A stretch of DNA of 60,810 nucleotides, filler included. It is 3 parts of 3 records of this genome, joined end to end, with 100 filler letters (N's around TTAATTAATTAA, not from the genome) between each part and the next. Parts side by side here need not be neighbours in the genome. Positions count along the whole stretch, not along the records: positions 26,563 to 52,376 come from SRR22947727_1397; 2 more parts are not named here. The stretch is one strand, 5' to 3'. The notes beneath the pieces were generated by a model, which saw nothing but the letters and a program-made list of their open reading frames with translations, searched no databases and was not told where the DNA came from. Below, piece by piece: positions 1 through 60,810 of the stretch. Within the stretch, counting starts at the first letter, position 1; the number at the start of each line of letters is the position of its first letter. The translations under genes were made by a program, and so were the position numbers.

Positions 1-27
1 GTTCGATGAACAGACCCTATTGGTTCG
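1..27. repeat. Half copy of the ~45-bp palindromic REP-like repeat at contig start
   Basis: GTTCGATGAACAGACCCTATTGGTTCG matches the centre and right arm of the copies at 13852, 21409, 21463, 26414 and 55564. Confidence 0.8.
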
Positions 28-92
28 TTTTTTTCTGGATCTGCGACACTGGCGTTCTTGCGGCTCGAAAATCATCGCGGTGACGCGGACGG

Positions 93-2120
93 GTGTTTAC
101 CCTTTCATCTATGAAATCTCTGCTTCATGGCGCTGCTCTCGCGCTGCTTTTTCCTTTCCAATCCGGCGTCTGTGAGGACGACGCTATTCTTCCGACGACG
201 CTGCCGTCGGGCGGGCCGCCGTCGGAAATGATGGCGCGATGGCTGAAAGCGGAGGCTTTTGCGGCGCTGGATCGTCGGAAGGAAGCGTTGGAGATGGTGA
301 AGTCTCCGGAGGAAATGGAGAAATGGCAAGAGGAGCGGAAGGCGTTTTTCCTGAAACAAATCGGAGGGCTGCCGGAGCGGACGCCGCTGAATGCGAAGGT
401 GACGGGCACGATGGAGGGCGATGGGTATCGGGTGGAGAAGTTGTATTTTGAATCGCAGCCGGGGCTGCATGTCACGGCGAATTTGTACCTGCCGCTGGGC
501 AAGGGGCCGTTCCCGGCGGTGATTCATCCCACGGGGCATAGTAATACGGGGAAAGGGCGGGATTTATACCAGATGGCGTCGATAACGATCGCGCGCGGTG
601 GCTGCGCGGCGCTGTGTTACGATCCGATTGCGCAGGGGGAGCGTCAGCAAATCCCGGGGCCGGAGGGGAAGCTTTTCGCAAGCACGTCTCAGCATTCGCT
701 GATTAATCAAGGGCTGGTTTTGCTAGGGAGTAACACGTCACGGATCATGATCTGGGATGGGATGCGGGCGATCGATTATCTGCAGAGCCGACCGGACATC
801 ATGAAGGGTAAGATCGGGTGCACGGGAATTTCCGGCGGGGGAACGAATACGAGTTATCTGATGGCGCTGGATGATCGGATTGTGGCGGCTGCGCCGGGAT
901 GTTATCTGACGGGGTTTCGGAGTTTGCTGTCGACGCTGGGGCCGCAGGACGCGGAACAGAATGTGCACGGGCAGATCGGGTTCGGGATGGATCAGGCGGA
1001 CTATGTGCTGATGCGTTTGCCGAAGCCGACGCTGATCATGGCGGCGACGGAGGATTATTTCGGGATTGAGGGGGCGTGGGATCTTTTCCGCCAGGGGAAA
1101 CGGTTTGCGACGCGACAGGGTTTTCCGGAACGGGTGAACCTGGTGGAGCCGGATACGGAACACGGGTTCCCGCCGGAGATGCGACTTGCGGCGGCGAACT
1201 GGATGCGTCGCTGGCTTCTGGATCTGGATGAGCCGATCCGGGAGGAGGGCGAATTGAACCCGCTCGCTCCTGAGGAAATGTTTGCGACGCCGAACGGAAA
1301 GGTTCTCGATTTGGAAGGGGCGCGCTCGGCTTTTGAAATCACGCAAGCGTGGTGTGAGACGTTTGAGGCTTCCCGAAAAGAAAATGCGAAGCCGGCAAAT
1401 CGCGAGGTACTTCTTAAGAAAGTGCGGGCGCTGATCGGGGCGCGGGAGTTGGAGGATTTGCCGGATATAGCAGGCGAGGAGCTGGGGGATGATCAATTTA
1501 TCCTCGAATCGGAGCCGGGGATTTCGTTGCCGGTTCATCTCGTTCGGAATTCGAAAACGGAATACACAATTTACCTAAACGGCGCGGGAAGTGCGGCAGC
1601 GATCGCGGCGGGTGATGTCGAAGCGCTCGCGGAAGACACGGGGAATTCGGTAATGGCGGTTGATCTTCGCGGGCTGGGTGAAACGAGTGTTGCCGGCAAG
1701 CCATCGGGTTTTGATAAGGCTTTCGGCCGGGATTGGAAGGATACATCGACGGCCAGCCTGCTGGGGAAATCGTATGTCGGAATGCGGACGGAGGATATCT
1801 GGCAAGTGGTGCGGGCGCTTCGTGCCAAGACGGGGACTGATGATCTGAAGGTGAACGTCGTTGCGATTCGTGAAGCGGCGATTCCGGCGCTGCATGCGGT
1901 GGCTCTGGAACCGGATTTATTTGGTACGGTGAGGATTTCTCACGCCATTGATTCGTGGAAGGATGTGGTGAATACGCGGCAGGTCAGGAATCAGCAACCG
2001 AACTTGGTGTTCGGTGCGCTGCGCGACTACGATCTCCCAATGCTGCGTGAAGTGATCGGCAAGGAGCGGCTGACGGTCGAGAATCCTGTCGGCGCGGACT
2101 GGATGCCTGTTGCGAACTAA
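93..2120 (+). CDS. Secreted alpha/beta-hydrolase, acetyl-xylan-esterase-like, two hydrolase domains
   Basis: Signal peptide; GxSxG nucleophile motif (GISGGG); VEKLYFESQPGLHVTANLYLP and WDGMRAIDYLQSRPD segments typical of this PVC family; true start probably ATG at 111. Confidence 0.8.
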   Translation: MFTLSSMKSLLHGAALALLFPFQSGVCEDDAILPTTLPSGGPPSEMMARWLKAEAFAALDRRKEALEMVKSPEEMEKWQEERKAFFLKQIGGLPERTPLNAKVTGTMEGDGYRVEKLYFESQPGLHVTANLYLPLGKGPFPAVIHPTGHSNTGKGRDLYQMASITIARGGCAALCYDPIAQGERQQIPGPEGKLFASTSQHSLINQGLVLLGSNTSRIMIWDGMRAIDYLQSRPDIMKGKIGCTGISGGGTNTSYLMALDDRIVAAAPGCYLTGFRSLLSTLGPQDAEQNVHGQIGFGMDQADYVLMRLPKPTLIMAATEDYFGIEGAWDLFRQGKRFATRQGFPERVNLVEPDTEHGFPPEMRLAAANWMRRWLLDLDEPIREEGELNPLAPEEMFATPNGKVLDLEGARSAFEITQAWCETFEASRKENAKPANREVLLKKVRALIGARELEDLPDIAGEELGDDQFILESEPGISLPVHLVRNSKTEYTIYLNGAGSAAAIAAGDVEALAEDTGNSVMAVDLRGLGETSVAGKPSGFDKAFGRDWKDTSTASLLGKSYVGMRTEDIWQVVRALRAKTGTDDLKVNVVAIREAAIPALHAVALEPDLFGTVRISHAIDSWKDVVNTRQVRNQQPNLVFGALRDYDLPMLREVIGKERLTVENPVGADWMPVAN

Positions 2121-2130
2121 TTTGATTCTT

Positions 2131-2958
2131 ATGACAGATGAAACACCGCTCCGGCTGCTGTTGATTGTGGCCCACCCCGACGATGCTGAGGCCCGATGCG
2201 GTGGGCTGATGACTCGCTACCGGAAAGCGGGGCACGCCGTGAAATGGATCTCGATGACGAATGGCGACGCCGGTCATCACAAGATAAAGGGGGCTGAGCT
2301 GGCAGCGATTCGGAAAACGGAATCGGAAAACGCGGTGGCGGTGATCGGGGCGGAATGCGAGATCTGGGATACGCCTGATGGCCACCTCGAGCCGTCTCTG
2401 GAGCTTCGCTGGGGGGTCATTCGCGCGATACGTGCTTTCCAACCGGACTTGGTCGTGACGCATCGAACGTGTGATTATCATCCTGATCATCGTGCAGTTG
2501 GTCAGCTGGTGCAGGACGCTTCGTTTTCGGTGACGGTTCCTGCGCTGGTGCCGGATACTCCCGCGTTAGAAAAAGATCCGGTGATCGCATCCATGGCCGA
2601 TCTTTTTACGCGGCCAAATCGATTGCGGTCTGACATTATCCACAATGTTGATCCTTACACCGACACGATAATCGATTTGTTTTCCTGCCATGCGTCACAG
2701 GTGTTTGAATGGCTGCCGCACAATATGGGAATCACCGATCCGGTTCCTGACGGCGCGGATGAGCGTCATGCCTGGATGCGGAAGCATTTCATGACGCGGC
2801 TTTACGAAAAAGTCGCGGATGCTTATCGCGCCGAGCTCATTGCTGAATATGGAGAAGCTGCGGGAAGCAAGGTCCAGCTAGCGGAGGTGTATGAGATCAG
2901 TGAATATGCTCGGCCGCTCGATGACGAGTTGAAGCGGCGGCTTTTTGATCTTGCGTGA
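2131..2958 (+). CDS. PIG-L/LmbE family deacetylase
   Basis: AHPDD and HPDH metal-binding motifs, TNGDAG motif. Confidence 0.9.
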   Translation: MTDETPLRLLLIVAHPDDAEARCGGLMTRYRKAGHAVKWISMTNGDAGHHKIKGAELAAIRKTESENAVAVIGAECEIWDTPDGHLEPSLELRWGVIRAIRAFQPDLVVTHRTCDYHPDHRAVGQLVQDASFSVTVPALVPDTPALEKDPVIASMADLFTRPNRLRSDIIHNVDPYTDTIIDLFSCHASQVFEWLPHNMGITDPVPDGADERHAWMRKHFMTRLYEKVADAYRAELIAEYGEAAGSKVQLAEVYEISEYARPLDDELKRRLFDLA

Positions 2959-3455
2959 CGAGTGATCGGGGTTTGCGAAAGGAGTATCGCAGAAGAGATG
3001 ATTGATTGCCGTCAGGGTTCCGCCGTTCGACTCTCCACGGAGGTTGGAATATAACCATAGAAAACCATCGCTACCGCGGCGTGGATACGGACATCTACTT
3101 CCGCGACCACAGGACAACACCGATGATGGCGAGAGAAATGAGAACAAGAATAATCCGACCGGATTTGCTCTTCGTTGCATTGCAAATGAGTCAAAGCATG
3201 ATGACTAAAATCTGCCCCTTTCCGGATTTAGCAAGCCTTCATCAAGATCCGCTGCTCGTGACGTTCAAGAGGATTGAATTTCTATTTCTCGGGTTTCTAT
3301 CAGCTCGTCGGTCCGGCTGAAATTGAGGGGTGCCATTTCATCTCGGCGTTGATGCCCCGGGGTTTCGGGCTGGGTAACGAACATCCCAAATCCCTACCCC
3401 ATAACGCGTGCACGGGAACACCGCGATACGATCCGTCTGGTTTCAATCTGTGTCC

Positions 3456-4307
3456 TTAGCTCGCCAGCTCCTCCCATACAGTTCGCACTTCTGCCATCGC
3501 AGCGGGAATATCATCAGGCACTTTGCCTTCCTCGACCAGAGTCCAGCCGTTGAAGCCCGTCTCTTTCAAAAGCGCAAAAAACTCGGCCCACGGATACTTT
3601 TCCTCGTGTCGCAAGTCGTGAATATGAATTGTCGAAACGCGATCTTTCAACGCCAGGTAATTCTTCCGCAGGCCATCGCCCTCGAGATCAGCCGGGTTAC
3701 AATTCCAGCAAACCTTCGAGTTGGGATGCTCGGAATGTTTGAAGATGGTGATTATGTTCGGAATTTCCTTAGTCCCCTTCCCGTGAACTTCTGTGCGGAT
3801 CTCAACCCCGTGATCGGCCCCGAACGCAGCGACTTCGTCGAGCGATTTCCCAATCTGCTCGAGCGTTTTTTCGACAGGCACGTCTTTGGGCAATCCATTC
3901 GGACGCACCTTGATTCCCGTGCCACCAATATCTTTGCAGAGCAAAATGAACGCCTTGGTCTCTTCGATGTTCTTTTTTAAGACGGCGGGATCAGCGGAAT
4001 GATATTCGCAAGCCGTGCCCGGCCCCACGCATTCAACCGGCGAATCAGCGAACATCCTGGCGACTTCTTTTCGCTGCTCAGCCGACAAGTTTGGTTCGAC
4101 TTTGTGTGCGTGCGTCGAACGCAACTCGATGCCGGAGAACTTCGCTTTTTCGCATTGCTTTAGGAGCTCGGGAAGTTCCAATCCCTTGCCCCAGTTGTAG
4201 GTCACAAGCCCCAGCTTCATCCCGGAGAACTCAGCGGCTTGAAAATTCGGAGCCGCCGCAAACGCGAGCCCTCCTGCTACGGTTTGGAAAAAAGATCGAC
4301 GTTTCAT
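3456..4307 (-). CDS. Tat-exported sugar phosphate isomerase/epimerase (xylose-isomerase-like TIM barrel)
   Basis: MKRRSFF twin-arginine signal; GIELR, EVHG and IHIHD motifs. Confidence 0.8.
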   Translation of the reverse strand: MKRRSFFQTVAGGLAFAAAPNFQAAEFSGMKLGLVTYNWGKGLELPELLKQCEKAKFSGIELRSTHAHKVEPNLSAEQRKEVARMFADSPVECVGPGTACEYHSADPAVLKKNIEETKAFILLCKDIGGTGIKVRPNGLPKDVPVEKTLEQIGKSLDEVAAFGADHGVEIRTEVHGKGTKEIPNIITIFKHSEHPNSKVCWNCNPADLEGDGLRKNYLALKDRVSTIHIHDLRHEEKYPWAEFFALLKETGFNGWTLVEEGKVPDDIPAAMAEVRTVWEELAS

Positions 4308-4396
4308 TCATCAAAAATATAAGTTCACGTCCGCAAGAGCAATCCGATAGATTGGCGCAAAGCGGATTTTCAAGCGCTCGACTTTGTCGTGGACCA

Positions 4397-5551
4397 ATGA
4401 TGAAATACGTTCCAGAAATGAAGCCTTTCACCAAAATTTTCGCCGCCCTTCTTGTATTGATGACTGCCCTTTCGATTGCCAAAGCAGACGATCCTCTCGT
4501 TTTCGTATCCGCCTTCAAATCGAGAGAGGAAGGAGCCATTCATGCCTACACGTTCGATTCTGAAAGCGGCACCCTCACCCTGGCGCATCGAACCACGGAT
4601 GTTGAAAACCCGTTTTTCATGACGCTCTCTGATGACGGCAATTTTCTCTACGCGATTCACGCCCTCGCTTTTGGCGGCGAGGAAAACGAGGGAGTCGCCG
4701 CCTACAAAGTCGAAGGACGCAGCGGAAAATTAAGCCTCCTAAATCGTCAATCGTCGAAAGGAACCGCTTCATGTTATCTCGATATCGATTCGACCGGCAA
4801 CGCCGTGGTGGTCGCCAATTATTCAACCGGCGATGTTGCTTCCTATTCGATCGCGGAAGGCGGCAAGCTGAGCAAACCCGTTTCGTATTTCAAACACGAG
4901 GGCTCCAGCGTCGATCCCAAGCGCCAGAAAAGCCCCAACGCTCACAGCATCGTCGTAAGTCCCGACAACAAATACGTTTTTGCCGCTGACCTTGGAATTG
5001 ACAAGGTGATGATTTATAAACTCGGCGCGGAGAAAGCAACGCTAACGCCGAACGACCCCGCTTTTGCTAAACTCCCGCCGGGGTCAGGCCCTCGCCATTC
5101 CACGTTTCATCCAAACGGAAAGTTCTTCTACGTCATCAACGAAATGACGAACACCGTTTCTGTTTTCGGATACGATTCAGCAACCGGTTCCCTCACTGAC
5201 CTGCAAATCATCTCGACCCTGCCCGAAGGGTCTGAAGTGCGAACCCACACGGCTGATCTCAAAATCACACCCGATGGGAAATTTCTCTACGGCACAAATC
5301 GAGGTCACGACAGCATCGCGAGCTACCGGATTGGCGATGACGGGAAACTAACGCTGCTCAACATTCAACCCAGCCTGGGGAAAGGCCCACAAAATCTTGC
5401 GATCCTGCCCGATGGAAAGCACCTGCTATGCGCCAACATGCCGGGCAACAACGTCGTCGTTTTCAAAATCGATCCTGAAACTGGAGAGCTAAGCGCAATC
5501 GGCGACCCGATCGAAATCCCGATGCCCGCCTGTATCATGATCAAGCCGTGA
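4397..5551 (+). CDS. pgl: 6-phosphogluconolactonase (lactonase family beta-propeller)
   Basis: ANYSTG, AHSIVVSPD, ADLGID, GSGPRH, YGTNRGHDSI motifs; start at 4397 or 4418 rather than the ORF-track 4091. Confidence 0.85.
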   Translation: MMKYVPEMKPFTKIFAALLVLMTALSIAKADDPLVFVSAFKSREEGAIHAYTFDSESGTLTLAHRTTDVENPFFMTLSDDGNFLYAIHALAFGGEENEGVAAYKVEGRSGKLSLLNRQSSKGTASCYLDIDSTGNAVVVANYSTGDVASYSIAEGGKLSKPVSYFKHEGSSVDPKRQKSPNAHSIVVSPDNKYVFAADLGIDKVMIYKLGAEKATLTPNDPAFAKLPPGSGPRHSTFHPNGKFFYVINEMTNTVSVFGYDSATGSLTDLQIISTLPEGSEVRTHTADLKITPDGKFLYGTNRGHDSIASYRIGDDGKLTLLNIQPSLGKGPQNLAILPDGKHLLCANMPGNNVVVFKIDPETGELSAIGDPIEIPMPACIMIKP

Positions 5552-5560
5552 GAGGCCCGA

Positions 5561-6988
5561 CTACGAAATGATTTCCTGGATGACCTTGCCAGCCACATCG
5601 GTGAGTCGGAAGTCGCGGCCGTTGAAGCGGTAGGTCAGCTTCTCGTGATTGAGTCCGAAAAGGTGTAGCACCGTGGCGTGGATATCATGAACGCTAGTCC
5701 GGTTTTCAACCGCCTTGTAGCCGAATTCATCGGACGCGCCGTAGTGGACGCCGCCCTTGATTCCCCCGCCGGCCATCCAGGTGGTGTAGGCGTGAGGATT
5801 ATGATCCCTGCCTTTGCCTCCCTGCGAATCGGAAGTCCGACCGAACTCGCCGCCCCAGATTACGAGGGTTGAGTCAAGCAAGCCGCGCGATTTCAGATCA
5901 TCCAACAAAGCGCCGACTGGCTGATCCATGCTGGCGGCGCAGGCGGTGTGGTTTGCCTTAATATCACTGTGGCCATCCCATGGAACGTCAGCAACTCCGC
6001 CTCCAGGTGTGCTGGTTGAACTCGCAAACACCTGAACGAAACGCACTCCGCTCTCAACGAGACGTCTCGCAGTGAGACATTGCTTTCCGTAGTCTTTCGA
6101 TTCTTTTCGATCGAGGCCGTACATCTTTCGAACCGATTCTGGTTCTGCTGTGACATCGAAGACTTCGGGAGCGGCGGTTTGCATTCGGTAGGCCAGTTCG
6201 AAGGATTCGAGGCGCGCGGAGAGATCGCGGTCGAGCGGGCGTTCCTCGGCGTGATGTTGATTCGTCTGGCGCAGAGCGTCGAGAAGAGATCTCTGCTGCT
6301 TGTCATCAAATTGGGCGTGACGCGCGAGGTTGTCGATCGGTTTCGGTTTGCGCGGGTCGAGGGAGGTCGCCTGGTAAACTGAAGGTAAAAATCCGGAGGA
6401 CCAAATCGGATCGCCGCCCCGGGGTTTCGTCCCGTGCATCACCACGTAGGCCGGCAGGTTGCCGTTTTCACTTCCTAGGCCATAGGTCAGCCAGCTGCCG
6501 ATGCTGGGATGGCCCTGCCGGATCATTCCCGAATTGGCTTCGAGCATCGCAGGAGTGTGGTTGTTCGATTTCGAATAACACGAGTAGATAAAGGCCATGT
6601 CATCAACGTGACGGGCCATGTTCGGTAAAATTTCCGATACCCAGGATCCTGACTCACCATGCTGCTTGAAGACAAATGGGGAACCGAGGCATTTTCCCGA
6701 GGTCGTAAAAAAACCGGTTTTCGGATCGGCCCCTTCGAGCGTTTCTCCGTTCCGCTTTTGCAGCACCGGCTTGTAGTCAAAGGTATCGACTTGCGATGGA
6801 CTTCCTGTTTGGTGGAGCCAGATCACCGACTTTGCCTTGGGAAGGAATTCGGGAACCCCACTCGAGAGCGGATTTTCAGACGCGATTACTCCTTCCTGAT
6901 GGAGCAGGCTGGTCAGCGCGAGCGAGCCGCAGCCGAGACCGGCTTTCTCAAGAAAATTGCGGCGGGATTGGAATAATCGTTCAGACAT
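5561..6988 (-). CDS. DUF1501 family Tat-exported sulfatase-like protein
   Basis: SRRNFL Tat signal; GSPSQVDTFDYKP, ARRLVESGVRFV, WGGEFGRT, GRDHNP, RDFRLTDVAG motifs. Confidence 0.9.
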   Translation of the reverse strand: MSERLFQSRRNFLEKAGLGCGSLALTSLLHQEGVIASENPLSSGVPEFLPKAKSVIWLHQTGSPSQVDTFDYKPVLQKRNGETLEGADPKTGFFTTSGKCLGSPFVFKQHGESGSWVSEILPNMARHVDDMAFIYSCYSKSNNHTPAMLEANSGMIRQGHPSIGSWLTYGLGSENGNLPAYVVMHGTKPRGGDPIWSSGFLPSVYQATSLDPRKPKPIDNLARHAQFDDKQQRSLLDALRQTNQHHAEERPLDRDLSARLESFELAYRMQTAAPEVFDVTAEPESVRKMYGLDRKESKDYGKQCLTARRLVESGVRFVQVFASSTSTPGGGVADVPWDGHSDIKANHTACAASMDQPVGALLDDLKSRGLLDSTLVIWGGEFGRTSDSQGGKGRDHNPHAYTTWMAGGGIKGGVHYGASDEFGYKAVENRTSVHDIHATVLHLFGLNHEKLTYRFNGRDFRLTDVAGKVIQEIIS

Positions 6989-6999
6989 TTTTTGAGGGG

Positions 7000-9900
7000 T
7001 TAATCAATGTAGAGAAATTCGTTGGCACAGAGCAAGAGGTGGCAGAAATCCTGAAAGGCCGTTTCCAAATTGCCGGTTCGTCCTTTGCTCTGTTTTTCGA
7101 CGAAGGCGACCATTTCGGACAGCTCGCCCGTCGATGGAGTGCGGCCGTAGGCGATCTCGTAGGCTGCGATGATGGCGTCTTCCAGCTTCGTTTCCGGCGT
7201 TGGGCGAGCCCGTTTCGACAGGTCAATCGACCAGTTTCTTACCGCTTCCGAATTTAACATCGCAAGCGCTTGTGGAGCCACCGTCGAGGTTTCGCGCCGC
7301 CCGATGCTTTGCATGGCATCGGGAGCATCGAAGAGTTGGAGCAATTCGATGAGCGAGCCGCGCTTCACAGTCAGATAGACACTGCGGCGGGGCGATTTTG
7401 GATCCAGCGTTCCTTTTCCCAGCGATTTGGGATCAAGCCGGCCACTCACCGCGAGCAGATTGTCGCGAATGGCCTCGGCCTCGAGACGGCGTGACGACTT
7501 CCGCCAGTAGAGCATGTTTTCCGGGTCATTTTCCGGGCCACCAACTGCGGGGGCGCCTCCCTGAAGGTAAACCGAACTGGTCATGATGAGGCGGTGGATA
7601 GGCTTCAATTTCCAATCTTTGGAAAACTCAACGGCAAGCCACTCGAGTAATTCAGGATGGGTGGGACGCTCTCCCCGGGTCCCGAAATCGCTCGGGGTGG
7701 AGACGATCCCGCGACCGAAGTGGTGCTGCCAAAGCCGGTTGGCCATGACGCGGGAAAGGAGAGGACCTGCTCCGGTATCGATGTCAGTGAGCCATTCAGC
7801 GAGGGCTTCCCGAGACTGCGGTTTTTCGGGATCCTGCTTCTCCGGAACATCTGGTTTGGCCGCCCAAGATCGAACATCCGATTCAGCTGTCGAAAAGAAG
7901 GAAAAATTAGTGATGAGATGCTGAGGCCACTGGGATTCCTGAACCATCGTTATTTCGAGGTTCCCGCCGCCCGTTGAGAGGGGGGATTTAAAAATGAGGA
8001 ACAGCTCATTGGTTTTGCCGACCCCGCCGGAAATCGCCCAGCCCTTACTTGGGGCCGGGGTTTTCGCGAGAATGTCGGCAGGAGCAAAACCGGCCTGGCT
8101 AAAACTGGCGAGCGCCGACTCGATTTCAATCGGTGTGCCATTCAGCGTTGCCGTGAGTTGGGAAAGGACAAAATTAGCCGCCTGCGCCGAGGAGACTTCG
8201 ATTCGCAGGGCGGTAATCTCGGTGGGCTCAACAGGTAGAGGCAGTCCGATTGTGTAAATGTCAGTCAGGGGCTTTTCACCGCTCACCGTGACTCCTCCGT
8301 TTTTTCCAACCTTCAATGTTGTCGCTTTCGCGGTGGCAGAAGCTGGCTTCACGAGGCTCCATCGAGAATCAGGTTGAGGATCTTCTTCTCCGAGCCAATG
8401 GGCTTCGCTGGTCCGACTGAGAACACGGAGAAAACCCGCTCGCGCCTCGTCATCCTTGTTGTCTGAGTTCCCGCGGTGAAGGTGGAAAACCTTGTAGGTA
8501 TTTTCGCCGAACTGGTAGGTCGTTCCCCGTGGCTTCGCGGCATAGGTCATTGTCAAATCAGGCTTCGGTTCCTCGCGGGCATGCTTGGTGACGATGGCAT
8601 TTAATTCCGTCCAGCGCTGGTCGTGGGTTTGAAACCAGGTCAGCAATATCTTGCGCTGGGCATCATTCCGTTTTTCCGGTGCCACCTTGAGAATTGGCGT
8701 CACGTTTTTTGGTTCACGATCCTTTTCCAGTGAAGTCTGAAAATAGAATCCGGCATCGCCTCCTCCGTTCGCCAGTTTCATCACCAGAAGGTTTTTGCCC
8801 TTCACCAGCGGCAAGTGGACTTTCAGCTCATCGGCTTTGGCATCACCACCGCGTTTTTCCTCGCCCACTTTGTATCCATTGACCCAAATCTTAATGCCGT
8901 CGTTGCCGCTAACTGATAAACCCACTGATTGCGCCTTCGGGGAAACGATCTCGCGCTGCAGATAGAAAACGCTGTTGGCTCCCTTTAGAATTGCATTGTG
9001 AGCTTCGCCATCTTGCCATTTCGGCTGAGCAGTCCAGGCCCGTTTCTCTTTCTTATTGCCCTCTTCAAACGTTTTCGCGGGATCAAAGTCGAGTTCGATT
9101 TCCGGCCCAAACGGGTCGGCGAACCCCACGTTGAAATCTTTGGCCTTGAACGGTCCGATCGATTGCCACGGTCCGGCTGTGATCGCCTCCGCCTTTGCAT
9201 GATCCGTAAGGAAGGCATCCAGTTGAGGCTTCAGTTCAGCTTCCCGGGTGCTCTTGTTTTGAACAAGTGGTTTGTGAGCTTCATCATATTTCGCTTTCGC
9301 GGCGCGATAGATTTGGGGCTGAAGATCGACCCCGACATCCGAGAATCCGACATCTCCAAACATAGCAGCCAGCTCATAATAGTCGTGGGCGCCAATCGGA
9401 TCGTATTTGTGATCGTGGCAACGGGCACAGCCCACGGTAAGTCCGAGCATCGAAGTGCCGAGCGTATGAATCACATCGTCGAGCTGCTCGTAGCGACTCC
9501 GTTCGCGCTCTTTCTGAGTTTGCTGAGTTGTGAACGGGCCTGAAACGATGAACCCCGTGGCGGAAACCAACTCGAGGGCGCGGGCCGCTTTGTCCGGAGT
9601 GTCCCAGTCCTTCCCTGCATAAATATCTCCGGCGACTTGCTTACGGACAAACTCGCTATAAGGCATGTCGGCATTGAGGCTCTGAATCACCCAGTCGCGG
9701 TAACGCCACGCATTGGGCCGATCTTTATCAAAGGCATAACCATTACTCTCGGCAAAGCGAACCAAATCCAGCCAGTGACGGCCCCATCGTTCTCCGTAGT
9801 GAGGGCTGGCCAGAAGTTCATCAATCAGACCGCCCCAAGCGGAATCGAAATCCTTGTCCGCGGCAGCGACAAATAATGAAACCTGTTCCGGAGTCGGGGG

Positions 9901-10512
9901 AAGGCCAATGAGATCAAAATACGCCCGGCGAACCAGGGAGCGGTGATCCGCGATCGGATTGGCCCCGATACCGGATGCTTCCTGACGGGCGCGGATGAAG
10001 CGGTCGATATCAGTTCTGATCCACTTTTGATCGGTGGCTTGGGGAGTTGATGGTTTAGCAAGCGGTCTGAAGGCCCAGTGCTTCTGACCTGCCGCAATAT
10101 CGACACCATCGGCTTTGATCTCTGCAATTTCTCCATCTCGCGGATCGGGAGCGCCCATTTCAATCCACTTCTGAAAGTCCGCCGCGATGTCGGGACTGAG
10201 CTTGCTCTTCGGCGGCATTTTGAGATCTGACTCATGGCGCAAGGCTCCCAGGATCAATGATTCAGCCGAATTCCCAGGCTCAACTGCGGGACCCGTCTCA
10301 CCGCCTTTCCGAATTCCGGCGCGGGTATCGAGCTGTAATCCGCCTTTTAGCTTTCCATCAGCAGCCGCGCTCGCGGAATGGCATTTGTAGCAATTCTCCG
10401 CCAACACAGGCCGGATCTTCGACTCAAAGAAAGCGACGTCGGCCTCCTGCCCGAAGGCGGATCCAAATAAGAAGCAGAGTAGAAAGCCCGGGAATGATTT
10501 CATGGAAGCCAA
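7000..10512 (-). CDS. PSD1/planctomycete cytochrome c protein (DUF1549/DUF1553)
   Basis: Two CxxCH motifs (CYKCH, CARCHDHKYD); YGERWGRHWLD; ANRLWQHHFGRGIV; paired with the DUF1501 gene. Confidence 0.9.
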   Translation of the reverse strand: MASMKSFPGFLLCFLFGSAFGQEADVAFFESKIRPVLAENCYKCHSASAAADGKLKGGLQLDTRAGIRKGGETGPAVEPGNSAESLILGALRHESDLKMPPKSKLSPDIAADFQKWIEMGAPDPRDGEIAEIKADGVDIAAGQKHWAFRPLAKPSTPQATDQKWIRTDIDRFIRARQEASGIGANPIADHRSLVRRAYFDLIGLPPTPEQVSLFVAAADKDFDSAWGGLIDELLASPHYGERWGRHWLDLVRFAESNGYAFDKDRPNAWRYRDWVIQSLNADMPYSEFVRKQVAGDIYAGKDWDTPDKAARALELVSATGFIVSGPFTTQQTQKERERSRYEQLDDVIHTLGTSMLGLTVGCARCHDHKYDPIGAHDYYELAAMFGDVGFSDVGVDLQPQIYRAAKAKYDEAHKPLVQNKSTREAELKPQLDAFLTDHAKAEAITAGPWQSIGPFKAKDFNVGFADPFGPEIELDFDPAKTFEEGNKKEKRAWTAQPKWQDGEAHNAILKGANSVFYLQREIVSPKAQSVGLSVSGNDGIKIWVNGYKVGEEKRGGDAKADELKVHLPLVKGKNLLVMKLANGGGDAGFYFQTSLEKDREPKNVTPILKVAPEKRNDAQRKILLTWFQTHDQRWTELNAIVTKHAREEPKPDLTMTYAAKPRGTTYQFGENTYKVFHLHRGNSDNKDDEARAGFLRVLSRTSEAHWLGEEDPQPDSRWSLVKPASATAKATTLKVGKNGGVTVSGEKPLTDIYTIGLPLPVEPTEITALRIEVSSAQAANFVLSQLTATLNGTPIEIESALASFSQAGFAPADILAKTPAPSKGWAISGGVGKTNELFLIFKSPLSTGGGNLEITMVQESQWPQHLITNFSFFSTAESDVRSWAAKPDVPEKQDPEKPQSREALAEWLTDIDTGAGPLLSRVMANRLWQHHFGRGIVSTPSDFGTRGERPTHPELLEWLAVEFSKDWKLKPIHRLIMTSSVYLQGGAPAVGGPENDPENMLYWRKSSRRLEAEAIRDNLLAVSGRLDPKSLGKGTLDPKSPRRSVYLTVKRGSLIELLQLFDAPDAMQSIGRRETSTVAPQALAMLNSEAVRNWSIDLSKRARPTPETKLEDAIIAAYEIAYGRTPSTGELSEMVAFVEKQSKGRTGNLETAFQDFCHLLLCANEFLYID

Positions 10513-10827
10513 ACTTACGAAATTGTGCCAATTAAGAAAGGTGTCTCATTGCGTAGGTCACCGAGACTCCTTCAAAAATTCACCAACAGTTTTTTCCAGT
10601 TTTTCATGGCCATTGGTCACACCGATAAGCGCGGCTGGATGTCCGCCGACGATGCCAGTAGTCGGCGGAAACAAGTTATCTCGGCCAATACTGCATCGCG
10701 CCTCAGCGCATACATCTGGAAACTCTCGTCCGATGCAAAAATTCCCGAAGGTGACTATCTGATCGGGGTTTCCACCGCAAACCTGCCATTGCGCTATTTA
10801 GGAGGTTCGGCAGAATGCATTTCCTCT

Positions 10828-11580
10828 ATGAAGAATCTTTCGACCCTTTTTGCGCTCCTAATTCTAGCTCTGAATTCTACATCGTTTGCTCAGGATAAGG
10901 GCAAAAGTTTGGCAATTTCACCGGCGTTGCACCCCGGAACAGAAAAGCGGCATGAGTCTTTTAATGAAATTTCGAAACTCGGCGAAGCGCCGCTTGTTTT
11001 TCTTGGGGATTCCATCACTCAAGGCTGGAATGGCAAAGGGAAGGCAGCCTGGGAAAAATATTGGGTGCCATTGGGTGCGGCAAACTTCGGCATCGGCGGC
11101 GATCGTACCGAACACGTTCTCTGGCGTCTCCAAAACGGAAATTACGACGGCCTTTCCCCCAAACTGACAGTCCTCATGATCGGGACGAATAACACCGGGC
11201 ATCAGGGACGAGCCATGAAAGAACACGCCGGAGCGATCTACAACAGCACGCCGCAAGAAACCGCAGAAGGGGTCACCGAAATCGTCAAGTTGCTCCAAAA
11301 AAAGCAGCCGCAGATGAAAGTTCTGATCCTCGCGATTTTCCCACGAGGCGCGAATAACGAAGACCCAAAACGGAAGCAGAACGAAACTGCTAACCAACTG
11401 ATCTCCAAATTGGCCGATGAAAAGACGGTCTATTTCATGGACATTAATCAAGCGTTTCTTGAGGAAGACGGCACGCTGTCGAAAAAAATCATGCCGGACT
11501 TGCTTCATCCAAATGCGGGCGGATACGAAATTTGGTCCAAAGAAATCATGGCCAAAGTGAAGTCGCTGATTGCAGATTGA
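10828..11580 (+). CDS. SGNH/GDSL hydrolase (PAF-acetylhydrolase-like)
   Basis: GDSIT, NFGIGGD, IGTNN, DLLHP blocks; signal peptide from ATG 10828. Confidence 0.9.
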   Translation: MKNLSTLFALLILALNSTSFAQDKGKSLAISPALHPGTEKRHESFNEISKLGEAPLVFLGDSITQGWNGKGKAAWEKYWVPLGAANFGIGGDRTEHVLWRLQNGNYDGLSPKLTVLMIGTNNTGHQGRAMKEHAGAIYNSTPQETAEGVTEIVKLLQKKQPQMKVLILAIFPRGANNEDPKRKQNETANQLISKLADEKTVYFMDINQAFLEEDGTLSKKIMPDLLHPNAGGYEIWSKEIMAKVKSLIAD

Positions 11581-11773
11581 GCGGCTTATTCCGATAATCA
11601 GCGAAAATACGCCCGGCAGGAATCGAACCTGCACTTTCGGCTCCGGAAACCGATGTAATATCCATTTTACTACGGGCGCGTTTTTTACGGGCGGTAAACT
11701 GTTCCTTTACACCCTGATTCGCAAGCAATATCGTCCTGCGCTGTCGATTTTTGCGACAGAGAACTTTTGCCCG

Positions 11774-12568
11774 ATGTCAGAATCCCAACAGAACCAAAAA
11801 AGTAAGGTCGTTATCAAGATCGGCAGCGGCGTGCTTGCGCATGAAGAAGGAGCGCGGCTCAACTTCGCAATGATTGCCCGATTGACTGAAGGCATCGCAA
11901 GAATCAATGCGGCGGGGCATCAGGTGATCGTTGTTTCTTCGGGAGCTGTAGCTGCGGGATTGTCCTCGTTTGACCTCAAATCACGCCCCGAAGATACCGG
12001 GATGCTTCAGGCTTGCGCGGCGGCGGGACAAGCTCGGCTGATGCAGGTTTATGAAAATCAGTTCTCGAATTATGACCTGAAAATCGCCCAGATTTTACTG
12101 ACGTTAGAGGATTTTGGCGATAACCGCCGTCGGGAAAATGTCGTTGCGATGATGTCTCATCTACTTCGATTTCCTAAAGTCATTCCGATCGTGAACGAAA
12201 ACGATTCGGTTGCGGTCTTTGAGCTCAAATTCGGCGACAATGACCACCTTTCCTCGGAAGTCGCTCAACTCATCGGAGCTGATCAGTTGATTTTACTCAC
12301 CTCTGTAAATGGCCTGCTCGCGCCTGATTCCACGGGACCAAACGACATCGTTCCCGTTGTCGACGATGTCGAATCTGTGATGAATTTTGCCAGCGACAAC
12401 TCAGGGAAGCTCTCTGTGGGTGGCATGAAAACGAAACTCGAAGCCATCAAAAAGACCGTCAATGCCGAGATCGAAACGCTGATCGCTTCCGGCCACAATC
12501 CCGAGCAATTGCTCGACCTCGTCGAAGGTCGTGGTATCGCAACGCGGTTTGCTCCTTCTAAAAAATAA
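11774..12568 (+). CDS. proB: Glutamate 5-kinase (no PUA domain)
   Basis: VVIKIGS, VSSGAVAAG, NENDSV, FGDND, GGMKTK motifs; adjacent to proA. Confidence 0.95.
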   Translation: MSESQQNQKSKVVIKIGSGVLAHEEGARLNFAMIARLTEGIARINAAGHQVIVVSSGAVAAGLSSFDLKSRPEDTGMLQACAAAGQARLMQVYENQFSNYDLKIAQILLTLEDFGDNRRRENVVAMMSHLLRFPKVIPIVNENDSVAVFELKFGDNDHLSSEVAQLIGADQLILLTSVNGLLAPDSTGPNDIVPVVDDVESVMNFASDNSGKLSVGGMKTKLEAIKKTVNAEIETLIASGHNPEQLLDLVEGRGIATRFAPSKK

Positions 12569-12577
12569 CGAATTCAC

Positions 12578-13846
12578 ATGACGTCCGAAGAAATCAAAAT
12601 CGAAGTCCTCGAAATGGGTAAAAAAGCCCGTGCGGCTTCTCATGGCCTCGCAAAATTGTCGACTGACGAAAAGAACGCGATTCTTCACGCGATGGCCGAT
12701 GGCCTGATGGCAGCGGAAGCAACGATTCTCGAAGAGAACGCGAAAGACATCGCCGCAGCGGAGGAAAATGGCCTCACCTCAGCGATGATCGATCGTCTGA
12801 AGCTCGATCCGGAGAGCCTCGCAGCTGTGGCCACTGGAATTCGCGACGTTGCGAATCTGCATGATCCCGTGGGCGAATTGCTCAAGGAATGGAGTCGCCC
12901 TAACGGACTTCGCATTCAGAAAAGACGTGTTCCCATCGGTGTGATCGGCATCATTTTCGAAAGCCGTCCGAATGTCACAGCCGACGCTGCAGTGCTGTGT
13001 TTCAAAACCGGAAACGCGACGATTTTGCGAGGCGGAAAAGAAGCGATCCACTCCAACCGAGCAATCGCCGACGCCTTGCAGGCCGGAGGCGCGAAAGCCG
13101 GTTTGCCCGACGCCAGCGTGCAGCTGATCCCTTTCACCGAGCGCGAAAGCGTTCAGCACATGGCGGAGATGGACAAGTATCTCGATCTCATCATCCCACG
13201 CGGCGGAGCCGGTTTGATCGAAGCCGTCGTCTCGATGGCGCGAATGCCGGTGATCAAACATTATGATGGAATTTGCCACGTGTTTATCGACAAAAACGCG
13301 GACCTCGAAATGGGGGTGAACGTGGCCATGAATTCAAAAATTCAAAAGCCGAGCGTTTGCAACGCACTCGAAACGCTACTGATTCATCGCGATGTCGCCG
13401 AAGAATTTTCGCCGCGAATTGCTGAAGTGCTCATGGCAAAAAATGTCGAGCTACGCGGCGACGAAACGTTTCAAAAACTCGCAGGAATCGACGGTGTCGT
13501 GCCCGCAACTGAAGAAGATTGGAAGACCGAATACCTTGATTACATCCTAGCGGTGAAAGTCGTCGATGACATCGATGCCGCGATCAATCACATCAATACC
13601 TACGGTTCGAAACACTCCGATTGCATCATCACCGAAGACGAAGTCGCGGCGGTTCAGTTCATGAACGAAATCGATTCGTCCGTCGTTTTCTGGAATGCCT
13701 CGACCCGATTTAACGATGGTGCCGAATTTGGATTCGGAGCCGAGATCGGAATTTCCACCGACAAACTGCACGCTCGCGGGCCCATGGCGCTCGAAGAATT
13801 GACGAGCTACAAATATCTCGCATTCGGCACTGGACAGCTGAAGTGA
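12578..13846 (+). CDS. proA: Gamma-glutamyl phosphate reductase
   Basis: IFESRPNVT, IIPRGG, VCNALETLL, NASTRFNDG, EIGISTDKLHARGP motifs. Confidence 0.97.
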   Translation: MTSEEIKIEVLEMGKKARAASHGLAKLSTDEKNAILHAMADGLMAAEATILEENAKDIAAAEENGLTSAMIDRLKLDPESLAAVATGIRDVANLHDPVGELLKEWSRPNGLRIQKRRVPIGVIGIIFESRPNVTADAAVLCFKTGNATILRGGKEAIHSNRAIADALQAGGAKAGLPDASVQLIPFTERESVQHMAEMDKYLDLIIPRGGAGLIEAVVSMARMPVIKHYDGICHVFIDKNADLEMGVNVAMNSKIQKPSVCNALETLLIHRDVAEEFSPRIAEVLMAKNVELRGDETFQKLAGIDGVVPATEEDWKTEYLDYILAVKVVDDIDAAINHINTYGSKHSDCIITEDEVAAVQFMNEIDSSVVFWNASTRFNDGAEFGFGAEIGISTDKLHARGPMALEELTSYKYLAFGTGQLK

Positions 13847-13851
13847 TTTTT

Positions 13852-13910
13852 AGATTTCACGAAGCAACAGTATCCATTCGATGAACAGACCCTGTTCGTT
13901 CGTGAAATCT
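13852..13910. repeat. Palindromic REP-like element between convergent genes (may act as terminator)
   Basis: AGATTTCACGAA...TTCGATGAAC...TTCGTGAAATCT imperfect inverted repeat. Confidence 0.8.
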
Positions 13911-13912
13911 GA

Positions 13913-14116
13913 TCAGCGATACATTCCCCACCAGTCGGAGATTTTAAACCAGAAACGGTCGCCGTGCTTGTAGGCGAGGTAGCCGAATAACAGAGAAATT
14001 AAGACAAACAGGCCTGTCGAAAGTCCCAAGCCTAAACAAAGAAGGACGCCGAATCCTGATCCGCAAATGAAGCGAATAATGCCTTCGGTTTTGGTCACCG
14101 GATGCCCGGTGTTCAT
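13913..14116 (-). CDS. Small membrane protein
   Basis: Start overlaps stop of PEP-CTERM gene; hydrophobic stretch followed by HGDRFW. Confidence 0.55.
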   Translation of the reverse strand: MNTGHPVTKTEGIIRFICGSGFGVLLCLGLGLSTGLFVLISLLFGYLAYKHGDRFWFKISDWWGMYR

Positions 14117-14754
14117 GCAGGCTGGCGAGTTTTGCGACGGAAAAGTAGGCACGTGAGGCCAAATCCAAGAAGGATCACACCGCCGGGCTCGGGAACGGCT
14201 TCAGTTTGGATGTCGAACGAACCGAGGTTGTTCGAAATGCCGGACTCCTGACCGGTGTAATTGGAATTCACAGCACCGATCACGGCGGTGAGATTGACAT
14301 CGCTCAGCAAAAATTCGGACACGTCGGGATCGGTCGGTTGGGCAGATGGATAGAGCCAATTCACACTTGTAAGTAAAATCACTTCGGCATTGGCATCGCC
14401 CAATGCTCCGTTGGTTCCCCAAATGTAAGCATGGTCTCCAGCATCGAACGTTAAATTGTCGGTGATATTAGAGCTGCCGGTGAACCAATTGTTGGCGCCG
14501 TCGTCGAAGGTGGTGCTGTCCAGCGTCGACCAGTGAGAAATCCAATCGGAATAATTCGCACGGGTTGCCGAGGGGAGAAAATCATCGAATCCACCTAAAT
14601 AAAATGTGTAACTTGAATCCAACGCAACTCCAGCACTGTCGAAGCTGGACGTGGGGGTTTGGATAATTTCGAAGCCCCAATCAATCACATCAGCCCGGGA
14701 AATTCCGGCGCTGATGAAAAGAGCTGTGATGAGTGCAAAAATTCGATTTTTCAT
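14113..14754 (-). CDS. PEP-CTERM sorting domain protein
   Basis: Signal peptide; C-terminal VPEP + transmembrane helix + RRK. Confidence 0.92.
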   Translation of the reverse strand: MKNRIFALITALFISAGISRADVIDWGFEIIQTPTSSFDSAGVALDSSYTFYLGGFDDFLPSATRANYSDWISHWSTLDSTTFDDGANNWFTGSSNITDNLTFDAGDHAYIWGTNGALGDANAEVILLTSVNWLYPSAQPTDPDVSEFLLSDVNLTAVIGAVNSNYTGQESGISNNLGSFDIQTEAVPEPGGVILLGFGLTCLLFRRKTRQPA

Positions 14755-16172
14755 CGGGTGCGTTTGTTTGAACGATTAAAAAGAAGGTAGCGTCGGGAGG
14801 TTTTGTCGATTTGAGGCTCGTTAACATGAACTGGCTCCAAGCCGGTTTCCTGAAAAATTCCGGGGTCAGCAAATTCCATGGTTTCTTCAACGATTTCGGA
14901 TCGATTGATTTCCAAATCGACGGTATCGCGCGGCATTTCAGCGCCAGGATGGCTCGGTATGATGTGCGGCTGAATGAAAATGAGCAGCTCCTCGCGGCGC
15001 GTCCGTTTGTCGGTTGAACCCAGCATTTTTCCCAGAATTGGAATGCGCCGAATCACGGGAAGGCCGGTCGATTCTTCTTCCTCGCGCTCGGTAATGAGTC
15101 CTCCGAGAACGATGGTTGAACCGTTGTTTACCGAAACGGTGGTGATCAATTCCTGAGTCGAAAGCGTCGGGATTTCGTTTCCGAAATATTCTGGCTACCG
15201 GTGATATTGTCGTTCAACTGAGCAATTTTCAGGGTGACCTGATCATCCGAATTGATCAGCGGGATGACCTGCAATTTCAGGACGACATCGCGACACTCGA
15301 TGTTCGAAGCGATCGATCCGGGGAATTGATTGTTTCCCAGCCCATTGCCGCCGGTGCTGGTCAGCGTCGAGAGCGGCACGGCAATTCGCTGACCGCTTCA
15401 AATGGTAGCCTTCACGTTTTTTTGCGCATAAATTCTGGGCCGCGAGAGGATACGGAAGCGGGTGTCGCGGGTGAACAAATTGATCATTCCATTCACCAAC
15501 GCGTCGTCGCTGCCAAACATCATTTGCCCATAGACAGACAATCCGCCAGTTGCTCCTGAAAAGGCTGAAGAGGAAGCCAAACTCGCAATGTCAGCAATCG
15601 GGTTCGCCGTTCCGTCAGCGCCGCCTTTCAAAAACGATCCGGCACCGGCAACGCTGCGATTATCGGAAACCTTAAAGCTATCCAGCGTCTGCAACGCATT
15701 CAACGCGTAGCCGAAATCGTCGCCCAAATTGAGCTGGCCAATCACGGTCGAGATGTAAACCTGGCGTGGCTGGATATCGATTTCATCGATGAGTTTTTCG
15801 ACGATTTCGAGGTGCTCCGGCGAACCTGATACGATCAGCGAATTGGCCTGCGGATCGGCGATTAAAAGCGTATTTCTGACGACGTAACTTTGAGGCTGGC
15901 CGCGTTCTTCTGTCTCAGAAAGTCTGATCGGGTGCGGTTATTTGCGAACTCCAACCAGCTCCGGCCCCACCAGAAAAACCGGTGTTTTGGATGCCTGAAT
16001 TTTGTCCGCCGAGATTTGGAGCGTTTGCGGCATCGAGTAGATTGTCTCCTTTTTCGATATCGGTTCCGCGAGCCAACGCATTGTAAAAAGCGGGCAAATA
16101 CTCGGCGACGGAAACGTGATTGAGCGTCCGTTTCAGAAAATTAACGCCATCGCCGGGCTGATCGATGAACAA
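14751..16172 (-). pseudogene. Disrupted GspD/PilQ-type secretin
   Basis: Secretin motifs (LIADPQANSLIV, QVYISTVI, ILSRP, TIVLGGLI, GLPVIRRIPILG, ELLIFIQP) split over several ORFs by frameshifts near 15920 and 15180 and an in-frame TGA at 15398-15400; 5' part missing. Confidence 0.85.
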
Positions 16173-16190
16173 ACCTTATTGGTTCGTGAC
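16161..16190. repeat. Half copy of palindromic repeat at the secretin truncation point
   Basis: ATCGATGAACAAACCTTATTGGTTCGTGAC matches repeat centre and right arm. Confidence 0.7.
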
Positions 16191-16275
16191 GCTCTTGTTT
16201 TGTCCTTCGTTGACAGACAGGGGCGAAGTCCGTAACTTGCATGCTTCGAATTGGAGGAGAGTAACGCTTATTTCA

Positions 16276-17454
16276 ATGGCTGAGGACATGTTATCACCCC
16301 GGTCTGACTATGGTCGGACTTTTATAACCGCAATGTGGGTTCTGGGAGCAATCGCAGGACTGCAAGTTGCTGCGGTAAGTTGGGCTGTGTTGACGAAAAA
16401 ACCCCGCCAACCCATTGCGTCGCAACGATTAACTCCACCAGCTGTTGAACCTGAGACGCCGGCAATCGCAGTTGCTCAAAATCCAGTGAATCAACAGACA
16501 TCTGTGATTCCGCCGATCAATCTTGGAACGCCAGATTTGAAGCCACCAACTCAACCTGCCAGTGTGTTGCCCGGCCCAGCTTTTCAAATGCCGGATATTC
16601 CGCCGGCTCCACGACAATCTGATCCCAATGCCCCTCAACCGCTTGGCACGGCTCTCGCTTCAACCGCATTGGAAAGTCACCCGGCTCACAAAATCGAAGA
16701 TCGATTGGTTTCAGCCATGGTTGTTGCCGGAGAAGAGCTTCGCGGAACCGGAAATATGCAGAGTGCTTTAAAATCCTTGCGGGACGCAGAAGAGGCCCTG
16801 CCGAATCATCCACGCATCCTCGCTGAACTTGCAGGGACCTTCAGCCAAATGGGGCTGGAAGAGAAAGCGCTCGATTATTGGAAGCAAATTTACAAACTCG
16901 GTGAATCCAATGCGGGCGGTTACTACGCGCTTGCTGAAATGGCATTGAAAGGAAACATGATGACTTCCGCAGCTGGAACAACGGCCGCGGTTTTGAGCAT
17001 CAAAAATGTCGAGGTGAAGAGATCTCCCATCGATCCAAAAACAGGAGAAAAAGTGACACTACGAGTGACTGTTGATGGCGACTCCAAGGTCCGGCCTTCC
17101 GGAGAAGAAATGGAGATGTCGGTCTATTTTTTCGATAAAGTGGACGGAAAACTGATCGATTCGACAACGGCGGACACGAAACAGGATTACCCAACGGCGC
17201 CCTACGATTGGCAGGGTGGCTCATCAGAATCGGTCGACGTCGTTTACAATCAGCCGGTTTTTACCGTTGAACAAAAACGGGAGCTTGGAAAAAGAGTTTA
17301 CTACGGGTATGTGATTGAGCTTTACTACCGCGAACAATTGCAGGATACCGTTGCTGAACCTCAGGAACTGCTCGAAATGCACGCAGAACCCGCAAGTAAC
17401 GACAGACCACTTGGCCCTGATGGGTCATTGTTTCCAGCTGGAATAAATGAGTGA
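16276..17454 (+). CDS. Membrane-anchored TPR-containing protein
   Basis: N-terminal TM helix, Pro-rich linker, TPR-like helices (AEEALPNHPRILAELAGTFSQMGLEEKALDYW), C-terminal beta domain. Confidence 0.7.
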   Translation: MAEDMLSPRSDYGRTFITAMWVLGAIAGLQVAAVSWAVLTKKPRQPIASQRLTPPAVEPETPAIAVAQNPVNQQTSVIPPINLGTPDLKPPTQPASVLPGPAFQMPDIPPAPRQSDPNAPQPLGTALASTALESHPAHKIEDRLVSAMVVAGEELRGTGNMQSALKSLRDAEEALPNHPRILAELAGTFSQMGLEEKALDYWKQIYKLGESNAGGYYALAEMALKGNMMTSAAGTTAAVLSIKNVEVKRSPIDPKTGEKVTLRVTVDGDSKVRPSGEEMEMSVYFFDKVDGKLIDSTTADTKQDYPTAPYDWQGGSSESVDVVYNQPVFTVEQKRELGKRVYYGYVIELYYREQLQDTVAEPQELLEMHAEPASNDRPLGPDGSLFPAGINE

Positions 17455-17527
17455 TTCTGCAACTCTTGCGGACGCTTCATTTCCCAATCTTCACTACACT
17501 TTTTTCTTTTCTTTCTAATAAATCATC

Positions 17528-19840
17528 ATGGATGGATCGACCACGACCCTGCTAATCGTTGACGGCTCACCGACTGATCGCGAAGCTTTAAAAGCTGCTG
17601 TCGGCGATTCCGTTGGACAAATCCACGAGGCGGCTTCACCTGAAGAAGCGTGGGCAAAGGCTGAAACCCTAGATCACCTGCACCTTGTGGTTGCGGGGAT
17701 CCCTGACGAAAACGGCCAGTCGATCTTCGAATTTAGAGACCGTTTGCGAGGAAAATTTGGCGATCTCCCAGCTGCGTTTTGTAGTCGGAACGACATGAGC
17801 GCCTATTACAGCAGCGTTTCGAAGGACGAAATGTTGTTCTACAAGCCGATCGATCAGCAAGTAATGCGAAATTGGCTCGGAGAAGTCACGGGCAAAAATG
17901 CAGCGGAAGCTCCTCCGGTTACCGATGACACCATCTCAATCCCTAATGCTCCCTCCTCAGAAACAGGCCCGCAGGCAGAGGCGGCACCGGAACCACTCCC
18001 TGAAGGCTCGCTTCCAGTTGGAACTGTTTTAGGCGATTATATTCTGAAACAGGTGATTCAAAGCGACAACGATTTCGCCCTTTATGAAGCGGAGCAAACG
18101 TCGATCAAACGTGATGTGGCGATTAAATTGCTCTACCGCAAGCACCGGAAAGATCCCGTGTGGGTCGGCGCTTTTGTTGAAGAAGCACGGGCCCGGGCGC
18201 TCATCAATCACCCGTCGATCTCGCTCGTTTACGAAGCCGCTCAGGAGCACGGCGTCAATTTTTACACACTGGAACTGATTGATGCCCCCAGCCTCGTCGA
18301 CCTTTCAAATCGCCGCGTCATGTTGGATGACGACGCACTGTGGAATATCCTCGAATCCGTCAGTAGCGCGCTCTGCTATCTGAAAGCCAACCAAATGCGG
18401 CATCGCCTCGTGGGGAGCGACACCATTTTTGTGGTGAATGATGATCAAGTCCGCATCGCCAACCCCGTCAAAAGTTCGAGGGCGATGGTGACTGTCGAAG
18501 AAGAACGTCAGCAAATGCGCTTGATCGGTGAGGCCATTCGCCCGTTCCTACGCCAGGGAAAAACAGATGCAGCCATTTTTACGATTCATGACCGCCTGAC
18601 ACAGGACCGAATCGATTCCATCAAAACTTCCGAGACCCTCAAAGAAGCCCTCCACACGACTGAAGCGGCCCCTGTTTTCACAGAGGCTGAAAAAGCTCGA
18701 ATCAATGAACAAAACTCCGATAAAACGGCCGTCATCGTCGGCGGGCTGGTCGGCGGACTCATTGTTATTGGGGCACTCGTTAGCTATTTCCTGTTTGGAG
18801 ATCGTCCCGTCGCACGTGATTTCTCGATTAGTCAACGCGTCTCAGCCGGCCCATCGATTTATCAAGATTCGGAAAAAGTGGAGGTGGGAGATTTCTGGAT
18901 GTCTCAGCACGAGGTGACCATTGCTCAATACGCCGAATTTTTGACCGATATCGCAGACAATCCTGCAAAATTTGATGAGGTAAAACACCCTTCTCAGCCG
19001 GTTGATAAGAAGTCATTCTCGCCAAAAGACTGGGCTGAAATCTATGGCAAGGCAGCGAAAGGCAAGAAATTCAAGTCCGTCCATATCGACATCAATTGCC
19101 CTGTTCTGAATGTGGAATGGTGGGATGCCTACGCTTATGCCCGATGGAAAGGCGGACGCCTACCTACCGTTCAAGAATGGGAAAAAGCATCACGTGGCCG
19201 GACTGGACAAGCCTATCCGTGGGGAGAGGAAGTTGATCTTACAATTTTCAACTCCGGCGCTGATTTAGAAGCCTCCGGAGAGGGCGAGGAAAAGAAAAAC
19301 CCCGGCGAAATCGATGGGTTTAAATACTGGGCTCCCGTTGATGCTCATCCTCAGGATTCCAGCCGGTACGACATTAAAAATCTCGCGGGTAATGTCACCG
19401 AATGGACCTCTTCATGGGATATTCACGCCAATAAACCTGACACAAAAGTCCCACTCAAACGGGGAGCTTGTTTCAAATATACCGAAGGGTTTGAGCTAAA
19501 AACCCGGCGATCTACCGAAGGCCCTGAAGACACAAACTTGTGGACCGGTTTTCGAATCGTTCATGATGCGGACCCTGAAACGGGAACACCGTCACCTCCG
19601 CCGCATACCGAAATCCCAAGCGGAGCCGCCGGAGTTGCAGCTCCCGCAGCTACTCCCGCTCCAGCGGCTGATGGAGAAGAAAAGCCTGCTGGAGAGCCTG
19701 CCGCAGCTGATGGAGAAACCATGGAACCGAAGCCAACTGGTGCAGCTGCCGACGCAACACCGGCCATAGAAGGCGTAGCAGTGACTGCTGAACCAGCCGC
19801 TCCGAAACCAGAGGAAAAACCAGCCCCGGATTCGCAGTAA
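17528..19840 (+). CDS. Degenerate receiver + Ser/Thr pseudokinase + TM + FGE/SUMF1-sulfatase domain protein
   Basis: REC-like N-terminus; kinase fold with VAIK but no HRD/DFG; FGE motifs PVLNVEWWDAYAYARW, RLPTVQEWEKA, AGNVTEWT, GFRIV. Confidence 0.8.
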   Translation: MDGSTTTLLIVDGSPTDREALKAAVGDSVGQIHEAASPEEAWAKAETLDHLHLVVAGIPDENGQSIFEFRDRLRGKFGDLPAAFCSRNDMSAYYSSVSKDEMLFYKPIDQQVMRNWLGEVTGKNAAEAPPVTDDTISIPNAPSSETGPQAEAAPEPLPEGSLPVGTVLGDYILKQVIQSDNDFALYEAEQTSIKRDVAIKLLYRKHRKDPVWVGAFVEEARARALINHPSISLVYEAAQEHGVNFYTLELIDAPSLVDLSNRRVMLDDDALWNILESVSSALCYLKANQMRHRLVGSDTIFVVNDDQVRIANPVKSSRAMVTVEEERQQMRLIGEAIRPFLRQGKTDAAIFTIHDRLTQDRIDSIKTSETLKEALHTTEAAPVFTEAEKARINEQNSDKTAVIVGGLVGGLIVIGALVSYFLFGDRPVARDFSISQRVSAGPSIYQDSEKVEVGDFWMSQHEVTIAQYAEFLTDIADNPAKFDEVKHPSQPVDKKSFSPKDWAEIYGKAAKGKKFKSVHIDINCPVLNVEWWDAYAYARWKGGRLPTVQEWEKASRGRTGQAYPWGEEVDLTIFNSGADLEASGEGEEKKNPGEIDGFKYWAPVDAHPQDSSRYDIKNLAGNVTEWTSSWDIHANKPDTKVPLKRGACFKYTEGFELKTRRSTEGPEDTNLWTGFRIVHDADPETGTPSPPPHTEIPSGAAGVAAPAATPAPAADGEEKPAGEPAAADGETMEPKPTGAAADATPAIEGVAVTAEPAAPKPEEKPAPDSQ

Positions 19841-19911
19841 CGAAAGCATTCGCCAACGGCGGCCAAAAACGCTAAGTTTGTCTGCGGAACAGGAAAGATT
19901 TTTTAAACGGT

Positions 19912-20832
19912 ATGAGCGGTTATCAGTGGAAACGACATTGGCAGGGACTTTTTTGGGGAATGATTGTGGCGATCGCGGCGAGCACCTCTGCGCGGCTTCA
20001 TGCTCAAATTGATGTCGATTTCAAACTCGCAAAGTCGACATACATTGCTCACGAACCCGTTGTCGGAGTCCTTTCGATCGTCAATCGGGCCGGTCGCGAC
20101 CTCGTTCTCTCGGGAAAAAACGGACAAAGTTGGCTCGATTTTCGAGTCGTTGATGGTCAGGGCCGCATGGTTACCCCCTCCGCAAACGCCCTTCCGCCGA
20201 AGCCCATTATTTTAAAAGCAGGTCAGCTATACAAAAAAAAAGTCGTCATCAATCAGACCTATCCAATGGGGCGGATTGGACTCTACCGCGTCAAACCCAC
20301 GGTCAATTTATCCCAGATCAATCGTGTTTTTACCACCGCGAAAAACGTCACCGCGACCATCGTTGAGGGCCAAAAAATGTGGGAGCAAACCTTTGGCGTT
20401 CCGCGAGGCTACGATGGCGAGGGAACATTTCGTGAATACGCACTCGTCACTCAGCATCAGGGAAATCGTCAAAAGTCCCTGTATTTAAAGCTTACGGACG
20501 TTTCCAGCGGGCTCGTTCGAAAAGTCTATCCCATTGGCGACTACATGGGCATTCGGCCACCCGAAAAGATCGTCAATCGCGAAAACAAACTGCACGTCTT
20601 TCACATGAGTGGGCCAAAGTCATTCGTCTACAGCATTATTGGAGTCGATGGCGTCCCCATCGAGCAACAGGTCTACGTCGTCAAAGGTTCCAGCACACCA
20701 TCTATGGTAACCAATGCCGCCGGCGACATTGCTGTGATCGGCGGCATGACTCTCGAAGAGAGTCGCGAAACCTACGAAAGCCGCGAGTTCAGGAATATCT
20801 CTGAACGTCCTCCCGGCCTTCCCAATCTCTGA
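19912..20832 (+). CDS. Secreted hypothetical protein
   Basis: 306-aa ORF with signal peptide, co-directional with upstream genes. Confidence 0.7.
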   Translation: MSGYQWKRHWQGLFWGMIVAIAASTSARLHAQIDVDFKLAKSTYIAHEPVVGVLSIVNRAGRDLVLSGKNGQSWLDFRVVDGQGRMVTPSANALPPKPIILKAGQLYKKKVVINQTYPMGRIGLYRVKPTVNLSQINRVFTTAKNVTATIVEGQKMWEQTFGVPRGYDGEGTFREYALVTQHQGNRQKSLYLKLTDVSSGLVRKVYPIGDYMGIRPPEKIVNRENKLHVFHMSGPKSFVYSIIGVDGVPIEQQVYVVKGSSTPSMVTNAAGDIAVIGGMTLEESRETYESREFRNISERPPGLPNL

Positions 20833-20845
20833 TTCCGACCGTCTT

Positions 20846-21352
20846 TTACAAGACCTCGATCAATTCCACTTCAAAATTGAGCGTTTGTTTCGGCCCGATT
20901 TTCGGAGGAAAGCCTTCCAGCCCGTAGGCCAGGTAGTGAGGGATCGTAAAATAATACTTCGATCCTTCCTGCATCAGCTGCAGGCCTTCAGTCCAACCTG
21001 AAATCACGCCGTTCAAAGGAAACGAACTCGGCTCACCACGCTGAACGCTGCTGTCGAAAACAGTCCCATCTGGAAGCGTCCCATGATAGTGAACTTTCAC
21101 CTTATCAAAACTGCGCGGTCGCTTCCCCTTTCCGATTCGCATTGGGCGATACTGCAATCCTGAAGCCGTCGTGTACGTTTGGCCAACTACCGCAGCGGGA
21201 ATAGCAGGTCCAGCCGGTTCTGTGGCTACCGTCGTTGCAGATGCCGCTTGAAGCACAATCGGAGCGTCCTTGTTCAGGCAGCTGGAGAGAAAAAGAGCCG
21301 CCACAGAAGAGGCGGCCACTGTCAGGGTAGTTGAGATCTGTTTCAGTTTCAC
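20846..21352 (-). CDS. FKBP-type peptidyl-prolyl isomerase (lipoprotein)
   Basis: VKVHYHGTLPDGTVFDSS, VISGWTEGLQLM, LAYG, LNFEVEL motifs; lipobox LSSC. Confidence 0.95.
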   Translation of the reverse strand: MKLKQISTTLTVAASSVAALFLSSCLNKDAPIVLQAASATTVATEPAGPAIPAAVVGQTYTTASGLQYRPMRIGKGKRPRSFDKVKVHYHGTLPDGTVFDSSVQRGEPSSFPLNGVISGWTEGLQLMQEGSKYYFTIPHYLAYGLEGFPPKIGPKQTLNFEVELIEVL

Positions 21353-21408
21353 GTTGCGGGAAATGTAGGAACAGCGCGGTTTTAAATCAAGTGGTCAATT
21401 TTGTCCTC

Positions 21409-21510
21409 CACGATCGAATAGGGTTCATTCGATGAACTTACCCTATCTAATTAAAATCGTCTTTCGAACCAACAGGGTCCGTTCGATGAATCAACCCTAT
21501 TCGATCGTGA
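21409..21510. repeat. Two tandem palindromic REP-like elements
   Basis: CGATCGAATAGGGTTCATTCGATGAACTTACCCTAT (21411-21446) and TTCGAACCAACAGGGTCCGTTCGATGAATCAACCCTATTCGATCG (21463-21507). Confidence 0.85.
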
Positions 21511-21521
21511 AAACTGAATTC

Positions 21522-22367
21522 TCACTTGGACTCGTCCATCGCAATCAGCTCAGTGAGCGTCACAAAACGATACCCTTGAGCCAGCAATTGATCGAGGGCT
21601 GAAGGCATCGCGTCGACTGTGGAGCTGTGCAAATCGTGCACGAGAAGAATTCCACCGGGAGCTGCGCCTTTTACAAGACGACTTGCTACGAGCGATACAC
21701 CCGGCTTTTTCCAATCCTCAGGATCGACAGACCACAAAATCGTCGGGTAGCCAAATTCCTCCATCATATATTCTCTCTGCGAACTTTTAATCGCTCCACC
21801 CGGAGGTCGCATCGTGCGAGGGGCGATTCCCGTAATCTCAACAATTTGACGATGAGCGTCGGCCAATTCCTTCCGCAAACCAGAAGTTGAAAGACGCGAG
21901 AGCGTCGCGTGGGTCACCGTATGATTCCCAATCTCGTGGCCTGCTTCCGCCGTTTGTTTTAGAACATCGGGATACGAACTGACCATATCGCCGACGACGT
22001 AAAACGTGGCTTTGATATTTCGGTCCTTCAACATCTTCAGCAAACGAGGTGTGTTCTTCGGGTGCGGGCCATCGTCGAATGTGATCGCGATGACTTTCTG
22101 ATCGGTCTTAATCTGGGTGTATCTATTCGTCTTACCTGAAATCGATCCAGCTGCAGTGATCTCCTTCTTCCGCTCTTCCCAACCACTACTCTCAAAACCA
22201 ACAGCAATTGGTTTCGCGGGAGTTGGCTGTTTATTTGTTGCTTCCGGAACCGCAGGAACTTTCGTTGCCGCTGGCATCGTCAATTCGACGGGAATTTGGC
22301 AACTGGCCAGTACAAAAAGCACCGGAATAACCAGAAGTAAATTTCGGCTTTGGAAGAAATAAATCAT
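21522..22367 (-). CDS. Polysaccharide deacetylase (NodB/CE4) lipoprotein
   Basis: TFDDGP, HEIGNHTVTH, RPPGG, LVHD motifs; lipobox LASC. Confidence 0.95.
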   Translation of the reverse strand: MIYFFQSRNLLLVIPVLFVLASCQIPVELTMPAATKVPAVPEATNKQPTPAKPIAVGFESSGWEERKKEITAAGSISGKTNRYTQIKTDQKVIAITFDDGPHPKNTPRLLKMLKDRNIKATFYVVGDMVSSYPDVLKQTAEAGHEIGNHTVTHATLSRLSTSGLRKELADAHRQIVEITGIAPRTMRPPGGAIKSSQREYMMEEFGYPTILWSVDPEDWKKPGVSLVASRLVKGAAPGGILLVHDLHSSTVDAMPSALDQLLAQGYRFVTLTELIAMDESK

Positions 22368-22386
22368 TCGGGGAGGTTAAGAACTA

Positions 22387-23874
22387 TCACAGCATCCCGC
22401 CGTCTTTCAACTGACTCGTGAGTGCTATCTGTTGATCCAGCTTTTCCTGATACAACTCGGTAAATTCGGGATTCGGAAGGCAACGAGACGTTTCATCCAA
22501 CTCAACGAATCTTCCACACAATTCCTCGTAAGTGCCCTCTCCTGACGCTTGTGCAACTTGAATCGCTCCGCCCAGACTGGCACCCTCTGCCGTGGCCAAG
22601 CCAACTACAGGAACTCCGAAGACATCTGCCGAAATCTGACGCCACACGGGGCTTTTAGTTCCGCCGCCGGTCAGTCTAATTTCAGTCGGCGCAAGCCCCA
22701 ACTGAGAGAAGCGACGCAATCCGTATGCTAAACCGAGCGTCGCACCTTCCATCGCCGCGCGAGCCATATTTCCCGGAATTGCGTTTGTTCCATCCAACCC
22801 GTGAATGACGCCTTTTCCATTCGGCAAATTCGGAGTTCGCTCTCCATTCAGATAGGGAAGGAAACTGATTCCACCGGCTCCGGGTGCAGTCTTCGCGATT
22901 TCAGCTCCCATTTGATCCAACTCCCAGCCAAACCAACTGCGGACCTGCTCGGTCACGACAGTGACGTTCATGGTGCAAGCCAATGGCAGCCAACGGTCTG
23001 TGCTATCGCAAAAAGCAGCGATTTCACCATCGGGATCAATCACAGGTTCTCCCGCGCAGCCGTAAAGTGTGCCCGAAGTTCCAAAACTGGCGGTGATCAC
23101 CCCGGGCGTGATGTTGCCCGTACCGATCGCGCCCATCATATTATCGCCGCCGCCGGCAGATACGATGACTTCGCCGGAAAATCCGAGCTTCTCGGCAACA
23201 TTCCTACAAACTGTGCCATGTGGAACGTTCGATGAACCCAATTCAGGCAGCATTTCGCGAACAGACGGGTCAATAAAATCCACCAAATCCGTTTCCCATT
23301 CGCGCGTGCGAACATTCAAAATCCCCATGCCCGAAGCGTCGCCAAATTCCATGCGCTTTACGCCGGTCAGCCAAAAATTGATGTAATCGTGTGGCAACAG
23401 GATCGTTTTTACCTTCGCAAAATTCTCCGGCTCGTTTTGTTTCAGCCACAGCAGTTTCGGGATCGTATATCCGGGCAGCATCGTGTTTCCTGCTTTCGAA
23501 ATCAAACCGCTGGCTCCACCAAATTCAGCAACATACTGATCGCATTGGTCGGTCGTCGAGGTATCACACCATAATTTCGCGGGACGAATCACTTCTTCGT
23601 TTTCATCCAACACAACCAATCCGTGTTGCTGACCGCTGACTCCGATTCCGCGAATGTCGCCTTTTCGGTCACCAAGTTGCGACATGCAATTTGAGATCGA
23701 GCCTTCGACCGCATCAATCCAATCCTGCGGATTCTGTTCAAGATGCCCAGCTGGTAGACCATCGATCAGCTCATATTTCTGAGCAGCCTCTGCAATGATC
23801 TGGCCCGTGGCAAGATCGAGCACAATTGCTTTCGTGCTTTGAGTTCCGCTATCGATTCCGATATAAAGTGACAT
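22387..23874 (-). CDS. xylB: Xylulokinase
   Basis: GIDSGTQSTK, GVSGQQHG, GGGDN, PYLNGERTP motifs; start MSLYIG. Confidence 0.92.
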   Translation of the reverse strand: MSLYIGIDSGTQSTKAIVLDLATGQIIAEAAQKYELIDGLPAGHLEQNPQDWIDAVEGSISNCMSQLGDRKGDIRGIGVSGQQHGLVVLDENEEVIRPAKLWCDTSTTDQCDQYVAEFGGASGLISKAGNTMLPGYTIPKLLWLKQNEPENFAKVKTILLPHDYINFWLTGVKRMEFGDASGMGILNVRTREWETDLVDFIDPSVREMLPELGSSNVPHGTVCRNVAEKLGFSGEVIVSAGGGDNMMGAIGTGNITPGVITASFGTSGTLYGCAGEPVIDPDGEIAAFCDSTDRWLPLACTMNVTVVTEQVRSWFGWELDQMGAEIAKTAPGAGGISFLPYLNGERTPNLPNGKGVIHGLDGTNAIPGNMARAAMEGATLGLAYGLRRFSQLGLAPTEIRLTGGGTKSPVWRQISADVFGVPVVGLATAEGASLGGAIQVAQASGEGTYEELCGRFVELDETSRCLPNPEFTELYQEKLDQQIALTSQLKDGGML

Positions 23875-23960
23875 GCGGAATTGGTAGCGGTTTTGAGGCG
23901 GCGATTCAACAGGTAAAACGACTCGCAAGATGCCGAATTCTATTTCAAATTGAAATCTCC

Positions 23961-24347
23961 ATGGCTTACAGCGAAATCATAGCAGACCGCATACGAATCG
24001 CATTTGCAGATCGAAATACGGATTTTACAGAGAAAAAGATGATGGGCGGGCTCTGTTTCATGGTCGATGAAAAGATGTGCTGTGGCGTTCACATCGATAA
24101 AAAATCCGAAGCCAGCCTGCTGATGATTCGGGTTGGCGAGAAGGTCGCGGAAGAACTTCTCGAAAGCGGCGACCCCGACGTCGAGCCAATGGATTTCACA
24201 GGGCGTCCCATGAAAGGTTACCTTTTTGTCGGCGAAACCGGATTCAACACGGGAAAATCGCCGGGTCGATTTATTCAGCTCTGTCTCGATTTTAATCCGC
24301 TGGCAAAAGCTTCCCGAAATAAATCGCCGAAGAAAAAATCGAGCTGA
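23961..24347 (+). CDS. TfoX/Sxy N-terminal domain protein
   Basis: MAY..., EKKMMGGLCFMVDEKMCCG, MDFTGRPMKGYLFV motifs. Confidence 0.85.
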   Translation: MAYSEIIADRIRIAFADRNTDFTEKKMMGGLCFMVDEKMCCGVHIDKKSEASLLMIRVGEKVAEELLESGDPDVEPMDFTGRPMKGYLFVGETGFNTGKSPGRFIQLCLDFNPLAKASRNKSPKKKSS

Positions 24348-24422
24348 ATTCGACGTTTTTCTCACCAATCGCGCCACTAATTTCAGGGTTCCTTTTTTCC
24401 CAGCTGACGTATCTTTTTCGAC

Positions 24423-25790
24423 ATGAAAAACGCTCCACGTCGCCATTTCCTGAAACAAACTGCGGCTATTGCTGCTGGGTTTTCTGGATTGAACGCATTG
24501 TTGTCAGGCTCCGCACGAGCTCAGGATATCGCGAAATACGGCAAGCTCGTTATCGATCCTGATAAGATCCTCGATCTACCAAAAGGGTTCAGTTATCGGG
24601 TGGTTTCAAAAATGGGCGACCCAATGTCCGATGGATTTAAAGTTCCGGGTAAACATGATGGCATGGCCGTTTTTCAGCACGACGAAGACCGCGTCGTTCT
24701 TGTTCGGAATCACGAATTAGGCCACAATCATTTCAAATTAGGCCCTTTCGAAGACAATACTAAATTGCCCGACTCAATCGATAAATCGTTGGTTTTTGAT
24801 CCGGGCACTAAAGATTATCAACCCTTTGTCGGCGGCACCACGAACGTCGTCTACAACACGAAAACAGGAAAAATCGATTCTGAGTTCATTAGCCTTTTGG
24901 GGACCGACCGGAATTGCGCGGGCGGCCCTACACCATGGGGAACATGGGTCACGTGCGAGGAGCCTGCTGATACAACGAGCGAGTGGGGTCTGAACCACGG
25001 CTGGTGTTTCGAAGTTCCTGCAACGACGACGGTTGGGATGACGAAACCCGTTCCACTGAAAGCAATGGGCCGGATGCGACACGAAGCCATCGCGGTCGAT
25101 GAAGCCAGCGGCGCAGTTTTCCTGACGGAAGATCGAAACGACGGCTGCATTTATCGATTTCTACCAACAACAAAGGGGAAACTAGCCGACGGAGGAAAAT
25201 TACAGGCACTGGCAATTCGAGGCCAAAAAAGTGCAGATACGTCGAACTGGCCGGAAATGACTTCGAAAAAATTCCCCATCCACACGCGTTTCAAGTGCGA
25301 TTGGATCGACTTGGACGAAGTAGAATCACCCAAAGATGATCTCCGATTGCTGGCTCAGAAAGCGGGGGCGGCCCGTTTCACACGCGGCGAAGGCATGTGG
25401 TATGGCAGCGCTGAATCCGTCGGGCGGGCGTCGATTTTCTGGGCATGCACTGACGGCGGCGCAAAACGATTCGGCCAGATTTTCCGCTATTTCCCTGACA
25501 CCGATGAAGTCGAACTTTTCATCGAACCCAATGACGACAGTCTATTAAAAAACGCCGATAACATTACGATCGCGCCGTGGGGTGATCTTTTTATCTGCGA
25601 AGACACCAAAGGCTTCAATCACCTCCGCGGGGTGACTCCAGAAGGCCAACTTTACACGCTTGCCCGAAACGCGCAGAAAAATGGCGAGTTCGCCGGAGCC
25701 TGCATGAACGCGGACGGCAGCGTCCTGTTCGTTAATCTTCAAGCCGAAGGACTCACGCTTGCGATCACCGGTCCCTGGGATGCCGCCTAG
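24423..25790 (+). CDS. PhoX-like alkaline phosphatase (DUF839), Tat-exported
   Basis: RRHFLK signal; LVRNHE, NCAGGPTPWGTWVTCEE, MGRMRHEA, DNIT, EFAG motifs. Confidence 0.9.
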   Translation: MKNAPRRHFLKQTAAIAAGFSGLNALLSGSARAQDIAKYGKLVIDPDKILDLPKGFSYRVVSKMGDPMSDGFKVPGKHDGMAVFQHDEDRVVLVRNHELGHNHFKLGPFEDNTKLPDSIDKSLVFDPGTKDYQPFVGGTTNVVYNTKTGKIDSEFISLLGTDRNCAGGPTPWGTWVTCEEPADTTSEWGLNHGWCFEVPATTTVGMTKPVPLKAMGRMRHEAIAVDEASGAVFLTEDRNDGCIYRFLPTTKGKLADGGKLQALAIRGQKSADTSNWPEMTSKKFPIHTRFKCDWIDLDEVESPKDDLRLLAQKAGAARFTRGEGMWYGSAESVGRASIFWACTDGGAKRFGQIFRYFPDTDEVELFIEPNDDSLLKNADNITIAPWGDLFICEDTKGFNHLRGVTPEGQLYTLARNAQKNGEFAGACMNADGSVLFVNLQAEGLTLAITGPWDAA

Positions 25791-25796
25791 CCAACC

Positions 25797-26363
25797 ATGA
25801 GAGAAAAAATCGCGCTTTTCGGCGGAACCTTCGATCCCGTCCACAACGGCCATCTCGATCTCGTCGAAAAAGCGAAGGTCGAATGTGACCTCGACCGCGT
25901 CATCTTGATCCCTTGCGCTCAATCACCTTTTAAAACGGGCAGCAAGACCACCGCCGATGCCGAAGAGCGATTTCAGATGCTCAAAAATGCCATCGCTGAA
26001 CGCGGGTGGGAAGATTGGGCTGAAGCTTCACGGCTTGAAATCGACCGGCCGCCACCAAGCTTTTCATGGGAAACCGCGGAGCATTATCGCAACTTTTTTC
26101 CCGATGCAGAGCTGTTTTGGATTCTCGGAACAGATCAGTGGGATTCGATTGAGCGCTGGGCCGAACCCGAAAAGCTGCGCAATTTGCTGAAATTCATTGT
26201 GGTTACCCGAAACGATACGCTGGTTCAAGATCGCCCAAAATGGCAGGAAATTTCGATTCGCTTTGAGCATCCAGCGTCATCGACAGCCATCCGCGAGGGC
26301 GGTGCAGACAACGGTTGGATTCCCGAATCGAATCAACCGCTCGTCTCAGAGATTTATTCATAG
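25797..26363 (+). CDS. nadD: Nicotinate-nucleotide adenylyltransferase
   Basis: GGTFDPVHNGH, WILGTD, SSTAIR motifs. Confidence 0.95.
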   Translation: MREKIALFGGTFDPVHNGHLDLVEKAKVECDLDRVILIPCAQSPFKTGSKTTADAEERFQMLKNAIAERGWEDWAEASRLEIDRPPPSFSWETAEHYRNFFPDAELFWILGTDQWDSIERWAEPEKLRNLLKFIVVTRNDTLVQDRPKWQEISIRFEHPASSTAIREGGADNGWIPESNQPLVSEIYS

Positions 26364-26413
26364 ACGCAAAAAAGCCGTCCTTTTCAGAACGGCTTCTTCA
26401 AAATTTGAGGTTT

Positions 26414-26462
26414 TTCGATCGAATAGGGCCAGTTCGATGAACCAACCCTATTGATTCGAAAA
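26414..26462. repeat. Full palindromic REP-like element at contig end
   Basis: TTCGATCGAATAGGGCCAGTTCGATGAACCAACCCTATTGATTCGAA. Confidence 0.85.
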
Positions 26463-26562
26463 NNNNNNNNNNNNNNNNNNNNNNNNNNNNNNNNNNNNNN
26501 NNNNNNTTAATTAATTAANNNNNNNNNNNNNNNNNNNNNNNNNNNNNNNNNNNNNNNNNNNN
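26463..26562. other. Artificial contig spacer
   Basis: N44-TTAATTAATTAA-N44, stop codons in all six frames. Confidence 0.99.
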
Positions 26563-28593
26563 AGCTTTCATTTGTAAATGTTGCATGATATGAGAATGTA
26601 TTAAAGCTTGAACTTGAGCATTCATTTGCACCGGAGGTGTGTTTAACAGAGACATATGAATTGAAATATGTGCATCATGATTTTGTTGTGGGAATGCTTG
26701 AGCTTGTTGTCCTAATAGTAATTGATTATTTTCAAAGCCAGCTTCCAAAGGAAGAGGATCTGTAGGGGGTGGAGGTGTTAATATTTGCTCTACATTATCT
26801 ACGCCTATTGCAGCGTACATTCTTTTGTAAGCTTCATATGTACCGTTAGGCCCATGCACTTGCGGATTGGATTGCACCAATTGCATCATTTCTTGTGCCA
26901 TAGCAATTCTTTGTGATTGACTGAATATGTCAGGATTGGATATTGGGAATATATCTACCTTTTCATCAAAATCAGAAAGTTTTATAGTTGTTTCATTATT
27001 TGCTACAGAATATGGATATTCTTGTGGCAAGTATTCTTGAAACACTTTTGACAATATTTTAAATTCTTTCTTTTGTGAATTGTGCAAACGTTTATGAATA
27101 GCAGACAATACTTTTGTAGATCTTTCTAATAATGCAAGTGTTGTACCTACCGGAGCGTTTGGATTGCCTTGACCTGTATTTATTTCAGCAATAGATGCAA
27201 ACTTTTGTCCTGAATTAACCAACATGTTTAATAACTGAAGCAAGGTTCCACTAGGCTCTTTAAATGGTAGTGGCTGTATTGAATCTCTTAACGATCCACC
27301 TGGAGCATCTACATCTCTAAATTCTCCTGGTTGTATTGGAGTGTCTTCGTCTCTAATTCTAATGCCTCTGGTCTTAAAACCAGCAGGTAGATTAGCTAAA
27401 GTACCAGCATCAATTAATTGCCTCATGATAGATGTTGAAGCTTTTGATAAACCACCAATCATATGAGTTAATCCAAATCCATAAAACCCTAAACCTGGCA
27501 AAAACTTAAAGTGAACAAAATATTCTATTTTATTTTTAAGTGCGTCATCTTCTTTATAGTTTCTTCTAACAGAAAGAACGTCATTTGAATTAGTATCTAT
27601 AGTAACGATATAAGGCAGTTTAACACCAGTCAACTGACCTTCTTCGTCCGTATCTTCAAAACCTTCTAACTCTAAATTGCAATGGACTTCGTATAAAAGA
27701 GAAACTTCGCCATCATCATATGAAGGCTCCATGCCAGAAAGTTTATCTATTTCTTCTTTAACACCACTATACTCGTCAGCACTATCACCACTACTTATAT
27801 CTATCTTTTTATAAAATCCTATGGATTGCAGTTTTCTAACTTCATTTTCAGCAATTTTAATAACGTTTGTAATTCTAGGACAAGTTTCTAAATCAGTTGT
27901 GTAGTAAGGAACTATTAGATCTTCAGGTGCAATAAACTTTGATACGGCCCTTCCCAAGCTTTCATCATAATAAACTTTTTTAAAAGATGATCCTGCTAAA
28001 GGCAGATAAAAAAGCATTTGGTCTAACTCTTCATCAAACTCTTCCATTACATGAGTAATTTGATAATTCATAAATTCTTTAACTCTTTGTGCTTGTTCTT
28101 CTACCAGAGAATCATAGGCACCTATGACTTGAGTTTTAACTGGACCGCCAGACGGCAACAGTTCTTTATAAGCTTGAGCCTGAAAAGTTGTTACGGCTTC
28201 ACCTAACAAAGGATGAATAACTCCACTTGCGCCCTCAAAAGGTTCAGACCTTTCGGCATCAAAGCGCATCCCAAGGTATTCTAAACCGTCTTTATATGTT
28301 TTCTCCCAGTCTTCCCTAGAAGCTTTGTCTTTTTCTATTCCTGCAATTAATTCATTTGCAATATTTCTTAATTCTTGAGGATCTAAAACTTCAGCTAAAT
28401 TGCTATCAAAATCTGTATCTACTTCCTCGGCAATTGATGCTCCAAGAATGGCGCTACCATCTTCTTGCATTTCAAAACCTTCAGCTCCTCTTTCTTTAAT
28501 TGCTTCTATAACAATTTGCATGTCTTCTTGACCAAGCGGCACTTGATTTTGTTCATTTAATACCGTTGGGTTTATATCTTTTTCTATTGCCAT
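26563..28593 (-). CDS. Phage portal protein (3'-truncated)
   Basis: PFEGASGVIHPLLGEA, LPLAGSSFKKVYYD, GFYGFGLTHMIGGL, QLIDAGTLANLPAGFK motifs; follows TerL. Confidence 0.9.
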
Positions 28594-28597
28594 AATC

Positions 28598-30058
28598 CTA
28601 GTAGTATATTCTCCTTACTGGTGCTTTTTCTTTGTCTGTATAATCATCGTCAAGAGAAACTAATCCACCCTCTCTAAAACGCATCAAAGCTTGTGTCATA
28701 GTATCACATAGGTCATCATTTTTACCAAAAGGAAATGCAGCACACTCTTCTATCATCTCTTCTGCAAATTTCTTTTCAGGCGCATACACCAACCCAGACT
28801 CAAATATAGGTGCAACTGAATGCATTCTGGTTGATTTGTCATGCCCTCTGGTTGGAGAATAATTAACTACCGGTATCCCCAATCTCCTGAGTTCATGCGT
28901 CAAAGGAGTTCCTGAAGCTTTAGCTTCAATTAAAACCATATCAGGTTCCCAGTATTGATATTCTTCGTATGCTACTCTTTTTAATTCTGGAAAATCCCAA
29001 CGGTCTTTTTGTGCATCTAATAAAATTACGCAATCAGGAGAATCAGGCGTAGGTTTAAATACGCCCCACGTTGAAATAGCAGAATAGTCTGCGTTTTCTT
29101 TTTTACTAAACGCAGTATCATAACTTTGAATGATATAACTAACGGGCGGTAAAACTTCGCTTTCCCAAGCCTTCCACCACTCTCTTTTAACAATAGATCC
29201 TTCTTCGGATGTAGGAGTCTGCATCCATTGTGCATTCCATTTTTGCACCGGCAAAGATGCTTTAACCTTTGTCAGTTCATCCATAGACCAGAACTCAGGC
29301 CATAAAGCATTATTGGTTTCAGGGAATATAGCTGGAAACTCTACCATTTCCCATTGGTCAGCCGATAACTCTTTTTGAGAATCCAACAACTTTGCGGTTA
29401 AATCTATTGAACTCCAACGAGTCATTACCAATATAATAGCTCCACCTGGTTGCAAACGTTGTCTCGGTCCAGATGTGTACCATTCCCAACACGCTTCCAT
29501 AGCAGTAGGGCTAAGAGCGTCTTGCTCTGAATGAGGGTCATCAATAATTAATAAATCTGCACCACGACCCGTAATCGCTCCTCCCACACCTGCTGCAAAG
29601 TATTCGCCACCTTTATCAGTTTCCCAACGACCTGCTGATTTAGAGTCTGCTTGTAATTGAACTTTTGGAAATATTTGTTTGTATTCATCCGTATCCATCA
29701 TGTTACGAACCTTACGACCAAATCGTACAGCTAACTCCCCTGTGTGAGTTGTTTGCATAATCTTTCTTTTTGGTTGCTTGCCCATAATCCAAGCAGGAAA
29801 ATAAGTGGAACAGAACTCAGACTTTGTATGTCTGGGCGGCATATTAATAATAAGCCTATTGCACTTACCATTAGCAACGTCCTCTAGTTTTTGTGCAAAT
29901 ATTTTATGGTGACGGCCACAAATAAACTCTGGCCACATATGATCAATAAACTCTAAGAACGTTTCTTGGCAACCATTTTGCTTCTTTAACAGTTCTAAGC
30001 GTTCTTTTAAAACTAAGGTTTCTTTGATCTCTTGATCGGAAAGATGAGCCAGATTCAT
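28598..30058 (-). CDS. terL: Terminase large subunit
   Basis: NMPPRHTKSE Walker A, ITGRGADLLIIDDP Walker B, MTRW, SYDTA and IEAKASG nuclease motifs, FPFGKNDDLCD. Confidence 0.96.
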   Translation of the reverse strand: MNLAHLSDQEIKETLVLKERLELLKKQNGCQETFLEFIDHMWPEFICGRHHKIFAQKLEDVANGKCNRLIINMPPRHTKSEFCSTYFPAWIMGKQPKRKIMQTTHTGELAVRFGRKVRNMMDTDEYKQIFPKVQLQADSKSAGRWETDKGGEYFAAGVGGAITGRGADLLIIDDPHSEQDALSPTAMEACWEWYTSGPRQRLQPGGAIILVMTRWSSIDLTAKLLDSQKELSADQWEMVEFPAIFPETNNALWPEFWSMDELTKVKASLPVQKWNAQWMQTPTSEEGSIVKREWWKAWESEVLPPVSYIIQSYDTAFSKKENADYSAISTWGVFKPTPDSPDCVILLDAQKDRWDFPELKRVAYEEYQYWEPDMVLIEAKASGTPLTHELRRLGIPVVNYSPTRGHDKSTRMHSVAPIFESGLVYAPEKKFAEEMIEECAAFPFGKNDDLCDTMTQALMRFREGGLVSLDDDYTDKEKAPVRRIYY

Positions 30059-32364
30059 AAAGCGGCTAACATATTTTCTATACTGACAGGACCACCATCC
30101 TTAAATGCATCTACGCCCTTATCTTGAACTAACTTTCTTATTTCGTCATCAATCTTTACGTAAGTGCCATCAAGCACATCAGTAGGAGAGCCTTTAAATG
30201 TTTTTATGTATTTCTTTGGATCTTGACCCAGCTCTTTAATAATTTTAGCTATTTCATCTTCAGCTTCTCTGTAAGTAAATTTCAGTATGTCAAAATCACT
30301 ACCACCTTCTTTTCCTAGTCTTTTAGCGGCTGAATCAATAGACATACCATCTTTTCCTTCTACAACTGCTCTTAAAAAATTAGATCTTATAGGAAACTTT
30401 GTGACGTTACTTCTGGCCCCTTTTGCATAAGGATCTATTGCGTATCCTTTAAGTAATTCAGGATTAATTTTAGTTGCCTTTTTAAGTATGGAAAGACCGT
30501 TGCCAATATCAAAAGTTTGGTCGCTGTTGTTAGCTAGCGTATTAAAATAATTTAAAGCTCTTTCTTCAGGAGTGCCTGGTCCGTACTTCTGATTTATGGC
30601 TCCTGTGTTCCTACCTCCTACGCGTTCAAATTCGTAAAATATTTCATCCACGCTTTTATCAAGAGATTCAATAAACGGTTTGCCTGTGGCTTGTTCTAAA
30701 TCTGTTTTGCTTAAAGTAAATTCACTAAAATTACCAAAACTATTGGGAGGAACAAGTTCAATTATTTCTTTGTCTATTTCTGCTAGTTCCTCATTAATTT
30801 TTAAGTAGGAAGGTGAATCAGGTGTCAAGCCTGATGTTTTTAAATCATTTTGTAATTTAAATTTATCTTGAGCTAATTTATTAACTTTAGGTACGTTTTG
30901 GTTGTATTCATTCAATCCCTTTTTTAAAATTGCCAATTGTTTACCATCTACGTAAGGTGTTATTGGTAAAGCTGCTTGTGCTTCCTTTACAATAGGAATT
31001 AAATCTGCAAAGTATTTTTCCCTTACAAGATTTGGAATAGCCTCTGCTACGTCTTCATCATCATCTATTACTCTTTTATATAATTTACCAACGGGAGTTT
31101 TATCGTTTAAAGTATCTTTAAAAAATTTATCTCTAAGCTTAGACGGAGATAAATTTGGGGCTTCTCTTACAGTTGCTATTACTGCTTCTTCAATAAAATC
31201 CCTTGCATCTTCAATTCCCATATCATCAAAAACATTTTTTAATTCAGTTTGATATTTAATTGCTTGAAGTTGTTCCCTTTTATTTTTTGTAGCTAGATTG
31301 CCAAGTTCTTCTGCGTAATCAGATTGGATTCTTGCTACGTTTAATAAATTATTTCCACCTACAAAGTTTTTTACGTCTGCAGAAAAATTGGGGTTTTGCA
31401 AAGTATCCATAGCTCTTAAATCTAAATCAGCAATACTGTCAAAAGCAAAATTATTTTTATGTACGTCGTCGCCGCTGTAGTGTGAAAAGTTTTTCTTTCT
31501 ACTTAAATCTCTGATGTGATAAGTGTTTTCTTTTATGCCACTAATTCCAAGACCTTCTATGTAACTCTCATATTGATTGTCATTTATACGTCTTCTGCTC
31601 AAGGCTCCTTGTTGGTTAGATTTAATGTAGTTAGCTAATCTTTGTCTGGTAATCTTGCCTTGAGGGTTCCTTATCTCAAGCTCACTCATCAACTTAGGAT
31701 GTATTTCGCCTGTTTCATCAATTAAATTAAGCAGTCTTAATTCACCTTCAGGCACTCCGCTTTGTTTAATTTGGTTTATAAAAGTTTGTGCCTTACCTTG
31801 ATTGGGTAGTTTCTTGCTTGTGTTTACAAACTTAGCGGCTTTTGAAGTTAAGCCTTTGTTTGTTAAATCAGAAACCGTTGTTTCAATACCTTTATTATCA
31901 AACACAGTTCCTGGGTACATTTGCTCATCTAATGATAACGGTTTGAACTCTTCAACTTTAGGGATTGGAAGATCCTTTGCGGTTTCTTTTACAACTTTAG
32001 CGGGTTCTAAATTTTCTAATAACTTAACTTCTGTTTTAGGAACTGCTTTTACAGTCTTAGCTCCTCTGAACAATCTAAAGATAGGAATCAAACTAAGACC
32101 GGCTAGTGCGGATAAGCCGAAATTTCCTAAAGCTCCAAGGAACTCTTCCTCTTTTAGGCTTTCGGAGCCTCTTTTACTAAACTCTCCAACTTCGTAAATG
32201 GCAAGTGCATCTCCTACACCGGGAGATACACTAATGGCCAACTGATCCACAATCGGCAGTTCTTCAAAATCACGATAGGCATCACGAATGTTACCTTGTT
32301 TCGCTGCTTTTTTAAGGTTTGTTATTACTTCTGATCTAGTCGCCACGCTCTCTACCTCTGCCAA
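30055..32364 (-). CDS. Large phage protein, probably virion-associated or ejected
   Basis: 769 aa; N-terminal SPGVGDA...LSLIP hydrophobic hairpin, GVPEGEL and RIQSD segments, C-terminal FKDGG. Confidence 0.6.
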   Translation of the reverse strand: MAEVESVATRSEVITNLKKAAKQGNIRDAYRDFEELPIVDQLAISVSPGVGDALAIYEVGEFSKRGSESLKEEEFLGALGNFGLSALAGLSLIPIFRLFRGAKTVKAVPKTEVKLLENLEPAKVVKETAKDLPIPKVEEFKPLSLDEQMYPGTVFDNKGIETTVSDLTNKGLTSKAAKFVNTSKKLPNQGKAQTFINQIKQSGVPEGELRLLNLIDETGEIHPKLMSELEIRNPQGKITRQRLANYIKSNQQGALSRRRINDNQYESYIEGLGISGIKENTYHIRDLSRKKNFSHYSGDDVHKNNFAFDSIADLDLRAMDTLQNPNFSADVKNFVGGNNLLNVARIQSDYAEELGNLATKNKREQLQAIKYQTELKNVFDDMGIEDARDFIEEAVIATVREAPNLSPSKLRDKFFKDTLNDKTPVGKLYKRVIDDDEDVAEAIPNLVREKYFADLIPIVKEAQAALPITPYVDGKQLAILKKGLNEYNQNVPKVNKLAQDKFKLQNDLKTSGLTPDSPSYLKINEELAEIDKEIIELVPPNSFGNFSEFTLSKTDLEQATGKPFIESLDKSVDEIFYEFERVGGRNTGAINQKYGPGTPEERALNYFNTLANNSDQTFDIGNGLSILKKATKINPELLKGYAIDPYAKGARSNVTKFPIRSNFLRAVVEGKDGMSIDSAAKRLGKEGGSDFDILKFTYREAEDEIAKIIKELGQDPKKYIKTFKGSPTDVLDGTYVKIDDEIRKLVQDKGVDAFKDGGPVSIENMLAAL

Positions 32365-33169
32365 TACCTCTTGTCAAACCTTTTCTATATTCTACTAATT
32401 GATCAGGTCTTCCCTGTACTGGTGGTATTTGCCTACCTGACTTGAGATAAATTTTTACTATATCTGGATCTTGTCTAATAATTTGTCTAGCAGGATTACC
32501 GCCTTTTTCTAATGTTTCAAAAAGGTATGACAACCTACGCTCTGCCCGTCTCGTAACAATTTCTTCTATTTCGTTTTGGGTGTATCTTTTTTGAGTTTTA
32601 GGGTTAAAAAAATTAGTACGTTTTTTTAAAATTTTCATTTCTTCAAGCCCAACTTTATTCCTAAAAGCATCAAGCTCTTTAGATTCTAATAATTCCCTAT
32701 AAGCTTTAGATTGTCTACCGGCTGCATTATTGTAATTTTTTCTAGATTTTTCCATTAAATCATAACCTTGAGGTTCATTTGCTCCAACCTCGGCTTGACC
32801 TCTTTTGTAATCTACTTGTGCTTTTCTTTGAGCTTTTTTGGCTGCATCAATTTTTTCTATTAACTTTCTAACTTTATTTGCAGATATAGCAAGCTTACCT
32901 GCGGGTCCAGCACCAAGGGATGCGTAGTCTACGGGATTGAAAGGATCAAATATAATGTCGGTAAAATCTTTTATAGTTGGCAAATATGTGGGCATTTCTA
33001 CTGCGTTGTCTTCTGTTGGCGAAAATGTCGGCATTTCTACTGGTCTGGTCTTTGGTAGATTGCTTTCTAGTATAAGGTCTTGGGGCTTGTAAAGTCCCTC
33101 TGCCCTATCCTCGATACCATTTTGGTTTGCATCTCTGTATTCCAGAGTTTGTATAGGATTAATGGTCAT
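32336..33169 (-). CDS. Phage hypothetical protein (probably the 3' part of the upstream gene)
   Basis: 277 aa; frame stays open upstream to the A10 run at 33221; weak RBS. Confidence 0.6.
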   Translation of the reverse strand: MTINPIQTLEYRDANQNGIEDRAEGLYKPQDLILESNLPKTRPVEMPTFSPTEDNAVEMPTYLPTIKDFTDIIFDPFNPVDYASLGAGPAGKLAISANKVRKLIEKIDAAKKAQRKAQVDYKRGQAEVGANEPQGYDLMEKSRKNYNNAAGRQSKAYRELLESKELDAFRNKVGLEEMKILKKRTNFFNPKTQKRYTQNEIEEIVTRRAERRLSYLFETLEKGGNPARQIIRQDPDIVKIYLKSGRQIPPVQGRPDQLVEYRKGLTRGIGRGRERGD

Positions 33170-33216
33170 GCCTTCTGGTATAGACGAACCATCTGTTAAA
33201 CTTGGAATGGGGCTAT

Positions 33217-34458
33217 CTAGTTTTTTTTTTGTAAATTTGCTATATCAACGTCTAAACCTTTAGCAAACATAGGAATCATAGAACGATCTAAGTTAGAAAT
33301 ATTTCTGCCTGATTCTCCAAGTATATTTCTTGGCGATAGCATTTCAAGATCTCTGTTAGGAATTGTTCTTCCTGATTCTCCTAGAATTTCTCTTGTATTT
33401 ATGCCTTGACCGCGCATCATCATTTTTCCTAGTTTGTCTGATTCATCCATTTCAGACTCATAACCTTGTACTACTCTGCCAACAAATTCTCCTATTGACT
33501 CCCCTAATTCTGACGCAATCCCAGCAGCTTCATCTACAACTTCTTGAAAACCTTTATCTACTTGAGCTGCACCTCTGCCTATATCTTCAGGTACAAATCC
33601 AGTTTCTTGCGCTATTTGAGCTAGAGCGTAACCTCCGGCTGCTATCGCTCCAGGTATCCCAAATTTAGATACAGGACTCATAGCAGCGCGACCAAGTGCG
33701 CCTGATACAATATTTCCTACTGGAGGTCTGTTTTTTAAAACTTGGTTTGAAATGTTTTGAACTCTTGGCCCAGTAGTCCCTGGTCTTCTGCCTGAACGAA
33801 CTTCATCACCTTCTGCAAATCCTGGTCTTTCAAACGGTACGCGATCCAATTCAATACCAAGATCAAACCCTTGATTTGGCATAGGAACCGCAGGCATATC
33901 TTGCATAGGCATGTTTCCTGAACGACGTCTGTCAAAGAATTTTTGATAAATAGATCCTAGCCCTCCTTTTGATTTAGGTCTTATTGGTCTAATACCGCTA
34001 ACGCCCCCTCTATTCCCTCTTGGAGGATCAAATAAAGGATGTCCCGGTCCAAAGGGAAATGGCCTAGAAGGCGTTCCTGGCAATTCACCAGGTCTAACTA
34101 TAGAAGGAGGAAGCGGTCTGTCTGGAAGACTCGGGGGGAATCCTCCTCCTCCTATTGGGGATAAAGATCTAGGATCAAAACCGCTCCTATCATCTCCAGG
34201 TTGAACTCTAGGATCAAATCTTTGTTGTTGTTCTGCTAGAAGAGCATCTATCTGGTCACGAAGCTTATGTTGTTTGAAGCTATCATCCAAACTTCCAAAG
34301 AATCCGCCCCCTCTGCTGGGTTGTGGAGTTCCACCCATACCTTTTAAAGCATCAGCAGACATACCAAACATACCCATAGGCTGACTGGGAGCCATTTGCT
34401 GTTGTTCAGCCATTCGCTTTTGTTTTATTTTATTTGCCAGTCTTTTAAGAAAACTCAT
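33217..34458 (-). CDS. Low-complexity Pro/Gly/Met-rich phage protein
   Basis: 413 aa; FAEG and FAKG motifs; two ILGESGR repeats; ends at an A10 run. Confidence 0.7.
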   Translation of the reverse strand: MSFLKRLANKIKQKRMAEQQQMAPSQPMGMFGMSADALKGMGGTPQPSRGGGFFGSLDDSFKQHKLRDQIDALLAEQQQRFDPRVQPGDDRSGFDPRSLSPIGGGGFPPSLPDRPLPPSIVRPGELPGTPSRPFPFGPGHPLFDPPRGNRGGVSGIRPIRPKSKGGLGSIYQKFFDRRRSGNMPMQDMPAVPMPNQGFDLGIELDRVPFERPGFAEGDEVRSGRRPGTTGPRVQNISNQVLKNRPPVGNIVSGALGRAAMSPVSKFGIPGAIAAGGYALAQIAQETGFVPEDIGRGAAQVDKGFQEVVDEAAGIASELGESIGEFVGRVVQGYESEMDESDKLGKMMMRGQGINTREILGESGRTIPNRDLEMLSPRNILGESGRNISNLDRSMIPMFAKGLDVDIANLQKKN

Positions 34459-34476
34459 TTGAAAATAATATATTAA

Positions 34477-34812
34477 TTAAATGGTAAAACCAAGTGCTCC
34501 TTCACCCATACCGAACATTTCTTCAGCCATCTCTAACTCTTCAAGAGTCATGCCGATCTGTTTTAGGAACTCTTCGATCTGTTCTGGGGTAGCTCCTTCA
34601 GCCTCCATTTGTTGCAAAATTTTTATAATTTGCATGAGGGCTTGTTTAGCTTCGTCTTTTTCTTGTTCGCTAAGACTGTTAATTTGTGATTGCAATTGCT
34701 CTGGTAAAATAGGGGCCGCCGGAGTCCCTTGCATCATCTGTTGACCTTGAGGCATCTGTTGGTCTGGCATCATTACTGGTGCAACTTCCATATCCATCAT
34801 TTCTTCTTCCAT
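34477..34812 (-). CDS. Acidic Met/Gln/Glu-rich phage protein, first gene of the packaging/structural operon
   Basis: 111 aa; AAGGA RBS; promoter directly upstream. Confidence 0.75.
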   Translation of the reverse strand: MEEEMMDMEVAPVMMPDQQMPQGQQMMQGTPAAPILPEQLQSQINSLSEQEKDEAKQALMQIIKILQQMEAEGATPEQIEEFLKQIGMTLEELEMAEEMFGMGEGALGFTI

Positions 34813-34837
34813 AACTTGATCCTTTATGTTTGTTCGG

Positions 34838-34867
34838 ATTGTAACACCAGACTAAGTGAAATGTAAA
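34838..34867 (-). promoter_or_regulatory. Sigma70-type promoter for the terL/portal operon
   Basis: TTTACA-18 nt-TACAAT with extended -10 TGn. Confidence 0.55.
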
Positions 34868-34996
34868 AAAAATGGTTTTTGTTTGTGAGAGATCCTGTCC
34901 TTGTGTGTGTCCCTAGCGCGTAGCGCCGATTTGCCCCCTCCCCCCGTCACCAAGCCCGACGCCCGATCCGAAATCACCAAATAAATAGAGTCCCAT

Positions 34997-35029
34997 AAAA
35001 AAAGGGAGCTAATGCTCCCTTTCTTTTTT
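34997..35029. terminator. Bidirectional intrinsic terminator
   Basis: AAAAAAAGGGAGC-TAAT-GCTCCCTTTCTTTTTT just after the stop of the 66-aa gene. Confidence 0.85.
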
Positions 35030-35037
35030 GGCAACTG

Positions 35038-35238
35038 CTACGAGTCTAACGGCGGCACTAATGTCATGCCGATATTTTCTGGCGTTGCCTGTCCGAGCAA
35101 GTCGTTCATCTCTGCGTTAATGCCACCTTGTGCGATCACGTGAACTCCGTTGATGATCAGGCTTTGGCAATTAGTTTCAATTGCTTTGCCTACTACTGTG
35201 GTGCCGTCTTGGTTATATAACATTATTTCTATTTTCAT
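35038..35238 (-). CDS. Small phage hypothetical protein (early cassette)
   Basis: 66 aa; AGGAGG RBS, own promoter and terminator. Confidence 0.8.
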   Translation of the reverse strand: MKIEIMLYNQDGTTVVGKAIETNCQSLIINGVHVIAQGGINAEMNDLLGQATPENIGMTLVPPLDS

Positions 35239-35278
35239 TTTGTGACCTCCTAAAAGTCGTTTTGTTAAATGAGTACCT

Positions 35279-35307
35279 ATGATCTCATATTGGATACATC
35301 TTGTCTA
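35279..35307 (-). promoter_or_regulatory. Promoter with TGTATCCA box in spacer
   Basis: TAGACA-AGATGTATCCAATATGA(17)-GATCAT. Confidence 0.65.
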
Positions 35308-35509
35308 CTATTATTTCATCTTTTTTTCACTCCACATCTTTGGTGTGTTAGACCTGCCTTGCCAAGCTGGCGACCAACCTGCCGTCCCTGGCTGGCAAAC
35401 TTGTCCTTGTGTTAGTGTAGTCTGCTGGTTAGCAGGCCCGAACCCGAGATGAATACTCAGCCCCGATCCCGACCTGCTATTAGGAATACCAGCAGATACA
35501 AAACTAAAG

Positions 35510-35827
35510 CTAGCTCAAGCACTTGTACATTTCTTCCCAGTACTCATCTATATATTCAAAGTCTGAAATAATACTCTTGCAAGAGTCTCCACCCCAGTAG
35601 CCTTGAATCTCTTCATGATACGTGTCCAGGTAAACGTTAGGACCGCCTCCAGCTAACATGATCCGAACACCAACATAGGTCCCATCTCCGTTTATTGTGT
35701 ACTTGACATCATAAGCTTCGTAAGGAGGATCTGCATCATCCTCTGGATAAAATAGCATCTTACCGCTGCTCGCATCGGCTGCGTAGTCTTTGCACATGTC
35801 GCGCAGTTGTTTCTCACAGTCACTCAT
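35510..35827 (-). CDS. Phage hypothetical protein
   Basis: Start overlaps the methyltransferase stop (ATGA); RIMLAGGGPN motif. Confidence 0.75.
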   Translation of the reverse strand: MSDCEKQLRDMCKDYAADASSGKMLFYPEDDADPPYEAYDVKYTINGDGTYVGVRIMLAGGGPNVYLDTYHEEIQGYWGGDSCKSIISDFEYIDEYWEEMYKCLS

Positions 35828-36453
35828 GCTACCGACCCCCATTGCTCTGCCATAGCTTCAGCCAGGCCTTTATGAAACTTGCTTCTAACCTTCCAGCGAT
35901 CCGGTCCCGGGCTGGCATGATGTATGTCGTGTCTAGCCGTCTCCTTGGTTAGGTTACCGGTCTTGACCAACTTCGGTAAGTTCTTTAACCAAAGACAGGT
36001 GCGCTTAGTTACGTTGTCTTCTGCCTCAACAGATTCGGCAAACTCATACGGTTGTACGCTTTGTGCAAACGGTTCAAAGTTTTGGATCCTGGACTTGGCG
36101 TGCTTGTGCATGACTGGATTCTCAATAGCTATCCGGGGAACATCAGCGTTCCATAGATCTGAGAACAGGGCCGTACCCTCGTCCAACTCTTGCCACATTT
36201 CTTCAACGGTTTTACCTGAAGGCGCCTTGTGCAACCAACGCACACCAGAGTTACAAAGTCTGGTGCAGGGTGGGTGGGCTACCATCAACAGGTCCCAAGC
36301 TTCCATCTCTAGAACATTTCTGATGTCGTCCTGGATGTGTCGGTTGGTCTGATCATCAGCCGGCAGTATGTCGCAGGACCAAGTATCGTGACCTTTATCT
36401 AGAAAAGCGTTTCTAACGGTTCCGCTAGTCTCGCATCCAATTAATATCTTCAT
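35824..36453 (-). CDS. Minimal DNA cytosine-5 methyltransferase-like protein
   Basis: AHPPCT catalytic motif IV, IENPV motif VI, KRTCLW motif VIII, C-terminal GLAEAMAEQWG; divergent motif I (GCETSG). Confidence 0.8.
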   Translation of the reverse strand: MKILIGCETSGTVRNAFLDKGHDTWSCDILPADDQTNRHIQDDIRNVLEMEAWDLLMVAHPPCTRLCNSGVRWLHKAPSGKTVEEMWQELDEGTALFSDLWNADVPRIAIENPVMHKHAKSRIQNFEPFAQSVQPYEFAESVEAEDNVTKRTCLWLKNLPKLVKTGNLTKETARHDIHHASPGPDRWKVRSKFHKGLAEAMAEQWGSVA

Positions 36454-36483
36454 TAGATCTCTCCTATAAGTTAATGAAACTTA

Positions 36484-36512
36484 ATAATAACCATCTGGAT
36501 ACATCTTGTCAA
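36484..36512 (-). promoter_or_regulatory. Strong sigma70 promoter with TGTATCCA box
   Basis: TTGACA-AGATGTATCCAGATGGT(17)-TATTAT. Confidence 0.85.
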
Positions 36513-36648
36513 CTCTTTATTTGTATTTATTCGAGGGCCTGGAGCTGCTGGCCAACCCAGACTTGTGTTACTCTTGTGTTTCTTCCCCCCACCCCAGAGC
36601 TAAAAACCCCCATCCCAGCTCCCGATTTGTTTTCCCCGACTTAAATAC

Positions 36649-36682
36649 AAAAAAAAGCCAGCTGTATAGCTGGCCTCTTTTT
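36649..36682. terminator. Intrinsic terminator
   Basis: A8-GCCAGCT-GTAT-AGCTGGC-CTCTTTTT after the gene ending at 36694. Confidence 0.8.
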
Positions 36683-36693
36683 ATTAAATAGAT

Positions 36694-36855
36694 CTAATCT
36701 TCCGAAAACAAGTCCCCAGGGATCTGCTGCAAAAGTGTGTCTAAGTTCTTATGGCATCTGTTGAATAGATCCTCTCTCCCAGTTGCTCTAGCTAACCCGA
36801 TCATCCCGAGTTGGAATTCAATTGCATCCTTTAACAGCGTTTTATCTTTGCTCAT
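36694..36855 (-). CDS. Small phage hypothetical protein
   Basis: MSKDKTLLKD..., GGAGAG RBS inside upstream microgene. Confidence 0.65.
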   Translation of the reverse strand: MSKDKTLLKDAIEFQLGMIGLARATGREDLFNRCHKNLDTLLQQIPGDLFSED

Positions 36856-36991
36856 TTGCACTCTCCATACACTTTGGACACTCCACATCAGCTTCAGCTA
36901 CTAGCAAGTTACTGAATATGAACTGTTTCGGTTCTTTCATCTTGGTTGGTTTCTTAATATCAGAACCACACTCTGCGCACATATATCTCAT
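36842..36991 (-). CDS. 49-aa zinc-ribbon microprotein (not in ORF track)
   Basis: MRYMCAECGSDIKK...VECPKCMESANEQR; AGGAG RBS; directly after promoter at 37021-37049. Confidence 0.75.
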   Translation of the reverse strand: MRYMCAECGSDIKKPTKMKEPKQFIFSNLLVAEADVECPKCMESANEQR

Positions 36992-37020
36992 TACTTTCTC
37001 CTAATAATTAATGAGTCTTT

Positions 37021-37049
37021 AATTTATATAAGTGGATACACCTTGTCAA
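37021..37049 (-). promoter_or_regulatory. Sigma70 promoter with TGTATCCA box
   Basis: TTGACA-AGGTGTATCCACTTATA(17)-TAAATT. Confidence 0.8.
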
Positions 37050-37176
37050 CTACTTTCGTAATCTTTTTTAGCAAGCTGCCTGGAACTCCTGCAGACCTGG
37101 TTGTGTGATTGTGTTTTCTCCTTGTGTTGTTTACCCCACACTCAAATCTGTTTCCCGATTCCCGAATTCCCGACAT

Positions 37177-37200
37177 AAAAAAGCCCGAACTAAGTCGGGC
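37177..37200 (-). terminator. Intrinsic terminator
   Basis: Minus strand GCCCGA-CTTAGT-TCGGGC-TTTTTT. Confidence 0.8.
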
Positions 37201-37278
37201 TAATTTATTGAAGTGGAGAGGCGATTAGGTAATGAACCCAACTCTTATACTAGACTCATGTAGCCTCTCCATTCAAAT

Positions 37279-37677
37279 TCATAGGTTAACCTCCTGTTCT
37301 AATATTTTCATAATATCTTCAACAGAATCAGCGCCAACTTGAGCAATTAAGATTGTATTACACAAATCAGTTTGACAAGACCACATACTCTCTAAACGCA
37401 GTCTGAAATTTCTATCTTCATCTTGATAGTCATACTGATTAGTTAGAGTCCAATACTCCGAAGGATTATCTTTATTAAAAGAATTCATCTTTTTTGCAAT
37501 AGTCTCTCCTATTTTTGAAGCCTCTTTATTTATTTTATCTCTCTCTGCTTCTAGTTTTGACAGCTCTTTATAAAGAGAAGTTTTTTTAAACTCCTCGTTC
37601 TTAGACACCATATCAGCTTTCATTCTTTTATAGAACTTTGAAGCAAGTGCTTCTCTTTCTTGTTTATTTGTTTTCAT
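37279..37677 (-). CDS. Coiled-coil phage hypothetical protein
   Basis: 132 aa; AGGAGG RBS. Confidence 0.8.
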   Translation of the reverse strand: MKTNKQEREALASKFYKRMKADMVSKNEEFKKTSLYKELSKLEAERDKINKEASKIGETIAKKMNSFNKDNPSEYWTLTNQYDYQDEDRNFRLRLESMWSCQTDLCNTILIAQVGADSVEDIMKILEQEVNL

Positions 37678-37719
37678 TTTTATATACCTCCTAATAGTAT
37701 GTTGTTTAAATGAACCCTA

Positions 37720-37750
37720 AGTATAACACGATATGTATACAAATTGTAAA
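37720..37750 (-). promoter_or_regulatory. Extended -10 promoter with palindromic TGTATACA box
   Basis: TTTACA-19 nt-TATACT, with TGn before the -10; TGTATACA at 37734-37741. Confidence 0.65.
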
Positions 37751-38158
37751 CTATTTAAGTAAGCATTTTTCTTCCACAAACGGCGTCCCATCTCAGATCC
37801 TAAAGACGCCAGATCTCCTGAAGTCCTTCTGGTGTGTTATTATGTGTTATGCCCTACGCATTAAAACACTCCCCCGACCCCGAAAAGAAAACCCCGACCC
37901 GACCCGAATGATTCAGCAACCTTTCAAAACTATCCAGCGTCCCTCCTGGGAGATCTGGATGGGCTTATTGTGTTGTGTTATGTGTAGCTACGCACACTAA
38001 CCGTAAGTTCTATTAGGCAATCCCGAACCCGACCCGATTCGCTTGCTTTTTTATAGGAGAGTGACCGAGAGACAAAGGAAATGCGATAAACTTTCAAATT
38101 CCCTGCATATACGTAAATATAACTATAAAAATATATTACACTTTGTACGCTAAAGTTC

Positions 38159-38187
38159 TTGCATGTTATGGATACATTTGGTAATCT
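38159..38187 (+). promoter_or_regulatory. Rightward sigma70 promoter with TGGATACA box
   Basis: TTGCAT-GTTATGGATACATTTGG(17)-TAATCT. Confidence 0.7.
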
Positions 38188-38366
38188 GTCTATAGTTTAG
38201 TATTTCGTAGAAGTATTTACCTGACGAGGTGTAGCGATTGCTCAAACTAGTGTTGACGGACACTTAAAAGACCTAGAATAGTAAAGTAGCCGTTGAAGGA
38301 GTTGGTAGTAATCTTCGGACTAAAAAACTACCACTTTATTAACCCAAATCTTATAGGAGAGTAATT

Positions 38367-38786
38367 ATGGGAACTAGAAGCAATATCGCTTACAAAAAAT
38401 CAACAGGGGAGATAGTCAGTATGTATTGTCATTATGACGGCTACCCACAATATAACGGAGTAATGCTTAACGAACATTACAACACCAGAGAGAAAGCCAG
38501 AGGCCTCGTAGACAACGGCTATCAATCAGCACTTAAAGAAACCGTAGAGGAATCTAATCTGGACAGGGTGCATGAAGAACCCCCCAAGACTTACCGTTCA
38601 TTTCATGCTTTTATTATGGACATTAACTTTGATATTGAATGGGTATACCTATTCAAAGATGATGCTTGGTATTATGCTGAGACTTCATTAATCAGTTTGC
38701 CTAGTGGTAGATATGATGTTGAAGTTGACGCTTTCTCACTACTATCTGATCTGCATTACACAATAAACGCAGGAGATCAATCATGA
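38367..38786 (+). CDS. Conserved phage hypothetical protein (MxTRSxI...YCHYDGYP type)
   Basis: 139 aa; TAGGAGAG RBS. Confidence 0.8.
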   Translation: MGTRSNIAYKKSTGEIVSMYCHYDGYPQYNGVMLNEHYNTREKARGLVDNGYQSALKETVEESNLDRVHEEPPKTYRSFHAFIMDINFDIEWVYLFKDDAWYYAETSLISLPSGRYDVEVDAFSLLSDLHYTINAGDQS

Positions 38787-38995
38787 GTAAGAAATTTAAA
38801 TGTACTGTAGTTGAAACATACACCCAATATATAGAGATACCTGACGAAGTTGATATAGCTGATGTTGATTTAAGCGAGGTCTATGACTTTTCAATGCCAG
38901 AAGATAGCGACGAAACTGTAACACCAATAAGAAACGATAGTGTCGTTGACCTGGTTTATAAAGACGGAGAATTTGAGGAGTACAAAGATGAGTAA
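38783..38995 (+). CDS. Small acidic phage protein
   Basis: 70 aa; overlapping start/stop, AGGAG RBS. Confidence 0.7.
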   Translation: MSKKFKCTVVETYTQYIEIPDEVDIADVDLSEVYDFSMPEDSDETVTPIRNDSVVDLVYKDGEFEEYKDE

Positions 38996-39194
38996 ATACA
39001 AAGCAAAAAGATATATACTTGAATCTATATGGGAAGAACAATGGGTGGAGTGCGAAGCTGATTCTATAGAAGAAGCAGAGACAAACTTTGAGAATGGAGA
39101 CTGCGATATTGAATCTTCTAAAATGGGAGAGTTAGAGGATAGTGGCCTTCAAATTATTGTTGAAGATGTAGAACTGGAGTCCGACAATGAATAA
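38988..39194 (+). CDS. Small acidic phage protein
   Basis: MSKYKAK...VECEADSIEEA; GAGGAG RBS. Confidence 0.7.
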   Translation: MSKYKAKRYILESIWEEQWVECEADSIEEAETNFENGDCDIESSKMGELEDSGLQIIVEDVELESDNE

Positions 39195-39351
39195 ATTTAA
39201 ATTTGCCCAGGACGCTGTATTCTTTATTACCGTTGGTTTTGTATGGGTAGTATTAATTTTATCAATTGCTTTATTCTTTTTGCCTTATTATTTATTGCGA
39301 GAAGTTTGGAATTGTTACGAAACTTGGCAAATAAACAAGGAGAAGAGCTAA
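39187..39351 (+). CDS. 54-aa single-TM membrane microprotein (not in ORF track)
   Basis: MNKFKFAQDAVFFITVGFVWVVLILSIALFFLPYYLL...; GGAG RBS; stop overlaps next start (TAATG). Confidence 0.7.
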   Translation: MNKFKFAQDAVFFITVGFVWVVLILSIALFFLPYYLLREVWNCYETWQINKEKS

Positions 39352-39554
39352 TGGCAATAACAACAGAAGAAATGAAAGAAAGGATAGTTGATAACGAAAT
39401 CAACTACATAAGGGAAATGGTAAATAGAGATAGATATGATGATCTATTTGAGTTTGTTTATCAGTATTGTTTTAACGATTTTAAATCAATGAATAATGAA
39501 GAAATTAAAGAACAGTATGAGTGGAGATTTTTTGATGAGGAGCAAACCCAATGA
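39351..39554 (+). CDS. Small phage hypothetical protein
   Basis: MAITTEEMK..., AGGAG RBS. Confidence 0.7.
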   Translation: MAITTEEMKERIVDNEINYIREMVNRDRYDDLFEFVYQYCFNDFKSMNNEEIKEQYEWRFFDEEQTQ

Positions 39555-39841
39555 CAGTAATATTTGAAAAATCTTTTCCAAAAGAACCCAATGGAATAAA
39601 AAGACAATTTACCAGTTGTTGTGGTGCTAGTGACAAAGGTTTAGACGATTGCGTTGGTTGTAGAAGTTGTTACCAAGAAATATACGAATATTTTGGTGTT
39701 GGCAACGAAGAAACTTTTAAAGAGTACATCAACGATTCTAAGATTATGAAAAGATTTGAAGAATTCTTAGCTGATACGAACGAAACTTACGAAGAGTGGC
39801 ACGTTAACCTAATGAAAAACCATTTTAAGGAGCAAGGCTAA
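39551..39841 (+). CDS. Cys-rich phage hypothetical protein
   Basis: SCCGA...CVGCRSCY. Confidence 0.7.
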   Translation: MTVIFEKSFPKEPNGIKRQFTSCCGASDKGLDDCVGCRSCYQEIYEYFGVGNEETFKEYINDSKIMKRFEEFLADTNETYEEWHVNLMKNHFKEQG

Positions 39842-40089
39842 TGACACAATTTAAAGACGCAGTTGAAAAACAAAAAGGCCTTATAGCTTACCTTAAATGG
39901 TCAAAGCAAATTAAGCATATTCATTACAATAATGGGATTGAAGAAGTCACGTACAGAGACGGCAGTAAAGAAATGACCGATCTGAGAACAGAAGAAGTAA
40001 CTTACATCCCAAGAGTAAAAAGAAGAAAAAATTTAATTGACTCCAATCCCTTTGTAAGGTTTTTGAGAAAAATTAAATTCTACCAATAA
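39841..40089 (+). CDS. Phage hypothetical protein
   Basis: 82 aa; AAGGAG RBS. Confidence 0.7.
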   Translation: MTQFKDAVEKQKGLIAYLKWSKQIKHIHYNNGIEEVTYRDGSKEMTDLRTEEVTYIPRVKRRKNLIDSNPFVRFLRKIKFYQ

Positions 40090-40090
40090 G

Positions 40091-40119
40091 TTGATAAATA
40101 CGACATATACGGATATTAT
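40091..40119 (+). promoter_or_regulatory. Sigma70 promoter not followed by a + strand ORF
   Basis: TTGATA-17 nt-TATTAT. Confidence 0.7.
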
Positions 40120-40124
40120 GCCTA

Positions 40125-40217
40125 GGTGGTACTTGTTTGATTTGATTTCAAATCTTCTCTACTCTCCTAAAAGTATGTGTCTTACGAGTGCCACAACCTC
40201 ATGACTTTTTTATTTTG
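40125..40217 (+). ncRNA. Candidate small RNA with anti-Shine-Dalgarno loop
   Basis: Own promoter; 11-bp stem 40126-40136/40184-40194 with two G-U pairs; loop TACTCTCCTAAAAGTATGT; T-rich 3' tail. Confidence 0.55.
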
Positions 40218-40261
40218 GATAGCCGTCTTTTTGTATGTTCTTATCTATGTACTAGACAGAC

Positions 40262-40900
40262 CTAATCAGAAATAACCCCATTACTTAAATCTTTAGGGCT
40301 TGCCGTCTGCAAGTCCTCGCTCTCTAATTCCTCTAAAGTATCTGCTTCATCTACCTGATCTATTGAACCATCAGGATCTCCTGGATCCAAAAGACCGTCA
40401 GTTGTATTGGCTAGGGCTATATTCCCCATCAGCTGCTCCAGGCGTTTCTCTACTTCTTCCCGACTCATTTGATCTATCTTCCCGAACATAACTTCTTTCC
40501 TATCAACAACCAGGCCCCCGACTTTAAGTAAACTGTTTTGAGCTGAGATGGCTGCGTTGAAAGATCCGGCCTCCAAAGCCTTGTCCCGAATGTCGTACAG
40601 ATCTTGAACTGCCCGATCATAATTAAGCTCATACTTCTTCTTAGCTTCATTCATCAGATAGTTATATTCCTTGCGAATGATAGGATGATTCATCAGTTTA
40701 TTGGCAGACTGCCTAGCATCTTTGTACCCAGCTTTGTGAGCGCACTCCACAAGAGAAAGCCGAGGATTATTAACGGCTTGCCATATAAAGTTTCGTTGTC
40801 TGCGATTAAGGGAGTTGTCTAGGTTAGCGTATTCAATGGGAGCTTCTTCTTCTGGAGCTAAGATGGGTTCATATTCAAGTTTGTTTTTTCTATATCCCAT
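40262..40900 (-). CDS. terS: Terminase small subunit
   Basis: LNRRQRNF...ECAHKAGYKDARQSANKLMNHPII HTH pattern; AAISAQNSLLKVGGL helix. Confidence 0.8.
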   Translation of the reverse strand: MGYRKNKLEYEPILAPEEEAPIEYANLDNSLNRRQRNFIWQAVNNPRLSLVECAHKAGYKDARQSANKLMNHPIIRKEYNYLMNEAKKKYELNYDRAVQDLYDIRDKALEAGSFNAAISAQNSLLKVGGLVVDRKEVMFGKIDQMSREEVEKRLEQLMGNIALANTTDGLLDPGDPDGSIDQVDEADTLEELESEDLQTASPKDLSNGVISD

Positions 40901-41137
40901 ATGTATTTAGCAGTTTAGAGTCAAAGTAGTTAAATATACCTACCCCCACATTACCCTAAAGTGTATGGAGAGGATACCTTAATACAATTTATGCCGTCAA
41001 GGTATTTGTTATATTTTTATACTGTTTTCCCTTTGTTCTTGTGACAAAAATGAAAAAAATAAAATAATCATGAAACCTGCTTAGTTAAAGGGTTTTTTAC
41101 CGTCATATATCCATGACAATAATAAGACAATAATGAT

Positions 41138-41446
41138 TTAGTCATCATCTGGCCCCAGTTTTGGAGTTAATGTCTCAAATAAATGATAGTTATGAAATGT
41201 ACTTTTGTTCTTATCCACCTGGACATATTGATCAAGGATCTCGTTCACAAAATGATACACTTCTTCATCATTATTCGTTATCTTTTGTATTTTCCAAATA
41301 CAGTAACTTAAAGTAGTTAAAACAACCGTAAACTCATCTTCATTTCTTAAAGTATAACTATTGAATAGCTTACTTAACCTTTCCACCATTTCTTTTAAAG
41401 TGGGTTTAGGCATTTTACTTTGTATTGGAACTACTTTTAGCGTCAT
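41138..41446 (-). CDS. Phage hypothetical protein
   Basis: 102-aa ORF. Confidence 0.65.
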   Translation of the reverse strand: MTLKVVPIQSKMPKPTLKEMVERLSKLFNSYTLRNEDEFTVVLTTLSYCIWKIQKITNNDEEVYHFVNEILDQYVQVDKNKSTFHNYHLFETLTPKLGPDDD

Positions 41447-41453
41447 AAATAAA

Positions 41454-41672
41454 CTATACCTTAGTTTTACTTCTTACTTCCATAAATTCATCCAGTATTT
41501 TTTTAGTCTTACCGTACATCTCATGAATAATCATAGAGTAACTATCAGCTTGTATTGGCGTATGATTGTCTGCCGCGTTAGATTCATGTTCAATGCAATA
41601 GTCTAAACGGTCATTCATTTCTTTAAGTGACTTCATTACTTCTATTATGTACTTATCTTCTTCTTTACTCAT
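41454..41672 (-). CDS. Phage hypothetical protein
   Basis: 72 aa; AGGAGG RBS. Confidence 0.7.
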   Translation of the reverse strand: MSKEEDKYIIEVMKSLKEMNDRLDYCIEHESNAADNHTPIQADSYSMIIHEMYGKTKKILDEFMEVRSKTKV

Positions 41673-41697
41673 ATGTAACCTCCTAAATTACTAAGTG

Positions 41698-41726
41698 TAG
41701 ACATTATAAACTTTTTTGTTTAAAAT
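41698..41726 (+). promoter_or_regulatory. Promoter for the exonuclease operon
   Basis: TAGACA-17 nt-TAAAAT. Confidence 0.6.
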
Positions 41727-41768
41727 ACAATTCACATACATTATTAATTAATACTTTAGGAGAGTACT

Positions 41769-41960
41769 ATGAATATAACAAAAGAACTGGATGCTATTAT
41801 TGAGACATCCACCAACAACTTGCATGATCGTATAGAACGAGAGCTTACAAAAGATAAACTAAACTATGCTCTGTTTAACATTAAAACGAGCATATCTGAG
41901 CTAACACAATGCGTCAAAGAACTTACTGATGCAGTTGATAGATTAGAGGAGGCATCATGA
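41769..41960 (+). CDS. Small coiled-coil phage protein
   Basis: 63 aa; TTAGGAGAG RBS. Confidence 0.75.
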   Translation: MNITKELDAIIETSTNNLHDRIERELTKDKLNYALFNIKTSISELTQCVKELTDAVDRLEEAS

Positions 41961-42832
41961 ACGAACTACCAGAAATATTAGAGAACCAAGAACATGTAGT
42001 CTTAGGAGACGCAATTTACTTTCCAGATATGGAGCATAATTTTTATCATGAAGCTCCAGGCATATCATCATCAAACATTAGACGATTTGGCCAGAGTCAA
42101 CTTCATGCATTTGAAGAAGATAACGAGACAACACCAGCCATGAAGCTTGGGACCGCAGCTCATTCACTTATTGTTGAAGGAGAAGAGGCATTTGTTAATG
42201 ATGTAGTTTGCCTAAGTGGATCTCCATACACTAACGCCAATAAAGAGCTAAAGAAAGAGTATGAAGATAGAGGGCTAACCGTTATCTCAGCTAAAGACAA
42301 AGAAACGCTTTACAACATGAAAGAAGCTTTGATACCGGAAGGAGTCAAACATCTTTCAGCAGTACGGGGCGAATACCCAGAAGTATTTAACTCTCCGTTT
42401 GAAAGAGCGATCTTCTGGTGGGAAAAGGATCTATTACTGAAAGTTAAATCTGATGTGCTTAGATACCCTTTAGATACTTCTAGCGATCCAAAATCAATTA
42501 TCCTGGTGGATTATAAGACTACTGCCGACTGTTCTGTTAGAGGCTTTACATCTTCCATTAGAAAGTACCAATACGAACTACAGGCCGCTTGGTACAAACG
42601 TGGATACGAAAAGGCTGGGTTTAACGTGGTTGATTTTATGTTTGTAGCACAAGAAAAGAAAAAACCATTTGCAAGTAAGATCTTCAAGATGAAGCATGAG
42701 GACATGACATCTGGTTGGTTAAAGCTTGAGCATTTACTGGGCGAATACAACGCAGTATTAAACGGTAAGGAAGCCACAACATACAACTCACCTAATATAG
42801 TTAATGTAGATCTGAAAGGATGGGGAGAATAA
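41957..42832 (+). CDS. RecE/exonuclease VIII-like PD-(D/E)XK nuclease (DUF3799 type)
   Basis: YH...GISSS, GTAAH, FE, KVKSD, VDYKTT, YELQAAWY motifs. Confidence 0.88.
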   Translation: MNELPEILENQEHVVLGDAIYFPDMEHNFYHEAPGISSSNIRRFGQSQLHAFEEDNETTPAMKLGTAAHSLIVEGEEAFVNDVVCLSGSPYTNANKELKKEYEDRGLTVISAKDKETLYNMKEALIPEGVKHLSAVRGEYPEVFNSPFERAIFWWEKDLLLKVKSDVLRYPLDTSSDPKSIILVDYKTTADCSVRGFTSSIRKYQYELQAAWYKRGYEKAGFNVVDFMFVAQEKKKPFASKIFKMKHEDMTSGWLKLEHLLGEYNAVLNGKEATTYNSPNIVNVDLKGWGE

Positions 42833-42834
42833 TA

Positions 42835-43062
42835 GTGAGCAAAGATAAAGCTGTTCATCAACCGCCACACTACATTCAGGGCGAGATAGAATATATTGAT
42901 GCTATGAGATCTATGCTTACGGCAGATGAGTTTAAAGGTTTCTGTAAGGCAAATGCTGTTAAGTATATTTGGAGAGAAGATCTAAAAGGATCTAACATCC
43001 AGGATCTAGAGAAGGCCGTTGTTTATCTTAACTGGGCTATAGAACGTCTAAAGAATATGTAA
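42835..43062 (+). CDS. DUF3310 family protein
   Basis: VHQPPHY..G.IE.ID, GFCKANAVKYIWR, QDLEKA. Confidence 0.85.
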   Translation: MSKDKAVHQPPHYIQGEIEYIDAMRSMLTADEFKGFCKANAVKYIWREDLKGSNIQDLEKAVVYLNWAIERLKNM

Positions 43063-43076
43063 ATAAAACCAGGATA

Positions 43077-43103
43077 AAAAAAAGGGGCATAAAGCCCCTT
43101 TTT
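43077..43103. terminator. Bidirectional intrinsic terminator
   Basis: A7-GGGGC-ATAAA-GCCCC-T5 between convergent operons. Confidence 0.85.
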
Positions 43104-43164
43104 CTTTTCAAGTTGAGCGAATACGAGCAGGAGACGAGGACTCTACTCGTATTCTAAACTTCAC

Positions 43165-43623
43165 TTAAAACGGAGGTTTATCTCCTGCTGGTGAAGGTTT
43201 CATTTCTGAAGGTTCCATCTTTATGATTTTAGTTTTCAAAGAAGTAACATCTTCTCCCTGGTCATTCTTCCAGTTATCTTCAAACTGTCTGATACCAAGT
43301 ATAAGTTGTTTACCAATTAAATCCTTACCAAATTCCGGAAGCTTTTTAAATCCACAAGTAATAGCAAGGCGACTAAATATCTCACTCGCTATTCTTTTAG
43401 ATTTTTCATTAGCAGACCATAAGTTGTACCATTCATTATGATCGCGGTATGCACCACCATCAATTTGAAAAGTAACTTTCTGGGTCCAATTACCGCTGTT
43501 AGATTTGTATTTTTCAGCAGCAATAATCTTTGCTTCGTATTCTCCAGTTGCAGCAACTTCGGGACCCGTAGATTCCATTTGCTCCGCATTCTCGAAAAAA
43601 TCAACATCATTAAAATCTGACAT
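43165..43623 (-). CDS. DUF669-like single-stranded DNA-binding protein
   Basis: GEYEAKIIAAE..KSNSGN motif, C-terminal PPF; follows Sak4-like ATPase. Confidence 0.75.
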   Translation of the reverse strand: MSDFNDVDFFENAEQMESTGPEVAATGEYEAKIIAAEKYKSNSGNWTQKVTFQIDGGAYRDHNEWYNLWSANEKSKRIASEIFSRLAITCGFKKLPEFGKDLIGKQLILGIRQFEDNWKNDQGEDVTSLKTKIIKMEPSEMKPSPAGDKPPF

Positions 43624-44342
43624 TATGCACTCTCCTTATTTTCAATATTAATAGAAAACCCTAACTTTTCAATTAGAGCAGTTAATTTAGGTTCCTCAAA
43701 GGCTTCTAGCTTACCGCTACGATCTTTGGCTGTGTAGCCTTGACCTATCCTTGTTTGTAACCACCTTTCCGCTACAGCATTACCGTCATCATCTTGACCG
43801 TCAATAATACGTAGGGCCAAAACCTCGTCAAAGAAATACGTAATTGCATCTCCTAGAGGTTTACTTGCCATTTTAGGACCAAAGAAAAACACGCCGTCAT
43901 TATTATCTTTACCTTCTTTGCAAAGAAATAATACGTGCATATCTAAATCCCTAAATGATCTCATAAGACTTGTAACGGCTTCACTCACATTCTGGTAAGC
44001 CATTCTTCCGTCTTTATTTCTGCTTTTCTCATGCACCAGTAAGATCTCTGAGATCTCTGAAACAGAGTCTAAACACACGCTATCATAGGATAGTTCACCA
44101 GATGCTAGAGCGGCATACACCTCTCTTAGATCATCATAATTCTTTACCTCGATAGCAGACACGTTAGACGCATCTTTAATAGAAAGCAATCCAGCTTCTG
44201 CACTTATGACTAAAACTTTACCTGGCATACTTTGTGTTGCGTATGTTTTTCCAGATCCAGCTTGACCATAAATCAATAGCTTGGCTCCCTGTTGATCCAC
44301 CATTTTATCTGGTGTCTTTATTTTATCTTTTAATTTGCTCAT
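43623..44342 (-). CDS. Sak4-like AAA_24 ATPase (annealing/recombination)
   Basis: LLIYGQAGSGKT Walker A, VCLDSVSE Walker B, AKDRSGKL; start MSKLKD. Confidence 0.88.
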   Translation of the reverse strand: MSKLKDKIKTPDKMVDQQGAKLLIYGQAGSGKTYATQSMPGKVLVISAEAGLLSIKDASNVSAIEVKNYDDLREVYAALASGELSYDSVCLDSVSEISEILLVHEKSRNKDGRMAYQNVSEAVTSLMRSFRDLDMHVLFLCKEGKDNNDGVFFFGPKMASKPLGDAITYFFDEVLALRIIDGQDDDGNAVAERWLQTRIGQGYTAKDRSGKLEAFEEPKLTALIEKLGFSINIENKESA

Positions 44343-44375
44343 AACCACCCTCCTTATGTATGTGAAAAAATGAAC

Positions 44376-44411
44376 TTGATTATTATAACTCAAGAAACTA
44401 CAATATGTAAA
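44376..44411. promoter_or_regulatory. Overlapping divergent sigma70 promoters
   Basis: + strand TTGATT-17-TACAAT; - strand TTTACA-18-TATAAT. Confidence 0.6.
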
Positions 44412-44427
44412 TCATATTATTTAGGAG

Positions 44428-44775
44428 ATGTATATGAAAAAACAAAATGATAAAACTTGGTTAGCAAATTATTATTTCAGGACCAAGACTATTGCAACAA
44501 AAAAATTAAAGGAGCTGAACACTATGGGCGTACAACCTAACCATAAAGAAAGAAAAATAGATCACTACACATTACCTGTTTACATTAAATTTTTAGGATA
44601 TAAAAAAGCCGCAGAGGATTTTAAATGTTCAGAAGCTACTTGTAAGTCTTGGAGATATGGATATAGGCAACCGTCTATAGCGCAAGCGAAACAAATTATA
44701 AAGGCAACAGAAGGGAGATTAGATTTTGAATCTATATACGGCTTAATATCTGATATTTTAGAAGAACAGGAATAG
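44428..44775 (+). CDS. Cro-like HTH DNA-binding protein
   Basis: GYKKAAEDFKCSEATCKSWRYGYRQPS HTH pattern; start may be 44524. Confidence 0.7.
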   Translation: MYMKKQNDKTWLANYYFRTKTIATKKLKELNTMGVQPNHKERKIDHYTLPVYIKFLGYKKAAEDFKCSEATCKSWRYGYRQPSIAQAKQIIKATEGRLDFESIYGLISDILEEQE

Positions 44776-44776
44776 C

Positions 44777-46897
44777 ATGTTCCAGCTCAATATTACCGAG
44801 GATGACTCGTCCTTGGATATTGCTCTGGCTTATTATGATGATGGATATAATGTAGTACCGTTACAAAGATCAAATAAGAAACCACCACCATTTTTAAAAG
44901 GCTGGCAACAATATAAGGAAACAAGACCTGAAAGGGATCTTGTAGAGTCTTGGTTTAAAGATAGGGACAACCTAGTAGTAGCATTAGTTTGCGGCAAATT
45001 TGTTGTAGTTGACGCAGATTCTCCTGAAGCTATGGATTGGGTAGAAAAGAACTTACCTGCATGTCCATACAAAGTGATTACGGGTAAAGGTATGCATTAC
45101 TATTATAACAACCCAGAAAACTACACCACGTTTGCTACAAGGCGAACTAACACAACTCCTATAGAAAGATTAATAGATATCAGAGGTGTAGGTGGTCTTA
45201 TTATTGCACCATACAATCGCCATGCTAACGGTCAAGTGTATAGGCCTGTCATGATCCCAGATTGGAAAATTCACGACTATTCAGATTTACCAGACTTTAC
45301 TGAGAAAGAATACTTACAGATAACAGGCGTACCTAAGATTGAAAGTAGTAAACAAACAGCTCCTTTTTCTTTAGATGGAGTACTGGAAGGATCTAGAAAT
45401 GATGGAGCAGCAAGGATAACAGGATATTTAATATCTAAGAATGTAAATTTAGAATTTGTAAGAGTGTTTTTGCAAAACTGGAACAAGAACAACAACCCAC
45501 CATTACCACAACAAGAAATTGATTCTGTTGTAGATAATGTAAAAAAAACACATGACCGCAAGAATCAAATAGCTCCATTATTTACACAATCAACTGAAAA
45601 CATTAAACGTCCAGAAGATCTATTTTCACCACCAGGTCTACTACAGAATATGTTTGATTTTTGTGAAGATATAGCGCAAGTGCCACAACCAGAACTATCT
45701 CTTGTTGGTGCTTTAGCATTAGCAAGTGTTACTTGTGGACGTCTATACAGAACTAACATGAATAACTTTTCCAGTATGTACTTTATGGGTGTTGCTAAAT
45801 CAGGACAAGGAAAGGAAAACATAAAAACATTTATTGAATCTGTACTGAATGCTTCAGATCAAGAAAAGCTTGTAGTTGGTGATGGATATACATCAAGCGG
45901 AGCCGTACATTCCGTTTTAAAGATAAGACCTACTCAAATAACGATAATGGACGAGTTTGGTAAACGATTAGAGGCTATCAGTAACGCGGGCAACACTAAC
46001 AAAGAAGATGGCATACAAACGCTTATGGAGGCCTGGGGGAGATGCCATGGAACTCTACGACCAGATAACTACTCTTTAATGGCAGTACAAGAAGAATTTA
46101 AAGAGAAAATGATGAACAGAGTCACATACAAGCCTGCCATTACATTAGTTGGATTATCTGTACCTAAAAACTTTTATGGAGCTTTAAATAGCGGAAGAAT
46201 AGCAGACGGTTTTCTTAACCGTTTCGTTGTAGTGGAATCTAACGAACCAAGAAGAGTTGGAGCATTAAAAAGATACACAGAGCCGCCTACAAATATAGTT
46301 AACTGGGTCAACTATGTGCGTAGATTGAAAGGCACTTTATCTGATGCATCAAGGAACAACGCAGAGTTAGACATAAATCAAACCGTATTAGAGTTTGATA
46401 GGCAATCAGAAGAACTACTGCAAGACTTTGCTAGAGAGATTATTAAACGACAAGACGTGCTTGAAAAAGATAATTTAGAACCATTACTTAGTAGATCTAA
46501 AGAGAAAGCCATGAGGTTAGCTTTGCTTTGCACTTTAGCTTCTAGTGCTGATTCAAAGAAAATAACCGCAGACGTAACTAAATGGGCTATAGATTACATT
46601 AGATACTACGATCTTATGTTTATAGAAGCTTGCAGAGATAAGGTGGCCAGCTCTGCAACAGAGTCTAAGATTAAGCAAGTATTGTCATACATCAGATCTA
46701 GGAATGGGGAGGGCATATCTAAGAGAGAGGTTGATAGGCACGAATTGTTTAGGAGCATGAAGTCTTATGAAGTAAAAGAGATTATAGAACGGCTAAAGAA
46801 CGCTGGGGAAATCCAGGAGATAGAAATAAAAGTTGGAGGTAAAGGTAGACCAACTAAAAGATTGGTTGCTGTAGATTCTAACTTCTTTGAGGAATGA
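44777..46897 (+). CDS. Bifunctional DNA primase/polymerase with PriCT and C-terminal ATPase/helicase (DUF3987-like) domains
   Basis: VVVDAD, TGKGMHYYY, DIRGVGG; EGSRND...WN...PPL; AKSGQGKE, IMDEFG, DGFLNRF. Confidence 0.9.
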   Translation: MFQLNITEDDSSLDIALAYYDDGYNVVPLQRSNKKPPPFLKGWQQYKETRPERDLVESWFKDRDNLVVALVCGKFVVVDADSPEAMDWVEKNLPACPYKVITGKGMHYYYNNPENYTTFATRRTNTTPIERLIDIRGVGGLIIAPYNRHANGQVYRPVMIPDWKIHDYSDLPDFTEKEYLQITGVPKIESSKQTAPFSLDGVLEGSRNDGAARITGYLISKNVNLEFVRVFLQNWNKNNNPPLPQQEIDSVVDNVKKTHDRKNQIAPLFTQSTENIKRPEDLFSPPGLLQNMFDFCEDIAQVPQPELSLVGALALASVTCGRLYRTNMNNFSSMYFMGVAKSGQGKENIKTFIESVLNASDQEKLVVGDGYTSSGAVHSVLKIRPTQITIMDEFGKRLEAISNAGNTNKEDGIQTLMEAWGRCHGTLRPDNYSLMAVQEEFKEKMMNRVTYKPAITLVGLSVPKNFYGALNSGRIADGFLNRFVVVESNEPRRVGALKRYTEPPTNIVNWVNYVRRLKGTLSDASRNNAELDINQTVLEFDRQSEELLQDFAREIIKRQDVLEKDNLEPLLSRSKEKAMRLALLCTLASSADSKKITADVTKWAIDYIRYYDLMFIEACRDKVASSATESKIKQVLSYIRSRNGEGISKREVDRHELFRSMKSYEVKEIIERLKNAGEIQEIEIKVGGKGRPTKRLVAVDSNFFEE

Positions 46898-47370
46898 ATA
46901 TGAAGACACCATCATTTGAAACCAGAGACGATCAGAAAAGAGAAGAAAGAGTAGCGGGATTTTTAGAAGGACTTTGGGGCGTAACTTGTCACAAATTACC
47001 AGTCAGTTACTCACTAGATTATTGGATAGAATCAAACGACAAAAATTATTGGTGTGAGGTTAAGTGTCGCACTTTTACTTTTGATAAGTACGACACTTTA
47101 ATTATATCCACAAAGAAATTTAGAAAGGGATCTTCGTTTGCGCTAGCAACCGGAGTACCGTTTATTATTGTTTATGCTATGACAGACGGTTTATACATGC
47201 ATGAATGGAACAAAGACTCTGTTTATGATGTAAGGATGAACGTAAGCGATAACCCTACGTATGATGAAGATAACGAACCTTACATACACATACCGCAAGA
47301 AGATTGGGTATGCTTGTCAGATAAGCCTTTGGGTATGGACCGTAGCGAAATAGGGTTTAGCCAAGTCTAG
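46894..47370 (+). CDS. PD-(D/E)XK family nuclease
   Basis: SLDY...WCEVKCR motif. Confidence 0.7.
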   Translation: MNMKTPSFETRDDQKREERVAGFLEGLWGVTCHKLPVSYSLDYWIESNDKNYWCEVKCRTFTFDKYDTLIISTKKFRKGSSFALATGVPFIIVYAMTDGLYMHEWNKDSVYDVRMNVSDNPTYDEDNEPYIHIPQEDWVCLSDKPLGMDRSEIGFSQV

Positions 47371-50300
47371 AAGGCCTTCCAAACAACTGTTCATCTAAAG
47401 CCAACCTGTCTTGGGATAATGGATCTACGGTTGGCATTTGGGTTGTTGCAACATTTGGTAAAGGAATATTTGCAGTTGGTGCTTGTGTTGTTCTCAAAGC
47501 TTGTTGTGCCTCTTGTTGAAAATCTTCTACATCAGATACAGTATCTTTTATTAAATCTTTAACGGGACTTAACAATTCTTCTATACCTGCCGTATCATAA
47601 GCACCATCCATAATTCCACTTGCAGCCTCGCCAGCTTGTTCAGCTCCCATTCCTAATTGTCTTACTAAAACTTGCCTTAATGATTGCTCAGTCATGTCCA
47701 TTACAGTCATGATAGATCCTTTGTCTGTTTTCGCTATTGCTGCAACAAAACTTGGTGATGCAAACAATCTTCTGGCTACTGCTAATCCTAATACTGAAGG
47801 GAGTACGGCTATTGGATTTAAAGCCAAACTTGCACCAATACCGGCAGCAACTAGACCACCAGTTGCTCCTCCTCTTCCTGCTTCTTGTCTAGTTAAAATA
47901 TCTATTTGTTTTTGGAAGTTTCTTAAACCTTGTGAAAGTTCTTTACCAAACATAGCTTCTAAAGTTTCATCAGTATATGAATCTAAAGATGTTTTTAAAT
48001 TACCTGCTTTAAATAGATCTGTAATTCTTCCCTTGCCATTTAAATCTATAGATTTAGCTAAAAGTTTTTGCATACTGGCCTGTTGTATGGCCGTAAATAT
48101 TTCAGGAGTATCTTTTAAAGTTTCTTTTAAAATTTCTATGTTTTCTTTAGAACGTGGTCTAAATATTATATTAACCGTTTCATCTATACCTTTCAAAGGT
48201 AAATCTGATATGGCTCTGTTAGCTTCAAGTTTTAATCTTTCATCAGATGCCTTGGCTAACTGTTTAAGACCTTGAACAAAAGCAAGGCCTTGATCACTTG
48301 CACTTAAACCTTTTATGTTTGTTGTAAAATCATTAACCAAGTTTTTCATATCTTGAGGTTTTAATCTTGGGCTTATTTTATTAACTTGCTCTATCGTATC
48401 TCTAACAAGTTTAGCCGTATTTTTACCTGTAGCAGAATCAGTAAATAAAGAATCCAACTTGCCTGGATAATCTCTTTCAAATCTTTTAATTTCTTTAGCA
48501 AACGTAGTAAAGTTAATTGATTCATCTACAACATCTGTAGAAGCTCTAAATGCATCAGCAAACAATCTTTTTTTAATTTGTGACTTTAAGGTTCTTTCTG
48601 CTACTGCTTTTGTGGGTTCATTTGCTTTTAGCATATAACCATCATAATCTCTAAGAGCTTTAAATATATCATCTAAATCTCCTTTCTCTCCATTTAGAAT
48701 AACTTTTTTGTAAACTTCATCAGCGTCAAATGCACCTTTTTGTGAATTAGATATTATTTTTTTAATTTGCAATCTATCAAAGGGCGCCATTCTTTGTGCG
48801 GCGATTTTATTAGCTTCTCTTAATTGCTTGATTGCATTATTTACTTCTCTTACTGCTTGACCTTGTAACTCTATAGTCCCATCCCCTAAACCGGCTGATT
48901 TTATATTTTTAGCTAATTGAACGTTAAAGTCCTCAACGCCTTCAATTTCTAACTGACTTAAAATACTGTCTGGCTGACTTCTTCTAATCATTTCGCCATT
49001 TTGATTAACCCTTGAATCATCAAGCTTACGCATAATTTCTATAATTACTTTTCTTTCTGGGCTGGCCTCAAGTGTATCTCTGGAAATAGTATTCAGTTTA
49101 GAGTATGCATTTCTAACATGCGAAAGATTTACAGGAATTGAGTCATCTGCGGCAGCCTTTCTAAATTTTTCCAAAGCAGCTTCTATTTTGTTAACAATAC
49201 CGCCATCCAATTCGTCTTTATTATTAACACCCCACATAAAATCAGAGTCTTTGTGCCGACCAATAAGTTTTAAAGAATCATCAATATTTTTTGTTATAGT
49301 GTCTCTAATTACCCTATCTAGAGTTTCGGCCTGTAACAGCTCTACTCCTGTTTTACCTTCTGTTGAAGTAAGTTGTCTAAACATATCATCAACACCTCTG
49401 TATTTCTCGCCAAGATCCTTCATAACTTCTGCTCTAGCTCTACCTAGATTTTCTTGAAGTATTTGACCTAAAGCTCCTCTACCTGGTGCATCAGCGTAAT
49501 TACCAACCTCTATTGCATCATCTACCACATCATCTAAGAGCTTACGTAGTTGTTGTGTAACCGTTTGTTCTTTTAATCTAAGGGCCTGCAAGCTTGCTTG
49601 TACTTGCTCATCTAAACTCCCTTTGGTTGCATCAGATATAGACTTTTGCAGTAATGCATTCTCACCACCAATTTCTTTTAGTAAGTTATCTATTTCAACT
49701 CTAAGATAAGCTGCGGTTTCTTTATCTCTTGTATTACCTAATACTTGTTCAGAAATGTCTTGCAACCTACCGGGTAGTTTGGCTCCTAGCGTTGCTTGTG
49801 ATGCTATACCTTTAAAATCAAACTTTGCTACCCTACCATCTCTTACGGCTTTTGCTATTTGTCTTTCTGTTGCCTCTTTACCCAGTTGTGCATCTAACTT
49901 GAGTATGTCTGAAGCAGACCTACCCAAGGCCATTTGTCTGTTTAGTCTTAAATCAGAAGTTGGTGCGTTTCTTCCTAAGAACAATTTATAACCTAAACCA
50001 AAAAGTTCTCCTATACCTTGACCAACAGATCCAAATAAAAACTCACCACCAAACAAATTTTTTAATTCATCTCTTTCCTGTAATTGAAAACCTTCTTGAT
50101 AATCTAAAGCTTCCTCTCCTGCTTTACCTACAGAAGAACCAACTCCAGCAGCAAACATTCTAGCTATACGATCTCTGCCGCCAAATAAAGATGTAAGGCC
50201 TTTTATAATCTTGGCTTGTGGCAGCATAAAGGTTATAGCTCCAGCTATAGGACCAGCCATACCAGCAAAGTCTGATAAGTCTCCTGTTTTTAGACCAAAA

Positions 50301-50740
50301 TCATTCTCATCAATAATAGTGTTTAACGGTATGGAAGTGCCGTCACTAAGAGTTCTGGTTTGTATTGGCAAACCTAATTCTTCCAAGCCTGTAGGAGTAA
50401 GAGCAACTTGTCCTTTGGTGTTTCTTATAAAGCCTCCAGATCCTACAAAATTCTGTAAAACCGCATCTTGCTCTTTCATGCCAATAATTCCAGAAGTTTC
50501 AGCTCTAGCCAATTGCGCCCTAAAATTTCTTAATGCGCCTTCACGCTCTGTACCTTTATCAATTAATCGTTCAAACTTTCCTCTTACCCCTGTTTCATAA
50601 TCAAAATTAAGTTTGTCATAAAAAGGAGAAACGGCACCAGTAGCTATAATAGCTTTTACTTTTTTCTTTGCTTCTTCTTCTGTATCAGCGTCTACAATTT
50701 CAGATACACCTTCAGAAATATTTACTCTATATCTAGGCAT
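47357..50740 (-). CDS. Large internal virion / DNA-ejection protein
   Basis: 1127 aa, helical, with Gly/Ala-rich hydrophobic segments near both ends; last gene of the structural strand. Confidence 0.65.
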   Translation of the reverse strand: MPRYRVNISEGVSEIVDADTEEEAKKKVKAIIATGAVSPFYDKLNFDYETGVRGKFERLIDKGTEREGALRNFRAQLARAETSGIIGMKEQDAVLQNFVGSGGFIRNTKGQVALTPTGLEELGLPIQTRTLSDGTSIPLNTIIDENDFGLKTGDLSDFAGMAGPIAGAITFMLPQAKIIKGLTSLFGGRDRIARMFAAGVGSSVGKAGEEALDYQEGFQLQERDELKNLFGGEFLFGSVGQGIGELFGLGYKLFLGRNAPTSDLRLNRQMALGRSASDILKLDAQLGKEATERQIAKAVRDGRVAKFDFKGIASQATLGAKLPGRLQDISEQVLGNTRDKETAAYLRVEIDNLLKEIGGENALLQKSISDATKGSLDEQVQASLQALRLKEQTVTQQLRKLLDDVVDDAIEVGNYADAPGRGALGQILQENLGRARAEVMKDLGEKYRGVDDMFRQLTSTEGKTGVELLQAETLDRVIRDTITKNIDDSLKLIGRHKDSDFMWGVNNKDELDGGIVNKIEAALEKFRKAAADDSIPVNLSHVRNAYSKLNTISRDTLEASPERKVIIEIMRKLDDSRVNQNGEMIRRSQPDSILSQLEIEGVEDFNVQLAKNIKSAGLGDGTIELQGQAVREVNNAIKQLREANKIAAQRMAPFDRLQIKKIISNSQKGAFDADEVYKKVILNGEKGDLDDIFKALRDYDGYMLKANEPTKAVAERTLKSQIKKRLFADAFRASTDVVDESINFTTFAKEIKRFERDYPGKLDSLFTDSATGKNTAKLVRDTIEQVNKISPRLKPQDMKNLVNDFTTNIKGLSASDQGLAFVQGLKQLAKASDERLKLEANRAISDLPLKGIDETVNIIFRPRSKENIEILKETLKDTPEIFTAIQQASMQKLLAKSIDLNGKGRITDLFKAGNLKTSLDSYTDETLEAMFGKELSQGLRNFQKQIDILTRQEAGRGGATGGLVAAGIGASLALNPIAVLPSVLGLAVARRLFASPSFVAAIAKTDKGSIMTVMDMTEQSLRQVLVRQLGMGAEQAGEAASGIMDGAYDTAGIEELLSPVKDLIKDTVSDVEDFQQEAQQALRTTQAPTANIPLPNVATTQMPTVDPLSQDRLALDEQLFGRPSRLG

Positions 50741-52376
50741 TAATCTGTAGCTAAAGTTGTATCAATAATACCTGCATCAGATGTGTCAGGTGCAATATAT
50801 GATTCTGCATCTGAAAATGTAAATGCTTTTATTAAATCTAATATTGGTTGGTTAATTCTTAAAACATTTGAATCATATCCAATATTATCAAAGAAAGATC
50901 TAGAATTTATAATCTTGTTTTGGGTACTCATCATTCCATTAAGAATATTTTTTCTACTGTCTTCAAGTTTCTTAATTGAAACAGCAACAGGTGTTCCAAA
51001 TTTAATATCTCCAAATACCTCTTCAACAATTTGTCTGTCTAAGTTAGAAATAGTTTTACCAGATTCACCTAGTATTTCTCTTACGTTTGCTTGCCTTAGA
51101 ACTTTTAACAAAGAGTTAGCTCTAGTTCTAGGCTCTAAATCCTCAAAAGATTTTCCAGTATCAGATTTTATAGCAGCTTCAATCATATCAGTTGCTTCTC
51201 CAAAGAAACCTTTTAGACCAGTAGCTCCACCTTCATCTAAAATTCCTATAACTTTGTTTAAATTAGATAAAGTACTTCTACTTTTTTCAAATGATTGAAT
51301 ATTGTCAGCTAAAGCATTTTCTTGATCGACAATTTTATTTGCATCAGTAGGATCCATAAATCCAGTACCCTCTAACGCTGCTTCGGCTCTAGCAAGTCTT
51401 AGTTTGGATGCAAATTCTTTTTCTTCTTGTTCAGCCATTAACTCTCTAGCGGCCCTTTCTTCAGCGGCCTTAGATGCGCCAAGAGATAAACCTGTTCCCA
51501 TTTGACCAGTTCTAGTTAGTTCGCCACCTACGTTTCTAATAAAGTCTAAGAACCTGTCAGATCCAAAGAATCCTGGTTCTTCTAGTTTTCTAGTTATGGG
51601 ATCAATTGGTCTTGGAAGAGGAGGTGGTTGATCTTCATCCTGTTCTATTTTTTCTTCTTCACCTGTCGTGGCAGCTACAATAGGGTCTATAGGTTTTATA
51701 GGCTCTAGAAGATCTTTAATTTCACTTTCTGGTAAACCGCCAAACTTCTCTTCTACTTCAGAAGCGCTTTCTTCTTCGGTCTTATCTAAATCAACTTTTT
51801 GCTCAATAGGTTTAATTTCATCTAAAAGATCTGATATTTCTTTATTATCTTCAACGGTTAAATTATCTTCATAATCCACAGGATCATAATTAGGTTGTTT
51901 AAATGGATAACCGAGGCCCAAAATATCTGTAACTAGAGCTTTAGGATCTTCTAATCCAAACCTATTCGTTCCTTTTAAAATGTCAATTTGCGTTCTTGCT
52001 CTGTCCGCATCTGTAGGTACGTAACTTTCATAAGATGGTTTAAATAAATCTACAAATGGTACTAAACTACCAAAAGGCTGCATACTAAATGTCGGATCAA
52101 AACTTTGTGTACCACCAAAATCTTTTGCTGCTTGTATTCCTGTCACCTCACCCAACACTCTTGATAAACCTCTTATAGGACCTTCAGTAAGTCTGGCAGC
52201 ACCAAATGCAAGATCTGCAAAATTCGTTCCGTAATCTTCATCTGCTTGAAAGGGACCGTATTTAGGTGCGTCTCTTTTTTGAAAATTCTCTAGAATAGAT
52301 AAAACAGCAGGGCCTTTTTCTAAGGTATCGTCATAAAGAATTTTGTAAGGATTAAAACCAGCGGTATTAATAAAAT
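50740..52376 (-). CDS. Internal virion protein (probably 5'-truncated at contig end)
   Basis: Frame appears open upstream of the ORF-track start 52158; REILGESGKTISNLDR motif. Confidence 0.6.
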
Positions 52377-52476
52377 NNNNNNNNNNNNNNNNNNNNNNNN
52401 NNNNNNNNNNNNNNNNNNNNTTAATTAATTAANNNNNNNNNNNNNNNNNNNNNNNNNNNNNNNNNNNNNNNNNNNN
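52377..52476. other. Artificial contig spacer
   Basis: N44-TTAATTAATTAA-N44. Confidence 0.99.
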
Positions 52477-52509
52477 TGATTCGTCGAACGTACCCTGTTG
52501 GATCGTAAG
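52477..52509. repeat. Palindromic repeat copy inside the cysS reading frame at contig end
   Basis: Minus strand CTTACGATCCAACAGGGTACGTTCGACGAATCA matches copies at 21463 and 55531. Confidence 0.8.
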
Positions 52510-53526
52510 AAGGGCCGCTTCAAATTTAGCGAGTTTTTCGAGCGCCTGTTTCGCCCCGGAAAGTGACGGGAAGGTTTCGTTTCCTGATTTATCTTTAGCA
52601 ACGAAATTGAGCGGCTGCCGATAATTCGCAGCAATCAAAACGTAGCGAACCTCAGCCCCACTGAATCCGGCTTTAGCCAACTGATCGATCGTGTAGAAGT
52701 TATTTGCGCTTTTCGACATTTTACCCCCATCCACGAGCAAATGCGTCAGGTGAAACCAGTGGTCCGCCATCGTGCAACCGGTGCACGCTTCGCTCTGTGC
52801 GATTTCGTTTTCGTGATGCGGGAAAATCAAATCAACGCCGCCGGAATGAAGATCGAATGTTTCACCGAGATATTCACGGCTCATTGCCGAGCATTCCAAG
52901 TGCCAGCCGGGACGGCCCTGCCCCCAAGGACTTTCCCAGAAATTCTCACCGTCATCGTCTCGTCGCGCTTTCCACAGAACAAAATCGGATGCGCTTTCTT
53001 TGTCGTATTCATCATCAGTCACACCGCTGGCGCCGGAACGCAGCTCGCGTTTATCGAGATGAGAAAGTTTGCCGTACCCATCAAACGAACTAATTTTGAA
53101 ATAGACGGAACCATCCTCTGCAGAGTAGGCGTGACCTTTACTGATGAGATCTTCAATCATCGCGATCTGATGCGGAATGTGCTCAACCGCACTGGGCTCA
53201 ACATGCGGCTTCAGCAAATTCAGCTCTTCGCAATCTTCGTGAAACTTGTCGCGATGCTGATCAGTGAATTCTTTGAGCGTTTTCCCGTTTGCCTGAGAAT
53301 CGCGAATCGTCTTGTCGTCGAGATCAGTCAAATTGCGCACGTGTAGGCACTTTTGGCCGGACAACTCGAGCGTCCGCCGAAAGACATCCTGGAGGACAAA
53401 TGTCCGAAAATTTCCGATATGAGCGAGGCCATAAACCGTTGGTCCACAGCAGTAGAATCGAAACGTGTCTCCATCGCGGGGCTTCAATTCAAGGGGCTTT
53501 CGGGTCAGGGTATCGAATAACTTCAT
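52477..53526 (-). CDS. cysS: Cysteinyl-tRNA synthetase (3'-truncated)
   Basis: [39 protein letters not shown]. Confidence 0.97.
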
Positions 53527-53756
53527 AGGGTGTCGAAATCGGCCTCAACATTGCGGACGAGCCACAAATTGCAACATTCGGGATGTTTGACTCGATTAAT
53601 TATCAAATTTATAATAAGTTCGTATTTTTGCGTGTATGGATAAGGCTTCGAGCTTTTAAAATGTTCCGAATTTGTTATAATCTGAAGGCTATACCCACCC
53701 TCTCCAATTAGGCCAATTTGTCTTTTCCATGTTGAGACTTGCGATCAAGACCCAAA

Positions 53757-54287
53757 ATGAAGATAAGCCAGTCGATCCGTGAAATGAAAACGGACTTTGA
53801 CAAGATGCCCGGTGGACCTCGCCTCAATGGAAACACCGGGGAAGACGAAGCGAAACTTACTGAGCTTCAAGAACAGATTAAAGAATACGAGGATTATCAG
53901 AAGATCCTTCGTGAATCAATTCGGCCGGACAGCGCAACCGTTCGCGTTTTGAGTAGCCAGTTGATCAAGAAAATCGATCTTATCGACGACCTGATCTCGC
54001 GGTATTCCAAAACCAAAAAGAACAAAGAAGTTTCCCAACAACTCACGATCCTTCGGAAAAGCTTCCTCGATTTTCTATCCGACAATTCAGTGAATGCCTT
54101 TGAATTTGCGCCGAGAACAGAGTTAGAAATGGATCTTCGAAGGAAAATCAAAATCGTGTCGACCAAACAGCGGGCCGAGGATGGAATCACTCGAATTGTT
54201 GAAACGGTCACTCCCGGCTACACCTGCGCAGATGATGAGGGCGGCGAAGTTATTATCCGAAAGGCTGAAGTAGTCACTCATGCTTGA
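53757..54287 (+). CDS. GrpE-like nucleotide exchange factor
   Basis: Coiled coil, LIDDL helix, C-terminal IVETVTPGY...IIRKAEVV; upstream of the Hsp70 remnant. Confidence 0.7.
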   Translation: MKISQSIREMKTDFDKMPGGPRLNGNTGEDEAKLTELQEQIKEYEDYQKILRESIRPDSATVRVLSSQLIKKIDLIDDLISRYSKTKKNKEVSQQLTILRKSFLDFLSDNSVNAFEFAPRTELEMDLRRKIKIVSTKQRAEDGITRIVETVTPGYTCADDEGGEVIIRKAEVVTHA

Positions 54288-54421
54288 CGTCTAAAGCTCA
54301 GGCACTACTGCCGGATGAACCGCAAAATGGCCACAAATCAGATTGCAACCTGATCGTTGCGAACGACTATACCCTCTCTCTAAACTTCCATTTTTAGAAC
54401 GCTCTCCACTCGACGTTTTTT

Positions 54422-55057
54422 ATGGCTAAAGCGAGATTTGTCGGCATCGATTTGCTCCCGGAAGACATCGACAACGTCGTTTTGGTTGGCGGTTCGAACC
54501 GTATTCCAAAAGTCTCCGATATTCTCGAAGCCCAATTCGGCAAGAAGCCTCTCACGTGCGGAAATGTGGATGAGTGCGTTGCTCTCGGAGCGGCACTGTT
54601 TGCGTAGCGTAGCCGCCGGGTTTCCGAAGTCTGCAACCACAGCTACGGTACCCTCGCTATCATTGAAGATGCAAAAACCGGCAAAGCGGTCGTGCAAAAC
54701 TCAGTCGTGATTCCAAAGAATACACCGATCCCATGTTCCATGTCGCAGACTTATATTACGCCTGAAGACAACGAAGAATTGATCGAAGTCGAAATCCCCC
54801 AGGGTGAGGACAAAGATCCTCGCTACGTTGATATCGTTGGGAAAATCGCACTCGAAGTCCCCGCCGGACGAAAAGCGGGCTGCGAGGTAACGGTCACCTA
54901 TTCCTACGACGAAAACCAGCGCGTTCGCGCTCAGATTTACGATGCCGAATCCGGCCTCAAAAAAGACGTCGCCATCGAGTATCGTGGAGAAGGCGTCCTA
55001 TCGGACGAAGATGTCGAACGCAAAACCGCCTACCTCAAACAAATCAAGATCGCCTGA
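54422..55057 (+). pseudogene. Internally deleted Hsp70/DnaK-family gene
   Basis: N-terminal VGIDL fused directly to DIDNVVLVGGSNRIP; in-frame TAG at 54605; substrate-binding-domain motifs follow (VIPKNTPIP, QGE, VTYSYDEN). Confidence 0.85.
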
Positions 55058-55095
55058 TGTAGCGCAAACTTTCAAATTTTTCCTTTCGGACCCTC

Positions 55096-55472
55096 ATGAG
55101 TATTCGGACAATGTTCAAAAAATTGCTTCACGGCTCTGCCGCCGGTGAAGACAAAAAAACGCCTCTGCTACAAAATCCACAGCGACTCCGAAGAAAAAAG
55201 CGGCCGCTGCAGGCAAGAAAAAGAAGCCCACAGGTCCGCCTCCAACGGTTTCGAACAAACCCAATTTGGCGGCGAAGACTCCAGAAGCCCTTTGCGGAAT
55301 CGAGCCCAAAAAGATGAAGAAGGACGAGATCAAAGAAAAGCTCGCAGAATTTTATCGCCGCCATAACCACACGGCTGGAAGCCTCAGCTCCGAGCTTCGC
55401 GAAGAGGCAGAGAAAATGCTCGATGCCATCGTCGCTTGCCGCGAAAAATACATCGACGGCATCAAGAAGTGA
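55096..55472 (+). pseudogene. Frameshifted Lys/Ala-rich protein with degenerate J-domain-like C-terminus
   Basis: Frame changes near the A7 run at 55153-55159; C-terminus EIKEKLAEFYRRHN...EAEKMLDAI lacks HPD; could be a homopolymer error. Confidence 0.5.
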
Positions 55473-55507
55473 TTTTTCCGAAGAGCGCCACATTTTAGAA
55501 TGGCGTT

Positions 55508-55610
55508 TTACGATCCAATAGGGTTAGTCTAACGATCCAACAGGGTTGGTTCGTGGAGCCGTTTCGAATCAATAGGGTTCGTTCGATGAACCGACCCTAT
55601 TGATTCGTAA
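55508..55610. repeat. Cluster of two partial and one full palindromic repeat
   Basis: ACGATCCAATAGGGTT, ACGATCCAACAGGGTTGGTTC, and TCGAATCAATAGGGTTCGTTCGATGAACCGACCCTATTGATTCG. Confidence 0.85.
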
Positions 55611-55611
55611 A

Positions 55612-56514
55612 ATGAGCCTGAACGTCCATCACCTCGAACTGTTTTATTTCGTAGCAAAATACGAAGGAATTACCGAAGCGGTGCGCAAAATGCCTTACGG
55701 GATTCAGCAGCCGGCAGTGAGCGGTCAAATCCTTCAATTAGAAAAAAGCCTCGGGGTAAAATTGTTTCATCGGCGGCCTTTTGCGCTGACTCCCGCCGGC
55801 GACGATCTCTACGATTTTGTGTATCCGTTTTTCTCGCGGCTCGATCAAGTTTCAGAACGCCTGCGCGGCGAAGAAAGTCAGCATTTGAGATTGGCAGCTT
55901 CGGGAACGGTTTTACGACACCACCTGCCTGGCGTCCTCCAAGCCGTGAAAGAAAAATTCCCTGACCTACGAGTGACATTGCGGGAAGTAACTTCCACTGA
56001 AATGGAAGCCGCCCTGCAAAAACAGGAGGCCGACGTCGCGATCACAATTTTGCATCGGAAAACCACACCGGGAGTCAAATCCACCAAACTGCTGGAATTG
56101 CCTCAGGTGTTGCTGGTCCCCACCGATGCACCGGTCAAAAAAATCAAAGAGATCCTCGATTCAGCAGTCGGCGGAAGCATTTGCCAACCGCTCATTACCC
56201 TTCCGCCGAGCGAACGGCTCGCCCAACTTTTTCAGGATGGCTTGGCCAAACGCAATCTGGCCTGGGAACCTTCGATGGAAGTTTCAGAGGTTGGCTTGAT
56301 CGAACGCTACGTTGCGAGCGGATTTGGCTACGGCGTGACGCTGCAAATTCCAGGAATTCCGTGGGGAGACAAAGTTCGAGCCATCCCATTGCCCGCGGCC
56401 GACTTCGGGCCCGTCGTCGTCGGTATTCTGCACACTGGCAATTTAAAATCGGTCGCCGCGAACTTCGTAGAAGTGGCAAAAAAATACGCAGCCACGTTGA
56501 TGAAAGCGGTGTGA
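55612..56514 (+). CDS. LysR family transcriptional regulator
   Basis: LNVHHLELFY..., QPAVSGQILQLEKSLGVKLFHR, LTPAG. Confidence 0.93.
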   Translation: MSLNVHHLELFYFVAKYEGITEAVRKMPYGIQQPAVSGQILQLEKSLGVKLFHRRPFALTPAGDDLYDFVYPFFSRLDQVSERLRGEESQHLRLAASGTVLRHHLPGVLQAVKEKFPDLRVTLREVTSTEMEAALQKQEADVAITILHRKTTPGVKSTKLLELPQVLLVPTDAPVKKIKEILDSAVGGSICQPLITLPPSERLAQLFQDGLAKRNLAWEPSMEVSEVGLIERYVASGFGYGVTLQIPGIPWGDKVRAIPLPAADFGPVVVGILHTGNLKSVAANFVEVAKKYAATLMKAV

Positions 56515-56526
56515 GCTTTCAGCCAA

Positions 56527-58227
56527 TTACGCGGTAGATTTCCGAATTCCCTGGATCACAATTTGAATCCCGGTAAGCCCGCGAAATTCATTGCGATCAA
56601 TCGTAAACGCCACGTCCCACGGCGGTTTAGGTAAATCGATGTGCGCCGAATTGAAATACATCGCCTCCCGGTGCGTGGCTCCCTGCATGAGACGAAATTT
56701 CTGGTGCTTCTCTTTGATTAATCGTCCCGGAATCGCAAGCTCCACACCGCGACACATGAAAACGGGCTGCGGATTGTTCGAACCGAACGGCCGGAGCAGC
56801 TCATAGCTGTCGAGTAAATCAATCGTGAGCTCCGCAAGCGTCGTCTGCGCATCAATGCGGAGTTTTTGAGTCATGACATCGTTCGTACTGACATCAGCGA
56901 TGTATTTTGAAAACGCCTTGCTGAAATCAGCGAGATTTTCCTGCTTCAAACTAACGCCGGCAGCCATGTCGTGGCCACCTCCGGCAACAATCAGTTCACG
57001 ACAGGAATCGAGCGCTTGAACGAGCGAAATACCTTCAATACTGCGACCGCTGCCTTTTCCAATTCCATTTTCGTCAAAGGCGACAACAAACGTAGGGCGA
57101 TGGTAAAATTTCGAAATTCGCGACGCAACAATCCCAACCACGCCGGGGTGCCAACCAGGCGCGCCCACCACGATTCCATGATTTCGATCGGAAGGATCGA
57201 GCGCTTCGATCATCGCTTCAGCCTCTTCCCGCGTCTTCATTTCGAGGTTTTGCCGCTCCCGATTTCGCTCATCGAGATCGGCTGCAAACCCCTCGGCATC
57301 GACCATTCCTTGAGACAAAATTAAATCCAATGAAGCCATCGCAGTATCCAATCGGCCAGCCGCATTCAATCTCGGCCCCAATTTAAAACCAATATCCGCC
57401 GTGCGAGCAGGCGTTCCCGCGCCTGAAATATTTTTCAATGCCTGAACGCCGGGATGGATCGTACGATCCAATTGCTGAAGTCCGCGACGAACAAAAATTC
57501 GATTTTCATCCACCAGAGGAACAATGTCTGCCACCGTTCCCATCGCAACGAGATCGAGATAGTCTCGCAAATCAAATCCGTGAGCCGGCGACTGCTTCAG
57601 CAAGGCGTGCCCGATTTTAAAAACCACCCCGGCAGTGCAGAGGTAGTGATAATCCTTACCCAGTTTTGGATTTACCACTGAAACGCAATCCGCAATTCCT
57701 TCCAGCGAAGGCTCATGGTGATCTAGCACAATCAGATCCACCCCAAGTTCGCGGAGCATCTTTGCTTCTTCACGGGAATTGGTTCCGCAGTCCGCTGCAA
57801 TCAGCAGTGTCGGTGTCGAATCTTCCAAAACCCGTTCAATTCCATCGATCGAAAGACCGTAGCCTTCTTCGAGCCGAGCAGGTAAAAACTGAGTCGGTGA
57901 CAGCCCGTATTGGGACAAAATATGATACAGCAACGCGATGGAGGTGACGCCATCAACATCGTAATCACCGTAGAGAGCAACCCGCTCCTTTCGCTGAACC
58001 GCGATGAGAATTCGATCCACCGCAGCTTGCATTCCCGGCATCAGAAATGGATCCGAAAGATCCTGAAGCCTGGGATACAGGAACTTTGGGAGCAATTCGC
58101 GAGTATTGTGCCCACGCTGACAAGCGAGTGACACAACTGTTTTGGCCAAGCTGAATTCTTCAGCCAAAGAATCAATCAGATCCTTTGGCGGCTTTTTAGC
58201 AATGACCCATTTTGTCCGAGAGGGCAT
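56527..58227 (-). CDS. recJ: Single-stranded-DNA exonuclease RecJ
   Basis: GDYDVDG, DCG, DHH, GTVAD, PRLNAAGR, GSGRS, GGHDMAAG motifs. Confidence 0.96.
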   Translation of the reverse strand: MPSRTKWVIAKKPPKDLIDSLAEEFSLAKTVVSLACQRGHNTRELLPKFLYPRLQDLSDPFLMPGMQAAVDRILIAVQRKERVALYGDYDVDGVTSIALLYHILSQYGLSPTQFLPARLEEGYGLSIDGIERVLEDSTPTLLIAADCGTNSREEAKMLRELGVDLIVLDHHEPSLEGIADCVSVVNPKLGKDYHYLCTAGVVFKIGHALLKQSPAHGFDLRDYLDLVAMGTVADIVPLVDENRIFVRRGLQQLDRTIHPGVQALKNISGAGTPARTADIGFKLGPRLNAAGRLDTAMASLDLILSQGMVDAEGFAADLDERNRERQNLEMKTREEAEAMIEALDPSDRNHGIVVGAPGWHPGVVGIVASRISKFYHRPTFVVAFDENGIGKGSGRSIEGISLVQALDSCRELIVAGGGHDMAAGVSLKQENLADFSKAFSKYIADVSTNDVMTQKLRIDAQTTLAELTIDLLDSYELLRPFGSNNPQPVFMCRGVELAIPGRLIKEKHQKFRLMQGATHREAMYFNSAHIDLPKPPWDVAFTIDRNEFRGLTGIQIVIQGIRKSTA

Positions 58228-58295
58228 TTTGCCACCTTAGACACAAGAAACGGGTTTTGCCGAAGTTTTTCGCAAACTTCCGTCAGAGAGGAGGA

Positions 58296-58559
58296 TCAAA
58301 TCAATCCTGCTTTCGTCAAAGTCTTGAACGCACCGTTTTTATCGATCGTTTTGAGACCGCGAGCGCTGACTTTAACACGAACGTATTTTCCGAGTTCTGG
58401 AACCCAAACGCGCTTGTTGCGAAGGTTTGGCTTGAACTGACGCTTCACCACTTTGGTCACGTGACGGCCGATACCACCCTTTTTCTTAGCTTTACCGCTA
58501 CGATGAATCCGTCCACCTGAGTGAACTTTAGCGCCTGTGATTTTGCATTGTCTCGACAT
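58296..58559 (-). CDS. rpmB: 50S ribosomal protein L28
   Basis: MSRQCKITG, KRQFKPNL, VKVSARGLKTIDKNG. Confidence 0.95.
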   Translation of the reverse strand: MSRQCKITGAKVHSGGRIHRSGKAKKKGGIGRHVTKVVKRQFKPNLRNKRVWVPELGKYVRVKVSARGLKTIDKNGAFKTLTKAGLI

Positions 58560-58674
58560 GGTATTGAGCCAGTTAAAAGGAATTATAAAATTTCGTGTCC
58601 CGCGTGAAGCCTTTCAGGCAGCAGGACGGGGAATTTCCACGGAAAATCCAATTCGTCAAGTCCGAACCCGGGAT

Positions 58675-59442
58675 TTACCGAAGCCGTTCGATCGCCGCCA
58701 AATCCGCCGCCGCATCAAACCCTGCAATCGCTTCACGTTGAAGGACTGCAATCTCTGCGGCGCCTTTTTTGCTGTAGCGCAACATTTCAAGCATTTGCTC
58801 TTCGGTAAAGGTGGATTCTTCGCCGCTGCCCTGCATTTCGATCAAATCGAGATTCTCGGTCATCACGAAGTTAAAATCGACCGTCGCTCCGGCGTCTTCG
58901 TGATAATTCAGATCGAGAACGCACTCGTCTTCAAAAACTCCCGCGCTAATCGCCGTGGCGAGCTGCTTCATCGGAGATTTTTTGAGCTTTCCCGCCACCA
59001 TAAGCCGCTGCACTGCCATTTCGACAGCAACGGATGCACCCGTGATTGATGCCGTGCGCGTCCCGCCATCAGCGCGTAGAACATCGCAATCGATCCACAA
59101 TGTCCGTGAACCGAGCGCTTTCAGATCGATCACTGCGCGAAGTGAACGCCCGATCAGTCGCTGGATTTCCGAACTACGGCCATCGAGTTTTCCGCGGCTG
59201 ATGTCCCGTGACTTCCGTCCCAATGTCGAATACGGCAGCATGCTGTATTCAGCCGTGAGCCAGCCGCCTTCGACGCCCTGATATTTCATCCAACCGGGGA
59301 CGCCATCTTCGATCATTGCGGCGCAAATCACCTGGGTGTCGCCAAAACTTACCAAAACACTGCCGTGGGCGTGCTTGGCGATATCAGTCTGAAATGTGAT
59401 AGGACGGGTTTCATCCACTTGGCGGCGATCAATTCGGCTCAT
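58675..59442 (-). CDS. rph: Ribonuclease PH
   Basis: GWLTAEYSMLP, EIQRLIGRSLR, DCDVLRADGGTRTASITG, LDLNYHED. Confidence 0.96.
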   Translation of the reverse strand: MSRIDRRQVDETRPITFQTDIAKHAHGSVLVSFGDTQVICAAMIEDGVPGWMKYQGVEGGWLTAEYSMLPYSTLGRKSRDISRGKLDGRSSEIQRLIGRSLRAVIDLKALGSRTLWIDCDVLRADGGTRTASITGASVAVEMAVQRLMVAGKLKKSPMKQLATAISAGVFEDECVLDLNYHEDAGATVDFNFVMTENLDLIEMQGSGEESTFTEEQMLEMLRYSKKGAAEIAVLQREAIAGFDAAADLAAIERLR

Positions 59443-59579
59443 AGGCCGCGAATTTCGGGGAAATGACGTCAGAATGCAACCGAGTCGTTCGGGAATCTTC
59501 AATTTCTGATGACTTGCGACTTTTTCTAAAGCCGCGACTTTACGCGCCGTCTTCTTCCCCTCAGTCTCTCAATTTTTAA

Positions 59580-60770
59580 ATGCGTCGCCAACTCGAACAA
59601 TTCGGACAGTTCGCCGTGGATGTCATTCTGGATCGCCGGAGTGGTTTCAAGGCCAACTGCATGCGCATGTTCTTGAGTTCGCTTTCGAGGATTTATCGAG
59701 TCGTCGTATCAGCCCGCCTCTCGCTTTACCGGAACCGGATCATCCGCGAGCGAAACCTCGGATGCCTCGTCGTTTCGATCGGAAACCTGACCGTTGGCGG
59801 AACCGGAAAAACTCCCGTCGTCGAAAAGTTTGCCCGCTCCCTTAAGGATGGCGGTCGTCGCCCCGTCATTTTAAGCCGTGGCTACAAATCAAAAAAGCCG
59901 CCGTTGATGAAGCGAATTATCGGCAAAATGAAGGGCGAAAACGAGATCAACCCGCCTCGAGTGGTCAGCGATGGAAAATCACTGCTGCTCGATTCCAAAA
60001 CGGCTGGTGATGAGCCCTACATGCTGGCAGCCAACCTCAAAGACGTACCAGTAATCGTCGACAAAGACCGTGTAAAAAGCGGCAGACACGCGATTTCAGA
60101 AATGAACGCAGACACGCTGATTTTGGACGATGGGTTGCAATACCTGCGCCTCCGGCATCGTCTCGATATCGTTCTCGTAGATCGTTGGCACCCTTTCGGA
60201 ACCGAGAAAATGCTGCCTCGCGGAACCCTGCGTGAACCCCCGAAAAATCTGAAACGCGCCTCCTACATTTTTATCACCAAATGCAACGGCGACTCCAATG
60301 AAGATCTGAAAAAGCGAATCCGACTTTACAATCGGACCGCAGAAATCATCGAATGTGAGCACCGCCCGATGCATCTCGAAAACATCGAGAACCGGGAAAT
60401 CATGGCCCTCGACGAAATAAAGGGAAAGCACGTCGGAACCGTCAGCGCCATCGCCGTCCCCGAGAGTTTTGAGCACGGCGTGGAAAAGCTGGGTGCGACG
60501 ATTGAACAAACGTGTCGCTTCATGGATCACCACCGATTCACTGAGCAGGAGATCCTTACGTTTATCAATGATTGCGTCGAAAAGGAGGTCGACATGATCA
60601 TCACGACCGAGAAGGATTACGTTCGCTTTCCGCGACTCACGCGGATGGACGTTCCGATTTATTTCCTCCGTGTCGAAATCGGAATTCTCAGCAACGAAGA
60701 GAGTTTCGAAGACTGCATCGTTCGAATTTGCCAGCCACGGCCCATCTTGCCGGCTCGCCGCTTTTTCTGA
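59580..60770 (+). CDS. lpxK: Tetraacyldisaccharide 4'-kinase
   Basis: [41 protein letters not shown]. Confidence 0.95.
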
Positions 60771-60772
60771 GT

Positions 60773-60800
60773 GTCACGAACCAACCCTATCCGTTCATCG
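60773..60800. repeat. Degenerate partial palindromic repeat after lpxK
   Basis: GTCACGAACCAA...GTTCATCG, reverse-complement similar to the 16161 copy. Confidence 0.55.
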
Positions 60801-60810
60801 GTAAGTTCAA

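Follow-up and report, generated by a model that had tools for sequence, protein, structure and literature searches.

Strand-polar arrays of short words between early-gene cassettes beside the terminase genes of a marine podophage

The stretch of DNA analysed here, which we call the window (60,810 nucleotides), consists of three contigs joined by N linkers (26463-26562 and 52377-52476). The middle one (26563-52376) is an AT-rich phage contig of 37% GC, while both flanking contigs have 50-58% GC. The phage belongs to an abundant marine podophage lineage, is not T4-like and encodes a Sak4-like annealase, an SSB and an exonuclease. Its variable early-gene region, which adjoins the terminase genes, is occupied by arrays of two short words grouped into six units (U1 to U6, 34881-38037) and interleaved with gene cassettes on the minus strand. 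An earlier note on this DNA had placed six units at these positions, with promoters and three terminators among them; the units were borne out, and a consensus scan that listed 11 promoter sites agreed on the promoters and the three terminators.

Words are counted below on the plus strand as CCCGA and TGTGT, corresponding to TCGGG and ACACA in the minus sense. U1 (34881-34971, minus) has two CCCGA and three overlapping TGTGT words; in the minus sense, two TCGGG words and a G-run lead to ACACACACAA, without a CCAG/CTGG segment. Its words are invariant across nine distinct orthologue sequences. The unit is located upstream of the structural operon promoter (34838-34867, minus), where TTTACA and a TG-extended TACAAT are separated by 18 nt (10/12 consensus matches plus the TG) and are nearly invariant in nine orthologues. 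The operon extends on the minus strand from 34812 to 26563, with ORFs of 111, 413, 277 and 769 aa, TerL and the portal protein. On the other side of U1, a bidirectional intrinsic terminator (35001-35022) follows a 66-aa ORF (35038-35238, minus), whose cassette has a promoter (35279-35307, minus; 9/12 plus TG) with the conserved spacer motif TGTATCCA. U2 (35339/35351-35472, minus) contains four CCCGA words and two TGTGT words, the latter before (35344) and after (35408) the GC-rich box, so that the CCAG/CTGG segment lies between both ACACA words. One cassette carries as its cargo a 110-aa ORF (35510-35842, minus) together with a 209-aa methyltransferase-like ORF (35824-36453, minus; phrog_757, E-value of 1.5e-54), which is missing from relative L011 as an alignment gap.

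A promoter at 36484-36512 (minus; TTGACA, 17 nt, TATTAT; 11/12), with a core invariant in 13 orthologues, adjoins U3 (36536-36639, minus; two CCCGA, two TGTGT), which reads in the minus sense as two TCGGG words, further G-runs, two ACACAA words and a GC-rich segment. Another bidirectional terminator (36657-36674) follows ORFs at 36694-36888 (64 aa) and 36842-36991 (49 aa), and a promoter (37021-37049, minus; TTGACA, 17 nt, TAAATT; 10/12) lies between these and U4 (37071-37188, minus; four CCCGA, three TGTGT). The minus sense of U4, for which 14 orthologues were aligned, comprises four TCGGG words, three ACACAA words and a GC-rich segment; the first TCGGG is the 3' arm of a terminator stem. The bidirectional terminator at 37182-37201 follows a 132-aa ORF (37279-37677, minus). 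The promoter of this ORF (37721-37750, minus; TTTACA, with TGTATACA in the spacer) was read by eye; it is absent among the 11 sites of the scan and conserved in 15 U5 orthologues. U5 (37781-37907, minus; five CCCGA, two TGTGT) consists of five TCGGG words, two ACACA words in a conserved 20-nt block and a GC-rich segment, and U6 (37932-38037, minus; three of each word) of three TCGGG words, three ACACA words and a GC-rich segment. These two units stand in tandem, with neither promoter nor gene between them. Beyond U6, a divergent control region (38040-38366) contains a purine-rich block conserved among 13 aligned sequences (about 38060-38100) and an early promoter on the plus strand (38169-38196; TTGCAT, 17 nt, TAATCT, with TGGATACA in the spacer).

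Counting confirmed the words as a genuine feature that chance falls far short of explaining. Across 1,712 nt of spacer DNA, CCCGA occurs 20 times on the plus strand and once on the opposite strand. The remainder of the phage contig predicts 0.29 copies and first-order Markov simulations 2.27, and none of the simulations (0/2,000) reached 20. TGTGT occurs 15 times against none on the opposite strand, compared to 0.98 and 3.03 by the same two expectations, and again no simulation of 2,000 reached the observed count. The range 34881-38040 holds 22 of the 72 plus-strand CCCGA and 18 of the 42 TGTGT words of the whole window, but only one of 55 TCGGG and one of 23 ACACA. CCCGA is indeed rare elsewhere in the contig, as the earlier note had it: the only other plus-strand copies are five in the TerS-like gene (40459-40612) and two in ORF 36694-36888. 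CTGG (20 versus 12.8 expected by length) and CCAG (17 versus 12.9) are weakly enriched, and the sequence around them differs between orthologues; what had been described as a CTGG/CCAG box is a GC-rich segment, not a defined box.

A conserved, strand-polar, non-coding code had also been proposed, and this stood, although it had been read along the plus strand, opposite to the genes. The cassette genes all have minus-strand orientation, so that transcription meets the elements in the order TCGGG, ACACA, GC-rich segment, promoter. In full, a terminator is followed by two to five TCGGG words, a gap of 24-44 nt (last TGTGT to first CCCGA, six units), one to three ACACA(A) words, the GC-rich segment and a sigma-70-type promoter. 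Adjacent words are mostly 5-8 bp apart (96 of 177 spacings in the window type, 139 of 225 in other lineages), and neighbouring words showed no 10-11 bp phasing. Such spacing without helical phasing is unusual for double-strand binding.

Across 25 related sequences, all 90 distinct TCGGG clusters outside TerS have ACACA within 70 nt downstream, and none has TGTGT there. Alignments of 9-15 orthologues per unit showed that the conserved columns are the words and promoter cores; the spacers, which the earlier note had called unconserved, and the GC-rich segment vary. Cargo genes differ among relatives while the words persist, the pattern that the note had proposed looking for. Purifying selection therefore appears to maintain the words in all spacers of this variable early-gene region. 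Orthologous units retain their own word spacings across genomes (for example 15-8-7 or 5-5-14-6); such individual signatures mean that paralogous units escape homogenisation and that words are retained singly. Promoterless tandems recur, U6-U5 in every relative covering the region and U4-U3 in six relatives, where entire cassettes are absent between the two units. Homology islands between close relatives coincide with the terminator-plus-TCGGG segments and the promoter cores. In one 91%-complete relative, all 13 occurrences of paired TCGGG words share a strand and fall within 2.2 kb. Virome contigs covering the array region are highly fragmented.

The polarity extends to distant phages. In a more distant, 96%-complete genome the words number 24 versus 1, and the arrays again form one locus per genome. 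Phages without detectable nucleotide similarity (TerL 58-65% and TerS 28-36% identity) carry TCGGG arrays as well, and these are the only nucleotide-level likeness between lineages with no other BLAST hit. The strand of the words is that of TerS and TerL in 13 of 13 loci (11 contigs), as well as in the window and L236. In L235, a gene matching phrog_1617 (E-value of 7e-48) runs against the word polarity, and one array is not upstream of any co-oriented promoter because it lies between convergent genes. Polarity is tied to the terminase strand, not to neighbouring genes. Other polar words, which abut the -35 element or just precede ribosome-binding sites, were found in HTVC027P and 023Pt-like phages; as these may be a different phenomenon, generalising to the whole clade is uncertain.

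Words also lie within the terminase gene. The TerS-like gene (40262-40900) contains five TCGGG words (40459-40616, minus) in three different codon frames, arranged as a 2 + 3 cluster over about 160 bp. Third-codon positions are invariant at 8 of 10 sites in these words versus 37 of 140 (Fisher one-sided p = 0.0011), which indicates constraint on their synonymous sites. The TerS genes of L234-L237 contain no TCGGG words. The operon of TerS and a small nuclease is directly followed by the largest array (7-16 words) in L234, L235 and L237, an adjacency also seen in loci L124, L138, L144, L151 and L177 (L138 and L144 are on the contigs of L235 and L234). In L236, TerS does not precede the arrays but lies 2-4 kb downstream of them.

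Our tentative reading, which we consider possible rather than probable, is that the units are bound by protein in a polar process at the level of the genome, probably recognition for packaging. A phage-encoded factor, TerS or another packaging factor, would bind the arrays in a process with a direction along the genome, most likely a step in which replicated DNA is recognised or processed on its way to being packaged. The small terminase would then land on a multi-site, pac/pacB-like region that compares in function with the polar CCTAAAG arrays T7 carries next to its terminal repeat and early promoters; self-contained promoter-gene-terminator cassettes are interleaved between the sub-arrays. 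Several of the above results favour this: the strand bias and single locus in near and distant genomes, the recurrence of arrays without nucleotide similarity, polarity matching the terminase strand even beside the inverted L235 gene, the invariable pairing with ACACA, the conserved columns, the promoterless tandems, the constrained words inside TerS and the arrays directly after it. The link to TerS and packaging suggested in the earlier note thus gained circumstantial support, from TerS-internal words, TerS-adjacent arrays and shared polarity. A genome end or first-entering DNA at this place, and protection from nucleases, both raised there as well, are conjectural.

Known packaging systems offer partial parallels. 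Short-word arrays adjacent to the T7 terminal repeat were reportedly named SRL and SRR by Dunn and Studier in 1983; to our knowledge, their function is not settled. Counting CCTAAAG in the T7 sequence gave 11:0 over the left-hand 340 nt, ahead of promoters A1-A3, and 5:0 beyond gene 19 at the right end. Both systems have one-stranded short-word arrays with variable spacing, after a terminase gene and directly before early promoters, which in T7 are the host-polymerase promoters A1-A3. The T7 words, however, are not TCGGG or ACACA, the T7 arrays are at the ends only, with none between successive gene cassettes, and there is no second word class in fixed order. The hexamer clusters of P1 pac and the R sites of lambda cosB are repeated TerS sites, in or beside the small-terminase gene like the 2 + 3 cluster. 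We know of no pac site with six further, gene-interleaved arrays over 3 kb, and the sites in the window are putative. A passage in PMC9860248 describes recognition of PacB in the concatemer by T7 TerS (gp18). T7 gp19 is also the closest TerL of solved structure, albeit distant (21% identity over 219 residues). Other results count against packaging: TerS recognition-helix sequences do not sort by word usage, the window helix being nearer to that of HTVC027P, with its other words, than to those of other TCGGG users; the L236 arrays do not follow TerS; contig ends, seen in assembled contigs only, are scattered, with no genome ends mapped; and the 5-8 bp spacing and the promoter- and ribosome-binding-site-linked words of HTVC027P and 023Pt-like phages are not in its favour. 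One packaging site would suffice, and an array per spacer with a three-part order fits a per-cassette role more simply.

Such a role would be transcriptional, and this is the main rival, although we regard it as doubtful. Each unit would be a module through which a phage or host factor activates, times or insulates the cassette's sigma-70-type promoter; it might, for instance, strengthen early promoters or stop read-through and interference between tandem units. All promoters in the leftward series come with a unit; in five of the six window units the first CCCGA lies 88-130 nt upstream of the -35 element, and an A-rich, UP-like tract lies in between. Upstream activator regions such as rrn P1, with its UP element and several Fis sites, and the p4 sites of phi29 likewise combine a near-consensus promoter, an A-rich tract and an upstream region of 100-150 nt with repeated sites; the window words differ in being direct, polar and unphased. 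Other polar words of HTVC027P and L250 abut the -35, and one L235 array overlaps the -35 of an opposite-strand gene. Passages in PMC12753301 assign gp33 and gp34 of HTVC027P, which lie in the equivalent region, to a temporal class of their own, high at 6-9 h post infection, and describe the phage as without its own RNA polymerase; both favour transcriptional modules. Conversely, promoterless units exist (U6 in all covering relatives, U4 in six), one large array lies between convergent genes, polarity is constant even beside an inverted neighbour, distances to the -35 differ by tens of nucleotides without helical phasing, and the early promoter at 38169-38196 (plus), like promoters elsewhere in the contig, has no unit of its own.

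It is unlikely that the units are recombination linkers, in which co-oriented arrays with shared promoters and terminators would provide short homologies for gaining, losing and swapping cassettes within and between phage lineages without inversions. The PeSL (promoter-early plus stem-loop) cassettes of T4-type phages, reportedly described by Arbiol et al. in 2010, resemble the locus in their variable region of small, variable ORFs with their own early promoter and stem-loop terminator, and in cargo that is not constant between relatives. The PeSL analogy drawn in the earlier note holds for this cassette architecture; it fails in that word spacings are not homogenised, in the additional word unit of 90-130 nt that separates terminator from promoter, and in words kept singly rather than as a homology block. 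The differing cargo, the homology islands, the cassettes missing between U4 and U3, the annealase, SSB and exonuclease, the fragmented virome contigs and the arrays shared by otherwise BLAST-negative lineages would all suit recombination, and direct-repeat recombination needs uniform polarity. Annealing proteins, however, need homology far longer than words of 5-6 nt, and the spacers between words are unrelated. Since units keep their own spacings and the words are this short, it is the words that selection acts on, and homology for recombination does not by itself explain them well; nor does it account for the synonymous constraint inside TerS.

We consider it improbable that the words act in single strands, either in ssDNA or in RNA (read-through or long late transcripts of the terminase strand), where a TRAP-like oligomeric protein would read 5-nt words in antitermination, termination or RNA stability. 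TRAP reads triplets in single-stranded nucleic acid, and many copies of a 3-5 nt word at 5-8 nt intervals are common to both; no TRAP-type protein was identified in the window phage. The dominant 5-8 nt spacing, polarity tied to the late/terminase strand, words that tend to be unpaired in predicted folds and a Q-like antiterminator family match in the L234 array region (phrog_6060, E-value of 2.4e-7) fit this reading. RNA-library contigs span U1, U2 and part of U4, which is weak support because DNA carry-over is possible. Most units should be poorly transcribed because strong intrinsic terminators precede them and promoters follow, and a near-consensus promoter serves the structural operon directly, which makes read-through unnecessary. 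The units showed no conserved structure (z-scores -2.0 to +1.3) and no passing Rfam match (best E-value of 0.83).

Neither structured RNA, an Rfam family nor canonical G-quadruplexes explain the arrays. Very little speaks for non-B DNA, whether G-quadruplexes on the G-rich minus strand or i-motifs on the C-rich strand, that would take up supercoiling or make polymerases stall upstream of strong promoters: in a scan allowing one loop of up to 12-15 nt, all putative quadruplex motifs of the 25.8-kb contig lie in units, on the minus strand (four to five of six units), but canonical motifs (loops ≤7 nt) occur in none of the six window units and 4 of 91 in relatives, and as 61 of those 91 are positive with loops up to 15 nt, 30 have no motif at all. 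The dinucleotide TC ahead of each GGG is conserved, although a quadruplex could do without it, and neither the ACACAA words nor the non-G-rich words of HTVC027P fit. A Chi-like role, in which the words would weaken a RecBCD/AddAB-type host nuclease that comes in from a DNA end close by, is hardly credible: the words are short, polar, redundant, unphased, G- or GT-rich and near packaging genes, but there is no genome-wide skew outside the arrays (2 versus 3 in the contig), no DNA end is mapped and contig ends are scattered, and two different words in fixed order would not be expected of Chi. Lastly, some strains lack a stretch of about 160 nt of the divergent control region beyond U6 (joint 38187/38350, run X1).

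The middle of the window's three contigs (26563-52376) is a phage fragment. It is separated from the flanking contigs by N runs (26463-26506, 26519-26562, 52377-52420 and 52433-52476) on either side of a TTAATTAATTAA linker. Its GC content is about 37%, that of the flanking two 50-58%, and it need not come from the organism to which these belong. On the minus strand it encodes a portal protein (26563-28593), a large terminase (TerL, 28598-30058), a small terminase-like protein (TerS, 40262-40900), an SSB (43165-43623) and a Sak4-like annealase (43623-44393), and on the plus strand a RecE-like exonuclease (41957-42832) and a prim-pol/helicase (44777-46897). TerL is 57-61% identical to its counterparts in four phage records, two of which are HTVC023P-type pelagiphages, and 89-98% identical to those in the best 80 of 469 confirmed IMG/VR stretches. 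Judged by TerL sequence, the phage belongs with the HTVC023P-type group, which in the available text of its describers ranks as the most abundant marine viral group known (10.1101/2019.12.14.876532). The stretch was present in runs of seven marine or seawater studies. Among cultured phages, megablast found no close relative of the window and distant blastn none of the related record L144. The array region was not found in the nearest available genome, nor a TerL relative in species-representative genomes. IMG/VR yielded nothing for a 413-aa neighbour protein, and the Atlas no function for the 139-aa and 132-aa proteins.

An earlier note, made from the sequence alone, had described six units of short DNA words (U1-U6, 34881-38037) in the spacers between small variable early ORFs, here called cassettes. 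The units lie where it had placed them, and the enrichment and strand bias of their words are strong. In the 1,712 nt of spacer DNA of the cassette region, the plus strand has 20 copies of CCCGA and the minus strand one; for TGTGT the counts are 15 and 0. The rest of the phage gives expected counts of 0.29 and 0.98, first-order Markov simulations of the spacer DNA give 2.27 and 3.03, and none of 2,000 simulations reached either observed count. Elsewhere in this AT-rich contig CCCGA is indeed rare, with plus-strand copies only in the TerS-like gene (five) and in a 64-aa ORF at 36694-36888 (two, read as TCGGG on the minus strand at 36796-36809). The GC-rich segment that the note had described as a CTGG/CCAG box is present, but these two words are only mildly enriched (CTGG 20 versus 12.8 expected, CCAG 17 versus 12.9) and the segment varies among orthologues. 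The note had also read the grammar on the plus strand. As every cassette gene lies on the minus strand, the order in the sense of transcription is instead the intrinsic terminator of the previous cassette, two to five TCGGG words, a spacer of 24-44 nt, one to three ACACA(A) words, the GC-rich segment, an A-rich tract, a sigma-70-type promoter, a strong ribosome-binding site and the ORF. Words mostly lie 5-8 nt apart and show no 10-11 nt phasing. U6 and U5 form a tandem pair with no other element in between, and the promoter of the structural operon follows U1.

All related IMG/VR loci that reach this region (65-85% nucleotide identity) carry the array on the same strand. The note had proposed to test whether the cargo varies while the motifs persist, and this is so: a methyltransferase-like gene is absent from one relative (L011), two others (L046 and L048) have extra cassettes, and six lack any cassette between U4 and U3. 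Across 25 sequences we distinguished 114 TCGGG clusters, 24 of which match the TerS gene in their spacing signature. Each of the 90 clusters outside TerS is followed by ACACA within 70 nt downstream and none by TGTGT; ACACA also occurs upstream of 24 of them, at least some of which are tandem units. When 9-15 orthologues of each unit are aligned, the conserved columns are the words and the promoter cores, while the GC-rich segment and, as the note had claimed, the spacers vary. In a 91%-complete relative, the paired words are distributed 13:0 by strand and confined to a single stretch of 2.2 kb.

Scanning IMG/VR exactly for three adjacent TCGGG words recovered the window's relatives, and also low- and mid-GC contigs that have strongly polar TCGGG arrays without ACACA words and no detectable nucleotide similarity to the window. 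Four such records (L234-L237) are distant relatives of the window phage, with TerL 58-65% identical in three of the four and TerS 28-36% identical. Their arrays occupy just 4-5 kb of one strand (24 words versus 1 in a 96%-complete genome, 28 versus 0 in another). The strand of TerS and TerL is that of the words in 13 of 13 loci on 11 contigs. In L235, a well-supported gene (phrog_1617) opposes the polarity of the words; one array there is flanked by convergent genes, and the -35 element of the phrog_1617 gene overlaps with another. Polarity is therefore a property of the genome and not of the local promoter. The largest array of L234, L235 and L237 starts immediately behind the TerS operon, to which a small PD-(D/E)XK-like gene also belongs there, and in L236 the arrays lie 2-4 kb upstream of TerS. 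The main arrays of the window begin 2.2 kb from its TerS-like gene.

The TerS gene of the window lineage itself contains five TCGGG words, in three codon frames. Third-codon positions within these words are invariant in 8 of 10 cases, versus 37 of 140 elsewhere (p = 0.0011). The TerS genes of L234-L237 contain no TCGGG. One block of about 40 nt in the TerS-like gene (within 40400-40470), with two TCGGG words, hardly varies at any codon position among 13 sequences; it may be a cis element, for example a pac site, that overlaps a conserved protein motif.

A precedent for polar words beside a terminase gene is found in T7. The closest TerL of solved structure is T7 gp19 (E-value of 1e-5), to which the window TerL aligns directly with 21% identity over 219 residues (E-value of 3e-8). 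The T7 record has 11 copies of CCTAAAG in its first 340 nt, immediately ahead of promoters A1-A3, all of them on the top strand; at the right end, beyond gene 19, the strand distribution is 5:0. T7 and the window phage thus have a common layout of a terminase gene, polar word arrays and host-polymerase early promoters, and in both the arrays consist of a short one-strand word at variable spacing. The words themselves differ, and T7 has neither the second word class nor the interleaving with cassettes. According to the available text of PMC9860248, T7 TerS recognises PacB in the concatemer.

The reading that we rank first, tentatively, is that the arrays serve packaging-type recognition in a polar process acting on the whole genome. 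It draws on the agreement of polarity with the terminase strand, on arrays that lack promoters or lie between convergent genes, on the single array locus per genome, on the words in or beside TerS and on the T7 precedent. A more specific and more doubtful version is that the words form a polar code, read by a translocating or ring-shaped phage protein, and act as a distributed, multi-site signal for packaging and genome orientation. Such a code would mark the entire variable early region adjoining the terminase genes, in a lineage-specific and strand-polar manner. Its carriers would be marine podophages of a large clade, which TerL connects with the very abundant HTVC023P-type group. The putative reader would be the small terminase or another phage partner. 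Evidence weighs against TerS in this role, as word usage is not mirrored in its recognition helix: no co-variation between the helix-turn-helix and the words was visible in seven sequences. If true, this would amount to a pac architecture of a new kind, in which cassettes could be inserted between redundant sub-arrays while function is kept. The code could give a handle on DNA packaging or early-gene timing in these uncultured phages, serve as a sequence signature of the variable early region, and perhaps of genome ends, in metagenomic contigs, and explain assembly breaks in this region. The literature searched, including the available text of PMC9599517, PMC12753301 and 10.1101/2019.12.14.876532, contained no published description of the arrays.

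A regulatory role for each cassette, linked to its promoter, is a possibility that we hold as doubtful as the code itself. In its favour, every spacer has an array in fixed order, and in the window the arrays stand directly upstream of host-polymerase early promoters (36512, 37049, 35307 and 34867), with units 88-130 nt from them. In pelagiphages the words abut promoters, and the available text of PMC12753301 gives gp33 and gp34 of the pelagiphage HTVC027P a special timing. In HTVC027P, AGCTTG-type words adjoin the cassette promoters. In 023Pt_psg01, the only copies of GGGCCCACCC within 39.5 kb are five, spread over five spacers and all on one strand, and GCTYGCT is distributed 11:0 by strand. 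Of the 023Pt-like loci, 24 had enough DNA upstream, and 15 of these showed GCTYG-type words, always on the TerL strand. They abut the -35 element in one locus (L250), and in two others (L275 and L317) minus-strand genes have them immediately ahead of the ribosome-binding site. With these different placements, the GCTYG- and AGCTTG-type words are not proven equivalents of the TCGGG arrays.

The cassette promoters also carry a conserved TGTATCCA in the spacer between -35 and -10. Early promoters of both transcription directions share this element (TGGATACA on the other strand), found at 35290-35308, 36495-36513, 37032-37050, 37733-37751 and 38169-38190; it is a candidate operator for a phage regulator.

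It is unlikely that the units are recombination linkers, although such linkers would account for both polarity and the turnover of cargo. In T4-type PeSL elements, an early promoter and a stem-loop terminator flank each variable ORF and together provide the recombination homology. The analogy drawn in the note fits insofar as each window cassette has its own promoter and terminator, with three terminators between units as it had described (35001, 36657 and 37182). It fails for the repeated element, which in the window is a separate word unit of 90-130 nt and not the promoter and stem-loop. Orthologous units preserve their spacing signatures across genomes, and paralogous units share only the words. 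The words are therefore maintained individually and not by homogenisation among units, and recombination linkers leave such conservation of 5-nt words unexplained. Reading of the words as single strands is no likelier than linkers. We consider a quadruplex role very improbable: canonical G-quadruplexes (four runs of at least three G, loops of 1-7 nt) are not a general property, occurring in none of the six window units and in 4 of 91 in relatives, and the motif appears in 61 of 91 units when one long loop is allowed. A Chi-like role is just as improbable.

Several other candidates were rejected. An iteron-type origin typically has helically phased repeats of about 17-22 bp, with an initiator gene and an AT-rich unwinding element adjoining them, in contrast to words of 5-6 nt spaced mostly 5-8 nt apart; the arrays are also not beside the prim-pol/helicase gene, and they keep their place in relatives with a different replication module. 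For structured RNA, fold z-scores of the six units ranged from -2.0 to +1.3 on both strands, with no unit exceeding its shuffles and no shared structure. The sole Rfam 15 hit in 34000-41500, Trp_leader on a terminator, was at chance level (21.7 bits versus a gathering threshold of 41, E-value of 0.83). Logan contigs from four of the 23 listed runs were compared with the region and revealed no points at which molecules start or stop; those from RNA libraries (depth 2-5) cover U1, U2 and part of U4, with DNA carry-over possible. Dam- and Dcm-type sites showed no clear enrichment in the GC-rich segment over expectation by length (GATC 21 versus 15.8, CCWGG 10 versus 5.5). The 22 locus ends within 33.1-41.1 kb gave no indication of termini, as no two were at the same position. 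A likeness to the T7 junction pause site before the first L234-type array proved to be the coding 3' part of the PD-(D/E)XK/VRR-NUC-like gene after TerS.

An unannotated small ORF of this PD-(D/E)XK/VRR-NUC-like type adjoins TerS in HTVC027P (15636-15926) and 023Pt_psg01 (about 15010-15400). Its homologue follows TerS in L234, L235 and L237, where the frame continues into the first TCGGG array. Also in L234, a 74-aa ORF in the array region (6373-6597) matches a Q-like antiterminator PHROG (phrog_6060, E-value of 2.4e-7). No cassette ORF of the window had a Pfam match passing the cut-off; a 209-aa ORF (35824-36453), whose presence varies among close relatives, matches PHROG 757 (DNA methyltransferase). 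Between U6 and the divergent promoters, 13 relatives preserve almost unchanged a purine-rich block at 38060-38100 (GAGAGAGGGG and about 30 conserved nt). The plus-strand early operon has a 5' leader of which some 160 nt (38187-38350) is missing in six relatives; in one virome contig of run X1 this part is replaced by 29 other letters. Finally, three relatives (L046, 3364-3545; L069, 3705-3870; L070, about 320-520) have a cassette promoter and, after about 150 nt that contain neither an ORF nor a ribosome-binding site, a terminator; these may represent small-RNA cassettes in the array.

Follow-up and report, generated by a model that had tools for sequence, protein, structure and literature searches.

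Comparative sequence evidence indicates that the stretch flagged by a first-pass annotation near position 40,100 of the window (the whole stretch of DNA that was analysed, 60,810 nt) is a genuine and conserved RNA element that belongs to a widespread group of marine phages. In the window it has the features of the structured front end of a two-step reading frame for a 24-residue, predicted membrane peptide. The reading that we prefer, with a probability of roughly 0.5, is that 40091 to ~40320 constitutes one conserved + strand phage transcription unit acting as a dual-function RNA. Its parts are not equally secure: that this is a real transcription unit with a coding micropeptide is highly probable, and coupling of a short upstream reading frame (uORF) to micropeptide translation is probable, while pairing in trans with phage start regions is a tentative proposal with the odds somewhat against it. 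The function with the best support is a likely cis role in micropeptide translation, and a trans role of the anti-Shine–Dalgarno (anti-SD) type in the window's lineage is possible. The first-pass annotation had described a promoter, a closing stem, an inner hairpin, a loop and four loop matches, all of which are present, together with the absence of a + strand ORF, which is wrong. Its interpretation as a phage anti-SD sRNA accordingly stands in part: the + strand RNA, the covarying stem, the conserved loop and the enrichment at start regions are retained, but the RNA is not non-coding, since it leads into a uORF and a micropeptide gene.

Runs of N with a TTAATTAATTAA spacer at 26464-26563 and 52377-52477 show that the window consists of three concatenated contigs, of which the middle one (26564-52376, 35-39% G+C) is a phage fragment with a portal ORF truncated at the contig end. 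This contig encodes portal, large terminase, DNA methyltransferase, primase/helicase, a Sak4-like annealing protein, SSB and a PD-(D/E)XK exonuclease, and its large terminase is 57-61% identical to those of HTVC023P-type pelagiphages. The flanking contigs (51-58% G+C) are not physically linked to the phage and are therefore uninformative on its host; a host assignment from these flanks and genome G001 was dropped for that reason. The first of them, a bacterial contig, carries a tRNA-Arg (CCG) gene on the minus strand (11608-11679). The element sits between an 82-aa gene, the last of the + operon 38367-40089, and a convergent small-terminase-like gene on the minus strand (40262-40900), the last 14 nt of which overlap the micropeptide ORF. 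The small-terminase-like protein matches PHROG 51 (E 5.9e-8) and, below the cut-off, Pfam Terminase_2 (E 9.3e-5), and is 29-35% identical to annotated pelagiphage small terminases. It has 404 relatives in IMG/VR, the best 80 of which were fetched for comparison, and a divergent query matched a further 266, from which 77 loci were added; loci of the window's kind are referred to here as type 1. Near-identical DNA occurs in 16 marine/seawater runs from six studies, one of which runs may be the window's own source. A DNA search of a phage collection matched no cultured relative, and HTVC027P and HTVC023P show no synteny with the window around the small terminase.

A sigma-70-type promoter is found on the + strand where it had been proposed (40091-40119), with TTGATA (40091-40096) and TATTAT (40114-40119) separated by 17 nt; it has 10 of 12 matches and is the best among eight promoter-like sites in 39000-41500. 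The arrangement TTGnnn-17-TAnnnT is kept in all 55 distinct type 1 relatives, in which the 17-nt spacer and the distance to the loop are constant and the hexamers vary (five different -35 and seven different -10 sequences). Production of a + strand RNA from its own promoter is supported by this conservation, and the transcript is predicted from the position of the -10 box to start at ~40125-40127, at or just before the 5' arm of the closing stem. At the other end, a candidate hairpin followed by a pyrimidine-rich tail (40295-40317, + strand) might be a weak terminator. Its 9-bp stem contains G-U pairs and is retained with G-U pairs in the window's sub-clade only; the 83-nt stretch folds at -13.4 kcal/mol (z -1.58), and a consensus terminator scan of 39000-41500 called 0 terminators, this hairpin included. 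If the hairpin is used, the + transcript would be ~200 nt long. When 39000-41800 was compared with the RNA-labelled runs X17-X19 and the DNA run X2, as contigs only, the RNA contigs left 40034-40315 uncovered, which weighs neither for nor against transcription. The possibility that the closing stem is an intrinsic terminator of the upstream + operon was rejected, given that no terminator is called in 39000-41500, that the stem encloses 47 nt, that the U-run starts 11 nt past the stem and not directly after it, and that the conserved promoter lies between the stop codon of the operon and the stem.

The closing stem pairs 40126-40136 with 40184-40194 on the + strand over 11 bp, including the two G-U pairs previously noted (T40130-G40190 and T40134-G40186). 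It encloses a small inner hairpin, GATTTG / CAAATC (40139-40154), and the loop TACTCTCCTAAAAGTATGT (40160-40178). The single-stranded, CU-rich and anti-SD-like stretch extends over 40155-40178, with the core TACTCTCCTAAAAGTATG at 40160-40177; it occurs once in the window and is almost invariant in the alignment of type 1 relatives, where a compensatory variant of the inner hairpin, GTTTTG / CAAAAC, is also seen (by eye, no statistics). The leader 40126-40200 alone folds with a z of -4.81, and 0 of 200 shuffles fold as well; the wider 135-nt stretch of the first-pass annotation gives a z of -1.10. Covariation of the stem, which had been suggested as a check, is evident in the type 1 relatives. 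Of its 14 pairs, nine change on both sides in a compensatory manner, a number reached by 0 of 500 shuffles, and 96.5% of the cells are paired compared with 30-51% in slid controls. Loci L067/L068 and L077/L078 have wholly different arm sequences and retain the pairing. Many of the stem pairs are U-G or G-U, which would be C-A mismatches on the other strand, and thus the + strand is favoured; covariation with G-U pairs fits the + strand only, as the annotation had argued from the two pairs of the window.

A covariance model built on the + strand from 35 distinct sequences finds 69 of the 80 loci, and the window once, at 69-109 bits on the window-sense strand, against at most 29 bits on the opposite strand. 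A degenerate loop-pattern scan of viral contigs gave 118 stretches; among the 80 of these that were searched with the model, the already-known contigs only were recovered and no further copies of the element. Apparent second copies in six loci were discarded, being the start region of the 132-aa gene homologue. A search of 38000-42500 against Rfam 15 at E up to 10 gives four weak matches (15-22 bits, against gathering thresholds of 50-55), none of them inside 40091-40320, and four type 2 or type 3 loci (L204, L220, L233 and L069; these types are described below) give 0 Rfam matches at E up to 1.

A function of the minus strand, either as a ribosome binding site (RBS) with a mini-ORF or as a promoter/operator copy of the motif upstream of early operons, is very improbable. 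This idea draws on the minus-strand sequence TAGGAGAGTA, a motif that also stands at two genuine gene starts, and on a longer motif shared upstream of three operon-first genes. Against it, the 9-codon TTG ORF that the annotation had raised as a caveat is not conserved: 15 of 57 distinct relatives have no start codon in range, and in the others the mini-ORF is 4-26 codons long and differs in frame. The G-U pairs and the conserved promoter also favour the + strand. The regions upstream of the first genes (38340-38366, 41730-41768 and 37678-37720) share ATTAAC..., then ACTTTTAGGAGAGTA, resembling a promoter of the T3/T7 class. A phage-type promoter was dropped, since the polymerase family PF00940 was not found in three relatives of 89-100% completeness, a weak point in that the control matched nowhere; no single-subunit RNA polymerase was seen among the large ORFs of the window. 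The TACT...AGTA ends of the motif are 6, 7 or 8 nt apart at different sites, and the idea of a protein operator was dropped on this account.

Downstream of the promoter, the + strand carries two reading frames. A 9-codon uORF (ATG...TGA, 40175-40204) starts in the loop, continues across the 3' arm and has its stop codon on the following ATG (ATGA), which opens a 24-codon ORF for a hydrophobic micropeptide (MTFLFWIAVFLYVLIYVLDRPNQK, 40201-40275). Among 57 distinct relatives, 54 have the uORF stop at the main ATG, with the two overlapping or abutting in 53 (as ATGA, TAATG or TGATG) and a 3-nt gap between them in one. This register survives indels and unrelated stem sequences, and the uORF peptide itself is not conserved. 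A 1-nt deletion breaks the register in three of the 57 (L022, L024 and L041), which counts against our preferred reading. The 24-codon ORF has a coding signature, with 1326, 500 and 2897 pairwise differences at codon positions 1, 2 and 3, respectively, and 15, 5 and 22 variable columns of 24; 24 distinct DNA sequences encode 10 distinct peptides, which follow the pattern M-x-x-L-...-Y-I-L-...-L-(D/G)-R-P. By these measures the ORF evolves like a protein and is a small ORF under protein-level purifying selection. Neither the AUG at 40175 nor that at 40201 is preceded by an SD-like GGAG in the window. The micropeptide has no match in Pfam, type I toxin families included, at E up to 10, or in PHROGs, and the ESM Atlas gives unnamed clusters only, at a score of 0.76.

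The region 40126-40275 is conserved beside the small-terminase-like gene in relatives, and the element itself has a wider distribution. Among 157 loci assigned by pattern, some of their contigs having been fetched twice, 66 are of type 1, 53 of type 2 and 16 of type 3; the element is absent from a group of loci including L260-L280. In types 2 and 3, the element is at the same place, the end of a + operon facing the small-terminase-like operon, and has a promoter close to consensus. Its closing stem is unrelated in sequence and shows one compensatory pair in type 2 and, in type 3, a change from G-U to G-C; the loop bears the similar CU-rich motif ACUUCUC...CUCC, a U-run comes directly after the stem, and no ORF lies behind. 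Of 38 distinct rows in these types, 33 have instead a similar hydrophobic ORF of 24-29 residues inside the + operon, upstream of the element (by ~285-297 nt, or 130 nt) and with an ordinary SD. The filter accounts for at least one of the other five, as the ORF is visible in the locus. In L211, L215, L217, L220-L239 and L251-L272, this ORF has the pattern M-x-V-D-T-x-F-Y-I-T-I... or M-S-N-L-F-I-F...; next comes a conserved ~65-aa gene whose end overlaps the -35 box of the element. Since promoter, stem and CU-rich loop are carried in types 2 and 3 without an ORF behind them, an independent role of the RNA is probable. By its layout, the element in these types looks like a stand-alone sRNA, and the comparison of loci indicates that the RNA element exists without a downstream ORF, the lineage of the window having the micropeptide gene behind the element instead.

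This distribution bears on two further explanations. Read strictly, the first-pass proposal is a non-coding trans-acting sRNA that only blocks phage (perhaps host) RBSs, with the ORFs untranslated. The stand-alone appearance of types 2 and 3, the conserved CU-rich loop and the enrichment at start regions in type 1 agree with it, but without translation it is hard to account for the coding signature of the longer ORF or for the retained uORF register, and the U-run of the window begins 11 nt past the stem, so that we regard the strict version as quite improbable. The second, which is improbable as well, is a module like type I toxin–antitoxin systems, in which the 24-residue peptide would be a membrane toxin, coupled to the uORF in the manner of hok/mok and restrained by an antisense RNA arising by read-through from the small-terminase-like gene or from an unrecognised small RNA. 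A small hydrophobic peptide, a structured 5' leader and uORF coupling fit such a module, as do the 14-nt overlap of the convergent gene with the ORF and the fact that no minus-strand terminator is called. It is opposed by the absence of a minus-strand promoter-like site in 40100-40300, by the lack of a Pfam (E up to 10) or PHROG match for the peptide and by the situation in types 2 and 3, where the micropeptide ORF is SD-led within an operon and its start region pairs weakly with the loop of the neighbouring RNA (-4 to -16 kcal/mol). The idea of a trans-acting antitoxin in types 2 and 3 was dropped in view of the same energies.

The four RBSs proposed as partners of the loop are complementary to it as described. 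On the + strand, the start region of the 63-aa/exonuclease operon (41751-41766) is complementary over 16 nt with one bulge, there being 0 mismatches once one A is dropped, and that of the 139-aa gene, the first of the + operon (38348-38363), has a perfect complementarity of 10 nt (10/10 at 38354-38363). On the minus strand, the start region of the 132-aa gene (37688-37702) is complementary in 14 of 15 nt, the uORF AUG included, and has homologous sites in relatives, and that of the 66-aa gene (35247-35257) is complementary in 11 of 11 nt. The 16-mer loop pattern has two matches against 0.32 expected, and two or more are given by 4 of 100 shuffles. When duplex energies are calculated for 33 start regions of the window, three of them with start positions a few bases off, the top-3 mean of the real loop is attained by 0.7% of 300 shuffled loops with CTCCT retained, and its top-5 mean by 0.3% of them. 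For a type 1 relative that is nearly complete, the top-3 value is reached by 1 of 200 shuffled loops and the top-5 value by 0 of 200, the best partners being homologues of the 132-aa, 139-aa, methyltransferase, Sak4-like and 63-aa genes. The perfect complementary run between the loop and the start region of the 139-aa gene is 8-15 nt in type 1 relatives. Complementarity thus exceeds shuffled controls in the window and the type 1 relative, but not in types 2 and 3, where extended complementarity is absent (perfect runs of 4-10 nt, with a mean of 6.2 against a background of 5.9, attained by 159 of 5000 permutations); when loops were shuffled for a complete type 2 genome, 185-189 of the 200 equalled or surpassed the pairing of the real one.

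Two further features of the phage contig were noted in passing. The divergent 132-aa and 139-aa genes are separated by a 690-nt gap (37700-38366), in which motifs of the CCCGA(A/C)CCCGA type are repeated at 37870-37910 and 38020-38040 (35432-35472 holds similar ones), and another TAGGAGAGT, which no ORF follows, stands at 38054-38062. This gap could be an origin of replication, could serve in regulation or could hold a further small RNA. The leftward early region contains three copies (35291-35326, 36496-36531 and 37033-37068), 72-78% alike, of a direct repeat of 36 nt (TGGATACA(T/C)CTTGTC...).

In a rival account, the hairpin and the CU-rich stretch serve the micropeptide gene alone, by protection of the 5' end, by SD-independent or standby loading, or by binding a protein, for instance ribosomal protein S1 or a translational regulator of the phage. 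An [A/T]-rich (U-rich) segment and TAGGAG(A/G) are common to many phage start regions, so that the antisense of one matches others, and the start-region matches would then be a by-product of this consensus. The conserved uORF and micropeptide architecture is in keeping with a leader of this kind. So is the outcome of the check for loop-target covariation proposed by the first-pass annotation: within type 1 no cognate-specific covariation is found (2625 of 5000 permutations reach it). Likewise, by plain duplex energy over the whole phage contig, start-region windows are not outliers relative to coding-region matches, and two coding-region windows rank above every one of them, at -26.5 and -25.9 kcal/mol. 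On the other hand, promoter, stem and CU-rich loop persist in types 2 and 3 with no ORF behind them, the complementarity exceeds that of shuffles in which the CTCCT core is kept, and at the 132-aa gene it extends over the uORF AUG. A leader acting purely in cis is possible but, on balance, less likely than not.

In the dual-function reading, which we prefer, a host-type promoter would yield a transcript starting at the base of the covarying 11-bp stem, which encloses the small hairpin and the CU-rich stretch running straight into the uORF AUG. For the cis role, ribosomes would load on the A-rich loop without an SD; their passage along the uORF would open the stem, and they would then re-initiate at the SD-less micropeptide AUG. 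As ribosomes would reach this AUG via the uORF, the leader may set the amount of a membrane-active peptide. For the trans role, the CU-rich stretch would also base-pair with other RNAs; the loop of this lineage has 10-16 nt of complementarity to start regions of the UAGGAGAGUA type at the first genes of early operons. Such pairing would cover both the SD of the early gene and the AUG of the uORF, and hence each partner might block translation of the other. An anti-SD-like stretch in the place where an SD would be expected makes an odd start region, and this speaks against the preferred reading. A more far-reaching version, which is speculative and unlikely, is that an RNA family in abundant marine phages mimics the anti-SD tail of the ribosome and titrates strongly SD-led messages, mostly of phage early genes. 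In the lineage of the window, this RNA would have captured the membrane micropeptide gene of the phage, and it would act as a timer, in which pairing with abundant early mRNAs hides the uORF AUG and the decay of these mRNAs frees it. If true, this would provide an RNA-only link from the shut-off of early genes to the production of a membrane-active peptide.

The literature and Rfam searches characterise the element as a previously undescribed phage RNA element. Full-text searches on HTVC023P, pelagiphage small RNA and phage-encoded sRNAs turned up neither such an element nor any regulatory RNA of phages of this kind, and words for sRNA and non-coding RNA occur 0 times in PMC9599517 and PMC12753301. 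A well-supported RNA element with a micropeptide gene offers a concrete entry point, open to experiment, into how uncultured marine phages exert post-transcriptional control. Its arrangement is unusual in that an anti-SD-like stretch takes the SD position of a uORF coupled to a micropeptide.

Dual-function sRNAs such as Staphylococcus aureus RNAIII (delta-haemolysin), Escherichia coli SgrS (SgrT) and Bacillus subtilis SR1 (SR1P) resemble what is predicted for the window, a short transcript of ~200 nt with its own promoter, in which a conserved single-stranded, putative pairing stretch is combined with a small ORF, and delta-haemolysin is a short hydrophobic peptide like that of the window. The RNA of the window differs from them in that it is phage-encoded, that its putative pairing stretch is at the SD position of the uORF, and that its predicted peptide would be reached via the uORF stop/start overlap. 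Coupling of a small hydrophobic peptide to an overlapping upstream frame, as proposed here, is also a feature of the hok/mok/sok loci, which likewise have a structured mRNA 5' end; however, the window peptide is half the size of Hok and has no sequence-family match, no antisense RNA gene is found at the locus, and relatives encode the peptide inside an ordinary operon. Host-encoded sRNA families with a C/U-rich seed that pairs with the SD (RsaE/RoxS) share an unpaired pyrimidine-rich CUCC motif in a hairpin loop, whereas the phage element has no Rfam match. In P1 and P7, the c4 RNA, which is processed from the operon that it controls and has an immunity function in these temperate phages, blocks the RBS of icd, a small ORF coupled to ant. 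It resembles the present case in that a phage RNA exposes loops with complementarity to RBSs of the phage, and in that a small ORF coupled in translation takes part. A review mentions c4 as a regulatory antisense RNA of phage P1 (PMC12197685). The RNA of the window has a separate promoter and a different architecture, with no sequence similarity to c4. Judged by analogy of mechanism, the dual-function sRNAs, hok/mok-type coupling and P1 c4 appear to be the closest analogues of this phage element.
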